A stretch of DNA of 64,000 nt from Callorhinchus milii. Its lineage: Eukaryota. The notes under the pieces are model-generated. The model was not told where the DNA came from. It saw only the letters and a list, made by a program, of their open reading frames with translations, and ran no database searches. Shown here in pieces: positions 1 to 64,000 of this stretch. The first letter of the stretch is position 1; every line of letters starts with the position of its first letter. The translations under genes and the position numbers were made by a program. The stretch lies in assembly GCF_018977255.1 (NCBI RefSeq), contig NW_024704742.1, forward strand, positions 13,642,001 through 13,706,000, read 5' to 3'.

Positions 1-353
1 TTAGAAATCTGTCAACCTCAGTCTTGAATATGTTCAAGAACTGAGCATCTACAGCCTTCTGGGGTAGAGAATTCCACAAATTCACTACCCTCAGTGAAGA
101 AATGTTTCCTCAACTCAGTTTGAAAAGACTGACCCTTAATCATGAGACTATGACTCCTAGTTTTAGATTCTCTAACCAGGGGAAACAGTCTCACAGCATC
201 TATACCCTGTCAAGACTCTTAAGAATCTTATAGGTTTCTATAAAATGACCTCTATTTCTTCTATATTCTAGAGAATATAGGCCTAGCTTACTTAACCTCG
301 TAGGTTAACCACCTCATCTCAGGAACCAACCGAGTGAATCTGTGTTGCACCCC
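1..353 (-). mobile_element. CR1 LINE 3' part of ORF2, degraded
   Basis: Reverse complement matches the CR1 C-terminal region seen at 39800-40140 (LFPLV..TR.H.L, KHFFT.RVVNLWNSLPQKAVDAQ). Confidence 0.85.
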
Positions 354-364
354 ACCATCAGATG

Positions 365-590
365 TCACGGTTTCAGCCACTATGCCCCAAAACTCTGGAA
401 CACTCTCCCTCAATCCCTCTGCCTTGCTCCCTCCCCTTTTTCAAGTCCCACCTGAAAACCTTCCTCTTCGACGGTGCTTATGGACACCTCCCCCTCCACC
501 CCTGGCTTGGAGTCAGGCTCCACCACTGCTAAGCACTCTGAGATGCTACCCCATGTGGAGGGTGCTAAATAGGTGCAAGTTGTTGTTTGT
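365..590 (+). mobile_element. L2 LINE 3' end
   Basis: FSH.APKLWN.LP / FKSHLKTFLF segment followed by an L2-type tail ending in (GTT)n. Confidence 0.8.
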
Positions 591-1574
591 CTTGATCAAT
601 CTTCCCTCAAATTTATTAATAATGATCCTTACATTTGGTATAACACCTTTCACATTGTGAGAGTGCCTCAAAGCTCAAAGAGTAACTGTGTATTTTGTGG
701 GTGAATGCAACAGCCAATTTAGCCCAGCAATGGCCAACAAACAGCTAAGAAGTGCACAACAAAATTTATTGTAAATATTTAGAGAAAATTTATTGATATT
801 CCGGTGCATTACTTGATTGCCTTCTGGTTGCTTGGCCTTGCTCCTTTCCTTTGCTTCGAAGAATCCCTTTAAATTGTATCTATATGACTGCACATTTTGT
901 CAATAAACTTCCTTGAATTCTTCCTCCTCTCCCTCTCCTCGGTGCTCCCTAATGCCTCTGTGAAATGCTTTGAGTTATTCATCTGACATGAAAGGTGATA
1001 TGTAAGTGTCAGTTGTTGTGGCTGTTGGATGCATGCCTGTGAGTTTGACAAATAAGAAGAGTCCCCAGTTGCAGTAGTATGTGCAAGCCATTTGTCTGCT
1101 AATGAAGAATGGTCAAGTGGGTGATGAACCGGTGTACAGCTGGCTCCTATGGCGCCATACTTCAGCAAATCAGCTTTCAGGAGAGGAGCGAAGAAAATTG
1201 TCAACAGAACAGGATGGAAACATTTTGATTAAAGCAAAGATCGCAATTTTAAAAGATTGATAGCCACTTTTCTTTCTTCTCCTAATGGCAACAATTGGGT
1301 TATTTATAGAATCACGGAAAGTTTACAGCACAGGAGACGATTCACCCAAACATTGTCAACTTTGACCTATTCCTAGAGTTGTCAATAGATGGAGACAGAA
1401 ATTATCCTTGAGGATTTTATTACAATACAGTGGTTATTTAACCTTTCCTCTGTGAAACAGTGATTTTATTGAAATTAATACAAATATCTGATTTCCAGTG
1501 ATGACCTATAAGGTAAAGGCATTGTCCAGTCTACACGTGCCACAGAAGCACTTTGAGACTTGTTTTATTTCATC

Positions 1575-2700
1575 TTCGCGGACTTGCCCTTGCCTGGATC
1601 GAATCCTATCTTTCACGGTCTCCACTTTGTTGCCTCTAACGGTTTCTCCTCCAGCCCCCACACTGTCACGTCTGGCGTCCCCCAGGGCTCTGTCTTTGGC
1701 CCTCTCCTCTTTAATATCTACATGCTCCCCCTTGGTGACATCATCAAATCTACATGTATGCGGATGACACACAACTCTATCTTTCTGCCTCCACAGACTG
1801 CCTGTCGGACATCAAGTCCTGGATGAGGGCAAACTTCCTACAGTTGGATGTGAACAAGACTGAGGCCTACTGATTGGCTCGAGCCAGCGCCTCCGCACCT
1901 CAGGCTCTGGCAGCATCAACCTCCATGGTTGCACACTTCAACTCACCAAGCCAGTCAGGAACCTCGGTGTCTTGTTCGACTCTCAACTGTCTTTTCTCCC
2001 TCACATTCAAGCCATGACCCACTCTGCCTTCCCTCACCTCCGTAACATCGCCCGACTATGCCACTACCTCACCCCTCAGGCGGCTGAAACTCTTGTCCAT
2101 GCCTTCATCACCTCCAGGCTCGACTATGCAAACTCCCTACTTGTCGGCCTTCCCAACTCCTCCCTCCACAGGCTGCAGATAATGCAGAACTCTGCAGCCC
2201 GTGTCCTCTCCCGCACCAAACTCCGTGACCCCATCTCCCCCACTCGCCCAACTCCATTGGCTCCCTATCCTTCAGAGGAACCAGTTCAAGATCCTGGTCC
2301 TCACCTACAAAGCCCTCCATGGCCTCACCCCACCCTACCTCTGTGACCTCCTAACCCCCTACCAACCCGCCCGCTCCCTCCACTCAGCCGGCTCCGGCCT
2401 ACTCCATGTCCCCCGACCCACCCGCCCCACCATTGGTGGGACGGCCTTCAGCCACTCTGCTCCCCAACCTCTGGAATTCCATCCCCCAATCAATATGCCT
2501 CGCCCCTCCTAAGCCTCTTTCAAGTCCCGCATCAAAACCCTCCTCTTCGACTATGCCATCAGTCACTCCCTTTCCCCTCCCCTCCTTTCTCCCTCCCTGA
2601 TCCCAGCTCGGGTCTGAAATGCTGTACATTGTCCAGCGCCTTGGTCATCTCCCAACATGAAAGGCGCTATACAAATGTAATCTTGTTGTTGTTGTTGTTA
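1575..2700 (+). mobile_element. L2 LINE, 5'-truncated (RT C-terminal half and 3' tail)
   Basis: [69 protein letters not shown]; frameshifted; (TTG)n tail near 2683-2699. Confidence 0.95.
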
Positions 2701-4859
2701 TTGCTCCTGATGTGAAAGGCACAATATAAATTAAATTGTACTGAATTGCATAATAGCATGAAACCTTGCAGAGTCAGATCCCCCCCTTTGCTAAGATAGT
2801 CGATGTCAGGGGTGTTGGGGTATTACAATTGACCGCAGTGCTCTTGGATTATGGAGAGTAAAATCAGCTAACTTTCTTCATCACTATCCAGACACACCTA
2901 CTGGAAGGTATCTGTTTGTTGAGGTTGGGTAAGGACAGGATTTGGTTGTAGTATTTCCCATAGGCAGTCGCCTAAAATATAGTACGATACAGAATACAAT
3001 TCACATGTATATAGCACCATTAACATTGGTACGACATCTCAAAGTACTTACAAATACACACTGATTTAGTTCAAGCATAAATGATTATGATACTGAGGGC
3101 AATTATTTGGACCATGAAAAAATAAGCCAATAGCTTTCAGAAGAGATAGGGTGGGAGAAGAGAAAAATGCAGGAAAGAATTGTCATACAGAGGAGAAATA
3201 CACATCAACCATTTTATGCTCATGGCTCAAAATTATTTCCAGTTGTTGGGAATGGTGACTCAACTCTACTTCACTAGATACTTACTTTTATTATCGAATC
3301 CCAGTAAGGAATACTGTAAACTGGAGTCCATTAAGAATTATAATATTAATGTAAGGAAAAATGAGAGTGGGATGATAAGGAAAGATGATGGGTTTTTACA
3401 ACTGAATGTTGGAAGTACCAACAGCAGCAACACATAAAATAAATGGATAAACACTTGTCATCCATGGCACAATTTTAGACATAAAAATAGTATTATAAAT
3501 CAATCGTTAGCAAGTTGTTTTGTAGTTTGTCAGAGGGAATGATATTTCCAATTATATACTTAGGCTGGGGAAGGAGGCTTTCATTGTAATATTTCCTAGT
3601 CCTATGGACTTTGGGTTTAAATGCACTAGATCTTTCTCGATGACTTAGGGGCAGAAATCAAATATTTGATGCATGAGGTAATTGACACAGTGTGCCTAAT
3701 TAACTGAACTTCGTATTCTGTACTATTACAGAAACATATGTACACAACCATTAAAAATAGCTGATTAGCACATTGTGGAACTTTGTAACTGCAAAGAGAG
3801 ATCAGCTAACACTGCATAGACTAAGGATCAAACCTGTGACCTCCTAATCTGCATGCCTCAGTTAAAAACTGGAAAGTGCTTTGAGACATTCTCCGTAGGT
3901 GTAAATTGTATGAAATTATTTTATTGCAAGTGCCCCAACTGCCTATTATAATTGTTGTATGAAATCCAAATTCTGATGTTTTCACTGTAAACGTATTTCT
4001 CTTACAGCAGATTTCTACAGTTACTGATTTTACTCAATTGAATTAAAGTTAATTCCTCACAAAAAAGTAGTATTCTATAATAGAATATATATAACTTTTA
4101 CACTATGATCCAGGCATACTCACACTATATGACACATATTCACACTCCCATGAAGAACTTTGAGATATTTCAATGACATGATGAGTCACTACCAGTATAT
4201 CAAAATGCAAGGATTATAATTATTGTTATGTGCATTTTTGAATAGAAAACCAAGATCATTGGCTTTTTATGTAAAATACAACAACATTTAGTGCAAAACA
4301 GTGGTAAATTCAATCTTAATTTGGAAAACAGTTTTTCACAGTTCTTAAAAAGTACCGACTTCCAAATCAAGAATGAATTTAAGAATTTTCCACAATTTTG
4401 AAGCCACCTTAATGTATAAGACAAAATGGTCTTACAGACTAAGACCAGATGAAATGTCAGGCCTGTTGCTCCCTTAGCAACTATTGGTTTCAAATACAAT
4501 GTATGTGTGCATGCCTTTCAGTGTCAAAGAACTTGTCAAACTCTTGACACATTTGGTGGCATACACAAAATTAAATGGAAATGAGAAATATAAACTTATT
4601 TGCCAAAGCCACTGTCTAAATTGTATACTGTTAGGGAAATTTTTGAAGGCAACGAGAAAGACAGAGAACAAGGTAACAATGTAAAGTGATTTTGTATATG
4701 CTATGTGGGGCAAAAAGGAAGGATTGTTTTAGCAAGCAAAGTGCACGGGGATTTGGTAGGTCAGTGCATTTTGAGGATGTTGGAAAAAGATGTAGTGTTG
4801 CATGAGATGTCAAAGGTGGAGAAAGTGCCTAAAATAAGTGCCATGACATCATGACACAC

Positions 4860-5170
4860 TGTGCTGGATTGTTGGAGGTGCTGTACTTTGATGAGACATT
4901 AAACTAAGGCCCCGTCTACCTGTTCAGGAGACGTTAAAGATCCCATGTCAACAATAACACCAACAAAATTACATTTGTATAGCGCGTTTCATGTTGGGAG
5001 TACATCCCAAGGCACTGGAACTATTCAAAAAGAGAAGTGGGTTTCTCCTCCTGTCCTGGCCAACAAAATAAAATTGGTTGCTCACTTCATGGCTGTTTGT
5101 ACGAAACTGCAAATTGGTTGCTACATTTGTCCATAAAAATATACAGTCACATCACTTTACAGTATATTCA
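4860..5170 (+). mobile_element. Old Deu-type SINE fragment with a short antisense L2 tail inserted (~4950-5010)
   Basis: ggaggtgctgtactttgatgagacattaaactaaggccccgtctacctgttcagg...taaagatcccatg core; recurs at 9300-9420, 20100-20200, 46040-46110, 55150-55200. Confidence 0.7.
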
Positions 5171-5649
5171 GTCAGACCCGGGATTGTAGTTCACTCGGCT
5201 AGTCTGGGGTCTGGATGGGAGAGTTTTGTTGGTGAGGGAGCGGACATTTTGCAAGACACTGTGATAAGCATGCGGAAAGCTCTGACTAGGCTTTCCTCTC
5301 TTAACTTTCTCGGCAAGGATCATGATTCAAAATTATTCCCAGTTGTTGAGAGCAGTGACTCAACCATGATTCACCAGATACTTGTCTTAAAATTAAGATT
5401 ATATATTCAAACTAAAAGCTAAAAGATTGTACATGCCCTGGAGCTCCTCACAATCTCGGTGACTTAAAAAAAAAGTTGTCACCCTGAACTCTAAAAAATC
5501 TGGAGGTAATAAATATTCTCTAGAAATCAGAGGACAGTGGTGGGGTGTGTCCAATTCAAACATGGGGTTAAAGATAAATTTTAATAGGATACAACGACTG
5601 CATTTCTGTCCTTATAATAATTCTCGCCAGTGGAAATTATCAACATCTT

Positions 5650-5835
5650 CTCACCAAATCATAATAAAAAAATTGGTCACTTAATCCACGACTGTTTGTG
5701 GGACACTGCTGTGTACAATTGCTGCCACGTTTCACGCATAAAATATACAGTCAATTCACATTACAGTATATTCTGTAATGAGGCATCTTGAAGATGTGAT
5801 AAGGCGCTATATCAAATGCAAGGAGTATTATTAAT
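5650..5835 (+). mobile_element. tRNA-derived SINE, 3' half
   Basis: Matches the 3' half of the full-length SINE copies (cgactgtttgtgggacactgctgtg...gcgctatatcaaatgcaagg, (TAT)n). Confidence 0.8.
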
Positions 5836-5887
5836 ATTGTTATTTCTCTCCCTTTCCTTCCCCATTTTGCAGTTCTGCTTAATTTAT

Positions 5888-5975
5888 CCATAGAACCATA
5901 GAAATTTACAGCACAAATGAAGGCTATTCGGCCCACTGTGTCTCTGCCAGCTCCCTCAAGAGCAATCCTTTCAGT
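5888..5975 (-). mobile_element. CR1 3' tail
   Basis: catagaaccatagaaatttacagcac...ggctattcggccc is the reverse complement of the CR1 3' terminus with its octamer microsatellite. Confidence 0.7.
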
Positions 5976-6519
5976 CCTTTTATCTGCCCTCCCACCGTTG
6001 AAGAGAGTTGACTTCACAGGATCCAGTCCCGATCACTGCAATACTCCACAAGCACAATCCAACATTTAAACACTTATCATCTTCTGCCTTTTTTTCCAAG
6101 GCAGATTTCAATTCAGCTCACTAACTTGCAATTAATTTCATGAACCTTAATCTTCTTTGAAAACTTAATTCGTTGAATGATATCAAATCCCTCTGAAAAT
6201 CCAATTATTTTTTCCCACTGATCTGTTAATTTATGAGTCTCCTCAAAGAGTTTCTGTAAATTTGTGAGACGTGAATTGTAGCTTATATTGCTATGAAAAC
6301 CATTATGACTTTTGCTTTATAATAAATAATCATTTATGTTGCCTTGTAAAATACCATCGAGCATTTTCTTCCTGGCAGTGTTAGACTAGTTCATCTCTAT
6401 TTTGGGTGTGAAGACTGCGACACATGATGTGATGATTATCAATGGTGAGCATTATTACCAGTGTGAATTATCACATTGTTGAAAATTGTGGTTGAACAAG
6501 TCAACAACTAGCGTCTAAG

Positions 6520-6781
6520 CTATAGGTCTGGCTTTGGAATTCTATCCCCCAGTGCCTTTGCCTTGCTTCCACCTTTCCTCCTTCAAGGCCGGTCTCAAGA
6601 CCTTTCTCTTTGACCGAGCCTTTGGCTCCCCTCTCAACTCTCTACCCCCTCCTCGATCCCTCCCTTCCCTCCCCTCACCCTAACCATTTCTCCCCTGCTC
6701 GGGTCCTGACCCAACTGTACAGCGCCTTGGGACGTCCTCCTGCCGTGAAAGGCGCTCTATAAATGGAATCTTGTTGTTATT
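6520..6781 (+). mobile_element. L2 LINE 3' end
   Basis: Closely matches 26230-26460 (ttcaaggccggtctcaagaccttt...gggacgtcctcc...gtgaaaggcgctctataaatg). Confidence 0.9.
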
Positions 6782-7904
6782 GAGTCCTCTATGTGACTTC
6801 AGCAATAGTTGGGCCTAAAGCCACTGACAAAGCCTCTGGTGGTCAACATTGGAGTCGATGACAGCAAAGTGAGGCTTTTGAGAATAACTTCACGAGATAC
6901 GAATTAGCTCGACCTGTGTGGTCATAATTATCACATCACATCGATCATTTTCTCAGGTCTGTTTGCAGGAAATTGTTGTGCAATTGGCTGCCTCGTAGCC
7001 CTCCAAATACACCGCCATCAACTGGGGTGTGATTTCTGATATTCACAAAAGGGATCCGAGACGTTTAAGTGACCCTCTAATGGGTGGTTTTAGAAGGAAA
7101 GGGGTCCAAGAACAATTTGGAAATGGATGGCTGTGAGGAAATGATGTTTCACTCCCTGACCTTTTCACACATTAGCAGTATGCATGACTCGCAATTGATG
7201 CCTCTTTTGGGAATATCACTTTCAATTAAATTGTTTTCAAGTTAATGTAACTTTCCAAATGTAGTTTGTATCTAAATCTGCTCTCTTGGAAATAGATTGG
7301 GATTATCCTGCTTAAATAGCACTTTATTTTGCGTATTAATTCTTAAAGATTAGGAAACTTTATACATGGAGATATTGTGCCATACTTTCAATTTAGGTTC
7401 AGCACCTTCAGTTATATTTCTAGACTTGTGCCAGATATTAAGTGCTATATGATGATCATATTTCAATAGCATTGTATGATCAGCTTTTTTTAATATTTTT
7501 TTTATATAGTATTTTATATAGTATCATCAGCACCCATATAACTAAATGCTTTCATACAACACTGCAGAATCCAATATAGAAATCTTTAAAAAAAACTTTT
7601 ATAACTTGTCTCAGTGTCATTCTTAATTTATGTCTCTATGACTTATTGTTGCTGTAAACAGCATGAAAAATTTCAGTCTGTGAAAGTTAGCTGTAAAACC
7701 TCATGCCTGGAATAATAACATTTATTTATATTCTTGTAATATTTAACATGCCAAGACTTGTGCTCATCTTTCTAACTTTAATTTTCACTAAGACCGTTTG
7801 TAAGATGGCAGAAACAATCCTATGGAAAGGCTCAAAAGACATGTGAACAACAATAATACAGTGCTCCAAGTATCCTGTATATGTAGTGACCTTCACACAG
7901 GATT

Positions 7905-8195
7905 CACAGTATCCTGCATGAAGGATGCTACATATGTACAAGTTGGTGATCGTATACATTTATATCACATCTTTCATGTTGGGAAGACATCTCAAAGCTC
8001 TTTATACAGCTGACTGGGCACCCAAACTGATGAGAGGTGAGAATTGGGGCAGGGATTAGGTGAACGAAGATATAGTATCAAAGTTTTAATGTAGGTTTTG
8101 AGGATGAGGAGGGAGGGGTCAAGTTGGAGGGACTCCAGGATGGAATTTCAGCGAGTGGCGCAGAACGGCTGAGAGCTAACTCACTGATGGTGGGG
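7905..8195 (-). mobile_element. L2 LINE 3' end, degraded
   Basis: Antisense L2 tail (tttcatgttgggaagacatctcaaagc) followed by the antisense of the LWN/FKTYLKT region. Confidence 0.6.
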
Positions 8196-9094
8196 CAGCT
8201 CAGGCCATCCACTTTCTTACCCCTTTCTCTGCTTTCAAAAGACTCATACATAATAGCTCCTCAACCTTGCTTTGGCTCAACATTCTTAAAACTCTTATTT
8301 TGTGGTCTGGTGTGTGACAGTACATATTCAAGTGTTTTGAGTCATTCAATTATCATTAAATAAACAGAAATATTTTTTCTTGTCAAATTAATTAATCCAT
8401 AGTGTAATTCCTCTTGCCTGTTCTGGTCTTAAAACTTCAGATTTAGGTTATTTTATTGTTATATATGTCAGCATTCTGCGTGGAGCAATGATTTATCAAT
8501 GTGTAAGAAAACGCCTACCAGTTTAAAAGGAGTAACTAAGTGTGCATATATTTTCCCTGCAGTTACGATGTGCATATGGATTTTTGGTTAAATTGAGCTG
8601 TGTTGCTCAGAAAAGAGATGCATACATCAAGCCAAGTGACAAAACAGCACTCTGACAAATGGAGTAAAATTAATAAATAATAAAGAAGTATGCTTTTTGG
8701 ATCCTCAGAGGGGGAAAAGTGAGAAGTTAATGCTGCTTTGAATATCTGCTAGTGGCTGTATGTAATTTGATGCATCCGGAAAAGGAGACGTAGATTTGAG
8801 CTCCAATTGGAACTCCTGATGGCTGCACTAAAATGCCATGGAGCACATTAAACATCACAGGAGTAGAGCTCGATACTGCATTGATTCACTCCTTGTAAAA
8901 GGAACACACAGGTAACTGTTTCAGATACCTGATACTGAGCAAGACTGAGATGAGCTCATGAGACACAATGAGGTCTAAAATGTGCATTGGATTAACAGTG
9001 CATGAGCTTCCCATGTTTACACACATACAGTTACCCTTTATTATTTAATTAATCTATATTTAAAAGGATTACAGATGATTCTAATAATAATAAA

Positions 9095-10285
9095 ATAATA
9101 GTCATTTTTCATTTGATATAGTATCTTTCGTGTCAGGAGGACGTCCCAAAACTCTTCACAAGATGTACTGTAAAGTGATGTGACTGTGTGTGGTGTGGGT
9201 GAACGCAGCAGCTATGTTTCGCACAGTAATGTCACACAAACAGCAATGAAGTGAATAACCATTTATTTTAACTGGGGGATCATTGGAGAAATTCCCTTTC
9301 TTTTCCAACAGTTGCATGTCATCTATAATGTACAACTGAACAATTAGATGGGGCCTCAGTTTAATGTCTCATCTGAAGGACCACACCTCTGACAATGCAG
9401 CACACCCCCAGTACTGCACTGGAGTGTTAGTCCAGACTATGTGAGTTCCAACTCTTCATGTGGGGGTTGAACCCACAACCTTCAGACTCAGAGGTGAGAG
9501 TGCCTCCAACAACAACAGCTTGGATTTACATAGCGGTCTCCACGCAGGAACGCATCTCAGAGCGCTTCACAGAAATGAATCCCGGGGCCGAGCCAGGGGG
9601 AGGGGGAGGAAGGTGACCAAAGGCACGGTCGAAAAGAAAGGTCTTCAGCCAAGACCTGAAAATAGGAAGAGAGGGGGAGAGGCAAAGGGAGTGAGGAAGG
9701 GAGTTCCAGAGCCTCGGGGTGTAGTGGCTGAAGGCACGGCCGCCGATGGTGGAGTGGAGGACTAGGAGGACAAGGAGGAAGCCAGACCCGGTGGAGCGAA
9801 GGCATCGGGCACTGTTGTGAGGAGAGAGGAGGTCAGAGAGGTAGGGGGATGCAGAGGAGTGGAGGGATTTGAAGACAAGGGTGAGGATCTTGAAGTCGAT
9901 CCTCTCTGGGACAGGCAGCCAGTGCAGTCTGACAAGAACTGGGGAGCGGAGTTTGTACGGGTAAGAATGTGGACGCCAGAATTTTGTATGACCTGGATTT
10001 TATGGATGGTAGTGGAGGGGAGACCGGAGAGGAGGGCATTTGAATAGTCCAGCCGAGAGGTGACAAAGGCATGAACCAGGGTTTCAGCGGCTTTTGGAGT
10101 GAGGTATTGGCGGAGACCGGCAATGCGTTGGAGGTGGAAGAAAGTAGTGCTGTTGAGGGACCGGATGTGGGGGAAGAAGGATAATTGGGGGTCGAATCTG
10201 ACGCCTAGGTTACATACGGGTTCGGAGAGTTTTAGGGGGAGGTCGGGTAGATGGAGGAGCCAGCCAACTGAGCCAGGCTGACACC
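9095..10285 (-). mobile_element. Deu-type SINE split in its tRNA-like head by an L2 insertion
   Basis: ...tcagaggtgagagtgcctcc (9507) resumes as cagccaactgagccaggctgacac (10261-10284); uninterrupted heads at 13300-13357 and 20425-20452. Confidence 0.8.
9508..10259 (-). mobile_element. L2 LINE 3' ~750 bp, young subfamily
   Basis: Reverse complement is highly similar to 50548-51273; (AAC)n tail at 9508. Confidence 0.95.
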
Positions 10286-12345
10286 CTATGTAATTAGCAA
10301 TGGTTAACTTCAGAATTTTCCATTTTTAGCCCAAAGGTTAGCCAAGGATTATTAGCCCAAAGAGCAGTTTGGACCCTAAGACCTGTATTTTTGTAAATGA
10401 GATGGCAAAGTTGTTATCCTTGGAGGGAAGATGATGGAAATGGAAAGGGGTTGGGTCTTAGGGTATATTTTATATAGTCCATCCCTCACTATCCAATTTT
10501 AACATTTTTTTTAAACGTGAACATCTCTGACAGGGATAATGGGAGAAACAATTAATGCAATGAATAATGCAATGATGCCTGAGACGTCCTCCCTACATGA
10601 AAGGTGCTACATAAATGTCAATTTGTACTTTATTGCATCCCAATGCCAATATTGGGAGGAGAAATTCCGTCAGCCAAACAACCCTGTATAATGTAACATT
10701 TCAACCTACAGCTTTAGAAATACAATTCACTCACATTGAATTTAATTGCGTTCGTATAAGATACAAACTCAGAAATAGAAATAAACAGAAGTAGATATTA
10801 TTGGCCTGATTTGTGGGTTGTGGTAGAGAAATATTATAATGAACATCTTTTTAAATGCTATTGTGTGGTAAAACATTACTTCTGAATATTGATTTGTAAA
10901 ATACTTAGAAACCATAATATTAGGGTTTGCCAATTTGTCAGTTATAACAAATTCATTGATCCCTAAAAATATAAAAGAATCTCACTTATTGATTTATCAA
11001 CCAATTATTCATGCTTCGATTGCTAAAAAACAAGTTTTAAGCAAGTGACATAGCACTATCAACACATGGATCTTGGTGTGGATGTAGTATAATAAAAACA
11101 CAGATTAAATTAGTTCAATCCTGCTCTATAGAAATGGAAACTGATAGTGTTGTGGAGGCAGGGGAGAATACCAGCATTAGCTTTAGTGGCAATAAACTGT
11201 AATAAAAATTCAAAGGATAGAACAGGTAACAAAAAATACTAGTAATATATTATCCTGTAAAACACAATAAAGGGTAATCTACAAAAATCACAGTACTTGA
11301 TTACACTCACTTTTGTTTGGTGTTAGAAGTATCATTAACAAGGTTCTGTTGACATTCACTAAGTAATTCCTATTTTCTGGAATATCCTTGTTTTGTCCTT
11401 CTTCTCTACTGAAGCACAAACAGAGTTGGGGCATCAAATGCAAATGTGTTCCTGCAGTATTTAATATTCATTTTGTGCTTTGTCAAGCTGTACTGTTGTC
11501 TAAACACTTGGCATCTGCCACATAACAAACTTCTCCTAGCCAGTAAATGGGCCAAATTACCAAGTACCTTCACGAACATTAAACAATAATTAACAGGGAG
11601 CGAAAAAAAAAGGGTATGGAACCGATAGTCAAAATTTCTTAACAGTATTATTGTTTTGATGTGAAGAACAATGTAAAACAAAATACATTTATGGAATGAT
11701 GATGTTTTAGATACGATCCATAATTGACTGTTCTAGCCAGGGAGATTTTGTTCAGATATCCTTTTGATTCATGCCATCCAGTTCAGGACATTAATGTCAA
11801 GAAGAAGACTGAGTCATAGCTACAGGGTCCATAACAATATTGCAAGTTCTAAATAAATAATGACAACATGCAGGATTTTGAGAATAAGGATGAATCCGAA
11901 AGTACAATTGCATGATTTGAGTGCTGTGATTTGCTCACTTTACAAAATCACAATAGAAAGCATTATAGCAAAGGCTCCTCCGTGTGTTCATTCTTTTTAA
12001 GCTATAAAATTGTGTGAAATAAACCCATTAGTTAAAATGCAGGAATGGATACATTAACTTCAAGTTCTCTATGCAACGACAATCAGAATTAAAAATGGAT
12101 GAACCGGAAGAAATACGTTGCTGAACTGAAATATTGATCGTTTCTTTCAATGTTTGAAAGTATAAAATTAACAGAATGTTTTAAGATATTTCACTGACGT
12201 TTTAATTCTCAATTTTGTTTAAAAAAAATCGTGCATTTAAACCCTTTTCTTCTTGTTTTAGTTGTTTTGCCACTCAACATTTCTTAGCTGAGAAGGCAGG
12301 TGCGTGTGACCTATTTTCAAGCCTTTGCCAAGACTCCTGTTGAGT

Positions 12346-12364
12346 TGACCACTAGGGGGTGAGA
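12346..12364 (+). promoter_or_regulatory. CTCF-like motif
   Basis: TGACCACTAGGGGGTGAGA vs consensus TGGCCACCAGGGGGCGCTA; lies in non-repeat DNA; C>T at the CpG position. Confidence 0.35.
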
Positions 12365-13014
12365 GACGCAGACCTAAGATTATTCTTCAGTATATTCATT
12401 TTGTTTGACTGTGGGAATGAAACAAGACTTCAATAGTGCATTATTTGAGGCACCAGCTGAGTTTGGAATCGCATCCTGTAGAAAATTACAGGAATTAACT
12501 TGTATCCTACCTCTCTGTGGCTTAGCACTTCAAAGCACCAATTTACTATTCTGTACTATTTTTATGTTTTATTTTTACGTTTTATTTTATTTTTATGTTT
12601 TATTTTACGTTGAATTTCATTCTTTAATTCTTTTTTTATTTGTTCACTGCATTCAGTGGGTGTGCGCTGAGCCAATAAATCTTATATGTGGATAGAAAAA
12701 TAGTGATGTACAATTGTGTTGCTCCAAATGAGCAAGAAAAAAATCCCTCCAACAGCAGCACACCTGTCTTCTGCCTGCTGGTCTGACTTACAGAATTATC
12801 ATTTTTTTGCCATATTTCAGTTTCGTTTTCAAAACCCAGGAAAACATCAAGAAAAAATTAATCAGAACCAGAAGGCCACTGCTTGTAATTTATTCTCCGA
12901 TTCAGTATGTAGCTTGCAAATTTCCAGGAGCTGTTTTCCTGAAAGGGAGGACCTGCTTCCCTGGGGATGTAATAATAACCAACTTTGCATTTGATACAAT
13001 GCTTTTTTGATCAG

Positions 13015-13357
13015 GAGGATGTTTCAAAGTTTTACAGGATATACTGTCAAGTGTAGTGACTGTATTTTGTAGGCGAAAGTAGCATCCAATTTGGCCATTC
13101 ACTTGGCTGTTTGTTGTCCGCAAATTATTTCCCACAAACAGCCAAGTGAATGGCCAATTTTATTTGAAGTATTGTTGGACAGAGCTCAATTTAACATTTC
13201 ATCTGATGGATGGCAACTCCTACAATGCAGCACACATGAGCACTGCATTGGAATGTCAGCCCTAACAATATGAGTTCAAATTTTCCATTGTGGGGCTTGA
13301 ACCCACAACCTTCTGACTCAGTGACAAGAAGGATACCAACTGAGCCATACTGACACA
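13015..13357 (-). mobile_element. Deu-type SINE containing a 24-bp fold-back
   Basis: Antisense tRNA-like head (ttgaacccacaaccttctgactcag...ccaactgagcc), Deu core and tail; inverted repeat at 13091-13157. Confidence 0.75.
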
Positions 13358-14499
13358 TGAAATTATAACATTACTTGGTAACCCACAGAAAACCTCTACA
13401 ATAAATTTCATTGTTGTTTGTTAATGCGTCAAGCTTAAAGACTAGTTTGGTCCAATATCTACGTTAGATAGATGAAAATAGAAACTAAGAATGTGAATGA
13501 AGATACAGCTTAACAATCTGAAAACTGTGTGTTGCTCTTTGAATGGGTTTTTGGTCATCTTTCCTATCCCCACCCTCCTCAAATCCCACCCTCAGCTTGG
13601 GTACCAAGCCATTATTGTTAAGTGCGTTGGACTTGATGTGAAATACACTATATAACTGTAAATTTGTATTATATTGTGTTTACTTGACACATTGAAGTTG
13701 TTGGGTCACAGACACTTCTAGAGGGCCATCTTGAGGGCCAACTAGAGACAGTTCTAGAGAGACTGACAGTGTCTCCGCATAACCCATTGGCTTGCATTCC
13801 TCACATTGCAGCTGTCAGAGAACTTCTACAAATAGCAAGTGAACACAAGCAACCACCACACCAATCAGCAAATATGCGGAAAAGTACCTCTTAGAGACTT
13901 TGAATGAAGCTTTTATATTGAATTCCACATTTGGTACTGCTCAATGTTTCACTTTTCAATTTGTAGTCAATTATAAATTCATCCTTCTACTTATACACAC
14001 ATCCCAAAGAACCAAAAAAGCCATGCAAAAGTGATCCCCTGCCATATGCTGGAGTGAATTTTATTGGCAGTGATATCGAAACTTTGCTACCCTCAGCCAA
14101 TTTCATCCCAGTTGGGCTGTGAATACGGTGATTATATAATCCAGAGTTCATCTAGCAGCCGAGTATACGTAGAATCAAAATGTTTATCTCTGCAGTAGAT
14201 ATGCACATGCAGTTCACATGTATTAATGAATAGATTAGTATTGTGGAATGAACTCAGGACATTAGGAAAGAGAACAGAGTATAAGTTACAATATTTCTTA
14301 AATGAAAGTGATTTAATAAGGAATCTAAGTTGCACAATTAGGGATTCATTCTGGCAACAACAGATTGGTCAGATAAATAATAATCCTTGCATTTAATTTA
14401 GCAATTTATCATGTCATCAAGAGTTCTCGAAATAGAAGGAAAGTAGACACAATTTACTTGTGGAGGGGAATTCTGATCAAAGTGAATTCTAATGGGATT

Positions 14500-14830
14500 T
14501 CCGATCAGGGCAAAATCTTTGACAAGTTTCCTTACTCCATACACACACACACATGCTTCTGTTTACCCATCAATAAGTGGGAACCCACTTATTAGTCGAT
14601 TGGCGGCTCGCTTTCCAGGGGTAATAATCCCTCCAAAATAATAATAATAATAATGTGGTCACTCAATCCACGACTGTGTGTGGGACACTGCTGTGCGCAA
14701 TGAGCTGCTGCGTTTCACCCCAAAACACACAGTCACTACCCTTTACAGTATATCCTGTGAAGCACTTTGAGACAGCTCGAGGATGTGATAGGGCGCTGTA
14801 TCAAATGCAAGGATTATTATTATTATTTTT
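14500..14830 (+). mobile_element. tRNA-derived SINE, long (older) variant
   Basis: caagtttccttactcc, then the extra segment ctgtttacc...ttagtcgattggcggctcgctttccagggg, then the standard 3' half and (TAT)n tail. Confidence 0.8.
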
Positions 14831-16319
14831 ATTATTTCTTATTCAGGAACATGATGAAGAAATGGTAAAGGATAACTTGGATAAGTAGACTCTCTGAGAA
14901 AAATAGTCGTGACTTTGAGAAATTATTTTGGACATTGATAGCTGAGTGATGGTTTACATTTATTGTGGCCAAAGCCTGAATGGTCCTCCTTAACATCTCA
15001 ATTTTAAACACATTATTGTGTTTGTGGACTATTTCTAGTGGACAAGGTCACAAGAGAGATTCAAGACACAGAATGTCCTTTGGCTCATTTGATACTTTCC
15101 TTCCAGAATACTAACTTGGAAATCTTCCCATTGCGACATTAAAGTGTAGTGATCAGGTGTCAACTGGACTCCGATGGGATTATTCTCACATCTGAGTGCA
15201 ATTTTGTGAGTTCAAGGCCCATGTTAGGATTTGAGTCCCAGTCCAGGCTGACATTGCAGTTCAGCTGCATTGATTCTCAGGTGAATGGTAAAGACTTCAT
15301 GAAACTAATGCATTTGTCTCAACAATCAATAAAGTTCACAGCAACTAACTGTGAAGCCCTTTGAGACTTTTAGCATAAAATATATAGTACTATAAATACA
15401 AGTTACTTCTTTCCAGTCAATAGCTTTGGATTAAGATATGTGTCACATTCAGATTTTTTAAACATTTCTCCTCTCTCTCTCTTCCAGACATTTCACAGAA
15501 TTCTGGAGCTTGTTAACTCTTTGGAGAAGACATCTTTTTTATATTCATTGGTGCAACTTATTAAGATCTTGCTTGATTTTTGTGCAGATATATTCAGAGA
15601 AGTATTTTTTACTCCCGTTTCTTAGTCAGAGAAATTATTCCTTAAATTGTCATTGAGCCAAAGAACAGATGCCTCCCACAGTCAAAAGAACTCAAGATGG
15701 TTACCCGGGGATGTCATTATACAGAGTAGGAAGGGAAGGTCAAGTAATTTTGGCCTGAAAGCCTCTTAAAGTGACTGATATCCCAGCGATGTTCCTGGTT
15801 GGTTTGTCTAATCACCCACAATATGTGGAGTATGCATTCAGTCAACGAATGTGATTAGTACATCTAAAGGTGAATAATCTACCTTTTCAGTAGTATTGAC
15901 TTAATGACCATTTTATTTCACATGCCACTGATTTCTGGCAAGTTCGGATGGTTTCATTTTGCAGGGAGCTGACATAGAGAGTTTCCTCCTGAAGTAGTTC
16001 ACCAGATGTTGTTTTTAAAGCACAGTGTGCTATTTCTATTGCAAGCAGTGATGCAGAGATGGCAGGATATAGATTGGAAGTGAGTTAATAAACTATTCAA
16101 GCATTGGAAAGGTTCACTACTCAAATGTTTATGAATCTTAGAAAAGTAGAAAGTTCAAGTCTTGCCAACCTTTCAGTATTCACAACATCTTGTAGACTCC
16201 AATGCCTTATTCAATTACAAATGTGAAATATGCCTAAAAATTACATAGTCACTGACTTTACAGTATATCCTGTTAAGCATTATGAGCACAAAGAGATATA
16301 GCGGCTTATGACAGCCTCA

Positions 16320-16450
16320 TTGGGGAGGACAAGGTTGCAGGGCTGTGGGGAGACAGCGGGGTAGTGGGATTGATTTGGCCAGCTCTTTTCAAAGAGCCGG
16401 CACTGAATGGCCTCCATCTGTGCTGTATAATTTTATGATTCTATGATTAT
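16320..16450 (+). mobile_element. CR1 3' tail
   Basis: gctcttttcaaagagccggcac...tgctgtataattttatgattctatgatt, same as 27090-27215. Confidence 0.8.
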
Positions 16451-16534
16451 CATGCCATCAAAACATCTCAAAGCGCTTCACATGATTTACTGTAGAAAGG
16501 CGGGAGTATTTTGTATTTTGCGGGAGTTCACATT

Positions 16535-16992
16535 TGCCACATTCAAGCTTGACTATGCCAACTCTCTGCTTGCCTTCACAGGCTGCAGTCTACCCAGAAC
16601 TCTACAGCCTGTGTCCTTTCAAACACAATGCTCCACAAGCCTAGCCTATCACCCCAGTCCTCACCCGGGTGAACTGGCTCCCAATCCCCCAGTAGCCTGC
16701 TTCACATCCCCCGCCCTACCTGCAGCCCCTCCATTGACACTTGGGATTTTAGACTATCTGCCCCTGCCTTCTGGAATTCCATTCTGGAGTTCCATATGAT
16801 TCGCTCCTTCCCTCATCTCCTTCATGGTCCACTTAAAAACCTTCCTTTTCGACCGCACCGTCAGATATATTCCACCTCCCCTAGGCCCCACCCCACTCAG
16901 CTTCCAGCTCAGATGCAAACCCTGAACTCTCCAGCTCCTTTAGATGTCCTTCCGATGCGAAAGGTGCTATATAAATATAATTCTGTTGTTGT
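16535..16992 (+). mobile_element. L2 LINE 3' portion, degraded
   Basis: KLDYANSLL motif, ttctggaattcc, aaaaccttccttttcgacc and an L2 tail with (GTT)n. Confidence 0.75.
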
Positions 16993-19189
16993 CCACGAAC
17001 ACAGAAGCCTCGTGTTACCTGCCTGACCTGCGCCTTCCGTTTTTGTTTCAGATTTCCAGCATCTGAATGATCAGTTTTATCTGGGGGATTGTTAGCCAAG
17101 ACACTTGGAGAAACTCCATTCTCATATTTAATAGTGCTATGAGAATTTTAATATCCACCTAAGTAGGCAGATAGGACCTTGATTTAACCTAATGTAGCTC
17201 TGATATTGCACCAAGCCCCAGGACTGCTTTGGAGTGTCAGCCTGGTTTGACAATTAGTTCAAAGTCCCAACATTGAGCTTCTGATTCAGAGGTAAGAGTA
17301 CTACCAGACAGTGTGACACCTACTTCTGCGAAAGGAACACTGCATTGTCAGAGGTCCTGCTACTCAGATGAGACATTAATCCAAGGTCCTTGTTTTGGTA
17401 GAAAGACACTCTGATGTCATAGCAGAGCTCCACTGATGGAAAAATGGTTTGATGTCAGGACATGAGACTCATTCAAAAAGCATCTTAATGCTGGGATGAA
17501 AAGATGGTAGGGGAGATATTCTGGAAAGATGATATTCCTGGAGAAAATAATGGATTGTCATAATGATATATTTTAATAAAAATAAAGTAAATTATAGACT
17601 AATTGTATAATAATGGAACATAGAAAGCATTTAATTTGTTTTTTTCTTCACCTGAAGTATTGCTGCATGGTGCTAACTATATCAGCTAATTTATAAAAGT
17701 GGCACCAGTCTTGTTAATTAAAACTGTAACTCATCTCAAGATTAGGATTTGTGAAATGTTACACAAAACTACATTACCACATTGCTGTGATAAGCATTTC
17801 CCAAGATTTCTTTCAAACAAATCAAAATAAGTTTCTATAAAAAATATTTTATATGTTCCATTTCACCTCTGAATTTCATTGAAATGCAAATTCATTTCCC
17901 AAGCTGCAGGATTCTTTTGTTATAATCAAAAAGGTTGTCATAAATGATTTAATTTCTGCAGTTTGTTTCCTTCATAATGAAGTGAGTGGAGTTCATTGTG
18001 CATACTAATAGAGCTTAAATTCATGATCGAAAATGGGAACAAGGCAACAATATAAATCGAAGTCTGCCTGATAAACAATGCTGACCTCATGATTTGACCT
18101 TTTGAACAGAACAAATGTCTCCTAAATCTGTGATTTATACTTTCATTGGCCGTGAAGACAAAAATCATCAAAGTAGCCATTCTGGGTTATGTCATTTGGC
18201 AGGATCTCAAAATGTATTCATTGGATTATTGGAAGGCCACTAAAGGTAATGATAAACAGAAGAACATGCAAACTTTTTTTTCTGGATTTTATGGTCATGA
18301 AAAATTTCTCCGCATAAAATTGCCCTCAGCATTCACACTGAAGTTGTGCTTCTAAATGAGTTTCTGGGGACTAAGTCCTGCTTATGTAGCATTTCACTGC
18401 ATTGGTTAGCTATAAAATAAATTACATGCTGTACTGTCTTGTGTAGTTTTATCAGGACAGTAAAAAATGCAGTGGCACTGCAATGTGATCAAAACCAATA
18501 AACAGAAATGCATTGATTTACCTTCCTTGTATTGCCTAGGCTGTGTTCTTAACTGGAGGTGAACTTGATCATAGGCACATTAGAGATTTGGTAACGAGTC
18601 AATTTTATTCATTGAAAATATGTATGAGGGAGTACTTTTCTAATCTGAAGAGTACCTGAGAGAGTACTTGTGCAATGTGACGACACTAAAGGAAATAAGA
18701 GAGCACTGTTGTATTAGACTCTCATCAAAATCATAAGCAACATTGGAAGTGGCAGTTTGAAAACAGTTATTCATATAATCATATAGAATCATTCCTAGTT
18801 AAATCCTAGACCTCAGCACAGCTTGCATGTGATAAATAGTTGTATCATTACGATTTATCTCAATTACCAACCACATGCTAATTCCGTGCACGCATACACA
18901 TACAGGCATATACAAACCCACACACAAAGAAAATACCAGCAACAGATATTTGGTTTTGCCATTGGCTATTATTATGTTGTACTCCAGCTCCTGTTTTTGA
19001 AGTCGCTTGGTACTGGTGTGCGGATCAATTTTCAAAACACACGCAGAAACCCATCACCATGCTTAAGAGTATCCAAACGAAACAGAACAGAGTCCTGTGC
19101 ATCCCACGTACAGATATATAGAGGTTAACATTGATGTGGTTTACATAGATTGCACAGCACATCCATGCTGATATATATGTAAGTCACAA

Positions 19190-19560
19190 GGCAACAACAA
19201 CGTTTGCATTTATATAGGGCTTTTCACATAGGAAAACATCTGAAACACAAAAACGGAATGAGAGCCTGAGCAGAGCAGAGCACGATATTTTACCCACAAA
19301 AAATAGTCAATCCACTTTAACATATCTCCTGTGAAGCGCTTTGAGATGTCTCAATTACATGATACGGCGCTGTATTAAATTCAAGGATTATTATTATGAT
19401 TATTATAGAAGGGCTAAGCAGGAGTGGCTGACGTCACAGTAAAAGGTTTTTAGACAGGTTTTGAAATTAGACAGGGAGGGAGCAAAGCAGGAGAATTAAA
19501 GGAAAGCGTTCCAGAGTGTGGGGTCAAAGTGGCTGAATGTTTACATACTGAGTGGAGAAT
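19190..19560 (-). mobile_element. L2 3' end (-) interrupted by a SINE 3' fragment (+, ~19290-19405)
   Basis: caacaacaacgtttgcatttatataggg is an antisense L2 tail; internal gtgaagcgctttgagatgtctc...ggattattatt is a SINE tail. Confidence 0.6.
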
Positions 19561-20079
19561 GTAACATTTCAGAGTGGATAGAATTTGGCAAATTGTTAAA
19601 TTCTGTTCCAATTCTGAAGCCTATTTTCTGTAGTTTCTTAAAAGCAACGAAGCAATTACAGACCTATTTAAGAATTTGATGAATTGTTGACACCCTGAAA
19701 TGCTCCGTTAATCACTCAAACCATGTGCAGATTGGAAGGGGCAAGACCGTGAAGTGGACTTGATGGGCCAGGATAAGGAATTTGAAGTCCATCTGCTGGG
19801 AGTATTTGTAATATGCAAACGAGGAAACAGCATGAAATCTGGGGGGGTGGATATGTGGTAGTAGGTGAGAAAGAAGTTAAAATTTAGAAGAACTGTTAAT
19901 ATTTATATAGAAACGTAGACTGTTAATAAGGCTTGTGGGAGTTTGTGCTACTTCGGTCTCTGCATGTGATTATTAGCAGGTGCAAGTGAATGTTAAACTG
20001 ATGGTTAAGGTTTAAAGGTTTTGATTAAGGAGTGAGTGACCAATTTTATCTGGGACCTGGACATCGGGAAAAACTCCTT

Positions 20080-20550
20080 TCTTTTTTGAAATACTGTAGT
20101 GCCATGGGATCTTGGCAGACAGGAACTCAGTTTAATGTCTCATTCGATGGAAGACACCTCTGACAACGCAGTGTTTTCCCAGCACTATAACGGAGTGTCA
20201 GCATAGATTGTATGAGTTCCAACATGGGATTTGAAACCACAACTTCCTAACTCTGAGGTGAGGTGAGGGTGCTACGCTGAGTCAGGATGACACTCCAGTG
20301 CCTTTCATGTCAGGACGGCAATGAGCTCAGACAATGCAGCAGCCCTCATTGGAGTATCAGCCTAGAATGTTCATTCAATGTCCCAATTGAACCCCCTCCC
20401 GCCCCCAACAATTTGCTTCGGATGAAAGAGTGCCGCTAACTGAGCCAGGCTGATAGTTAACAATAACAATAATAATACTTGCATTTGATATAGCGCCTTA
20501 TCACATTGTTGAGCCGTCTCAAAGCACTTCACAGAAAATACTGTAAAGTT
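20080..20550 (-). mobile_element. Cluster of SINE fragments (two Deu-type heads and one SINE tail)
   Basis: gtgccatgggatctt...ctcagtttaatgtctcat...cacctctgacaac; second head at 20330-20452; tail at 20460-20550. Confidence 0.7.
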
Positions 20551-20606
20551 AATTAACTGGTTAACAATGGAAAACAATAAATAAAGAGGAATTATCATTA
20601 ACTGAT

Positions 20607-20659
20607 AACAATGGCAGTGGACACCTTTAACTGTGTTAAAGGTGTCCACTGCCATTGTT
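20607..20659. repeat. Perfect 25-bp inverted repeat, 3-nt loop
   Basis: aacaatggcagtggacacctttaac-tgt-gttaaaggtgtccactgccattgtt. Confidence 0.97.
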
Positions 20660-21594
20660 CAGAAGTTGACAAGTGTAGTCTAGATCTTACAGAAAATTAT
20701 GATATATCTGAGCCCTGCTTGTGTCAGTTCAGCAAACATATTATCAGTCTGATTTAGATTTTTAGTGCGCTAAGGGAAATTTTCAGTCAATTAATATAAA
20801 TTTTCTAGCTATATGCACCATGGTCACAATTAATAGCAATAGAATTGCGGGAGACAATATGATGAGGAATGATGAGATGTGAATTTCACACACGTTATGC
20901 ATCTGCCCATATTTAAAGCATGTGCATGCCAGAAGGCCAGGAAAAAGTCTGTTCAGCCCATTAAGTCAGCTTTTTTGCAGGTCATGTATAATCTCCCCTC
21001 TCAAGGACTCCACTCCACTTATTTAAAATCTCCTGCGGGAATGTTCTACAACATTTCTCCCTGACTTCAAAAGCTAATTGAGCAAAACTTCAGAATATCT
21101 ATCTAATGCTACAACCTCCATTATTCAGCCTTGGATAGTTGCTTTTTATCGATGGTGCTCCCAGCAGCAAAGGAATTATCATTCTTTCTGGATCTGCCGA
21201 GCCTTTGCTTTTCCCTATAAATTTCAATTTGATTTCTAACCTGCTCTCTTCTAAACGATGAATTGACCCAGCACCAACAGCTTTTGCTGCGAGGCTATTG
21301 TAGACATTACAAAGGTGAAGTAACCGGAAATGATGCAATAAAGAGAAAGTGGTAGATATGGGTCATTCTGTGAACAGCCAAAGATCAGTTGAAGAAAGGG
21401 CTTGAAATCTCTTACAGTCCTACTTTTGAGGTTATTTACTGAAAATTGATGATTGTGTGGAAGTTTGGTTAACGGGTGAAAAATTAGGATTCACTATAGA
21501 GCTGATCATTTTTGGAGTGAATATCAGGGCAGTGTTATCTCCATTTGACCTCTGATTACCTCTCCTGCCAGTCACTTGTCCTACCTCCAAATAT

Positions 21595-22843
21595 GTATGG
21601 GTTACACCTAAATAGGGCTGGGACCAATGTCCTCGCAGTGGGGGTAACTAAGTTTAAACTAACTTTGAGTGGGGGAAGGGAATCAAGATGTAGCATTAGA
21701 GAGGACAACAAGTTACATATAAGGCTGGGAGAGACGCATGGTAATCCAGAAAAAGGAGGGTTTAGATGGGGGGAAGAAATGCAGAACAGACTAAGTTGGT
21801 CTTGGAGTGCATGTGCGTAAATGCATGGAGTGTGACAAACAAGATTGGTGAACTGTAGGCTCAAGTTGCCACATGGGGTTATGATATAGTGGCAATAACG
21901 GAGACCTGACTCAAACAAGGAGGAAATGGGAGCTGAATATTACTGGCTACAAGGTATTCAGAAGGGATAGAGAAGGAAAAAAAGGAGGGGGTGGCACGGT
22001 TACGGCTCTGGAAAGGGACGATGTGCTAGAGGGTCCAAAACCAGAATCTATTTGGTTAGAGTTATGGAGCAGAAAAGGAGCTGTTACTCTGTTAGGTATA
22101 TACTGTAGACCATCAAATAGTGGGAAGGAGATTGACGAGCAAATCTACAAGAAGATTTCAGAAAGATGCAAAACCAAAAGAGTAGTGATAATGTAGGACT
22201 TCAATTATCCTAAGATAGACTGGCAAAATAACAGTGTAAAGGGCAAGGAAGAGGAAGGATTCCTGAAATGTGTGCAGGATAATGTTCTGGATCAGTATGT
22301 TTCCAGCCCAATGAGGAAGGAAGCAGTGCTGGATCTAGTACTGGGGAATGAAGTGGGGCAAGTGGAGCAGGTTTCAGTAGGAGAGCATCTGGACAACAGT
22401 GATCACAACATCATAAGGTTTAGAGTACTTATGGAAACGGACAAGGAGCAATCAAAGATGATGATACCCAACTGGAAGAGGGCTAATTTCAGTTAGTTAA
22501 AAAGGGTCCTAGCCAAGGTGGACTGGAAAGAAAGATTGGCAGGTAAAACAGCTAATGAGCATTGGGAAGCCTTCAAGGAGGAGATAGTTCAGGGACAGAA
22601 CAAATACATTCCCACAAATGGGAAGGGTAGGGCATCCAATCCTCCCTGGATGAGTAAGGAGATTGGGATTACAATACAACAGCAAAAGGAGGCTTATGTT
22701 AAATGTCAGGTCCAAAATACAGAAGATAATCAAATAGAGTATAGAAAGTACAGAGGACAACTGCAAAAGGAAATAAGAGGGGCAAAGAGATTGTATGAGA
22801 AAAGATTAGCAGGTAACATAAAGGTATTTTCTAAGTATATAAA
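21595..22843 (+). mobile_element. Host CR1, part 1: ORF1 esterase end, APE endonuclease and linker
   Basis: GLHLNRAG (SGNH DxxH-type motif of CR1 ORF1); CVNAWSVTNKIGEL, YDIVAITET, GYKVFRRDREGKKGGG, DFNYP, LDLVL, SDHN; ends KVFSKYIK. Confidence 0.92.
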
Positions 22844-24650
22844 GAATCATAGATTATAGAATCGTACAGCACAAAAAGAGGCCATTCAGCTCATCGAGTT
22901 TGTGCCGGCTCTTTGAAAAGAGCAATGTAATGTCAATCCCACTCCCCAGCCCTTTCCCCATAACCCTGCAAACCCGTCCTCCTCAAATACCCCTCCACCG
23001 CGTTTTTAAAAGTAGTTATCGAATTGGCCTCCACCACCCTCTTAGGCAATGCGTTCCAGATTCGAACAACTTGCTGCATGAAAAAAAATTCTTCTCACCT
23101 CCCCTCTGCTTCTTTTAGAGATTATTTTGAATCTGTGACCTCGAGTCACCGACACACCCATCAGTGGAAACAGTATTTCCCTTTCTAACCTATCAAATCC
23201 CCTCATGATTTTGAAGACCTCTATTAGGTCTTCTCGTAACCTTCTCTGCTCCAATGAGAACAATCCCAGCCTCACTAGCCTTTCCTCATAATCAAGGTCC
23301 CTCATTCCTGGTACCATCCTCATAAATCTCCTCTGCACCCTTTCCAATGCCTTAACATCTTTCCTACAGTGTGGTGCCCAGAACTGGGCGCAATATTCTA
23401 ACTGAGGCCTAACCAGTGTTTTATATAGGTTAATCATAACCTCCTGACTCTTGTAATCTATGCCCCTATTTATTAAGCCTAGTATCTCATATGCCCTTTT
23501 TAAAGCTTTATCTACCTGTCCTGCCACCTTCAAGGATTCATTTACCTGCACCCCCAGGTCTTTCTGTTCTTTTACCCCCCTTAAGATTGTATTACCAGCC
23601 TATATTGCCTCCCCTCATTCTTTCTACCAAAATGCATTACCTCGCATTTCTCCACATTGAAATTCATCTGCCATATGTCTGCCCATTTTACCATTCTGTT
23701 TATGTCTTCCTGCAGTTGGCTACTATCCTTCTCACTGATACCACCCTACCTAAGTTGGTGTTGTCCTCAAACTTGGAAATGGTACATGTTATACCCCTGG
23801 TAGGAGAATCTATAACCAGGGGTCACAGTCTTAAAATTAAGGGTCAGCCTTTTAGAACAGAGTTGAAGAAACATTTCTTCACTCAGAGGGTAGTGATTTA
23901 TGGAATTCACTACCCCAGAAGGCTGTAGATGCTCAGTCCTTGAACATTTTCAAGGATGAGACTGATAGATTTCTAAAAAATAGAGGGATTAGGGGATAAG
24001 GGCATAGGGCAGGTAATTAGAGTTAGGTCAAAAGATCAACCATGATCTTATCGAATGGCGGGGCAGGCTCGGGGGGCCGAATGGCCTACTCCTGCTCCTA
24101 ATTCTTATGTTCTTATGTTCTATTCCCAAATTTATGTATATTAAGAAGAGCAGTGGTCCTAATACCAATCCCAGGGGGACACCACTGTACATTTCCCTCC
24201 AGTCAGAAAAGCAGCTGTTCACCACAACTCTCTGCTTTCTGTCTCCCAGCCAGTTCTGGATCCATGATGCCATTGTCCCTTTTATACCATGGTTTTCTAT
24301 CTTTCTGACAAGTCTTTCATGTGGAACTTTGTCAAATGCCTTTTGAAAGTCCATATGAACTACATCAACTGCACTACTTTTATCCACCCTCTCCGTCACC
24401 TCATTGAAAAATTCTATTAGATTTGTTAGACAAGATTTGCCTTTAACAAATCCGTGTTGGCTGTCCCTAATTAACCCATATTCTTCTAAGTGAAGATTTA
24501 TTCTGTCCTGGATTACAGTCTCCAGGAGTTTCCCCACTACTGACTGGCCTCTAGTTCCCAGGTTTGCCCTTCTGTCCCTTTTTGTTCAGGGGAGTCACAT
24601 TGGCCATTCTCCAGTCCTTTGGTACCACCCCTGTCCAACGAAGATTGAAA
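22844..24650 (-). mobile_element. CR1 LINE, 5'-truncated, inserted antisense in the host CR1
   Basis: [83 protein letters not shown]; 3' tail at 22844-22920. Confidence 0.95.
23790..24120 (+). mobile_element. CR1 3' fragment (different subfamily) inserted in the antisense CR1
   Basis: PLVGESITRGHSLKI..KHFFTQRVV and tail cctactcctgctcctaattcttatgttcttatgttc; the host frame YINLGIE|..TISKFEDNT is split here. Confidence 0.9.
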
Positions 24651-25594
24651 AATTGTAAAAAAAGGTTAGACAAAGATAGGGTGGGTCCAATTAGGGACCA
24701 AAGAGGAAATCTTCTTGTGGAGGCAGAGGGCATGGCTGATGTACTGAATGAATACTTTGCATCTGTCTTCACAAAAGAGAAGAATGCAGCCAATGCACAG
24801 TATCGGAGAAGAGGGTAAAGAAATTGGATAAGATAAGAATAAACTAAGAGGAGGTACTAAAAATGTTGTCGGTGCTCAAGGACTAAGTCACCCGGTCCGG
24901 ACGTGATGCATCCTAGATTACTGAGAGAAGTAAGGGCCACATCTTTCAATCCTCCTTGGACACTGGGGTGGTGCTAGAGGACTGGAGGGTTGTAAATGTT
25001 ACTCCCCTGTACAAAAAGGGGCAGAAGGATAAACCCAGGAACTACAGGCCAGTCAACCTCACCTCAGTAGTGAGGAGACTTCTAAAGACTATAATCCAGG
25101 ACAAAATAAATTTTCACTTAGAAAAATATGGGTTAATAAAGGACAGCCAACACGGATTTGTTAAAGGCAAATCATGTCTAACAAACCTGATAGAGCTTTT
25201 TGATGACGTAACGGAGAGGGTGGATGATGGTAGAACAGTTGAGGTAGGTTATATGGATTTTCAAAAGATGTTTGATAAAGGGCCACATAAGAGATTTGTA
25301 AGCAAAATCCAAATACAGAACTGGCTGGGAGACAAAAAGCAGAGAGTAGTGGTGTACAGTTGTTTTTCTGACTGGAGGGAAGTGTGCAGTGATGCCCCCA
25401 GGGATCAGTATTGGGACCACTGCTGTTTTTGATCTATATAAATGACCTGGACTTTGGTATAGGGAATACAATTTCCATGTTTGCAGATGATACTAAGCTA
25501 GGAAAATAGTAAACAGTGAGGAGGATAATAGCAGACTTCAAACGGACAAAGACACGTGGCAGATGAAGTTTTATGTAGAGAAATGCAAAGTGAT
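24651..25594 (+). mobile_element. Host CR1, part 2 (RT domain)
   Basis: [73 protein letters not shown]. Confidence 0.93.
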
Positions 25595-26462
25595 GTCTGA
25601 CATCAAGTCCTGGATGAGGGATAACTTTCTCCAACTGAACGTCAGCAAGACTGAGGCCCCCTGATTGGCTCACGCCAGCGCCTCCGCACCTCGGTCACTG
25701 GGAGCATCAGCATCCACGACTGCACACTCAACCTCACTAAGCCAGTCAGGAACCTGGGTGTCTTGTTTGACCCTGAACTGTCCTTTCTCCCCCACACTAA
25801 GCCAGTCAGGAACCTGGGTGTCTTGTTTGACCCTGAACTGTCCTTTCTCCCCCACATCTCCCCCACATCCCCTCAGGCTGCCGAAACCCTTACCCACGCA
25901 TTCGTCACATCGATTACGGAAACTCCCTCCTCATCGGCCTTCCCAACTCTTCCCTTCACAAGCTGCAGATCATTCAAAACTCTGCAGCTTGTTTACTCTC
26001 GTGCACCAGGCTCTGTGACCCTATCGCTCCCACTCTCACCCGACTCCACTGGCTCCCCATCCCTCAGAAGATCAAGTTCAAGATCCTCGTCCCCACTTTC
26101 AAGGCCATTCTAACTCTCTGACTTGCTGACTCCCTACGAATCTGCCCGCTCCCTCGTTCAACAGGCTCCGGTCTGCTCCATGTCTCCCACTACCATCAGT
26201 GGCCGGGCTTTCAGCCTCTCTACCCCCACACTCTGGAACTCCATCCCACCATCCCTTCGCCTCGCTTCCTCCCTTGCCTCCTTCAAGGCCGGTCTCAAGA
26301 CCCTTCTCTTCGATCGTGCCTTTGGTCGCCCTCCAACCTCTCTGCCTTCCCTCACCCCTGTACCACCCCTCCCCCATGCTCGGGTCCCGACACCTGACTG
26401 TTCAGCACTTTGGGACGTCCTCCCAACGTGAAAGGCGCTCTATAAATGTAATTTTGTTATTG
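25595..26462 (+). mobile_element. L2 LINE 3' portion inserted in the host CR1
   Basis: SDIKSWM..NFLQLNVSKTE, PVRNLGVLFDPELSF, L2 tail; CR1 gaaatgcaaagtgatg|atttgagaggaagaatgagg rejoins across it. Confidence 0.93.
25735..25856 (+). repeat. Perfect 60-bp tandem duplication inside L2
   Basis: cactaagccagtcagg...tcctttctccccca occurs twice (25735-25794 and 25795-25854). Confidence 0.97.
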
Positions 26463-27215
26463 ATTTGAGAGGAAGAATGAGGAGAGGCAATATAAGCTGA
26501 TGGTAGAATCTTAAAGGAGGCGAAGGAACTGAGAGACCTGGGGGTTCATATAAATAAATCTTTGAAGGTGGCAGGACAGGTAGATAAAGCTGTTAAAAAA
26601 GTATACAGGATACTAGGCTTTATAAATAGGGGCATAGAATACAAAAGTTAGGAAGTTATGATGAACCTTTGTAGCAGACTGGTTAGGCCTCAGCTAAAGT
26701 ACTGTGTTCAATTCTGGGCCCCACACTTTAGGAAAGATTTACCAGGATGGTACCAGGAATGAGGAACTTCAGTTATCAGGAGAGGCTAGAGAAACGAGGA
26801 TTACTCTCCTTAGAACCGTTAAGGTTAAGAGGAGACTGAATAGAAGTTTTCAAAATTATGAGGGGATTCGATAGGGTGAACAAAGAGAAACAATATCCAT
26901 TGGTGGGTGGGACAGTAGCCTGAGGACACTGATTTAAAATAGCTGTTAAAAGAAACAGAAGGGAGGTGAGGAGAANTTTTTTCACACAGTGAGATGTTTG
27001 GATCTGGAATGCATTGCCTGAAAGGGTGGTGGAAGCCAATTCAATAACAACTTTTAAGAGAGAAGTAGATCATTATTTTGGGAGGACAAGTTTGCAGGCG
27101 TATGGGGAGAGAGCGGTGGAGTGGGATTGAATTGGTTAGCTCTTTTCAAAGAGCCGACACAGACACAATGGGCCGAATGGTGTACTGCTGTGCTGTATAA
27201 TTGTATGATTCTGTG
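26463..27215 (+). mobile_element. Host CR1, part 3 (C-terminus and 3' tail)
   Basis: [46 protein letters not shown]; tail tgctgtataattgtatgattctgtga; one N at 26976. Confidence 0.93.
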
Positions 27216-27219
27216 ACAA

Positions 27220-27425
27220 CAGCAGGGCCTCCCGGGTGAAGCCCATTTGCCGCTTGCGCCATACTGCACATGCGCATCCGAAATCGTTCCGCCCATAGTG
27301 ACGTCAAATAACGAGCGAGCAGCCCATGGGCCAGAAATGTCATTTATGGTGGGTTTTTAGCGGAGGAGGGTTTTTATAGCGGATTCCACGGTAAAAAGGT
27401 GCGGCTGCACTTTTTTATTGGCCCA
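27220..27425. promoter_or_regulatory. CpG-rich promoter-like cassette
   Basis: NRF1-like TGCACATGCGCA (27265-27276), GC-box-like TTCCGCCCA (27287-27295), CRE TGACGTCA (27299-27306), minus-strand TATAAAAA (27371-27378) and CCAAT (27417-27421). Confidence 0.4.
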
Positions 27426-28554
27426 GTTTACGAGTCATTCTAGCTTGATTCTCGTTGTGCCCACACTTGCCCAACACATAGCCTTTGCACACAATTTTTC
27501 TGATCTTATCTTCCTCAACACAGAAGGGATTTTCTCATGGCCTAACCAAACCCTAACCTCAGCAGCTGTCCAGGCTGCTTTGACCATCAACCCATCAATC
27601 ATATTGAAACTCATCCAGGTTCTGCCCATTCATACAAAACAGGTGAAAATGGGAATTATAAATGAAGTATAATTCTGTACAATGACCGCAAGATACTACA
27701 TATAAAAAGTAATGGGAACCGCAAGTACTCCATGGATGGGCTAGAGCTTACTGGACAAAAGCTGAAAGAGATAAAAAGGTGTCAGTTAACTCATTAATCA
27801 TTGTGTCAAAACAGTGTGAGGCAGTAAAAAACTAAGCAACCAAGAATCCGGGCTATATATTATCATTTCAGTTGAGTTCATATACCTGAGTTCAGTCTGT
27901 GTTTAATTAGCTGAACTAGGCATTTGACCTTTATGAACTCTGAGGGTAAACATCAGCCAGAATCTGCACATCATGTAACTGTTCGATAGTCTGCGGTTGG
28001 AAAGTGCGCCTCTGTGAATGTTAGGTGAAGACAGAATCTGCCCCGCTGTATTATCTGGTACTGTTGATACCCTATCAACACTCACTGTACTGGCTCATGT
28101 GTGATCATTTGAGCAAGGTATCGGAAATCTTGGGGCAGTGTATCCGAGCATTAGTCTATGCCTTCAGGGAAATCCGGGAGAAATTGGCATGGAATACCTG
28201 TTTAACAAAAATACATAGTAATAATAATCCTTATGTTTGATATAGTGCCTTATTATGGCGTTGAGACGTCTCAAAGTGCTTCATAATACTGTAAAGTGGA
28301 TTGACTAAATTTTGTGGATATATTAAATTAAATTAAATTAATCTTCCTATTAATAATGCATGCAATCAAGGGTATACGCTCCACACACTCTGAAGTGATG
28401 AGGTAAATATCTGATTTATTTATCATTTAAAATATTTTTTTCATTTCATTTTTCCATCCACATTTCCTGAAGAAACTGACTAGTGCTGGGATTCACTATC
28501 ACAGACTATGATGCCTTCTGGTACTTAGTCCAATAGGGTATTAGCATGAGTAAA

Positions 28555-29641
28555 AATGAATACGAATGGAATTGAAGGTAACCTTGTGACGTGGCTTGAT
28601 TATTGGTTGGGAGGCAGGAATCATAAAGTTGGGATAAAGGGAACATTCTCTGATTAACGGGACGTGACAAGTGGTGTTCTTTTCACTATATATATATATA
28701 TAGACATATAAATGACTTGGATGAAGGAATAGAGAGTTTTATATCAAAAATTGCAGATGACACAAAGTTAGATGGGAGCAGGAACTTACAAAGGGACTTA
28801 GACAGATTAAGTGAGTGGGAAAAACTGTGGCAGATGGAATTCAATGTGGGGAAGTGTGAGGTCATCCATTATGGATCTAAAAATAACAAAACAGAATATT
28901 TTCTAAATGGTGAGAAACTAAGAACTGTGGAAGAGCAAAGGGATTTGGGTGTCCATGTACACAAATCACTGAAAACAAGCTTACAGGTACAAAAAGGTAT
29001 CAAAAAGGCTAATGGTATCTTGGCTTTTATCTCAAGGAGGCTGGGATATAAAGGAGAGGAAATGATGCTTCAACTGTATAGAGGCTTGTACAGATCATCT
29101 GGAGTGCCCCATCAGGAAGGATATATTGGCTCTGGGGGGAGTGCAGCATAGATTCACCAGAATGATTTCAGGGCTTAAAGAGGTAAATTATGAGGACCAA
29201 TTGCATGAACTTAGTCTCTATTCACTTGAGTTTAGAAGGTTCAGGGGTGATATATTTGAGGTTTTTGAAATAATAAAGGGATTTGATTGGGTAGATACAG
29301 AGAAACTATTTCCTCTAGTGGGGAATCCAGAACATTAAACATTAATGTACAGAGCATAACATTAAAATTAGAGCTAGGGCATTTAGGAGTGAAATCAAAG
29401 TGAAACCAAAGGGTAGTGGAAATCTGTAACTTTCTCCCCCAAAAGTTGTGGAAGTTTAATCCATTACATTTTTCAAGATTGAGGTGGATAGATACTTGTT
29501 AGGTAAGGGTATCAAGGGATATGGGGCAAGGGCGAGTAATTGGACTTGAGATACAGATCAGCCATGATCTTATAGAATGGCAGAATAGGCTTGAGGTCCT
29601 GAACAGCCTACTCCTGCTCCTATGTTCCTATATTCCTATGT
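28555..29641 (+). mobile_element. CR1 LINE 3' ~1.1 kb
   Basis: ISKIADDTKL, LQRDLDRLSEW, WQMEFNVGKCEVIH, RDLGV, KLFPLVG; tail ctcctgctcctatgttcctatattcctatgt. Confidence 0.93.
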
Positions 29642-29924
29642 AACGCACAGCCACTGTATTTTACAGTATATTTTATAAAGTGCTTTGGGAGATCCTCCCA
29701 ACATGAGGAAAATTGTACAGAAAATTTCCAAATTTTTATGTTACTTCCTGTTAACTTCAGCTATCTTTATTCTGAAGCTATGAACTTGGTAAAGATGCAC
29801 TCTGTGAATCTGTGTTTATTTCTAGAGCAGTCACTTGAAGCCAGAGTAGGGACTGGTATGATGGGATGAAATCTGAAATGATTCATCTCATTCACTTGCA
29901 CTCATCGCTGTCTTCAAACAAAAC

Positions 29925-30352
29925 ATGTTGAAGTATTGCATCCAATTCTGGGCATCTTACTTTAGATTATATGGTAGGCTTTGGAGTAAGCACAGAGATT
30001 AACTAGGATGATACCAGGAATGAGAGATTTTAGTTATGACACTAGAGAAATTGAGGCTCTCTTTAATGGGACGAAGCAGGTTGAGAAGAGGCGTGAGAGA
30101 GGTGTTCAAAATTCTGAGCAGTTTTAATATTAGTTGGTGAGTTGGTAAACTGGGTTGCAAAAAATAAGATTGTAACTAAACACATTAAGGAGTCTAGGAG
30201 TTTAGTTTTACGCAGAGGATTGTGTAAATAAATGTCCTACTAAAACAGCAGCTGAAGCATAAATCATAATAATTTTCAAAAGAGAATGTGACAAATATTT
30301 GAATAAGGTAAATATTGAGGGATAATGGGGAAAGGGCAGGGAAGTGGGACTG
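29925..30352 (+). mobile_element. CR1 3' portion, heavily degraded
   Basis: gaagtattgcatccaattctgggcatc (YCIQFWA), ggatgataccaggaatgagag, ggggaaagggcagggaagtggg. Confidence 0.7.
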
Positions 30353-30374
30353 AATAATAATAATAGTATTTGCA

Positions 30375-31380
30375 TTCGACCTAGTGCTCCGACACTGTCT
30401 CACACCGCAGGCCGCCGAAACCCTCATGCATGCCTTCATTACATCGAGGCTCGACTATGCAATCTTACTGCTTGTCGGCCTCCCCAACTCCTCCCTCCAC
30501 AGACTGCAGATCATCCAGAACTCTGCAGCCTATGTCCTCTCGACATTACGCTCCACGAGCCTATCACCTCCATCTTGTAGTCCTGTAGTTCAGTGGTTAG
30601 AGCACTCGCCTCGCAAGTGAGAGACCTGGGTTTGATTCCTGGCAGGGTGAAACCTTGGGCAAGTTTCCTTACTCCACACACCTGATAATAATCCCTCAAG
30701 AAAAAAAAACAAACAATAAAATTTGTCGCTTCAATCCACGACTATTTGTGGGACACTGCTGTGTGCAATTGGCTGCTGTGTTTTGCCCACAAATACACAT
30801 TAAATTCACTTTACAAGATATTCTGTGAAGCGCTTTGAGACGTCTAGAAGACGTGAAAAGCGCTGTACCAAATGTAAGAATTACTGTTATTATTATCTTG
30901 AAAAGCAACAACAACAACAACAAAATTACATTTGTATTGCGCCTTTCATGTTGGGAGGACATCCCAAGGCGATGGACAGACAGAGTTATCAAATGCAAGG
31001 ATTCCACTCACCTCACCTTCAACGCCCTCAAGGGTCTTGCTCCCCCCTACCTCTCCAATCTCCTAACCCCCTAACACCCTGCTTCACGTCCCCCGCCTCG
31101 CTCGCCCCACTATCGGCGGGCGGACCTTCCGCCACTCTGCTCCCACCTTCTGGAACTCCATCCCACAGTCCCTCCGTCTCAGCCCCTCCCTCACCACTTT
31201 CAAGACCCACCTCAAGACCATCCTCTTCGACCATGCTTTTGATCTTCCTGCTTCCCCCCCCTGCCCTCCACCCTCTCGCACCCCAACCCTCAGCTCGGGT
31301 CCGAAGCTCCGTCTGTCCAGCGCCTTGGGACGTCCTCCCGACATGAATAGAGCTATACAAATGTAATTTTGTCGTTCTTT
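30375..31380 (+). mobile_element. L2 3' portion split by a SINE (30577-30896) and an antisense L2 tail (~30905-30975)
   Basis: TPQAAETLMHAFITSRLDYA before the SINE; LTFNALKGLAPPYLSNLL, LWNSIP and the tail after it. Confidence 0.88.
30577..30896 (+). mobile_element. Full-length tRNA-derived SINE (short variant)
   Basis: A box tagttcagtgg, B box-like tttgattcc, body and L2-like tail. Confidence 0.92.
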
Positions 31381-33791
31381 TCATATTGGGAGAATGTCTC
31401 AAAGAGCTTCACAGAATACAGTGTAAAATATAGTGACTCAGCGCTTTGGGACGTCCTTCCAACATGAAAGGCGCTCTATAAATGTAGCTTTGTTGTTGTT
31501 GTTGACTGTTAATTTTCTAGGCAAATGGGTTGACTCTTTCAAAAAGCGGACAAAGTGGATTTCCTTTTGTCCGGTAAATTCTATGATTCCTTTTGCAGAA
31601 TGCATGACACGCTCTGCCAATCATGATAACCTTGAGACTACACAAACATCACAAAATGATTTTTTGTTTAATACCAGCTATCAGTCAGAATGAATGGTCT
31701 TGCCCCTCAAACACAGAGCTGCAAGCTGACTGATGTATCAATCCTCCAGCAATCCTGGACAACAGTGGCCTCCCTGAAAATAGTACTTTGTTAATCAGAA
31801 AAAAATCACACAATGCACTCATTGCAATGCACTGAGGGACCTAAAAACTTATTAAGAAAGTAATTACTCCTTTTACACATAGCGGACTAGCTTTTGTTCA
31901 AAGAGAGTTTTAAGAGTAACCTGTACTTTTACCAGAGCAACTCCATTTTATGGGTGGTTTTAAGATATATCATAGAGGTTTGCTGGATTTTATCTCCTGA
32001 ATTCTTCAATCTCCCACATCACATTATTAAGTATGTTCTTACTATCTATTTGACTGGTATCAAATCCTATTAATACATTCTGCAAATTTTGTTAAAATCT
32101 TACTCATGGGAAGCCTCCATGTTTCTTAGTGTTTTTTTCCCAAGCAGTGTTTTGTATCAGAATAGTTGGAGATGTAGAAATAAGCTTTTTGAGGCAGTTT
32201 GAAAATCTGGGCATTTCTCCTGCATTCTATAAGTGCCTTATATAAAGGCCTCAAAATAACAAATAAATAATTTTTCACTACCTTGATAGGTAGAAATGAG
32301 AGTAAGTGAGTATTCTTGTAAGTTGAAATATAATTAAAAAAATTTATTTGAATTTCCTATCAAACCCAGTCCAAATGTGACATTAATAAACACTATAACA
32401 TTAAAATAGTAGACAGCCTTTCACCCCTTTGTGCTTCAGACTTGGTAAATAATTGATTACAGGCTGCATAATGTACTCCTTAAAGCTAAAGTGCTTTGTT
32501 TAGTGCTGTCATGTGAATTGTAATGGTTCTAGTATAGGATTTTAGATGAAATAGACTGTGTTGGGATTTAATGGCATGCAGTCTGCACGTGAATGAAACT
32601 GTCAGTGGATGTATTTGCTGTCTCCGTGGCTATTCATTTCATTCTCTGATATGGCTATTAGCTGTCTGGGACACTCGAAAAAAATATTTTTTGATCTACT
32701 CTCTTTAGTGCTTAGCAACAAACAGAGTAAGAGGTGGGTAATTAGTGAGAGAAAAGCTGGGGAGGTTTATAAAAGTTTAAAAATGCCATTCTTTGTAATA
32801 GCAAGTCTGAAACCCTTCAGCTTCACAGAATCTGACAGAGCCAGAATCATAAGCTTGGAATGTTGAAGAACAAAATGAATGGAATGAAAAAACAGCTTTC
32901 GGTCCATCAAGTCTTTTCTCCCTGCTCAAACCATGCAAAGCCTGCCCTATCAGGGCTTTCATCACACCTCTTATAGTGGTAAGGATTCTGCACAGAAACC
33001 CACAAAACAACAAAGGTTATCAAAAACGCCAGAACAATGCTCCGTATCTTCATTTCTGCACTTACGACCACAAAATACACTCAGTCGCATCACTTTATAT
33101 TATATCCTGTGAAGTGCTTTCAGACACCTCAACAATGTGGTAAGGATTATATTATTATTATTATTATTATATCTCCCTTTCTAACCTTGCAACCTTCCTG
33201 CCTTCCACAGACAAATACACCTAGCAACAAGGAATTTTTTTTTAACCCTACTGGTCTCTTAGAATTTGAGGCAACATAATAAACTGCTATCCATTCTGAA
33301 CATTTCATTTTGCAAATGAATATTTTAAAATTTCCTTTACTATTAAATTGTGTTCCTAAGATAATAGTTCAGGGATGAGTAATGGCATTGTGGAGATCAA
33401 TGAACATCTTTGGGTTTTGGGTTGATTGGCTTTGGGAATCAGGGAATACCTTAAGCAGTACCTTCTCCCAGGAGAGTTTGAGTAGGAATGGAATCTACAA
33501 TTCAGTATGTTTCGTGAGGTCTATCAAATGACCAAGTTTGATGGACTGAATAGCTTTTGCTTGTTTCGTTCTTTGTTATGCTCTTATAAAAGAATATAGT
33601 GAACTTTGGTTACACTGGTTAATTTGGCCTTGTATGATTTGATCAGTATAACCAATCACTGCAACTGTGGGCTGAATGACAGGTGACAGATCTGTTATCC
33701 AACTCTTTAATCTGTCTTTCAGCCTCCCATTGTAGTGATCACTCCTATTCTCATTTCTTTTCATTTTTTCCTGTCCTCCCTCAAAATGAAG

Positions 33792-33898
33792 GATGTCGGA
33801 GTTTGAGGATTAAGCTGAAAGCAGGAACAAATTTGGCCGTCAGACTGGAGGTTGAGAGATGGCAAGTTCAGGCAGAACAGAGCAGGAATCTTATTATT
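33792..33898 (+). other. Candidate isolated exon (107 nt)
   Basis: Long pyrimidine tract then AG (33790-33791), GTAAGT donor (33899); one open frame (CRSLRIKLKAGTNLAVRLEVERWQVQAEQSRNLII); product not recognised. Confidence 0.2.
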
Positions 33899-34538
33899 GT
33901 AAGTGAATATCATTGATCATCACAACATACATGGATCAAAATATAGTTCTTGGTTTTGAAAACTGTACCGTGATCATTATCAGCAAATCAACACTGTTAG
34001 TATTGATAACTAAAACTAAAGTGCATTATATCTGAAGAATTAATCACATACTCATCTCATAATAACACTTTATAACTCAAAAGAACTAAATGGCTGTTTG
34101 TGGGTTATTGGTGTGTGCAAATTTGCTGCAGTTTTCACTTTTTTTATACAGTTTTCACAAGTATACAGTCACTAAACTTGGGAAGCATTTTGACATTCAA
34201 TGATATGCTAAGGTGCTACATCAATTAAAAGGCCAATTATTATATGTCATGCATGTTGCCCCAATCTATGCATCACAGTATATTATTACAAGTTGGCTTG
34301 ACATGCTTCCAGTTTCCTTATTAAGGAATCCCATTAGAAATCACTGCATACTGGACCCAATGATCCAACATTGCCACCATACAGCAAAACTCATATGTTC
34401 CGTGCCAGTTTTTAAAATGTCCAAGGTCTTTTCCATTTTCTCTCACTTTAAATCTTGCTTTTCCGTGTGTATAGTCATATCTGTAAGGTATGCCTGAGGC
34501 TACCCAACAGCTGGAGTGCCATTTGGCTTGGTAAAGCT

Positions 34539-34868
34539 CTTGGGTTTTGCTCGAAGTCATTCTTTTCCTGCTGATTTCAGAATTTCATCACATTCCTCCA
34601 AGCTTAACTGTGGGCTATTGACACTGATGTTCAAAAGACATTATAACACGTCATTTTCCATTTGACTTCTCAGTCTTGCTTTCAGCAGTTTGACTGCCTA
34701 AGCCTAATTTGGGTAATGCTCAAACATAGGGAAGGCAATTGCTGCCTCAGCAAGGCAAACGAGTAATGGGTAGTTGTGGCCACAGGCATTATTCATGTTA
34801 AGCAATCTCTGGAGGTAGTATTCAGTTGCACATTATCTCCTTGCATATGGCATTTTTTTCCACTGGTG
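34539..34868 (-). pseudogene. Fossil hAT transposase C-terminal dimerisation region (ZNF862-like)
   Basis: One frame with 5 stops: HQWKKMPYARR*CATEYYLQRLLNMNNACGHNYPLLVCLAEAAIAFPMFEHYPN*A*AVKLLKARLRSQMENDVL*CLLNISVNSPQLSLEECDEILKSAGKE*LRAKPK; fits the hAT pattern YPxL..LA....P...ER..S....K..LR..M....L..L..IS.NGP. Confidence 0.7.
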
Positions 34869-35374
34869 TAAAAATGTGATTTATTTTCAGTTTACGCTAT
34901 TTAGTTTGTACTCCTTGATTCGTATCTTCAATTGCATATACTTAGTTATGTTTTCCAAGCATAATTATTTATTTTGGATGCTGACAGTGGGTTTCATCAA
35001 TTTTCAATGTCCCATATTAACCATATGTGTTAGAGGTCTCCCACCACTCCTTTCCGAAGTGTTGCATGCAAAAGGTTGGGGGGCGGTAGCTAATCGTGGT
35101 AGCTAATTATAATTGTATTTTATCAAAAGTGCTATAAGTATGCAAAACAGACATTTTACATTTCTGCCTTTCTGAAACAAGGACAACATTTGGATTTATG
35201 CATGAACAAAACAATTGCAACCATATATGATTTACACTGGGGACACAACTGCACCTGGTCAACATACAGATAGTTAAAAAAGTAAGCATGAACTTAGAAA
35301 TGTACATATCGTGGATAGAAAACATGTTTGTCCTGACTTTAGGGTGAAATGTGAAATGGATTTCAAATGTTGAG

Positions 35375-35470
35375 ATACAGTCAATTCACTTAACAGTGTG
35401 TTCTGTGAAGCGCTTTGGGACGTCCTCCCGACGTGAAAAGCGCTATATCAAATGCAAAGGATTATTATTA
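35375..35470 (+). mobile_element. SINE 3' fragment, young
   Basis: Near-perfect tail gtgaagcgctttgggacgtcctcccgacgtgaaaagcgctatatcaaatgc. Confidence 0.85.
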
Positions 35471-37254
35471 AAGGTTCTTGGGAGGGACAAAATTTATTTG
35501 TGAGTTCTAGTTATTTGCGAGTCCTAGTAAAAACCTCAAATAGCCAGGCGCCTACTTCCAGCAGACTATCTTTATTGAGACTCTTATTCTCCTGATAAAA
35601 TTGATCATTCACTTCATGGCTGTTTGCGGGTCCTCACTGCTGTGCACAAATTGACTGCCATGTTACTTACATAGAAACATAGAAATCTACAGTGCAGAAG
35701 GAGGCCTTTTAGTCCATTGAATCTGTGTCAGCTCACAGAGCAAGGAGTGCATTTCAGTCCCACCTCCCACGTTATCCTCACTCCCCTTCAAGCCATTCTC
35801 CTTTAACAAACACAGTCATACCTGTTCAAGAAACTACCATCATTCAGAAAGCACCTTCTGATAACAATGACCCTGGAACAGCCCTTTCAGTGTGCGTTCA
35901 CACACCAACAAACCCTTATTCCATGGGGGATGTGAGGCATTATTGTAATATAACTGCACTCAAATGCAATGCTCATACTTTTGGAGCGAAGGAACACAAC
36001 CCTGAATTACACTGAATTAGAGTGCAGGTTCTACATGTCAGTCAGTGTAAGGTAGTTCCATTTTCCTAATTGTTCAATCTAGTTAGATTTACATTAACCC
36101 TTCTTGTTCTTACAGATATTTAAATCTTTTTATTTTGCATCTTTGCAAAAGACAGACTTTTCTGGAGTGTTTCAGCAATCAAAAAAATGGGATTGAAAAA
36201 GGGTTTGCTCACAAGAGGAGTTGCTAACTGATTGAGATGGAAGGAAGGGATTCCTGTAGGTAACTTGCAATACGTCATGGCCAACCCATTGGAAACCAGG
36301 CTCCTAAGCATTAAGCACTGCTATTAGTGAATCCCATTGTGAACTGCTGAATTTTCGACCTCTGTTTCTGTAGAATGCTATGCAGTAATTCAAATGTAGA
36401 AATAATTCTGTTTTAATTAATGAAATACAGTGATTAGTCTGTCAAGAATACTCTGTAGTTTAATTTGGCAGCTACTCCTTGACATGCACCAACCATTACA
36501 CCAGCTCTGTCACTACACAGTCCTATTAGTTTCTGTACATCAAGGTCAAAGCCTTGCAGTGTATTCAAATGGTACCCTGCAGAGAATAACAATATTGCCT
36601 GAGTCAGATTCTCATTAAAAAAGAATGCATGTTGTATTTCACCATCTGTGAATTACTGCTGAAATGGAATCATCTGCTTAGTGACAGGGATGTCAGTCAT
36701 ACTGCCAATCAGCAGAGGATAAAAAAAATCCCCTCCATAAAATGTGTGCTTTGAATAGCCTAGCTAATATTACAGCCTTTCAGGCAAACATCAAGTTATT
36801 CATTAACAGCAAGAGTCCTTCAAATCATCAACTCCAATCCTTTCCATTATAGCTGGTAATGATGTAGTTTCCCTGTTACCAAGTGTTTTGTTTTTTGATA
36901 GCCGTCACTCAAGAGATAAGACCTTATACATCAAAGAAGAAATCTACTGAATTTCCCCCTTAATTATGGTTTTCCAATATATCTGCAGTGAGAATCATAT
37001 TGTCAAAGTTCATAGGGAAATGCAGTATACATCTTCGCATTTAAATGAAGCCATATATCTAAACAACCCACATCTCTTTGAAAATCATATAATTAGTAAT
37101 GAAACATGTGTTTTCATCAATCTCAGTGCCAAATTAAATGTGTCTTTCTTTATTCAGTTATTTTGCTATTTGATATGGAAAGTTACTTATTTATGATGCA
37201 AACATTTCCCCCCACCTCCAAGAATAGATGACTTTCCTCAAGCTATAAGACAGT

Positions 37255-37515
37255 AGCTTTATGACACAGTGTATCCAGATTTCCAAAATACGTTTGACAA
37301 AGTTCCAAATGAAAGACTCCTTCACAAACTGAAGTCATTAGTTATTAATGAGATGCCTCGGGGGTTTGTATTGGGATCCCTCCTATTCCTTCTAAGCATT
37401 AATAATCTGGATTTACAGATCCAGGAGCCAGCTGGTTAGGTTTGCAGATGACATCAAGTTCGGGGGATCTGTGGAATCAGAAGTGGCAGCAAACAGCTTA
37501 CAAAGAAAGCTTGAT
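37255..37515 (+). mobile_element. Old CR1-like RT relic with internal deletion
   Basis: YPDFQNTFDKVP, PRGFVLGSLLF and FADDIKFG motifs in order. Confidence 0.65.
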
Positions 37516-38224
37516 GTAAAATTAAACTGAGGTGCCGTCTGCCCAGTCAGGTGGACATTAAATTTGAAAACTCACCCTACCAGGAATCAAACTCAGGTCT
37601 CTCGCTTTTGAGGTGAGTGTTCTAACCACTGAGCTGCAGGACTTCACATAGAGCTGCATTGGTCAAAGAGGCAGTCTAGAGGAGAACAACAAGGATGGTC
37701 CCCAGTGGAATGAGCAATATGACAAAGTCAAAAGATATGTTAAGTAATGCTGACATGTTCTGATATTAATAATGGAACAAGGCCAAATGTATTTCAAAAG
37801 AGCAATCTGGTCGACTGTACCCTGCACAACACCTCTCTACCACTTTCAATTTCTCTCTTCTTTTGAAGTTGCTTATAAGTGCCAGTTACCCTCCAGTGCC
37901 TGCTCAAGTTCCACTTTCACATGTGTCAGGCTAGACAACCAATATCTGCATGGTATTTAACTACAAGTGGGGATCATAACCTCACCTTGAGTGGTGAGAT
38001 CTTTATTAGAGAGGTATTGTTCAATGTACTGTACAATGATTAGAGAAAATCAGGATTTTTTATTTTAATTTGCATCTTCAATCTTCTAATGTTTCTGATT
38101 CCAGTAAAGCCCTTGGGACTGAAAAATACAATTTACATTTATTTACAGTAGCACCTTCTGGTTGACAGAACATCGCCAAACACTTCATAAGATAAGATTA
38201 ATATAAATGAAGCAAATGCTGTTA

Positions 38225-38537
38225 TAATAAATAATAATAATCCTTGCATTTGATATAGCACTTTTCACGTCTTCTAGACGTCTCAAAGCGCTTCACAGAA
38301 TATACTGTAAAGTGAATTGACTGCGTATTTGTGGGCGAACGCGGCAGCCAATTGCGCACAGCAATGTCCCACAAACAGTCGTGGATTGAAAATGACCAAT
38401 TTATTATTGTTTTTTTTGGAGGGATTATTATTAGACGTGTGGAGTAAGGAAACTTGCCCAAGGTTTCGCCCTGCCTGGAATTGAACTCAGGTCTCTCGCT
38501 TGCTAAGTGAGTGCTCTAACCACTGAACTACAGGACT
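38225..38537 (-). mobile_element. Full-length tRNA-derived SINE (short variant)
   Basis: Reverse complement of the 47666-47980 type from head to (TAT)n tail. Confidence 0.95.
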
Positions 38538-39494
38538 TATGTATGCAAGTGATGGAGGGACAGTAGGGTAAGTGTTCTGGAAGAATGAAATTTGATGGAC
38601 TGAAGGGCTAAAGGGGCCATCTTGATCCTAACATATCTTGCGAGTTTATTTTTTATTGACAACATTCAAGGGTGTGGCTTAACTCAATCAATACCCTGTG
38701 AAGCAGCTCTCAGATGCAGGCTCCAGGGTCAATGAAACAATTAGGCCACTGAGTGACATCTAAGATGGCTCCAACATCTATTTGAATGCTGACCTCAGAG
38801 CAAAACCAATATTATCAAAGTCAGGGAGATGGGCAGTGGGTGGTCACTCTGACAGCCAGACTTTAGGAATGAATGTAAAAATGTGACATTTCGTAACAGT
38901 TTTGATGACGTATTCTCTAATAACCAATTACCTTACAATCAATAATTGTTAGAAAGCCTCATTCTATTCTATTTCACTCCATTATTTTACGCAACAAATT
39001 CAGTATTTTAAACTAGATTCAATACTTTGGGTCTGATGCTGCTCAATCTAAAATAGTACTCCACAGCACAACCCTTAATGGGATTCAATAATCACAGCTT
39101 GATATACGTGAGGGACCATCAATAACTATGACTCCAGTTAATCTGATTTTATTGTACATTTTTTGTTATAATATGATCAGTCATACAGCAGATGCATACA
39201 GATTAATTCAGATATTTGTATAACACAAAACTAGGTAAATATTTTGCTCTGAGATAAGGTGAGCTTGAGAAAAACACACACATTGCATAAGGCGATCTCT
39301 CCTTCTCAAGCACTCCCAATAACCAGTTTACATGGAAACTCACTCCTTTTACTTCATATCAACATGATCCTTACCAATAATAACGTGGATTCTTCAGCTG
39401 CAACCATGAACTATACCAGTCCACATAAATTCTATTTAAAACTCAAACATAATGAAACACACATTTCAGCTCAAGGTGATGTGATAGTTCTCAG

Positions 39495-40283
39495 TTGTGG
39501 GAAGTGCGAAGTCATCCACCTCGGCAGCAAAAACAGTAGAGCAGGTTATTTTTTTAGAAGGGGAGCGATTGGAATGTGTTAGCATCAAGAGGGACTTGGG
39601 TGTCAATCACAGAAAGTTAGTCTGCAGGTGCAGCAGCAATTAGGAAGGAGAACGGGATGTTAGCATTCATTATGAAAGGATTAGAGTATAAGAGTAGGGA
39701 AGTCTTGCTGCAACTGTATAGGGCCCTGGTGAGACCACACCTGGAATACTGTGTGCAGTTTTGGTCTCCTTATTTAAGGAAGGATGTACTTGCCTTGGAG
39801 GGGGTGCAGCGTAGATTTACTAGGTTAGTACCAGGGATGAAGGGAATAAGTTACGAGGATAGGCTGACCAATTTGGCCCTATATTCTCTAGAATATAGAA
39901 GAATTAGAGGGGATCTTATAGTATCTTATCATCAAAGGGCATGATAGGGTAGATAGTGGCAGATTGTTTCCCCTGGTTGGAGAAACTGAAACCAGGGGTC
40001 GCAACCTTAAAATCAGAGGTAGCCCTTTCGCACTGAGTTGAGGAAGAACTTCTTCACTCAAAGGGTGGTGAATGTATGGAACTCGCTACCCCAAAGGGCT
40101 GTTGATGCTCAGTCCTTGAGACTGAGATAGATAGATTTCGTATTGCAAAAGAGATTAAGGGATATGGGGATAAGGTAGGGTTAGGTTATTAGCTGGAGTT
40201 AGATTAGTAGATCAGCCATGATTGAATGGCGGGGCAGGCTCGAAGGGCCAAATGGCCTACTCCCGCTCCTACATGTTATGTTA
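39495..40283 (+). mobile_element. CR1 LINE 3' ~800 bp
   Basis: GKCEVIHLG, LYRALVRPHLEYCVQFWSPYLRKD..LEGVQRRFTR, WNSLPQRAV; tail ggcctactcccgctcctacatgttatgtt. Confidence 0.93.
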
Positions 40284-40537
40284 AAATTATTTAAAGAGCG
40301 AATGTCTTTTTTCTTCTTCGGCCAAGTGTCTGGAGAAATGTAATCAGAATATGGACTGAATCACAACAGAGATGCTTCCAGTTTAAATTGTTATTGAATT
40401 TCAAAACATAAGAAGATTGAAGCTAAAGATGACAAATATAAATGCAACAGCTATTTGCAATAATTGCCTGACATGATATAGTTCAATAATCTTAGCAAAA
40501 GTATAGTTCTGTGAAAATTGGGTAAAATATTGAACCT

Positions 40538-40840
40538 AACAACAGCAACACAAATTGCATTTATATATTGCCTTTCACATTGGGAGGACATCTCAAAGTG
40601 CCCCTGGCCAATGAGGGGTTTGCACCGCAGCTAGGATCAGAAAGCAGTGGAGGGCAAGGGTTGTGGAGGAGGGAAGATGATCGAGGGCACGGTCAAAAAG
40701 GAAGGTCTTTAGACAGACCTTGAAGAAGACAAATGCAAGGCGAAGGGGCTCTGGGATTGAGTTCCAGAGAGTGGAGGTAGAAGGGTTGAAGGTCCAACCT
40801 TTTTCTAGTGGAGCAAGCAGGGTGGGGGATATGGAGCAGG
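40538..40840 (-). mobile_element. L2 LINE 3' end
   Basis: Antisense tail aacaacagcaac...cctttcacattgggaggacatctc plus the antisense LWN region. Confidence 0.75.
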
Positions 40841-41619
40841 CCTTCTTAGAAACTCTTTCTACTTATCAACCTGGGCTCTCAGCAATCAATAGCAAATATT
40901 CCACTTTTGATGGGACTTGAAACAAATGAAACTCAGTAAGGGTTGATGAACCTGAGTTTGAGACAGCATTGAATTATACTCTTCACATAATTATACTCCT
41001 GTCCGGTTGCCTGACCTTGCTGTTTAGGGCTTTCTCAGAACTTACTGCTTGATTTAGCTATTTTCTCTTTTCTGGTCCAGTTTCTGATGTGATAACCATA
41101 TAGCATCTGTTATGAGACATCACAAATTTCACCCTAGAAATAAGTGATGAAAAGAATATATTTTTTACCAATTGAGATGGAATAGACTCCAGCAAAAACC
41201 TTAGTAATTTAGTAAGAATAAAAAACATCTATCTCATTGTATATTCATGATAACATATCATAATTCCATTGTATTGGGGGAAAAAAACACTTGCTCTGGT
41301 TCACTCATAAAGCATAATGCAGTAACATCCGACTGTTTTGTTGAAATAGTTCAATTTGTAGTGGAAACAATAGCTACTTCAATTCTGTGTTTCACAGCTA
41401 AAAGATGTTTTCAAGATTCAGCTGGTAATTCACAGGATTAAATGTGCATCTGTCTCACTCTAACACTTTCTGTAATAACACCACTATTTTTCCTGAGTAT
41501 TGCCCCACTTTGTGCCTGCATGAACAGTCAGATCAACGCATGGTTGATCAGTAAGTCCTCTGGTCGGTGAGGCAGTAAGTAGCAGGCACACATAGAGGGT
41601 AATTAGTTACCAATAATGG

Positions 41620-42105
41620 GAGAAAGAGAGCAGTGAGGAGAATTATTTTTACACAGAGAATTGCTAGGATGTCGGATGCCCTATCTGGGATCTGTATTTG
41701 AGGCAGAATCCATATTAGATTTTAAAATGAAATTAGGTAAATATCTGAAATGGAGAAATAAAATGGGTATAATAATAATAATACTTGCATTTGATATAGC
41801 ACCTTATCAAGTCTTTGAGAAAGTGCTTCATAGAATATACTGTAAAATGAATTGACTGAATATTTTGTGGGAGAAACCCGGCAGCCAATTGCATACAGCA
41901 GTGTTCCGCAAACAGTTGTAGATTGAGTGACCACATTTTTTAATGTTTGTACTCTTGCTTGCCAGGCGAGTGCTCTAACCACCAAGCCACAGGTATGGGG
42001 AAAAGGCAGGAATATGATCCTAATCAGATAGTTCTTTCAGATAGCCAGCAAACGCACGATGGTCTGAATGCTCTCTATTTATGTTACAAATGTGTTTGGT
42101 TCTAG
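41620..42105 (+). mobile_element. CR1 3' end split by an internally deleted SINE (-, 41770-41992)
   Basis: FFTQR-type CR1 sequence at 41640-41750; tail ggtatggggaaaaaggcagg...gctctctattt resumes at 41992. Confidence 0.65.
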
Positions 42106-42121
42106 GATTGTAACTTCTAGC

Positions 42122-42812
42122 AGTCCTTTAGCTCAGTGGTTAGAGCACTTGCCTCGCAGTGAGAGACCTTGGTTCGATTCCCAGCAGGGCAAAATATTAG
42201 GCAAGTTTCCTTACTCCACGCGCCTCTGTTTACCTAGCAGTAAGTAGAAACTTGTTTATTAGTTGATTGATGGATCGCTTTTCCAGGGATAATAATTCCT
42301 TNAAAAAAAATTATAAATTGGTCACTTCAATCCATGACTGTTTGTGGGACACTGTTGTAATAATAATAATAATAATAATCCTTGCATTTGATATAGCGCT
42401 TTTCACGTCGGGAGGACGTCCCAAAGCGCTTCACAGAACACACTGTAAAGTGAATTGACTGTATATTTGTGGGCGAACGCGGCAGCCAATTGCGCACAGC
42501 AATGTCCCACAGTCGTAGATTGAAAATGACCAATTTTTATTATTGTTTTTGGCTTTGGAGGGATTATTATTAGGCGTGTGGAGTAAGGAAACTTGCCCAA
42601 GGTTTCGCCCTGCCTGGAATTGAACTCAGGTCTCTAGCTTGCAAAGCGAGTGCTCAACCACTGAGCTACAGGACTCCAGTTGTGTGCAATTGGCTGCCGC
42701 ATTTCGCCCACAAAATAATCAGTCAATTCACTTTACAGTATATTCTGTGAAGTGCTTTGAGACATCTCAAAAATGGGATAAAGCGCTATATCAAAGGCAA
42801 GGATTATTATTA
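42122..42812 (+). mobile_element. tRNA-derived SINE (long variant) hosting an antisense SINE
   Basis: Head agtcctttagctcagtggttagagc; body breaks at ...gggacactgttg (42357) and resumes gttgtgtgcaattggctgcc (42679); N at 42302. Confidence 0.9.
42358..42677 (-). mobile_element. Full-length tRNA-derived SINE (short variant, young)
   Basis: Nearly identical to 53181-53491. Confidence 0.95.
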
Positions 42813-44154
42813 TCTTACTTACCTTTCTCTACCAGAGCCATAATATGTAGAAGAAGCACTCATTAACCTTGAGGTGACTCCTGGCAGTGAGGGAGCTCAA
42901 TGGCTACAAAGCACATATGCATTAGGTATGCACTGTTAGTAAAATAATATTTCTGGAGAGGTTTGTAATTCCCAGTAAACAAGTCTTGTACAATTAGTCC
43001 AGGAAACCAAAAGATGTGCATTAATAATCACTGATGCTCTGGTGTGGCTTCCATCCATTTCACTGAAAGCATTGAAGCTGCGGTTATGTGAAAATAATGC
43101 CTAGGATGGATTCTGTGGGGAGAAAAATGGGATAATTATCACCTATGATCGTTATCATATCCCATGCCGCATTTTGCACTCCATATTTTAACTTAAAGTT
43201 TTGAACTTTTAGAAAAATCAAGTACAAAGTGCAAGTCAATGTTAATGACTCTTTAAACAAGTGTAATATGTAAGTTCACTCAGTGAGAATTTTCGGTTTA
43301 ATTAAATTTTGAAACATTTGTGAGTTAAAATTGATTTTATGCGATATTCATATTCTATAACTGTGATATATGAGTTCAGTTAAATAATAATACATTATTC
43401 AAAGCACTGCAGGCATATTTTTTGGTGATAGTGGTTCAAAGATTAATACAAAGAGACATTAACCTTTGTGCAAAGAGGTATTAACCTGTGTATTTCAATT
43501 ACATGCAGTCATTCACATGAGTTCAATGGAATGCGTAACATTTAGTCCAAATAATTTTAAAGAATTCTGATGACGGAGCATTCAGTTTTATTGCAGACCA
43601 ATACATCATCAGACTAAACAAATTGGACAATCGTGATTCATGTCTACCAGAACACCAGGGGAAATTGAATGGACAACCCCAACTATTAGAACTGTCATAC
43701 AACTGTCATCTGTTGGCATGACAATTCAGATGGGGAGCATTAGGCATTCGACCACCAATGAATGGGACATATTTCACCACCTAGATATTTGGACGCTATA
43801 GATAGCTCTGGAAACAGCTGAAAAATAAAATTCCAATGGACAAATAGCTTTTCTAGAAAGGTGAAAGCCTTTTTGCCATTGACTTATAGCTACATTTTCA
43901 TTTTTTAATTTGGGATTAATTTAACTAATGAGGTTCCAACCTATTATTTGAAGCAGTCTCTAGGTTATTATTAAGGTGGTGAAACCAATTAATTTCCCAT
44001 TGAAATTCCGTGGAAAACTAATTGAGGCATGGTTTTGGTTAAAATTCCAGAGGTTGAAAACTTAGTACAAAACATTAAATTTACCAATTACCCAATATTT
44101 ATCTATTTGACATGTCACTAAACAATACAATATAATTTACACTTATATAATACC

Positions 44155-44420
44155 TGTCATGTCAAGAGGATGTCCAAAAACCTAGACAATTCTGGCTGGA
44201 CACTGGAACTGAGGAGATGATAAAGGATAAATGACTGATGGAACAGCCAAAGATGTACATTTTGATATGTACTGTGAAAGATGGGAGGAAGGGAAAAATC
44301 ACCTGGGAATCGAGTTCCAGATAGCAGGTGGCAAGCGGCTGAAAGTCTACCCACCAATGGTAGGGCGAATAGAGTGGGGGATATGGAATCAGCATGGAGT
44401 AGATGTAGTCCAAGAGAAGG
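44155..44420 (-). mobile_element. L2 3' end, degraded
   Basis: Antisense tail tcatgtcaagaggatgtccaaa and gagttccagatagcagg..ggctgaaagtc. Confidence 0.6.
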
Positions 44421-46836
44421 GTTTGGTGGGGTTTATATGGGTGAAGGCGGTTGAAACATTGAGGAATGGACTGAATATTGAAACTATTGCAATGTTTGCA
44501 AAGGAAAGGATCACAAAGAATTCTAATTCCACCATTCAAAATACCTGTAGTGCTAATAGCCATTGGCCACTTTCAAGACCAATATTCTACAATTACTCCA
44601 TGATTTTATTCTGCTGCAAAATTACATTAAAATTGTTCAAATATTTGGAGATTTCAAAGGTTTTCAATTTGAGGAATAAGACGACAATATGTGGCGAAAT
44701 GTTTCATTCACATATATGGACACAAAAAGTGGTAATAAGCAGCAGATAAAATACATCTCATGTCTAATGATACGTTTATATTACACAATATATGGCATAT
44801 ATTATATATTTTATGTATTTATACATAAAATATATACATATATCTATATAAAACATACCTGGTCCAGATCCCTGACTGTTCAGCAACTTTGGTCGTCCTC
44901 CTGAACTGAAAGGTGCTTTACAAATATAATTTTGTTGTTGTTGTAATACCGCAGCACAATAGGACATATCTAAAAATGTGTCACATTAGCTCAGTTTGTT
45001 TCCTGATACATTATTGCTAATGGTTTCTAAAGTGGAGGTATAAGAATAATAACTATTTTTCATATGGTTTTTCATTTGTGGTTTGGTTATTTTTCAAGTG
45101 TTTTTGAAATCAGTTATAGCTATTTTTAGTTGCTTTCATTTTTTTGAGAGCCTTTAAAACCAGTTTGAAATGTTCAATGAAATGTACACAGATTTCGCAG
45201 AGCTCAGCGGGCATTTTCAAATGAATGGTAATGACAGTAATTAAACTCACCTGGTAATGACCTTCACACTCCAAGAGATTGTCACTTCTCTTTCACCCAT
45301 TAAATTCACAGTTTTCAGATTCTCAAGTGCATGGTAGATTAAGATGACATTCCATGTTTTACTGATGAAATAAAACTGCAATAGATTTTGACTAAAAAAT
45401 AGGAAACCTGTCATGTTTAGTATCAAAATGTTAACTATTAACTAGAAATATTCACTTGCTTTCAACCCAAAGTATATTATATATGTATATATATATAAAA
45501 ACATCTATGTCAGAATGTTTCAAGGTTAGAAAAAAAGCTGTTATTTATTGCTTTTGTGGGCTGCATTAATGTTTATAATAATAATCCTTGCATTTGATAA
45601 TGCATCTTATCACATCATTGAAACATCTCATAGGGCTTCACAAGATTTAGTGTAAAGTATGTACAAAAATCCTGCAGGATCAAAAATGCAAGGATTATTA
45701 TTATAAAGTGTAGTGACTATGTATTTTGTAGGTGAAGTAATACAAGAATGTAAAATGCGGTATGGGATATGATAATTATCCCCAGTGATATTATCCCATC
45801 AAAAATTGCATTTTTCAAGTTATATTAATTCATATAATTTTATTTCCAGTAGGGATATGAATTAGTGAATAATCTTTAGTTCTGTTCGGACTCTAATTCT
45901 GTTGTGTAACATAAATTATTAGAAATTGTCAGAGGATTATTTTGGCATATACAATGTGAGAGATGATGATAAAGAAAGGATCAAGGCCGTGAAGTAAGAA
46001 TTTAGGTTCATATTCCAATGAAATACTGGAGAACCATTGTATTGTCAGAGGTGACGTCCTTTTGATGAAATGTTAAATCAAGATCTTGTCTGCTTGTTCT
46101 CAGGTGGACTTTAAGATGGACTTTAAGATCTATTCAAAAAGAGAAGGGTGTGTCTCCCAATGTATTGGCCAACAATTTAGAATATTATGGCATCATCACT
46201 CTTGCTGATCTCCCAAAATCCAACTCTGAGTACCATTTCCCATTGGCGCTGCATGCAGACGATCCAACTCGATAGTGAAAAATGTTTTTGTGCACAGATG
46301 TCGTGACCTGGTTAAGCAAGTATCACAATAATGTTCACATGTGTTAAATGTCAATAGAAGGTTTTCAGTAATCTGCTTTAGCCAATTAACAATAGTCGAA
46401 TCACAAATAAGGTAAAGTTAGCTGATTTTCAAGCTTCACAGCTTATCTCAGCTATTGGCATCATTTGTTCCAGAGGAATCCCGAGGTTCACATGCCAGTA
46501 CAAGTAACATTTTTGAACTGTTTGCAAAACTGTGAAACTGCTAGTTAAAAGTGACATGAGGTTATGTGACTTCAAAATTAACTGTCATGTTCTTAATTTA
46601 GTCATAGTACGGCCTTGTGCTGAGCTAATTGGTAATGGAAGAATATTCATTGAAAACCAATTTCAATAGAAGTCTTACTTGATATTTACACATTAGGGTT
46701 TTCGCAAGGGAATGGAGAGTCTTCTGATCTTTGTTGGATCATGTCAAGAAATGAGTATCCCCGGTGTGATCACATCCTATGCTATCAAAGCTTAGAGACA
46801 GCATCTGAAAGCTGAAGATAATGAACATAGGATATA

Positions 46837-46990
46837 GCTGAGCTAAACCAATATCCTATTTTTGGATGATCAAATTTGCCATTATCTGCAATAGGAAGCA
46901 TGAAGATTTGTGCAGCTCTGGCTTCATCCCCAAACCCCCAAAGAACAGTGAATTTGATCAGCTAAAAATAGAACATTGGCTTAGCTCAGC
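46837..46990. repeat. Imperfect 40-bp inverted repeat (probable MITE relic)
   Basis: 46837-46876 vs reverse complement of 46951-46990: 35/40 identical without gaps. Confidence 0.8.
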
Positions 46991-47419
46991 CAGTAGTCTT
47001 TCAACATCATGAATAAGATTATAGATGCTAGCCTTGACTTGATAAAAATGTATTTTGCTCTGTCCCTCTGTTATTTTGGAAGAATCCAATGTTCACATTG
47101 TACAGAAAACTGTGCAAAGACATTATAATAATCTTTGCATTTGATATAACAACTTATCACATTTCAAAATGTTTCAGAGCACTTCACAGAACTTACTGCA
47201 AGTTGAAGAGGAAGGTCTTCAGATGTAAACAGACAGACGCAAACTTGGTTTAACATCTTATCCAAAGGACAGCACCTCTGACAATGTAGTACTCTCCTCA
47301 GCACTGCAATAGGGCCTCCACCATGACTTCAAAGTCCCAATGTGGGGCTTGTACCCAGAACCTTCTGACTCAGAGGGGAGAGTGCTATCAATAGCAATTG
47401 AATCACACTGACCATCCGA

Positions 47420-48000
47420 TGTTACTGAAATGTTATCTGAATGAATTGTAGGCAATCCTTACAGGAACATCTCCCTTTAGGAAATACAAGCTTTCAAATG
47501 CTAGGATTAGAATGAAGTTAATAAAATGACAACTTTGCAGGGAAGTTATTCTGACTATAATTCTAATATTTATTTTTGCACATCTCTTGACCAAAAGTCT
47601 CCAATTGTTTGGTATATCTGATTATAGCCACTATCCCTGACACAATTCTTACTTGGCAATGACATGGAGTCCTGTAGCTCAGTGGTTAGAGCACTCACTT
47701 TGCGTGCGAGAGACCTGGGTTCAATTCTCAGCAGGGTGAAACCTTGGGTAGGTTTTCTTACTCCACACGCCTGATAATAATCCCTCAAAAAAAAACAAAT
47801 AAATTGGTCACTTCAAACCACGACTGTTTGTGAGACACTGTTGTGCACAATTGGCTACCACATTTCGCCCACAAAAATACAGTCAATTCACTTTACAGTA
47901 TATTCTGTGAAGCGCTTTGAGACATCTAGAAGATGTGAAAAGCTCTATATCAATTGCAAGGATTATTATTATTATTATTACTCAGAATCTGACACAATGT
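47420..48000. repeat. Duplicated segment, copy A (interrupted by SINE 47666-47980)
   Basis: Direct paralogue of 56950-57238; 53-bp identical block 47516-47568 = 57067-57119. Confidence 0.9.
47666..47980 (+). mobile_element. Full-length tRNA(Ala-like)-derived SINE
   Basis: ggagtcctgtagctcagtggttagagcactcactttgcgtgcgagagacctgggttcaattc head, (TAT)n tail; empty site seen at 57215. Confidence 0.95.
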
Positions 48001-48619
48001 TCAGAATTGCAGAATTACTACGTGGCACCGCTGCTATTTATAATGCAACTCAAGTACTTTCTCTCTGAAGTATGATTTTTTTATACTATTCATCACCCCT
48101 GTCCAACGTACACAATGAGGGGCTTCAGTCAATTATTTCAGAGGAAAGATGGTTGCCTTGATCACTGCTGTGTGAAAAGGACAGTGTTGACAGCCAATGT
48201 GAAAAGCAACACTTTTATTTTTACCCACACTGATAAGGTATATAACCATACATAGCCATAAATCAAGCTCTTTCAATTTTTACATTTCAACAAAGAACTC
48301 AATTAAAATTGCTGAATCAAAGCAGGGCTGGAAAATGGTTTATAAATGCTATTTTTTGTTTGTATTGACATCACTTACCACGGGTAAGAAAGAATTGGTT
48401 AAACTGACTTTCATTGTTTCACCTGTGATAGCCTCTCTCCTCCAGAAAGCTGCATTCTGTTCAGCAGCTAGTGGTGACATTTACAATTGTGTTAATGAAC
48501 AAAAGGGTGGAAAGTGCATTGTTTCAAGACAGATTTTGAAAATACTCGAGTGTGTTATCAGTCAGTTTTAAAGGGGTTTCACTCTTTCATTCTGTTCCTG
48601 AAGTTTGGCTGCGGGTGTG

Positions 48620-51273
48620 AACTAGGCTCACCGAAACCTGGCTCTCCCCCAATGACCCCATCCCCCTAGTTGAAGCCTCCCCTCCAGGCTACACCTTCCA
48701 CCACACCCCCTGTCCAAACCAACATGGCGCCGGAATGGCCTTCATCTCCAAAGCCTCCCTTGGTCTTAACCCCTACTCCTCTGGCTGCTTCCTTTCCCCT
48801 CCTTCGAGCATCTCACCCTCTTCCATCCCTCTCTCTCACTGAAAATTCTCCTTGCTTACCGTCCCCCTAAGTCCCCCGGCTCCTTCCACACAGACTTCTC
48901 TACTCTCTTCTCTTTCCTGTCCCTTTGCTCTGAACTCCTACTCATAATGGGTGATTTCAATCTCCACCTAAACTCCACTTGCATCACTTCTGCTGACTTC
49001 ACTGCCCTCCTCTCCTCCCTAAACTTCACCCTTCACATAAATTCACACACCCACAACCATGGCCATGCCTTCGACCTCATCATCACCCATGGTCTTGACA
49101 TTTCCGACCTTAGCATAGTGGACAAGGCCATCGCGGACCACTTTCTCAACTCCTTGTCCTCTCACATCCCTCTCTCTTCCACCAAGCCCCCAACGATTCT
49201 CTACCGCCCTTGGAAAAGACTACCCCCTGAGTCCCTCACAAAGGTCCTCTCATCAAATATCCTATCCCTCTGGCCTTCCACCCGCGGAAATCCTAAAGCA
49301 GCCTTCCCCCACCTTCAACTCATTCATCCCCTTGAAATCCAGGACCATCTCCAAATCCACCCTATCTCCCTGGTAATACAATCATCTCCGTTGCCTGAAA
49401 ACCCAAACCCGGATTGAGCGCAGATGGCGGAAAACTGGCCTGACAGTTCACCACTAACTGTGTCTCGAGCATCTGCACAGCTACCGCCATTCTTTGACAC
49501 GCACAAAAATGGCCTTCTACTCCAACATCATCTTGGAGGCTAAACACAACCCCAAAATCCTTTTTTCCAGCCACCCACTATCTCCTCCGTGCGCCCCCTC
49601 AGGCCTCATCAATCTTCACATCCAATGCCCACCCTACATTCCTTCCTCCACATCTCTCCCTCCTCCTTCTCACCCACCATCATCTCCATGAAACCCACCA
49701 CCTGCTGCCTCGACCCCCTCCCCACCAACTTGCTGGTCACCCAGCTCCCCCTCCTCTGCCCACTACTGGCTGATGTCGTCAACCAATCCCTCTCCTCCGG
49801 ATCAATCCCTGCCCCTCTCAAAACTGCTGTCATCACCCCCTCCTCAAAAAACCTTCCCTAGATCCCTCAAACCCCAGCCACAACCACCCTATTTCTAACC
49901 TGGCCTTTCTCGCAAAAGTCCTAGAATGCATTGTTGCCAATCAACTTTGCACACACTTCTCCTCCCACTCCCTCTTCGAACCCCTCCAGTCCGGTTTCCG
50001 CCCTACCCACAGCACAGAGACTGCGCTTATGAAAGTCACAAACAATGTCCTCTCTATCTGTGACCAGGGCTCCCTCTGCCTCCTTGTCCTCCTAGAACTC
50101 TCCGCCGTGTTCGACACAGTCGATCACACCATCCTCCTCCATGGTCTTTCCTCCATCATCCATTTCAGTGGGACGCTCTCGTCTGGTTCGAGTCCTACCT
50201 CACAAACTGCCAGCAGTACATCTGCACAAATGGCTTTTCCTCCTGTTCTCACCCGGTTACCTGTGGGGTACCCCAAGGTCCATCCTTGGCCCCCTCCTCT
50301 TTCTGATCTCTATGCTCCCTCTTGGGGATGTCATCCGCAGACATGGGGTACACTTCCACATGTATGCAGACGACACCCAACTCTATTTTTCCACCTCACT
50401 TTGCGACCCCCAATCCCCTGATGTTCTGTCAGCCTGGCTGTCAAACATCAGGGGCTGGGTGAGCGCAAATTTTCTTCAGCTGAACGTTGGCAAGATGGAA
50501 GCCATACTCTTTGGCTCTTGTCAACATCTAAAATCTCACAGTTCTCACCTCCTCCACCTACCCGACCTCCCCCTAAAACTTTCCGAACCAATACGCAACC
50601 TAGGCGTCAGGTTCGACCCCCAATTATCCTTCCTCCCCCACATCCGGTCCCTCATCAGCACAGCTTTCTTCCACCTCCGACACATCGCCCATCTCCGCCA
50701 ATACTTCTCTCCGAAAGCCGCTGAAACCCTGGTCCATGCGGTTGTCACCTCTCCGCTGGACTATTCAAATGCTCTCCTCGCCGGTCTCCCCTTCACTACC
50801 ATCCATAAAATCCAGATTATTCAAAACTCTGCTGCCCGCATTCTCACCCGCACCAATCTCCGTTCCTCCATTTCCCCAGTCCTTGCCAGAAAGGATCGAC
50901 TTCAAGATCCTCACCCTTGTCTTCAAATCCCTCCACTGCTTTGCACCCCCCTACCTCTCTGACCTCCTCTCTCCTCAAAACAGTGCCTGTTGCCTTCGTT
51001 CCTCCGGGTCTGGCCTCCTCCTTGTCTCCCGAGTCCTCCGTGCCTTCAGCCACTACACCCCGAGGCTCTGGAACTCCCTTCCTCACTCCCTTCACCTCGC
51101 TCCCTCTCTTCCTATTTTCAGATCTCTGCTGAAGACCTTTCTTTTCGATCGTGCTTTTGGTCACCTTCCTCCCCCTCCCCCTGGCTCGGCCCCGGGATCC
51201 GTTACTGTGAAGCGCTCTGAGATGCCGTCCGACGTGGAGGGTGCTATATAAATCCAAATTGTTGTTGTTGTTG
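48620..51273 (+). mobile_element. L2 LINE covering most of ORF2 (APE and RT), disrupted
   Basis: [88 protein letters not shown]; (TTG)n tail. Confidence 0.96.
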
Positions 51274-51274
51274 T

Positions 51275-51555
51275 AGGCCTATGTTTACAGTTAGCAGGAG
51301 CCGGTTGTTAGTTGATTGTCGGATCGCTTTTCCAAGGGTAATAATCCCTCCAAAAACAAATAAATAATAATAATTTGGTCACTCTATCCACGACTGTTTG
51401 TGGTACACTGCTGTGTGCAATTGGCTGCTGTGTTTCGCTCACAAAATATAGTCAATTCACTTTACAGTGTACTCTGTGAAGTGCTTTGAGATGTCTCGAA
51501 GACATGATGAGGTGCTATATCAAATGCAAGGATTATTATTATTATTATTATTATA
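51275..51555 (+). mobile_element. tRNA-derived SINE long variant, 5'-truncated
   Basis: gtttacag..ttagttgattgtcggatcgcttttccaaggg followed by the standard 3' half. Confidence 0.85.
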
Positions 51556-51879
51556 TCAAATGCAAACATTATTAAATTATTATTATTATGAATGCAGGTA
51601 AGGGAGAGCAGTAGACCTGTGAATATGTGAGTGGAAATTGAAAACCTATGTTAAGACAGTGGCCTAAACTGAAATCCATTCAACACTCTCAGCAACACCA
51701 GGCAGAATGATGCTGGAGCAGGGACTCTAACTGATCAAAGCTTAATCTTTGTTTTCCTTTTTGATATTTCTTGACATTTCTGCATTCATTTCCCCCCCAC
51801 CACCATTCAAACCATTTGTTGAAACATAATTCTACAGGCTTTGAAGTTATTATGTCAGATTAATGTTGAACTTAATCTG

Positions 51880-53180
51880 ACTGTCCCTCTCGTTGAAGCC
51901 TCCTCTCCTAGCTACAATTTTCACGACATCCCCGCTCCAAACAACAAGGTGGCCTGGTGGCCCTCATTTCCCAAGTTTCCCTATTCCTCTGGCTGTTTCA
52001 ACTCCTTTGAGCACCTCACCCTCCACCATCCCTCCACTCTCTCCCTCAAAAATCCTCCTAGTATACCGCTCCCCTCCAAACCCTCCTGGCTCTTTCCTCA
52101 CTGATATCTCCTCTCTTCCCTGTTCCTCTGCACTGAACACCTACTCATAATGGGTGATTTCAACCTCCACCTTAACTCCCTTTGCATCACCTCCTCGGAT
52201 TTCACTGCCCTCCTCTCCTCCCTAAACCTCACCCTCCACATCAACTCGTAGACCCACAATTGTGGCCACTCCCTCGACCTCGCCATCACACATAGCCTTG
52301 ACATTTCTGACCCGTCTATCATGGACAAGGCCATCTCGGACCACTTCCTCACCTCCCTCTCCTCCCACATCCCTCTCCCCTCTTCAAAGCCCTCCACCAT
52401 TTATTTCCGCCCCTCGAAAAAGCCCTCTCTTCCGCAGGTCTTCTCTCCCTCTGGCCTTCCACCCGCAGCAATCCTGATGCAGCCATCAAACTGCTGAATG
52501 ACCCTCTAGACATAACTGTTAATTCCCTGGCTCCCCTGAAGTCCCAAACCCACCCGCTCCCCCTGGTACAACATTATCTCCGCTCACTACCAGCACATTG
52601 TCAGCCTCCGACTGTACCTTACCACACAAATGCAGCTGAAACCCTTATTTGTCACCTCCCTCCTGGTGTACTCAAATCCACTCCTCGCCGGTCTCCTCAG
52701 GTCCACTATTCAAAAGATCCAGCTCTTTCAGAACTCTGCTGCCCACAGACTTACCTGAACCAAACTCCATATTCCCTACTTCACCAGTTCTGGTCGGCTC
52801 CACTAGTTCCCCATCACTGAATGGATCGACTTCAAGATCCTCACACTTGTGTTCAAATCCCTTCACTCTCCGGCACCTCCCTACCTCTCTGACCTCCTCA
52901 CTCCCCAATCCAGCACCAGCCTCCTGCTTGTCCCTCGCACCACCATTGTAGCCCGCGCTTTCAGCCACAGCACCCCAAAACTCTGGAACATTCTCCCTCA
53001 ATCCCTTCACCTTGCCCCCTCTCTCCCATTTTTCAAGTCCTGCCTGAAAACCTTCCTTTTCAACTGTGCTTATGGCCACCTCCCACCCCCTGCTCCCCGG
53101 CTCGGAGTCAGGCTCTGCCACTGTTAGGCGTTCTAAAACTTTACCCTGTGTGGAGGGTGCAACATAAGTGCAGGTTGTTG
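51880..53180 (+). mobile_element. L2 LINE with APE region joined to the 3' end (RT core missing)
   Basis: LLVYRSP, IMGDFNLH, GHSLDL, ISDHF, PWY, then a jump at ~52600 to AAETL, IDFKIL, FSHSTPKLWN and tail. Confidence 0.85.
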
Positions 53181-53491
53181 ATAATAATCCTTGCATTTTT
53201 GATATAGCGCTTTTCACGTCGGGAGGACGTCCCAAAGTGCTTCACAGAACACACTGTAAAGTGAATTGACTGTATATTTGTGGGCGAACGCGGCAGCCAA
53301 TTGCGCACAGCAATGTCCCACAAACAGTCGTAGATTGAAAATGACCAATTTATTATTGTTTTTGGTTTTGGAGGGATTATTATTAGGCGTGTGGAGTAAG
53401 GAAACTTACAAGGTTTCGCCCTCTGCCTGGAATTGAACTCAGGTCTCTCGCTTGCAAAGCGAGTGCTCTAACCACTGAGCTACAGGACTCC
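53181..53491 (-). mobile_element. Full-length tRNA-derived SINE inserted in an L2 (GTT)n tail
   Basis: Complete antisense SINE; gttgttg lies on both sides. Confidence 0.95.
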
Positions 53492-55019
53492 GATGTTGTT
53501 GAATTTGAAACACGCTAGTGGAAAGGTTCAAAACGGAGAGAGAAGGGAGTTCACCGGGATACTGGCCAACAAACCTCCATATAACTTGATTCTTCTTTTA
53601 CCTACATATAAGACTTAGCTGCCAATTTTCCCTACAAATATACTTAACAGCAATTACTGTAAAGCGCTTTGAGGCATTTTAGTGTTAAATGGGAGAGGGA
53701 AGAAAATACAAAAATACTTCAAAACATTCACTTGTCTTTACCTAATTTCAGACTGAGGGTGACACAAACGTTCAAACAACAAAGAGAACAAAACTTCAGT
53801 CAATTTTAAAATTTCATACCAACACTGAATATTTATTTAAAAGATCAATGTTTCTCATGTGTACCTCAGTGTGTTAATCAGGGTGGCATTGATCTATTGG
53901 TGCTTTTTGGGTTTAGTCACAGAGCCAGGGACAAGAATTACAAGCTTGGTGTCATCTTGATTTGTAACTTCACGAGTGTGAGGGAAGTGGAGATTCTTTT
54001 TCAATGAAGAATAAATGCCAGTATGAGCAAACAAACACAATTTTTGTTTTAGTTATGAGAGTGTAAACAATTGTTAATAGAATTGAGTATGAAAATCTTC
54101 TCACAGTTCAAGAGAACATTATAGAAATATTGACTGAAGTTAAAGGCGATCAATAGAACATAAATAAAATTGAGCAATGGAAAAGCGACACATTAGGATT
54201 GTATAATCCACAATACTGAAGGGTAAGTAGGTTTTTCAAATTGTCCTTACTGGGTTTTACGTTTAATAGCGCAGGAACAAACTGCAAAGAAAAACATGGC
54301 AAATCATACCTTGTAAATGTACAACACAGTAAATGGTAGCTTTAGGCTCCAACAGCATAGAAACACAACATTGAGTCGACTGAACTATGAACTATGCTTC
54401 CATTCAGTAGGCTCTGGCTTTGTTCTTTTAGTAAAGGAGGTTAATCTAAACATATCCACGCAGACACACCTTAAATATATTTTCATTTGTTGATTGTTAC
54501 AGTCTTATGTTAGTGACCTTGAAATTTGATTGACCAGCAGTCTGAGTTAGTGTTGTTTAATATCATCAGAGTAACCTCTCATCAAAGGTAGTTCATCCTT
54601 GACTGCGCCTGAAAGATGCTATTGAATTAGCGTAGGTACCCTGTAATAACTTCCATTTATCTAGCACCTTCACGCTGGGTAGGATCTTGGAATGCTGAAC
54701 AAAGACAGAATTTGATGCCGAGCTGTGGAGAAAGTAGAGGTGCCGATAGGCACAGAAGAAAAGGAAATTTTTCAAAGAGGAAAGCCGTAAAGTGCATCTA
54801 ACAGTTGGGGGATAAACAATTACCATTGTGGGGCTTAATTTGCAATATTTGGAAAGGGGTAGAAAGGGCAACTTACAATTCAGACTGCATGTAGTTAGAA
54901 CCAGTTGAAGTTCTGTTACATGGATGAAAATGATTTATAATAGTTAACTTTAAATTCTAATTGTATTTCCGTTGTTTTGTCACTATGCAAATACTCTGAA
55001 TTTAGGTGGAATGTGCATC

Positions 55020-55500
55020 AATCTGGCTCAATTGGTAGCACTTTCGCCTCTGAATCAGAAGGTTGTGGGTTCAAGCCCCACATCGAGACTTTGAGCTCAC
55101 ATAGCTCCAAGACACTCCAGTGCATTGCTGAGGATGTGCAATATTGCTGCATATGCCGTCCTTTGGAATGAAACATTAACCCAAGTCCCGTCTGTCTGTC
55201 TACTAATGTCATATCCTGCCTGCTGGACTATGCTCAAGTAATAACATTAAAGTCTCTTCCTGTGAGCTGCAAATGTGTATTATGAAGGGAGTTTTTCCTC
55301 CTGTCTTGGCCAACAATCCCCCAAATAAAATTGGGCATTCACTTCATAACTGTTTCTGGGATATTGCTGTACACAAATTGGCTGCTGTGTTCGCCTACAA
55401 GTTACACATTCATTACACTTTGCTGCATATCTGTAAACTACTTTGAGGCATTCTCCCGACATGGAAGGTACTACATTAAATGCGAGGGATATTATTCTAT
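55020..55500 (+). mobile_element. Deu-type SINE, degraded
   Basis: tggctcaattggtagcactttcgcctctgaatcagaaggttgtgggttcaagcccc head, core and tail. Confidence 0.75.
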
Positions 55501-56569
55501 TATAATCCATATCACGTATCTATATATGTTTATGTTTGCGCTAAGCCCATTTCATACCGATTTATTTAGATACATCCACTGTGCTTTGCTTTCAAAAGCT
55601 TCCATATGTGGACTTCTGAAAAGGGGTTTAAACAGAGAGTTCCCCCCGATGTGACAGATGCTACACAAATGTAATTTGTTGTTGTTTAAGTTTGACATTA
55701 GGAATATACATCATGGTTAGAGATATTACAGTTCTGCTTGCTACTGGAACAAGTTTCCTGACTCCAAACCTTCCTGTGAGCAGGTTGCAATAAGGATCCA
55801 AGAACTCCTACCACAAAAAGCAAAATGATGGGAGCCCAGATTGCTCTAAATAAAAGATGGATGTGATCTTAGAAGATACACTGTCCAGTGGCATTAAAGC
55901 TATGAGAGTTTTTACGCATTGCACTTTCAGTTTTGAGAGCCTCCAATAAACACTGAATTCTTTTCACACTGATGTTAACATGATGTTGATAGTTTTTCAA
56001 ACATGTGATTCCAGCGGGAGATCTCCTTGGATACCCAGAAGGAAGAAGGATGGTTTTAGTCTAACTTGAATATGAATTAACGTATGAATAAAGTATTCAA
56101 TTTATTCCCAAAGGGTTTGATCTTGGGACCAGCTCCACACTTAAATACCTTTAGAAAGAACACATTAAGCACGATTTGAGAACTATTCTTTAAAAGTCCT
56201 GGTTCATATGTGTGTCTGTATATATATATAGAAATGAGGTGAAAATAGTGTAGAGGTTTAAAATGCAACTTTAATTTAGTTACATGTAGACATTCAAGAG
56301 TTCATTCCATGCTGTTCACTTAATATAGTGCAAGTATTGATGTAGGCTAAGTGATATTGTATTCCATTCGCTGAATGTTGAACTCAAAACCTTCCTCATC
56401 ATTACTTTATCAATGTCATTAATTCTAGCGTTGGTGGCGGTGGCCTAGGGGAAAATTAGTTACCCATTGAGTTCACACAACAGTTTGGAATTTCACAGTT
56501 ACAGAACTACACAGTTCTCTTGAACCGAAAAGGTTCACTTTAGAATGTAATAATGAGACATCTTAGTAA

Positions 56570-56940
56570 CATAATAATAATACTTGCATTTGATATAATG
56601 CCTTATCACGTCTTCGAGATGTATCAAAACACTTCACAGAATATACTGTAAAGTGAATTGATTCTATATTTTGTGGGCTAATTGTGCACAGCAGTGTTCC
56701 ACAAACAATCATGGATTTAGTTACCAATTTATTATTATTATTTTTTTAAAGAAGTTACTAATAAGGCACTATATCTAATGAAAGGATTATTATTATAAAA
56801 ATGCAGCACCTCCAATAATGAAGCATATCCCCAGCACTGAATTGTAATTTCATCATAGATTATATGAGTTGGAAGGCCTGGTGTAGGGCTTTAAACCACA
56901 ACATTCTGACTCAGATGCCAGAATACTACCAACTGAATCA
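56570..56940 (-). mobile_element. SINE 3' half plus Deu-type SINE head
   Basis: Antisense tail ataataatacttgcatttgatata; antisense head aaaccacaacattctgactcag..taccaactga. Confidence 0.7.
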
Positions 56941-56949
56941 ATGTTATCG

Positions 56950-57238
56950 GAATATTACCAGAATGTTATTCAAATAAGTTGTGGGCAATCCTTATAGCTC
57001 CAACGTAAACAGAGGGAACATCTCCCTTTATAAACTACAAGCTTTCAATTGCTAGGAATAGAATGGAGTTAATAAAATGACAACTTTGCAGGGAAGTTAT
57101 TCTGACTATAATTCTAATACTTATTTTCGCACATCTCTTGACCTATACCCTCATATTCTTTGCTGTTTCTGATTATAGCCACTATCCCTGACACAATCTT
57201 TACTTGGCAATAACATACTTGGAATCCGACACAATGTG
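56950..57238. repeat. Duplicated segment, copy B
   Basis: Paralogue of 47420-48000 lacking the SINE. Confidence 0.9.
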
Positions 57239-57753
57239 CGGGTGGATGAAAACTGTGTGTGTGAAAAATCTAATAGACTCCTCATCATGCCCTCCAGTTA
57301 ATTTCATAAGCATGCTCTCAGCTAAATTTGTGCCACTTGATTCCTTGCTTATGCTGCGCTTTTGTGCTATATTGCTACTAAAGTCAACAGGATTCACCAG
57401 AAAATATGGAGTATATTCACAGAATAAATAACCCTAAATATCATGCCTTGTCTGAGACTGGACAAAGATATCAGCATCAATCAAACAGTGTGGTCATCCT
57501 CAGCTTTCAAGACTGACACTGTAATTTCGCCTTCTGTCAGCTCTGTGGAACACTACGTGTTGTCGTCCATGCTAACAAACTGCATCAACCCAGTCAGATA
57601 CAAGAGTAAAGGCAGGGTCTGGATCCAGAATGTCTTTTGCTTCTTTGCTGAAGGCTGCCTCCCAAAAGCAATTTCAGGGTTGTCATTGTCTTAACCTCAG
57701 ACTTGGCTGAGACACCTGATGAACTGGATCTATAGCTTTAAGTGGACGGACAA

Positions 57754-57861
57754 ATACACACACACACACACATATATATATATCTCATACACATATATAT
57801 ATATATCACACATATATATATATCTCTCACACACACATATATATATATATATATACATACA
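57754..57861. repeat. Compound (CA)n/(TA)n microsatellite
   Basis: Seen directly. Confidence 0.95.
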
Positions 57862-57994
57862 GAGAACCAGCTTCACAATTTAAAGATCTTCATTTTATGA
57901 AAATAACTGTCTAACAGCAAACCAATCTTAAAATGTACCTACATCCCCACCATTCATTAACTGTGCAGTTTTACCTTGCTTAATTTCACGAGTA

Positions 57995-58095
57995 TAGAAT
58001 CATGGAATCTTTCAGCACAGAACCAGGCCATTCGGGCCATCATGCCTGTGCCAGCTCTTTGAAAAAGCTATCCAATTAGTCCCACTCTCCCACTA
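57995..58095 (-). mobile_element. CR1 3' tail
   Basis: tagaatcatggaatctttcagcacagaaccaggccattcggg...gctctttgaaaaagc. Confidence 0.8.
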
Positions 58096-60169
58096 TAAAA
58101 TCATATAAGGATGAGTACTCAATGCACATTATTAAATCACTAACAGTTTGTCTTCAGTCATCCCATGCATGTATTCTTTGGTCCTGGGCAAGTGAAGTGT
58201 ATTCACTAGGGAAGAGATTGAGTAGAAATGGCAAACAGAAACAATTTCTGTGAGTTTTCAGTTGCTGAAATTGAAGACTCCTAAACACAAGGTTCTTTTT
58301 TGGAAGTGTCTGACAAAGACAAGCCCCTTGCTCACAACACAAACACCTTGGTTTATGACTCATTTGAGTAATTTATTTTTGCATTTACCCAAGTCAACAG
58401 TCTCTTAAAAGTTGCTGATTAAATCAGACTTATCTTTTTTAATATTAACGATACAAGGAGTAGCTAAAGGGATTCTGAGTTGGGTCACACCAGATGCGGA
58501 GTTAGAAAAACTGGCCATTAAAGATTACTAGTTGCCTCGAGAGACAGGCTTGCCTCCAAAGACAAGCCAGTAATATAAAAGCGATATTAAATGCCAGTCT
58601 TCCATCCAGGCATGGTTCTGAAAAAGAGTTCAGTTGATCTCAAGTGACACATAGTTTTGCAGGATCTGTGGCAGAGTTGGAGCATTGCCAGTCATCAACT
58701 GCAGAGAAATTAGCATCTTTGTCTTCCCTGTGGGCTTTCTTACAAAATGTGCTTTAGCTTAAAGCAACACAGCCACCCGTTAATGCTCTCAGTCATCTTG
58801 TCCCGATAGCTTCCATTAGTTTTTTCTAGCAAAGGAGAATGTGTGACATGCATATCATTTGCTCTTGATGTCTCAGATCAATCATGGAGGCTTACTTTCA
58901 CAGATGAATGCTCCCTTCTGTTTCTCCCTTTCTGATATGGGCTTAGGGTGAAGTAGAATTCATCCAGAATTTACTCTTTCTTTGTATACAGCAGTTAAGT
59001 ACCATTGTCTAATGTATATTATATAATTTACATTTACTATAATAACTAGTAATCTTTAATTGCCTTTCACACCAGGAGGCCATTTCAAAGCACAATTTCA
59101 CTCGGTGGCAACATTTTGAAACCCATGGCTTTCTGATTGAAGCCAACAATGTGTCTTTATACAGCTCCTTCACTTCAAAGGGTAATGCAGGATAATGTCT
59201 CGGAGTGCTGATAACTCTTTCTTTACTCAGGCCAGAAGTATTCATGGTCCCAGCTGAAATTGAGAGAGAAAAAGGTCTCAAACCTGTACACCACTTAGCC
59301 AGTGCTTCATTTGCACATAGCTCCAAGCTCTTTAATGTTCGTGACCTGACTGCACTTACATAATCATGTCTCAATGACATGGAATGAACTTTTGCTGGCT
59401 CTGCTCGGCATCAGTCGATAGCATTACCAATCTGTTCAATTCATTTATAGTATGCGGTTAAGAACACAAAAATGTACAAAACTGCAAATAACCAAAGTCA
59501 AATGAAATCTAATCTATGCTATTCTATCTTTCATGTACCTTAATCGATTCCTTCACCAAACTGCTTTCCATTTTGCTCTTGATTTTGTTGTCACAACCCA
59601 GCTGTTTCGACACATATTGAATTTGAAATGTTCATGTTATCTAAAGCCACACTTAGCCTGAAGCACAGATGTGAATCCCAAATTGGCTGGTTAAAATTGG
59701 AGGAAAAGGGAACAAACTGGATTAATCATAACATAAGGAATGTCTGAGCTGCCCTGTCGTCCTAAGGTGCAAGTCCACTGTGTCGAATTATCCAATGTCA
59801 GCTTTCTTTCCACAAGATCACAAGATTGGTTTGGATGAAGAAGGCCTCTTGGCTCATTTGATCTCATCCCTTCAGAATATCCACTCTACAACCAACATCA
59901 ATCTGCTTTTTAAATGAGTCCAGTGTCCTGGCCTCATCTACCCTTTCTAGCAACCAGTTCCACTCTTTCATCTTCCATAACACTGGAGCCAACCCAGTGC
60001 CAACTTTCTACCAGCACACTGCAAATTGGAATTGCTCAAAGGTAATGTTAAATTTCAATATTCCTTAGTTGACAGGGATCAGTGTTGGAATCTATCCAAC
60101 ATTTTCATTAGTTTGTACAGCATCAGAATCTATCCAGTGCCAATTCAATACTTCCATTATGTGGGTCAG

Positions 60170-60345
60170 GATGTCAGCTTGTCTTACTTGATAGCTCACT
60201 TGCCTCTGGGTCAGAAGATTCTGCTTTCAAGCACCCCCTTGGAATGTAATGTTTCATGCTGGCACTGTAATGCAATATAGGGAGCACTGAATTATCAGAG
60301 GTGCCATCCTCATGGTTCGGGTGGAACATGTTTTGTTTGGACATG
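60170..60345 (+). mobile_element. Deu-type SINE head, degraded
   Basis: gtcagcttgtcttacttgatagctcacttgcctctgggtcagaag...tcagaggtgccatc. Confidence 0.55.
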
Positions 60346-60444
60346 GTTGGCAAAGGAATGTCAGAATTGATTCAACCCTCTGTGGCAGTCTTGGTAGTTC
60401 AATTCCTGAGCCAGGTGGGTCCATGGTACTGCAGGGCACTGTCA

Positions 60445-60750
60445 CGACAGCCAAGCCAGCCTGGCTCATTGGCAGGTCTTGGAAGGCAAGACCAGTCACT
60501 GGGGTCAGGGATTCTTCCCTTTCATCTCTTGCTAACCCTGCAAGCTAAAGCCCTAATGGGTAGGATAGTCCTAGCTGGACAAGTAGGGGAAAGCTTTACA
60601 GACTTTCAATGGCAAGCTATGCAATTTTATCTGGTTGGATTCCAGCGGTTCCCCAATGCACATACTGGGGTCCCCAAGACTTGGCCAGTGGCCATGTTGT
60701 AACAAATGTCTCCAATTCCCTATTTTCCGAAGCACAAATTTAACTCAAAA
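60445..60750. repeat. Unclassified repeat or duplication; second copy at 62297-62381 + 63122-63330
   Basis: ctggctcattggcaggtcttggaag vs ttggctcatcaacaggacttggaag; gtcctagctggacaagtag vs gtcctagtttgacaagcag; tcaatggcaagctatgca vs tcaatggcaggctatgca. Confidence 0.8.
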
Positions 60751-62381
60751 GTTAAATTTTCCTTTGTTGGAATGACATTGCCTTTGTTGGCATGGTTTAC
60801 CAGGGTTTTGTGATTTGCCCAAGTTTCCCTATAATACTTAAATCTGGTGCACTGTAAGGAAGACTGAGCAAAGGGATATAATTAAGTGCAATCATTAAAT
60901 CCTTTCCCTCCTGAGCACATGCCTCTTGCAGATTATTTTCAGTTTCATTATATTAGCTTGAAAAGCTGCTGTTGCTTGTAATTGTTTAAATTTGCGATTT
61001 GAATGGATTTCTTAAATTCATTTTTCATCCTCTTTGTGCTGATTTGAAAATATTGCTATGGAATATGCAAAACAAACTTCATAGAGTTAGATGCGCCAAA
61101 TGGTGTAACCATGTTTTAGATCCAGTGGTTAGTAGCATGTGATAGATAAGTGGCTATTTCACTCCTGCCAACACCTTCATTCAATTAGCAAACTGGGGCT
61201 CTGCAGCTTTAAATGCCTGAATTTTACAATGAGTCAGTGAAACAAGATTACATGTGCTTCAAACAACATCTGCTATGGTCAAGAAATAACATTTTTAGAT
61301 ATTCTTAATCAAGCTGAATAATCATCAGGTATGATCTCTATTGCGCTCGGCACAAGAACAAAATTTATACCCTTAAAATTGGATTTCAGTCCTTTAGCGT
61401 TGAGTTGAACTATAGAGACAAGGGTAGCCATAGGGGATACTTGCTTTGAAATATTAAAGTCAGCTGTAATTGGATCCACTTAACCAGCAGGTCCAGTTTT
61501 AAAATGCATTGGCAGGTCAAGCATTCTGAAATGCAAAAAGGTTTAAAGGAGAAGGTTGTGGATGACTTTCGGATGCTTATTGACAGTTCTTACTAATGGG
61601 TCTTCAACACTGAAACTGTACGGACAGAACTGCAAATAAACAACCTAAACAATTAAACAATGTACTGGGATGAAATCTGCATCACTAGGTTAAGAAGAAA
61701 CCTTCACAACATGCACACAAGTATCGTATTTGGTTCCACACATTGCAAAAGTATCTATGGGTATAATACATCTGCATTTTGATGGCCAATTTGTCTTTCT
61801 GCAATTTGTGCATTGGTAATAAAATCTAGTCATATCATTTAGTGTGTCTGTTCACTGGCTATTCTAGCCCCACAACAGGGTTTGAGGTTATCATCTGTGT
61901 AGATAACACAAACGCAGAATTGAATAACGTAGCACTTTTCAGGTTAGATGTTATTGTTAAGGTTAAGTTAGATTAGGTGCTATTGCTTCAGATGAGGTGG
62001 TAAATAAAGTCCCGCCTGATGGTCCAGGTGAATAAAAATAGCCCCTTTTGAGAGAGGAAAAAGCAGTCACAACCTAAAAAATTATGCTTTCCGTATGTGT
62101 GGATGAGATAGAAACCGAACAGTGGAGAACAGATCAAGTAAGTTTGGTAACAGATGATTTACATAGTTGCTTTGTTATGACCAATAGAAATATCCGATGA
62201 TCAGAAAAAATATAAATAAGCCAAAAGGGAAAATGTGTAATCTGATTAACACAAGGACTGGAATGCAGTTAAACTGTTGTCCTGAACGCCCCTCAAACCA
62301 GACCAGCTAACTTGGCTCATCAACAGGACTTGGAAGAGCAGATCAGAAACTGAGGGTATGATTTTTTCCCATTCAACTCCT

Positions 62382-63117
62382 TGTTAGAAAATAAAATCAG
62401 CCAAATCTGCAAGGAAATAACGCTAATTCCTCTAACCAGATATCAGACTGTTTTATTATAATTCGTTCGTTATTCCCCAATATCCCGATGGGTCAGACCA
62501 AAGGCCGGTACAATCAACAGATCTTATAACAGAATAACACCACTATAGATATCTCGAGTTCAAGAGTTCAACACTGTGTCTTTCCAGCACACAAGCTTGA
62601 TTCTTCATGCTTTCAGTCTTCTTGCTTACAGCTTTCAATCTTCCATCTGATATCCTCAGTCTTAGTGTTTCCAGCTCTCAGTCTTTCATCTCTGTATCCT
62701 TGTCTCCACGACCCGGGACGGCTCCATCTCCCGTATCCTTGTCTCCGCGACCCGGGACGGCTTCATCTCCCGTATCCTTGTCTCCGCGACCCGGGACGGC
62801 TCCATCTCCCGTATCCTTGTCTCCGCGACCCGGGACGGCTCCGTACACAAAGTTATCGGAACTCTTATACCAATATTCATTCAATCATGGTGCGGATATT
62901 AGATCACCCGGTCGAAATCATGCTGGGTTCACGTGAACACCTCATGGGGTGTACGTGCCTCACACACACAAACACACTGTCCTTGAGACAGTCCGTTATC
63001 TCGTGTACGTGCAGGGAGTTTCAGTCCAGCTGCCCACAACACACTTAACTTAAAAGTTAACCCGTTCGCAACATCTATTATGATTCTAACATTATACAAA
63101 AAGTGTAAATTCTAACA
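62382..63117 (-). mobile_element. Solo LTR (736 bp; ERV- or Gypsy-type)
   Basis: Termini TGTTAGAA...TTCTAACA; TCCT duplicated at 62378-62381 and 63118-63121; minus-strand TATAAG (62864-62869) and AATAAA (62452-62457); CpG-rich; flanks rejoin to match 60500-60550. Confidence 0.88.
62687..62842. repeat. 39-bp minisatellite x4 inside the LTR
   Basis: Unit catctcccgtatccttgtctccgcgacccgggacggctc, four near-identical copies. Confidence 0.97.
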
Positions 63118-64000
63118 TCCTGCTATCTCCACATACTAAAGCTGCACTGGATAGAGTGGTCCTAGTTTGACAAGCAGTGGGAACCTTCCCAGACCGCGTT
63201 CTCAATGGCAGGCTATGCAGATTTATTTTGTTAAACTCCAGGAATACTCCAACTCACCCACTGAGGTCTTGCCGACCTTTCCCTAATGCTCTCCTGAATT
63301 AGAAAAATAGGGTGCATTTAATTCAAAAACAACAACAACTTGCATTGTTTTAAATGGGAATTTCTATACATATGACAAACTCTCAATCCAGTTTGGATAT
63401 TTTGGATATTCTTAAGCATGGGCTTCCTCCTGCATCAAATACCCGCTGATAAAACAAAGGTCTGAAGAAAATTCAGCTTTGACAATGTGTTTTTTAAGCC
63501 AATGTCTGGTAAAGCAGCATTGAATTACTGTTGCCTTGACCAGAGTTATATGGGAGGGCACATGGTCTTCACTCACTAAAATAATAACATTGATATTGAG
63601 TCTTCAACAGGTCGGTGCCAGGTGAAATCATTCACTCAAACTTGGGGGAGAGGAGTTTTCCATTCCAATATTGTTAATAAATTTAAGAAAATGTTTCAAG
63701 GACTTGCTTAGTCCACATTCCCCACCCCCCCTGCTATATCACGAACACACCACTGTCAGTCAGTGCTGAACCTCTCCAAAAGCACTGTACTCAACAAGTA
63801 CATAAGTGTCTGGAACATACTCACTTGAACAGAGAATGTTGGGTTCCCATGGCACCTTTCCATTAATGGTTTCCTGGGCAATTTCTAAAAGTGTTAGTAC
63901 TTGGAGGCATTTATTACCATACTAAAGTGCCTTCACTTAAGTCTAACCTGCACACGGAGCAAGTTAAAACCCTGGAGCGTTAAAGCACAAATGGGAATTC

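Follow-up and report, generated by a model that had tools for sequence, protein, structure and literature searches.

The 736-bp insertion analysed here, located in a 64,000-nucleotide window (the whole stretch of DNA under study) of the Callorhinchus milii genome, is very probably the solo LTR of an endogenous retrovirus (ERV) of the snakehead retrovirus (SnRV)-like type and a member of a sister LTR subfamily of CmiERV lineage I. The SnRV placement is that of Han's Pol tree for the scaffold 2 provirus, the solo LTR itself carrying no Pol. An earlier sequence-only reading had assigned the element to class I (gamma/epsilon-like) ERVs or to Gypsy elements and considered it a possibly uncatalogued family of a cartilaginous fish. 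The host was identified correctly, but the class has to be revised, as the LTR contains blocks nearly identical to CmiERV scaffold 2, a lineage I element clustering with SnRV, and the lineage has been published (PMC4422223). The LTR form, in turn, seems to be undescribed: no account of the subfamily was found in the openly searchable literature, Repbase, Dfam and most subscription journals being outside this search.

Boundaries of the insertion and the interrupted host repeat

The insertion is terminated by TGTTAGAA and TTCTAACA, which form an 8-bp inverted pair with an unpaired ninth base, and is flanked by TCCT on both sides, in agreement with the sequence-only reading; a 5-bp duplication does not fit (Table 1). 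Aligned separately, both flanks match one unbroken paralog with identities of ~69-70% and E values of 5e-5 and 2e-11, the scores of 68 and 115 comparing with null maxima of 46 and 49 (200 random stretches each), and both TCCT copies fall on a single position of the paralog. This paralog had previously been taken for a visible empty site. It is indeed unbroken and aligns with both flanks, but it is a diverged copy of the host repeat and not an orthologous empty allele. The host repeat comprises ~250 bp and is present in only two copies in the window, one of them interrupted by the LTR (60426-60672 and 62279-63268); its depth of 800-2,900 beside the LTR in contigs of public sequencing runs marks it as multi-copy in the genome. 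No Rfam family matched in the LTR or in the host repeat.

Neither a primer-binding site nor internal sequence was detected beside either LTR end at this locus, as both flanks belong to one host repeat, and the window holds no second copy of the 736-bp LTR. These observations bear out the earlier proposal of a solo LTR with an integrase-type 4-bp duplication. The termini and the duplication are nevertheless insufficient by themselves, because 2 of the 265 8-bp TG..CA pairs lying 200-2000 bp apart in the window also have a 4-bp duplication. The other such pair (TGTTGGCA, CCTT, 389 bp, at 60785-61173) has just 2 CpG, lacks AATAAA on both strands and is most likely due to chance.

The same frequency of 2 in 265 would allow the insertion to be read as a DNA transposon with short TIRs, or as unrelated sequence between chance termini. 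This reading is contradicted by an inverted repeat that ends at 8 bp and by depth edges and paralog breakpoints that coincide with the termini, and it is already refuted by the blocks shared with a retroviral LTR and by the PPT junction (see below); we give it practically no weight. The paralog breakpoints, the CpG content, the read depth and the match to the published LTR establish the insert as real. Depth was obtained by aligning contigs of four public runs (X1, X2, X5 and X8; X1 and X2 are genomic) to the window at a likeness of 85, and it rises and falls at the LTR termini.

The ratio of observed to expected CpG is 1.01 in the LTR as compared to 0.33 in the window, with a maximum of 0.69 among 166 control stretches of 736 nt, which is consistent with the earlier description of a CpG-rich insert in a CpG-poor window. 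Half of the CpGs (18 of 36) lie within a 39-nt x 4 tandem array that had escaped the sequence-only reading; with the array removed the ratio is 0.76, and among 211 control stretches of 580 nt there are 2 that attain this value. In an exact word search, words of the array gave 0 matches in the published Han 2015 dataset. The array was rejected as a structured RNA since it folds no better than shuffled sequences (z of -0.1, -0.5 and -1.0).

The locus probably arose by integrase joining a provirus via its TG..CA ends into an old repeat, in minus-strand orientation. Target duplications result from staggered integration (PMC5210030, in the accessible part), and a 4-nt staggered cut accounts for TCCT on either side; this duplication is observed, at this one locus, and the chemistry is that of textbooks. 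LTR-LTR recombination, a source of solo LTRs (PMC4977317, accessible part), would subsequently have excised the internal region so that a single LTR remained, and the copy has since drifted by ~1-2% from its closest relatives.

Table 1. Features of the solo LTR and its surroundings (window coordinates; strand of the feature)
Feature	Position	Strand	Remarks
Solo LTR, 736 bp	62382..63117	-	very probably a sister subfamily of CmiERV lineage I (SnRV-like ERV)
TSD TCCT, left copy	62378..62381	.	maps to 60527-60530 of the unbroken paralog
TSD TCCT, right copy	63118..63121	.	
Host repeat, left part	62279..62381	+	older, family not assigned; multi-copy by depth
Host repeat, right part	63118..63268	+	
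Unbroken host-repeat paralog	60426..60672	+	~69% identical
U3 start and 5' integrase-recognition end	63040..63117	-	block common to the CmiERV scaffold 2 LTRs
Second conserved U3 block	62883..62961	-	contains CACGTG and CACGTA hexamers
TATA-like box TATAAG	62864..62869	-	putative function; U3/R border probably near 62835-62840, ~25-30 nt downstream
39-nt x 4.0 tandem array, CpG-rich	62687..62842	.	95% matches, score 284; start of the putative R
Degenerate short repeats, purine-rich on the minus strand	62598..62691	.	adjoin the array; ~20-nt piece common to the published LTR by eye
Splice-donor-like GTAAG	62625..62629	-	lies upstream of the poly(A) signal; low weight, since a 5-mer may occur by chance
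Polyadenylation signal AATAAA	62452..62457	-	70 nt before the LTR 3' end
Predicted R/U5 hairpin	62387..62464	-	in the basal stem all of AAUAAA is paired with the U-rich U5 end
U5 end and 3' integrase-recognition end	62382..62398	-	final 17 nt agree fully with the published 5' LTR

Relationship to CmiERV lineage I

Three ERV lineages have been described in the elephant shark by Han 2015 (PMC4422223). Scaffold 2 represents lineage I and clusters with SnRV, and lineages II and III are epsilon-like. We compared the LTR with those of the scaffold 2 provirus (Supplementary Dataset 1 of PMC4422223), the counts being taken by eye and four exact words being confirmed by search. The U3 start is identical to each of the two scaffold 2 LTRs at 76 of 78 positions, the second U3 block agrees with the scaffold 2 5' LTR at 72 of 79 positions and includes three words of 13-17 nt that occur exactly in the supplement, and the last 17 nt of the LTR are identical to the 5' LTR throughout (17/17). 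By eye, a piece of ~20 nt near 62673-62690 is also common to the scaffold 2 LTR. Read on the minus strand, the shared blocks stand in the same order, and in both LTRs AATAAA lies ~70 nt from the LTR end.

The remainder of the LTR differs considerably. R and U5 are only loosely alike (roughly 60-65% by eye), and ~60% of the LTR has no close match in the published one. The published LTR is longer (~830 nt by eye versus 736 nt), it has a long U3 segment beyond nt 78 where only ~75 nt are found here, and it lacks both the TATAAG box and the 39-nt x 4 array; moreover, it occurs as one of a pair, whereas the LTR studied here is solo. Word searches located neither TGTTAGAA nor TTCTAACA in the other two published proviruses. 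Likewise, homology to the epsilon-like scaffold 324 LTR was not found by word search, this LTR having different ends and none of the terminal or internal words searched.

The run contigs reveal further LTR forms. Position 63040 is a branch point for contigs of both X1 and X5, the X5 branch matching the longer published U3 at 30 of 30 positions (by eye), and additional U3 branch points occur at 62953, 62968 and 63016. The LTR subfamilies of lineage I form a mosaic, in which the form of the published provirus may be a minority one. At 63117 the loose end of three X8 contigs matches the sequence preceding the published 3' LTR, i.e. the purine-rich PPT side, at 27 of 30 positions, which demonstrates the minus orientation and ties the LTR start to an env-bearing internal region; the LTR end is therefore joined to a scaffold 2-type internal region somewhere in the same organism, by a link that runs through the first 78 nt and is thus common to short-U3 and long-U3 forms rather than specific to this subfamily. 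Together with the position of AATAAA, this junction confirms the strand that had been proposed before. A provirus carrying exactly this LTR was not seen in the material searched, and among the loose ends listed there was no tRNA-Ser primer-site junction at the LTR 3' end.

The alternation of common and unrelated blocks, as well as the branch points at 62953, 62968, 63016 and 63040, would also be expected of a non-autonomous or recombinant derivative having the integrase ends and U3 blocks of lineage I but a deleted or foreign internal region and being mobilised in trans; deleted copies with partly replaced LTRs are known for the frog class III element XtERV-S (PMC8278194, accessible part). The PPT-side junction matching an env-bearing provirus at 27 of 30 positions, although not tied to this subfamily alone, speaks against such a derivative, and we regard it as improbable.

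An even smaller chance is left to a class I (gamma/epsilon-like) or Gypsy origin of the solo LTR. The TG..CA ends, AATAAA and the 4-nt duplication would be compatible with it, and the env of the published provirus contains a gamma-type TM motif, CX6CC (by eye). The motif stands beside the SnRV-like Pol reported by Han. However, the sole sequence match of the LTR is to lineage I, the ends of the epsilon-like scaffold 324 LTR differ, and the 4-nt duplication is not specific for class I because gammaretroviruses and foamy viruses have it in common; it is also typical of foamy-like ERVs (PMC5210030, accessible part). We thus retain the assignment to an SnRV-like solo LTR. In the published provirus, as far as the source is accessible, an 18-nt primer site matches the 3' end of tRNA-Ser, and inspection by eye revealed this tRNA-Ser primer site, a Gag CCHC box and a donor-like site just past the primer site; like the TM motif, these features go unmentioned in the text of PMC4422223.

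Frame translations were scanned against Pfam. None of four open frames of the LTR, including a 172-aa frame across the array, gave a match. Only 3 of 116 frames matched in total, all of them to LINE endonuclease or RT; these 116 were chosen from 128 non-repeat frames of at least 62 aa, plus six selected by hand, obvious LINE remains being mostly omitted, and no host exon near the LTR was found among them. An exact 25-nt word of U5 yielded 0 matches in viral contigs and 0 in metagenome contigs. The LTR copy is most likely a neutral relic, immobile by itself, and any effect it has would be that of a stray promoter or poly(A) site.

LTR anatomy and putative regulatory features

In viral sense the LTR appears to consist of a U3 of ~280 nt with the TATA-like box, an R of ~400 nt starting at the array and a U5 of ~50 nt, with AATAAA, like the array, inside R in this layout, whose borders are putative. 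The LTR ends and AATAAA fit the general LTR consensus TGTTRNR..YNYAACA (PMC3601003, accessible part). A 10-nt word around the TATAAG box is absent from the published Han 2015 dataset (exact word search). The CACGTG and CACGTA hexamers of the second U3 block are E-box-like.

The predicted R/U5 hairpin lies within the last 89 nt and has a folding energy of -18.2 kcal/mol, two sets of shuffles giving z of -2.3 and -2.0; five folds were tried in all, and the z-score alone is weak. Among the 115 other AATAAA sites of the window the hexamer is fully paired in 3 and z is at or below -2.3 in 4, while none combines both properties. Burial of the poly(A) signal in a hairpin is thus a lead from structure prediction. 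Retroviruses must suppress the poly(A) site of the 5' LTR, and structure and splice donors are known means to do so (PMC3694450, accessible part). In the published CmiERV LTR, where the sequence is different, AATAAA can also pair with a downstream U-rich stretch as judged by eye.

The summed contig depth of run X8, which is RNA only by guess, amounts to 40,000-220,000 over about 62635-62835 and to 1,300-3,700 on either side, i.e. it is 20-70 times higher in this block, whereas the depth of the DNA runs X1 and X2 is roughly level there. At its upper edge the block stops ~30 nt past the TATAAG box, at its lower edge close to the donor-like GTAAG, and one go-back joint is listed for X8, from 62839 to 62643. 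Contigs give no level, start or end of a transcript, the array inflates the placement of X8 contigs, and 138 of 333 X8 records fit two places. A possible transcription start ~30 nt past the TATA-like box is a lead that the depth block suggests.

Combining these leads, the LTR could belong to an undescribed, high-copy subfamily (order 10^3) with a working promoter, in which transcription would start ~30 nt past TATAAG at the head of the array, a ~200-nt RNA or first exon would be abundant in some tissue, and the R/U5 hairpin burying AAUAAA would serve poly(A) site choice as in HIV-1 and foamy viruses. We consider this full scenario unlikely; if true, the subfamily would represent a family-wide regulatory element in a cartilaginous fish, and the ERV share of the genome would be ~tenfold above the published figure.

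Copy number, age and comparison with known systems

The stretch, or part of it, occurs in 19 of 24 listed public sequencing runs, some of them as small as 1-15 million letters. The summed depth over the LTR is 1,700-21,700 in X1 and X2 (9,212 and 10,420 at position 62410) as compared to ~9 in the single-copy flank. Summed contig depth is not a copy number and yields an order of magnitude only, which suggests ~10^3 related LTR copies, with ~200 for the U3 part at 62983-63039 and ~2,000 for the first 78 nt. From position 63117, 25 contigs of X1 and 30 of X2 leave the LTR with an agreement of only 0.40 and 0.38, as would be expected of many different insertion sites. Further copies, which the sequence-only reading required, are hence present, dispersed with different flanks and at high depth. 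One of them (X5 record 17, at 62376) lies in what looks, from its motif, like an L2 LINE RT fragment; its flank aligns with the flank of our locus over 6 nt including the duplicated bases, a likeness, in one case only, that reflects chance or target preference.

Contigs of both X1 and X2 span the two junctions without a difference (61900-62408 and 63090-63600), so the insertion is present in both, and no exact empty-allele joint is listed for either run. A joint from 62343 to 63155 was rejected as an empty allele: its sides are 31-40 nt and it fits a paralog of the host repeat. Polymorphism of the insertion is unsupported in these data, which come from contigs that lose rare variants and, for one run, possibly from the source sample itself.

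Among the matches listed, the closest contigs outside the array differ from the LTR at 7 of 557 nt (X5 records 17, 21 and 22) and at 7 of 423 nt (X8 records 26, 27, 31 and 32), giving 1.3-1.7% overall; the estimate omits the X1 and X2 pieces inside the LTR as well as records 25 and 30 of X8, since part of this material diverges by 7-13% and resembles other subfamilies. Han 2015 assumed a yearly rate of 2.2e-10 substitutions per site and dated scaffold 2 to 75 million years (PMC4422223). At this assumed rate the LTR is possibly ~60-75 million years old, which is of the same order as Han's date. This age is an upper bound, some of the divergence perhaps being older than the insertion, and depends on an assumed rate; for the epaulette shark 7e-10 per generation has been estimated directly (PMC10587355, accessible part). 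The insertion had been called recent, and it is young relative to neighbouring repeats, which are 70-85% identical, but not in years, given ~1-2% divergence in a slowly evolving genome and its presence in both genomic runs. CpG decay and G-to-A editing were considered as sources of the differences and rejected, only 1 of 12 majority differences being of CpG type; half of the 12 lie in the array or at its edge, where placement is unreliable, and we make no claim on this point.

The surrounding window is repeat-rich, ~30% of it being dispersed repeats common within the window. The LINE remains are L2- and CR1-like, and include a long degraded LINE at ~48660-51270. Six tRNA-like heads, mostly called tRNA-Ala, are probably SINEs. 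A perfect 60-nt x 2 tandem duplication lies at 25735-25856 inside an L2-like RT fragment.

The LTR is ordinary in kind and, with a parent lineage published in 2015, of modest importance. It indicates that lineage I has several mosaic LTR forms, and its 4-bp duplication is a data point for the SnRV-like integrase. Figures of 100-700 insertions and a coverage of 0.007% have been reported for elephant shark, coelacanth and lamprey (PMC4977317, accessible part). If the depth ratio is near right, ~10^3 copies of 0.7 kb would exceed these figures, because Pol-based counts miss solo LTRs. Orthologous presence or absence across chimaeras could calibrate the assumed shark rate behind ERV dates. The regulatory anatomy of SnRV-like LTRs is little described in the literature surveyed.

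Among known systems, the LTR is closest to CmiERV scaffold 2, as detailed above. The SnRV-like clade, to which Han's tree assigns lineage I, occurs in fish, coelacanth, amphibians and reptiles (Naville and Volff 2016, PMC4977317; PMC12193657; both in their accessible parts); it is defined on Pol, which the solo LTR lacks, and the accessible parts of these two sources contain no description of its LTRs or duplication length. Fish foamy-like ERVs share the 4-nt duplication, a feature that is not specific (PMC5210030, accessible part), but neither the X8 junction nor the published provirus has the foamy GGGTG at the PPT:LTR border. With a donor-like site that precedes the poly(A) signal within R, the LTR is reminiscent of the layout of foamy virus LTRs (PMC3694450, accessible part), a 5-mer being weak evidence. 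Finally, XtERV-S, a class III ERV of Xenopus tropicalis that is likened here by description (PMC8278194, accessible part), has a 5-bp duplication and an ERV-L-like Pol as opposed to the 4-bp duplication at our one locus, and its tRNA-Ser primer site finds a counterpart only in the related published provirus; with the LTR itself it has in common a length of ~700 bp and the existence of LTR subfamilies with a replaced 5' part.
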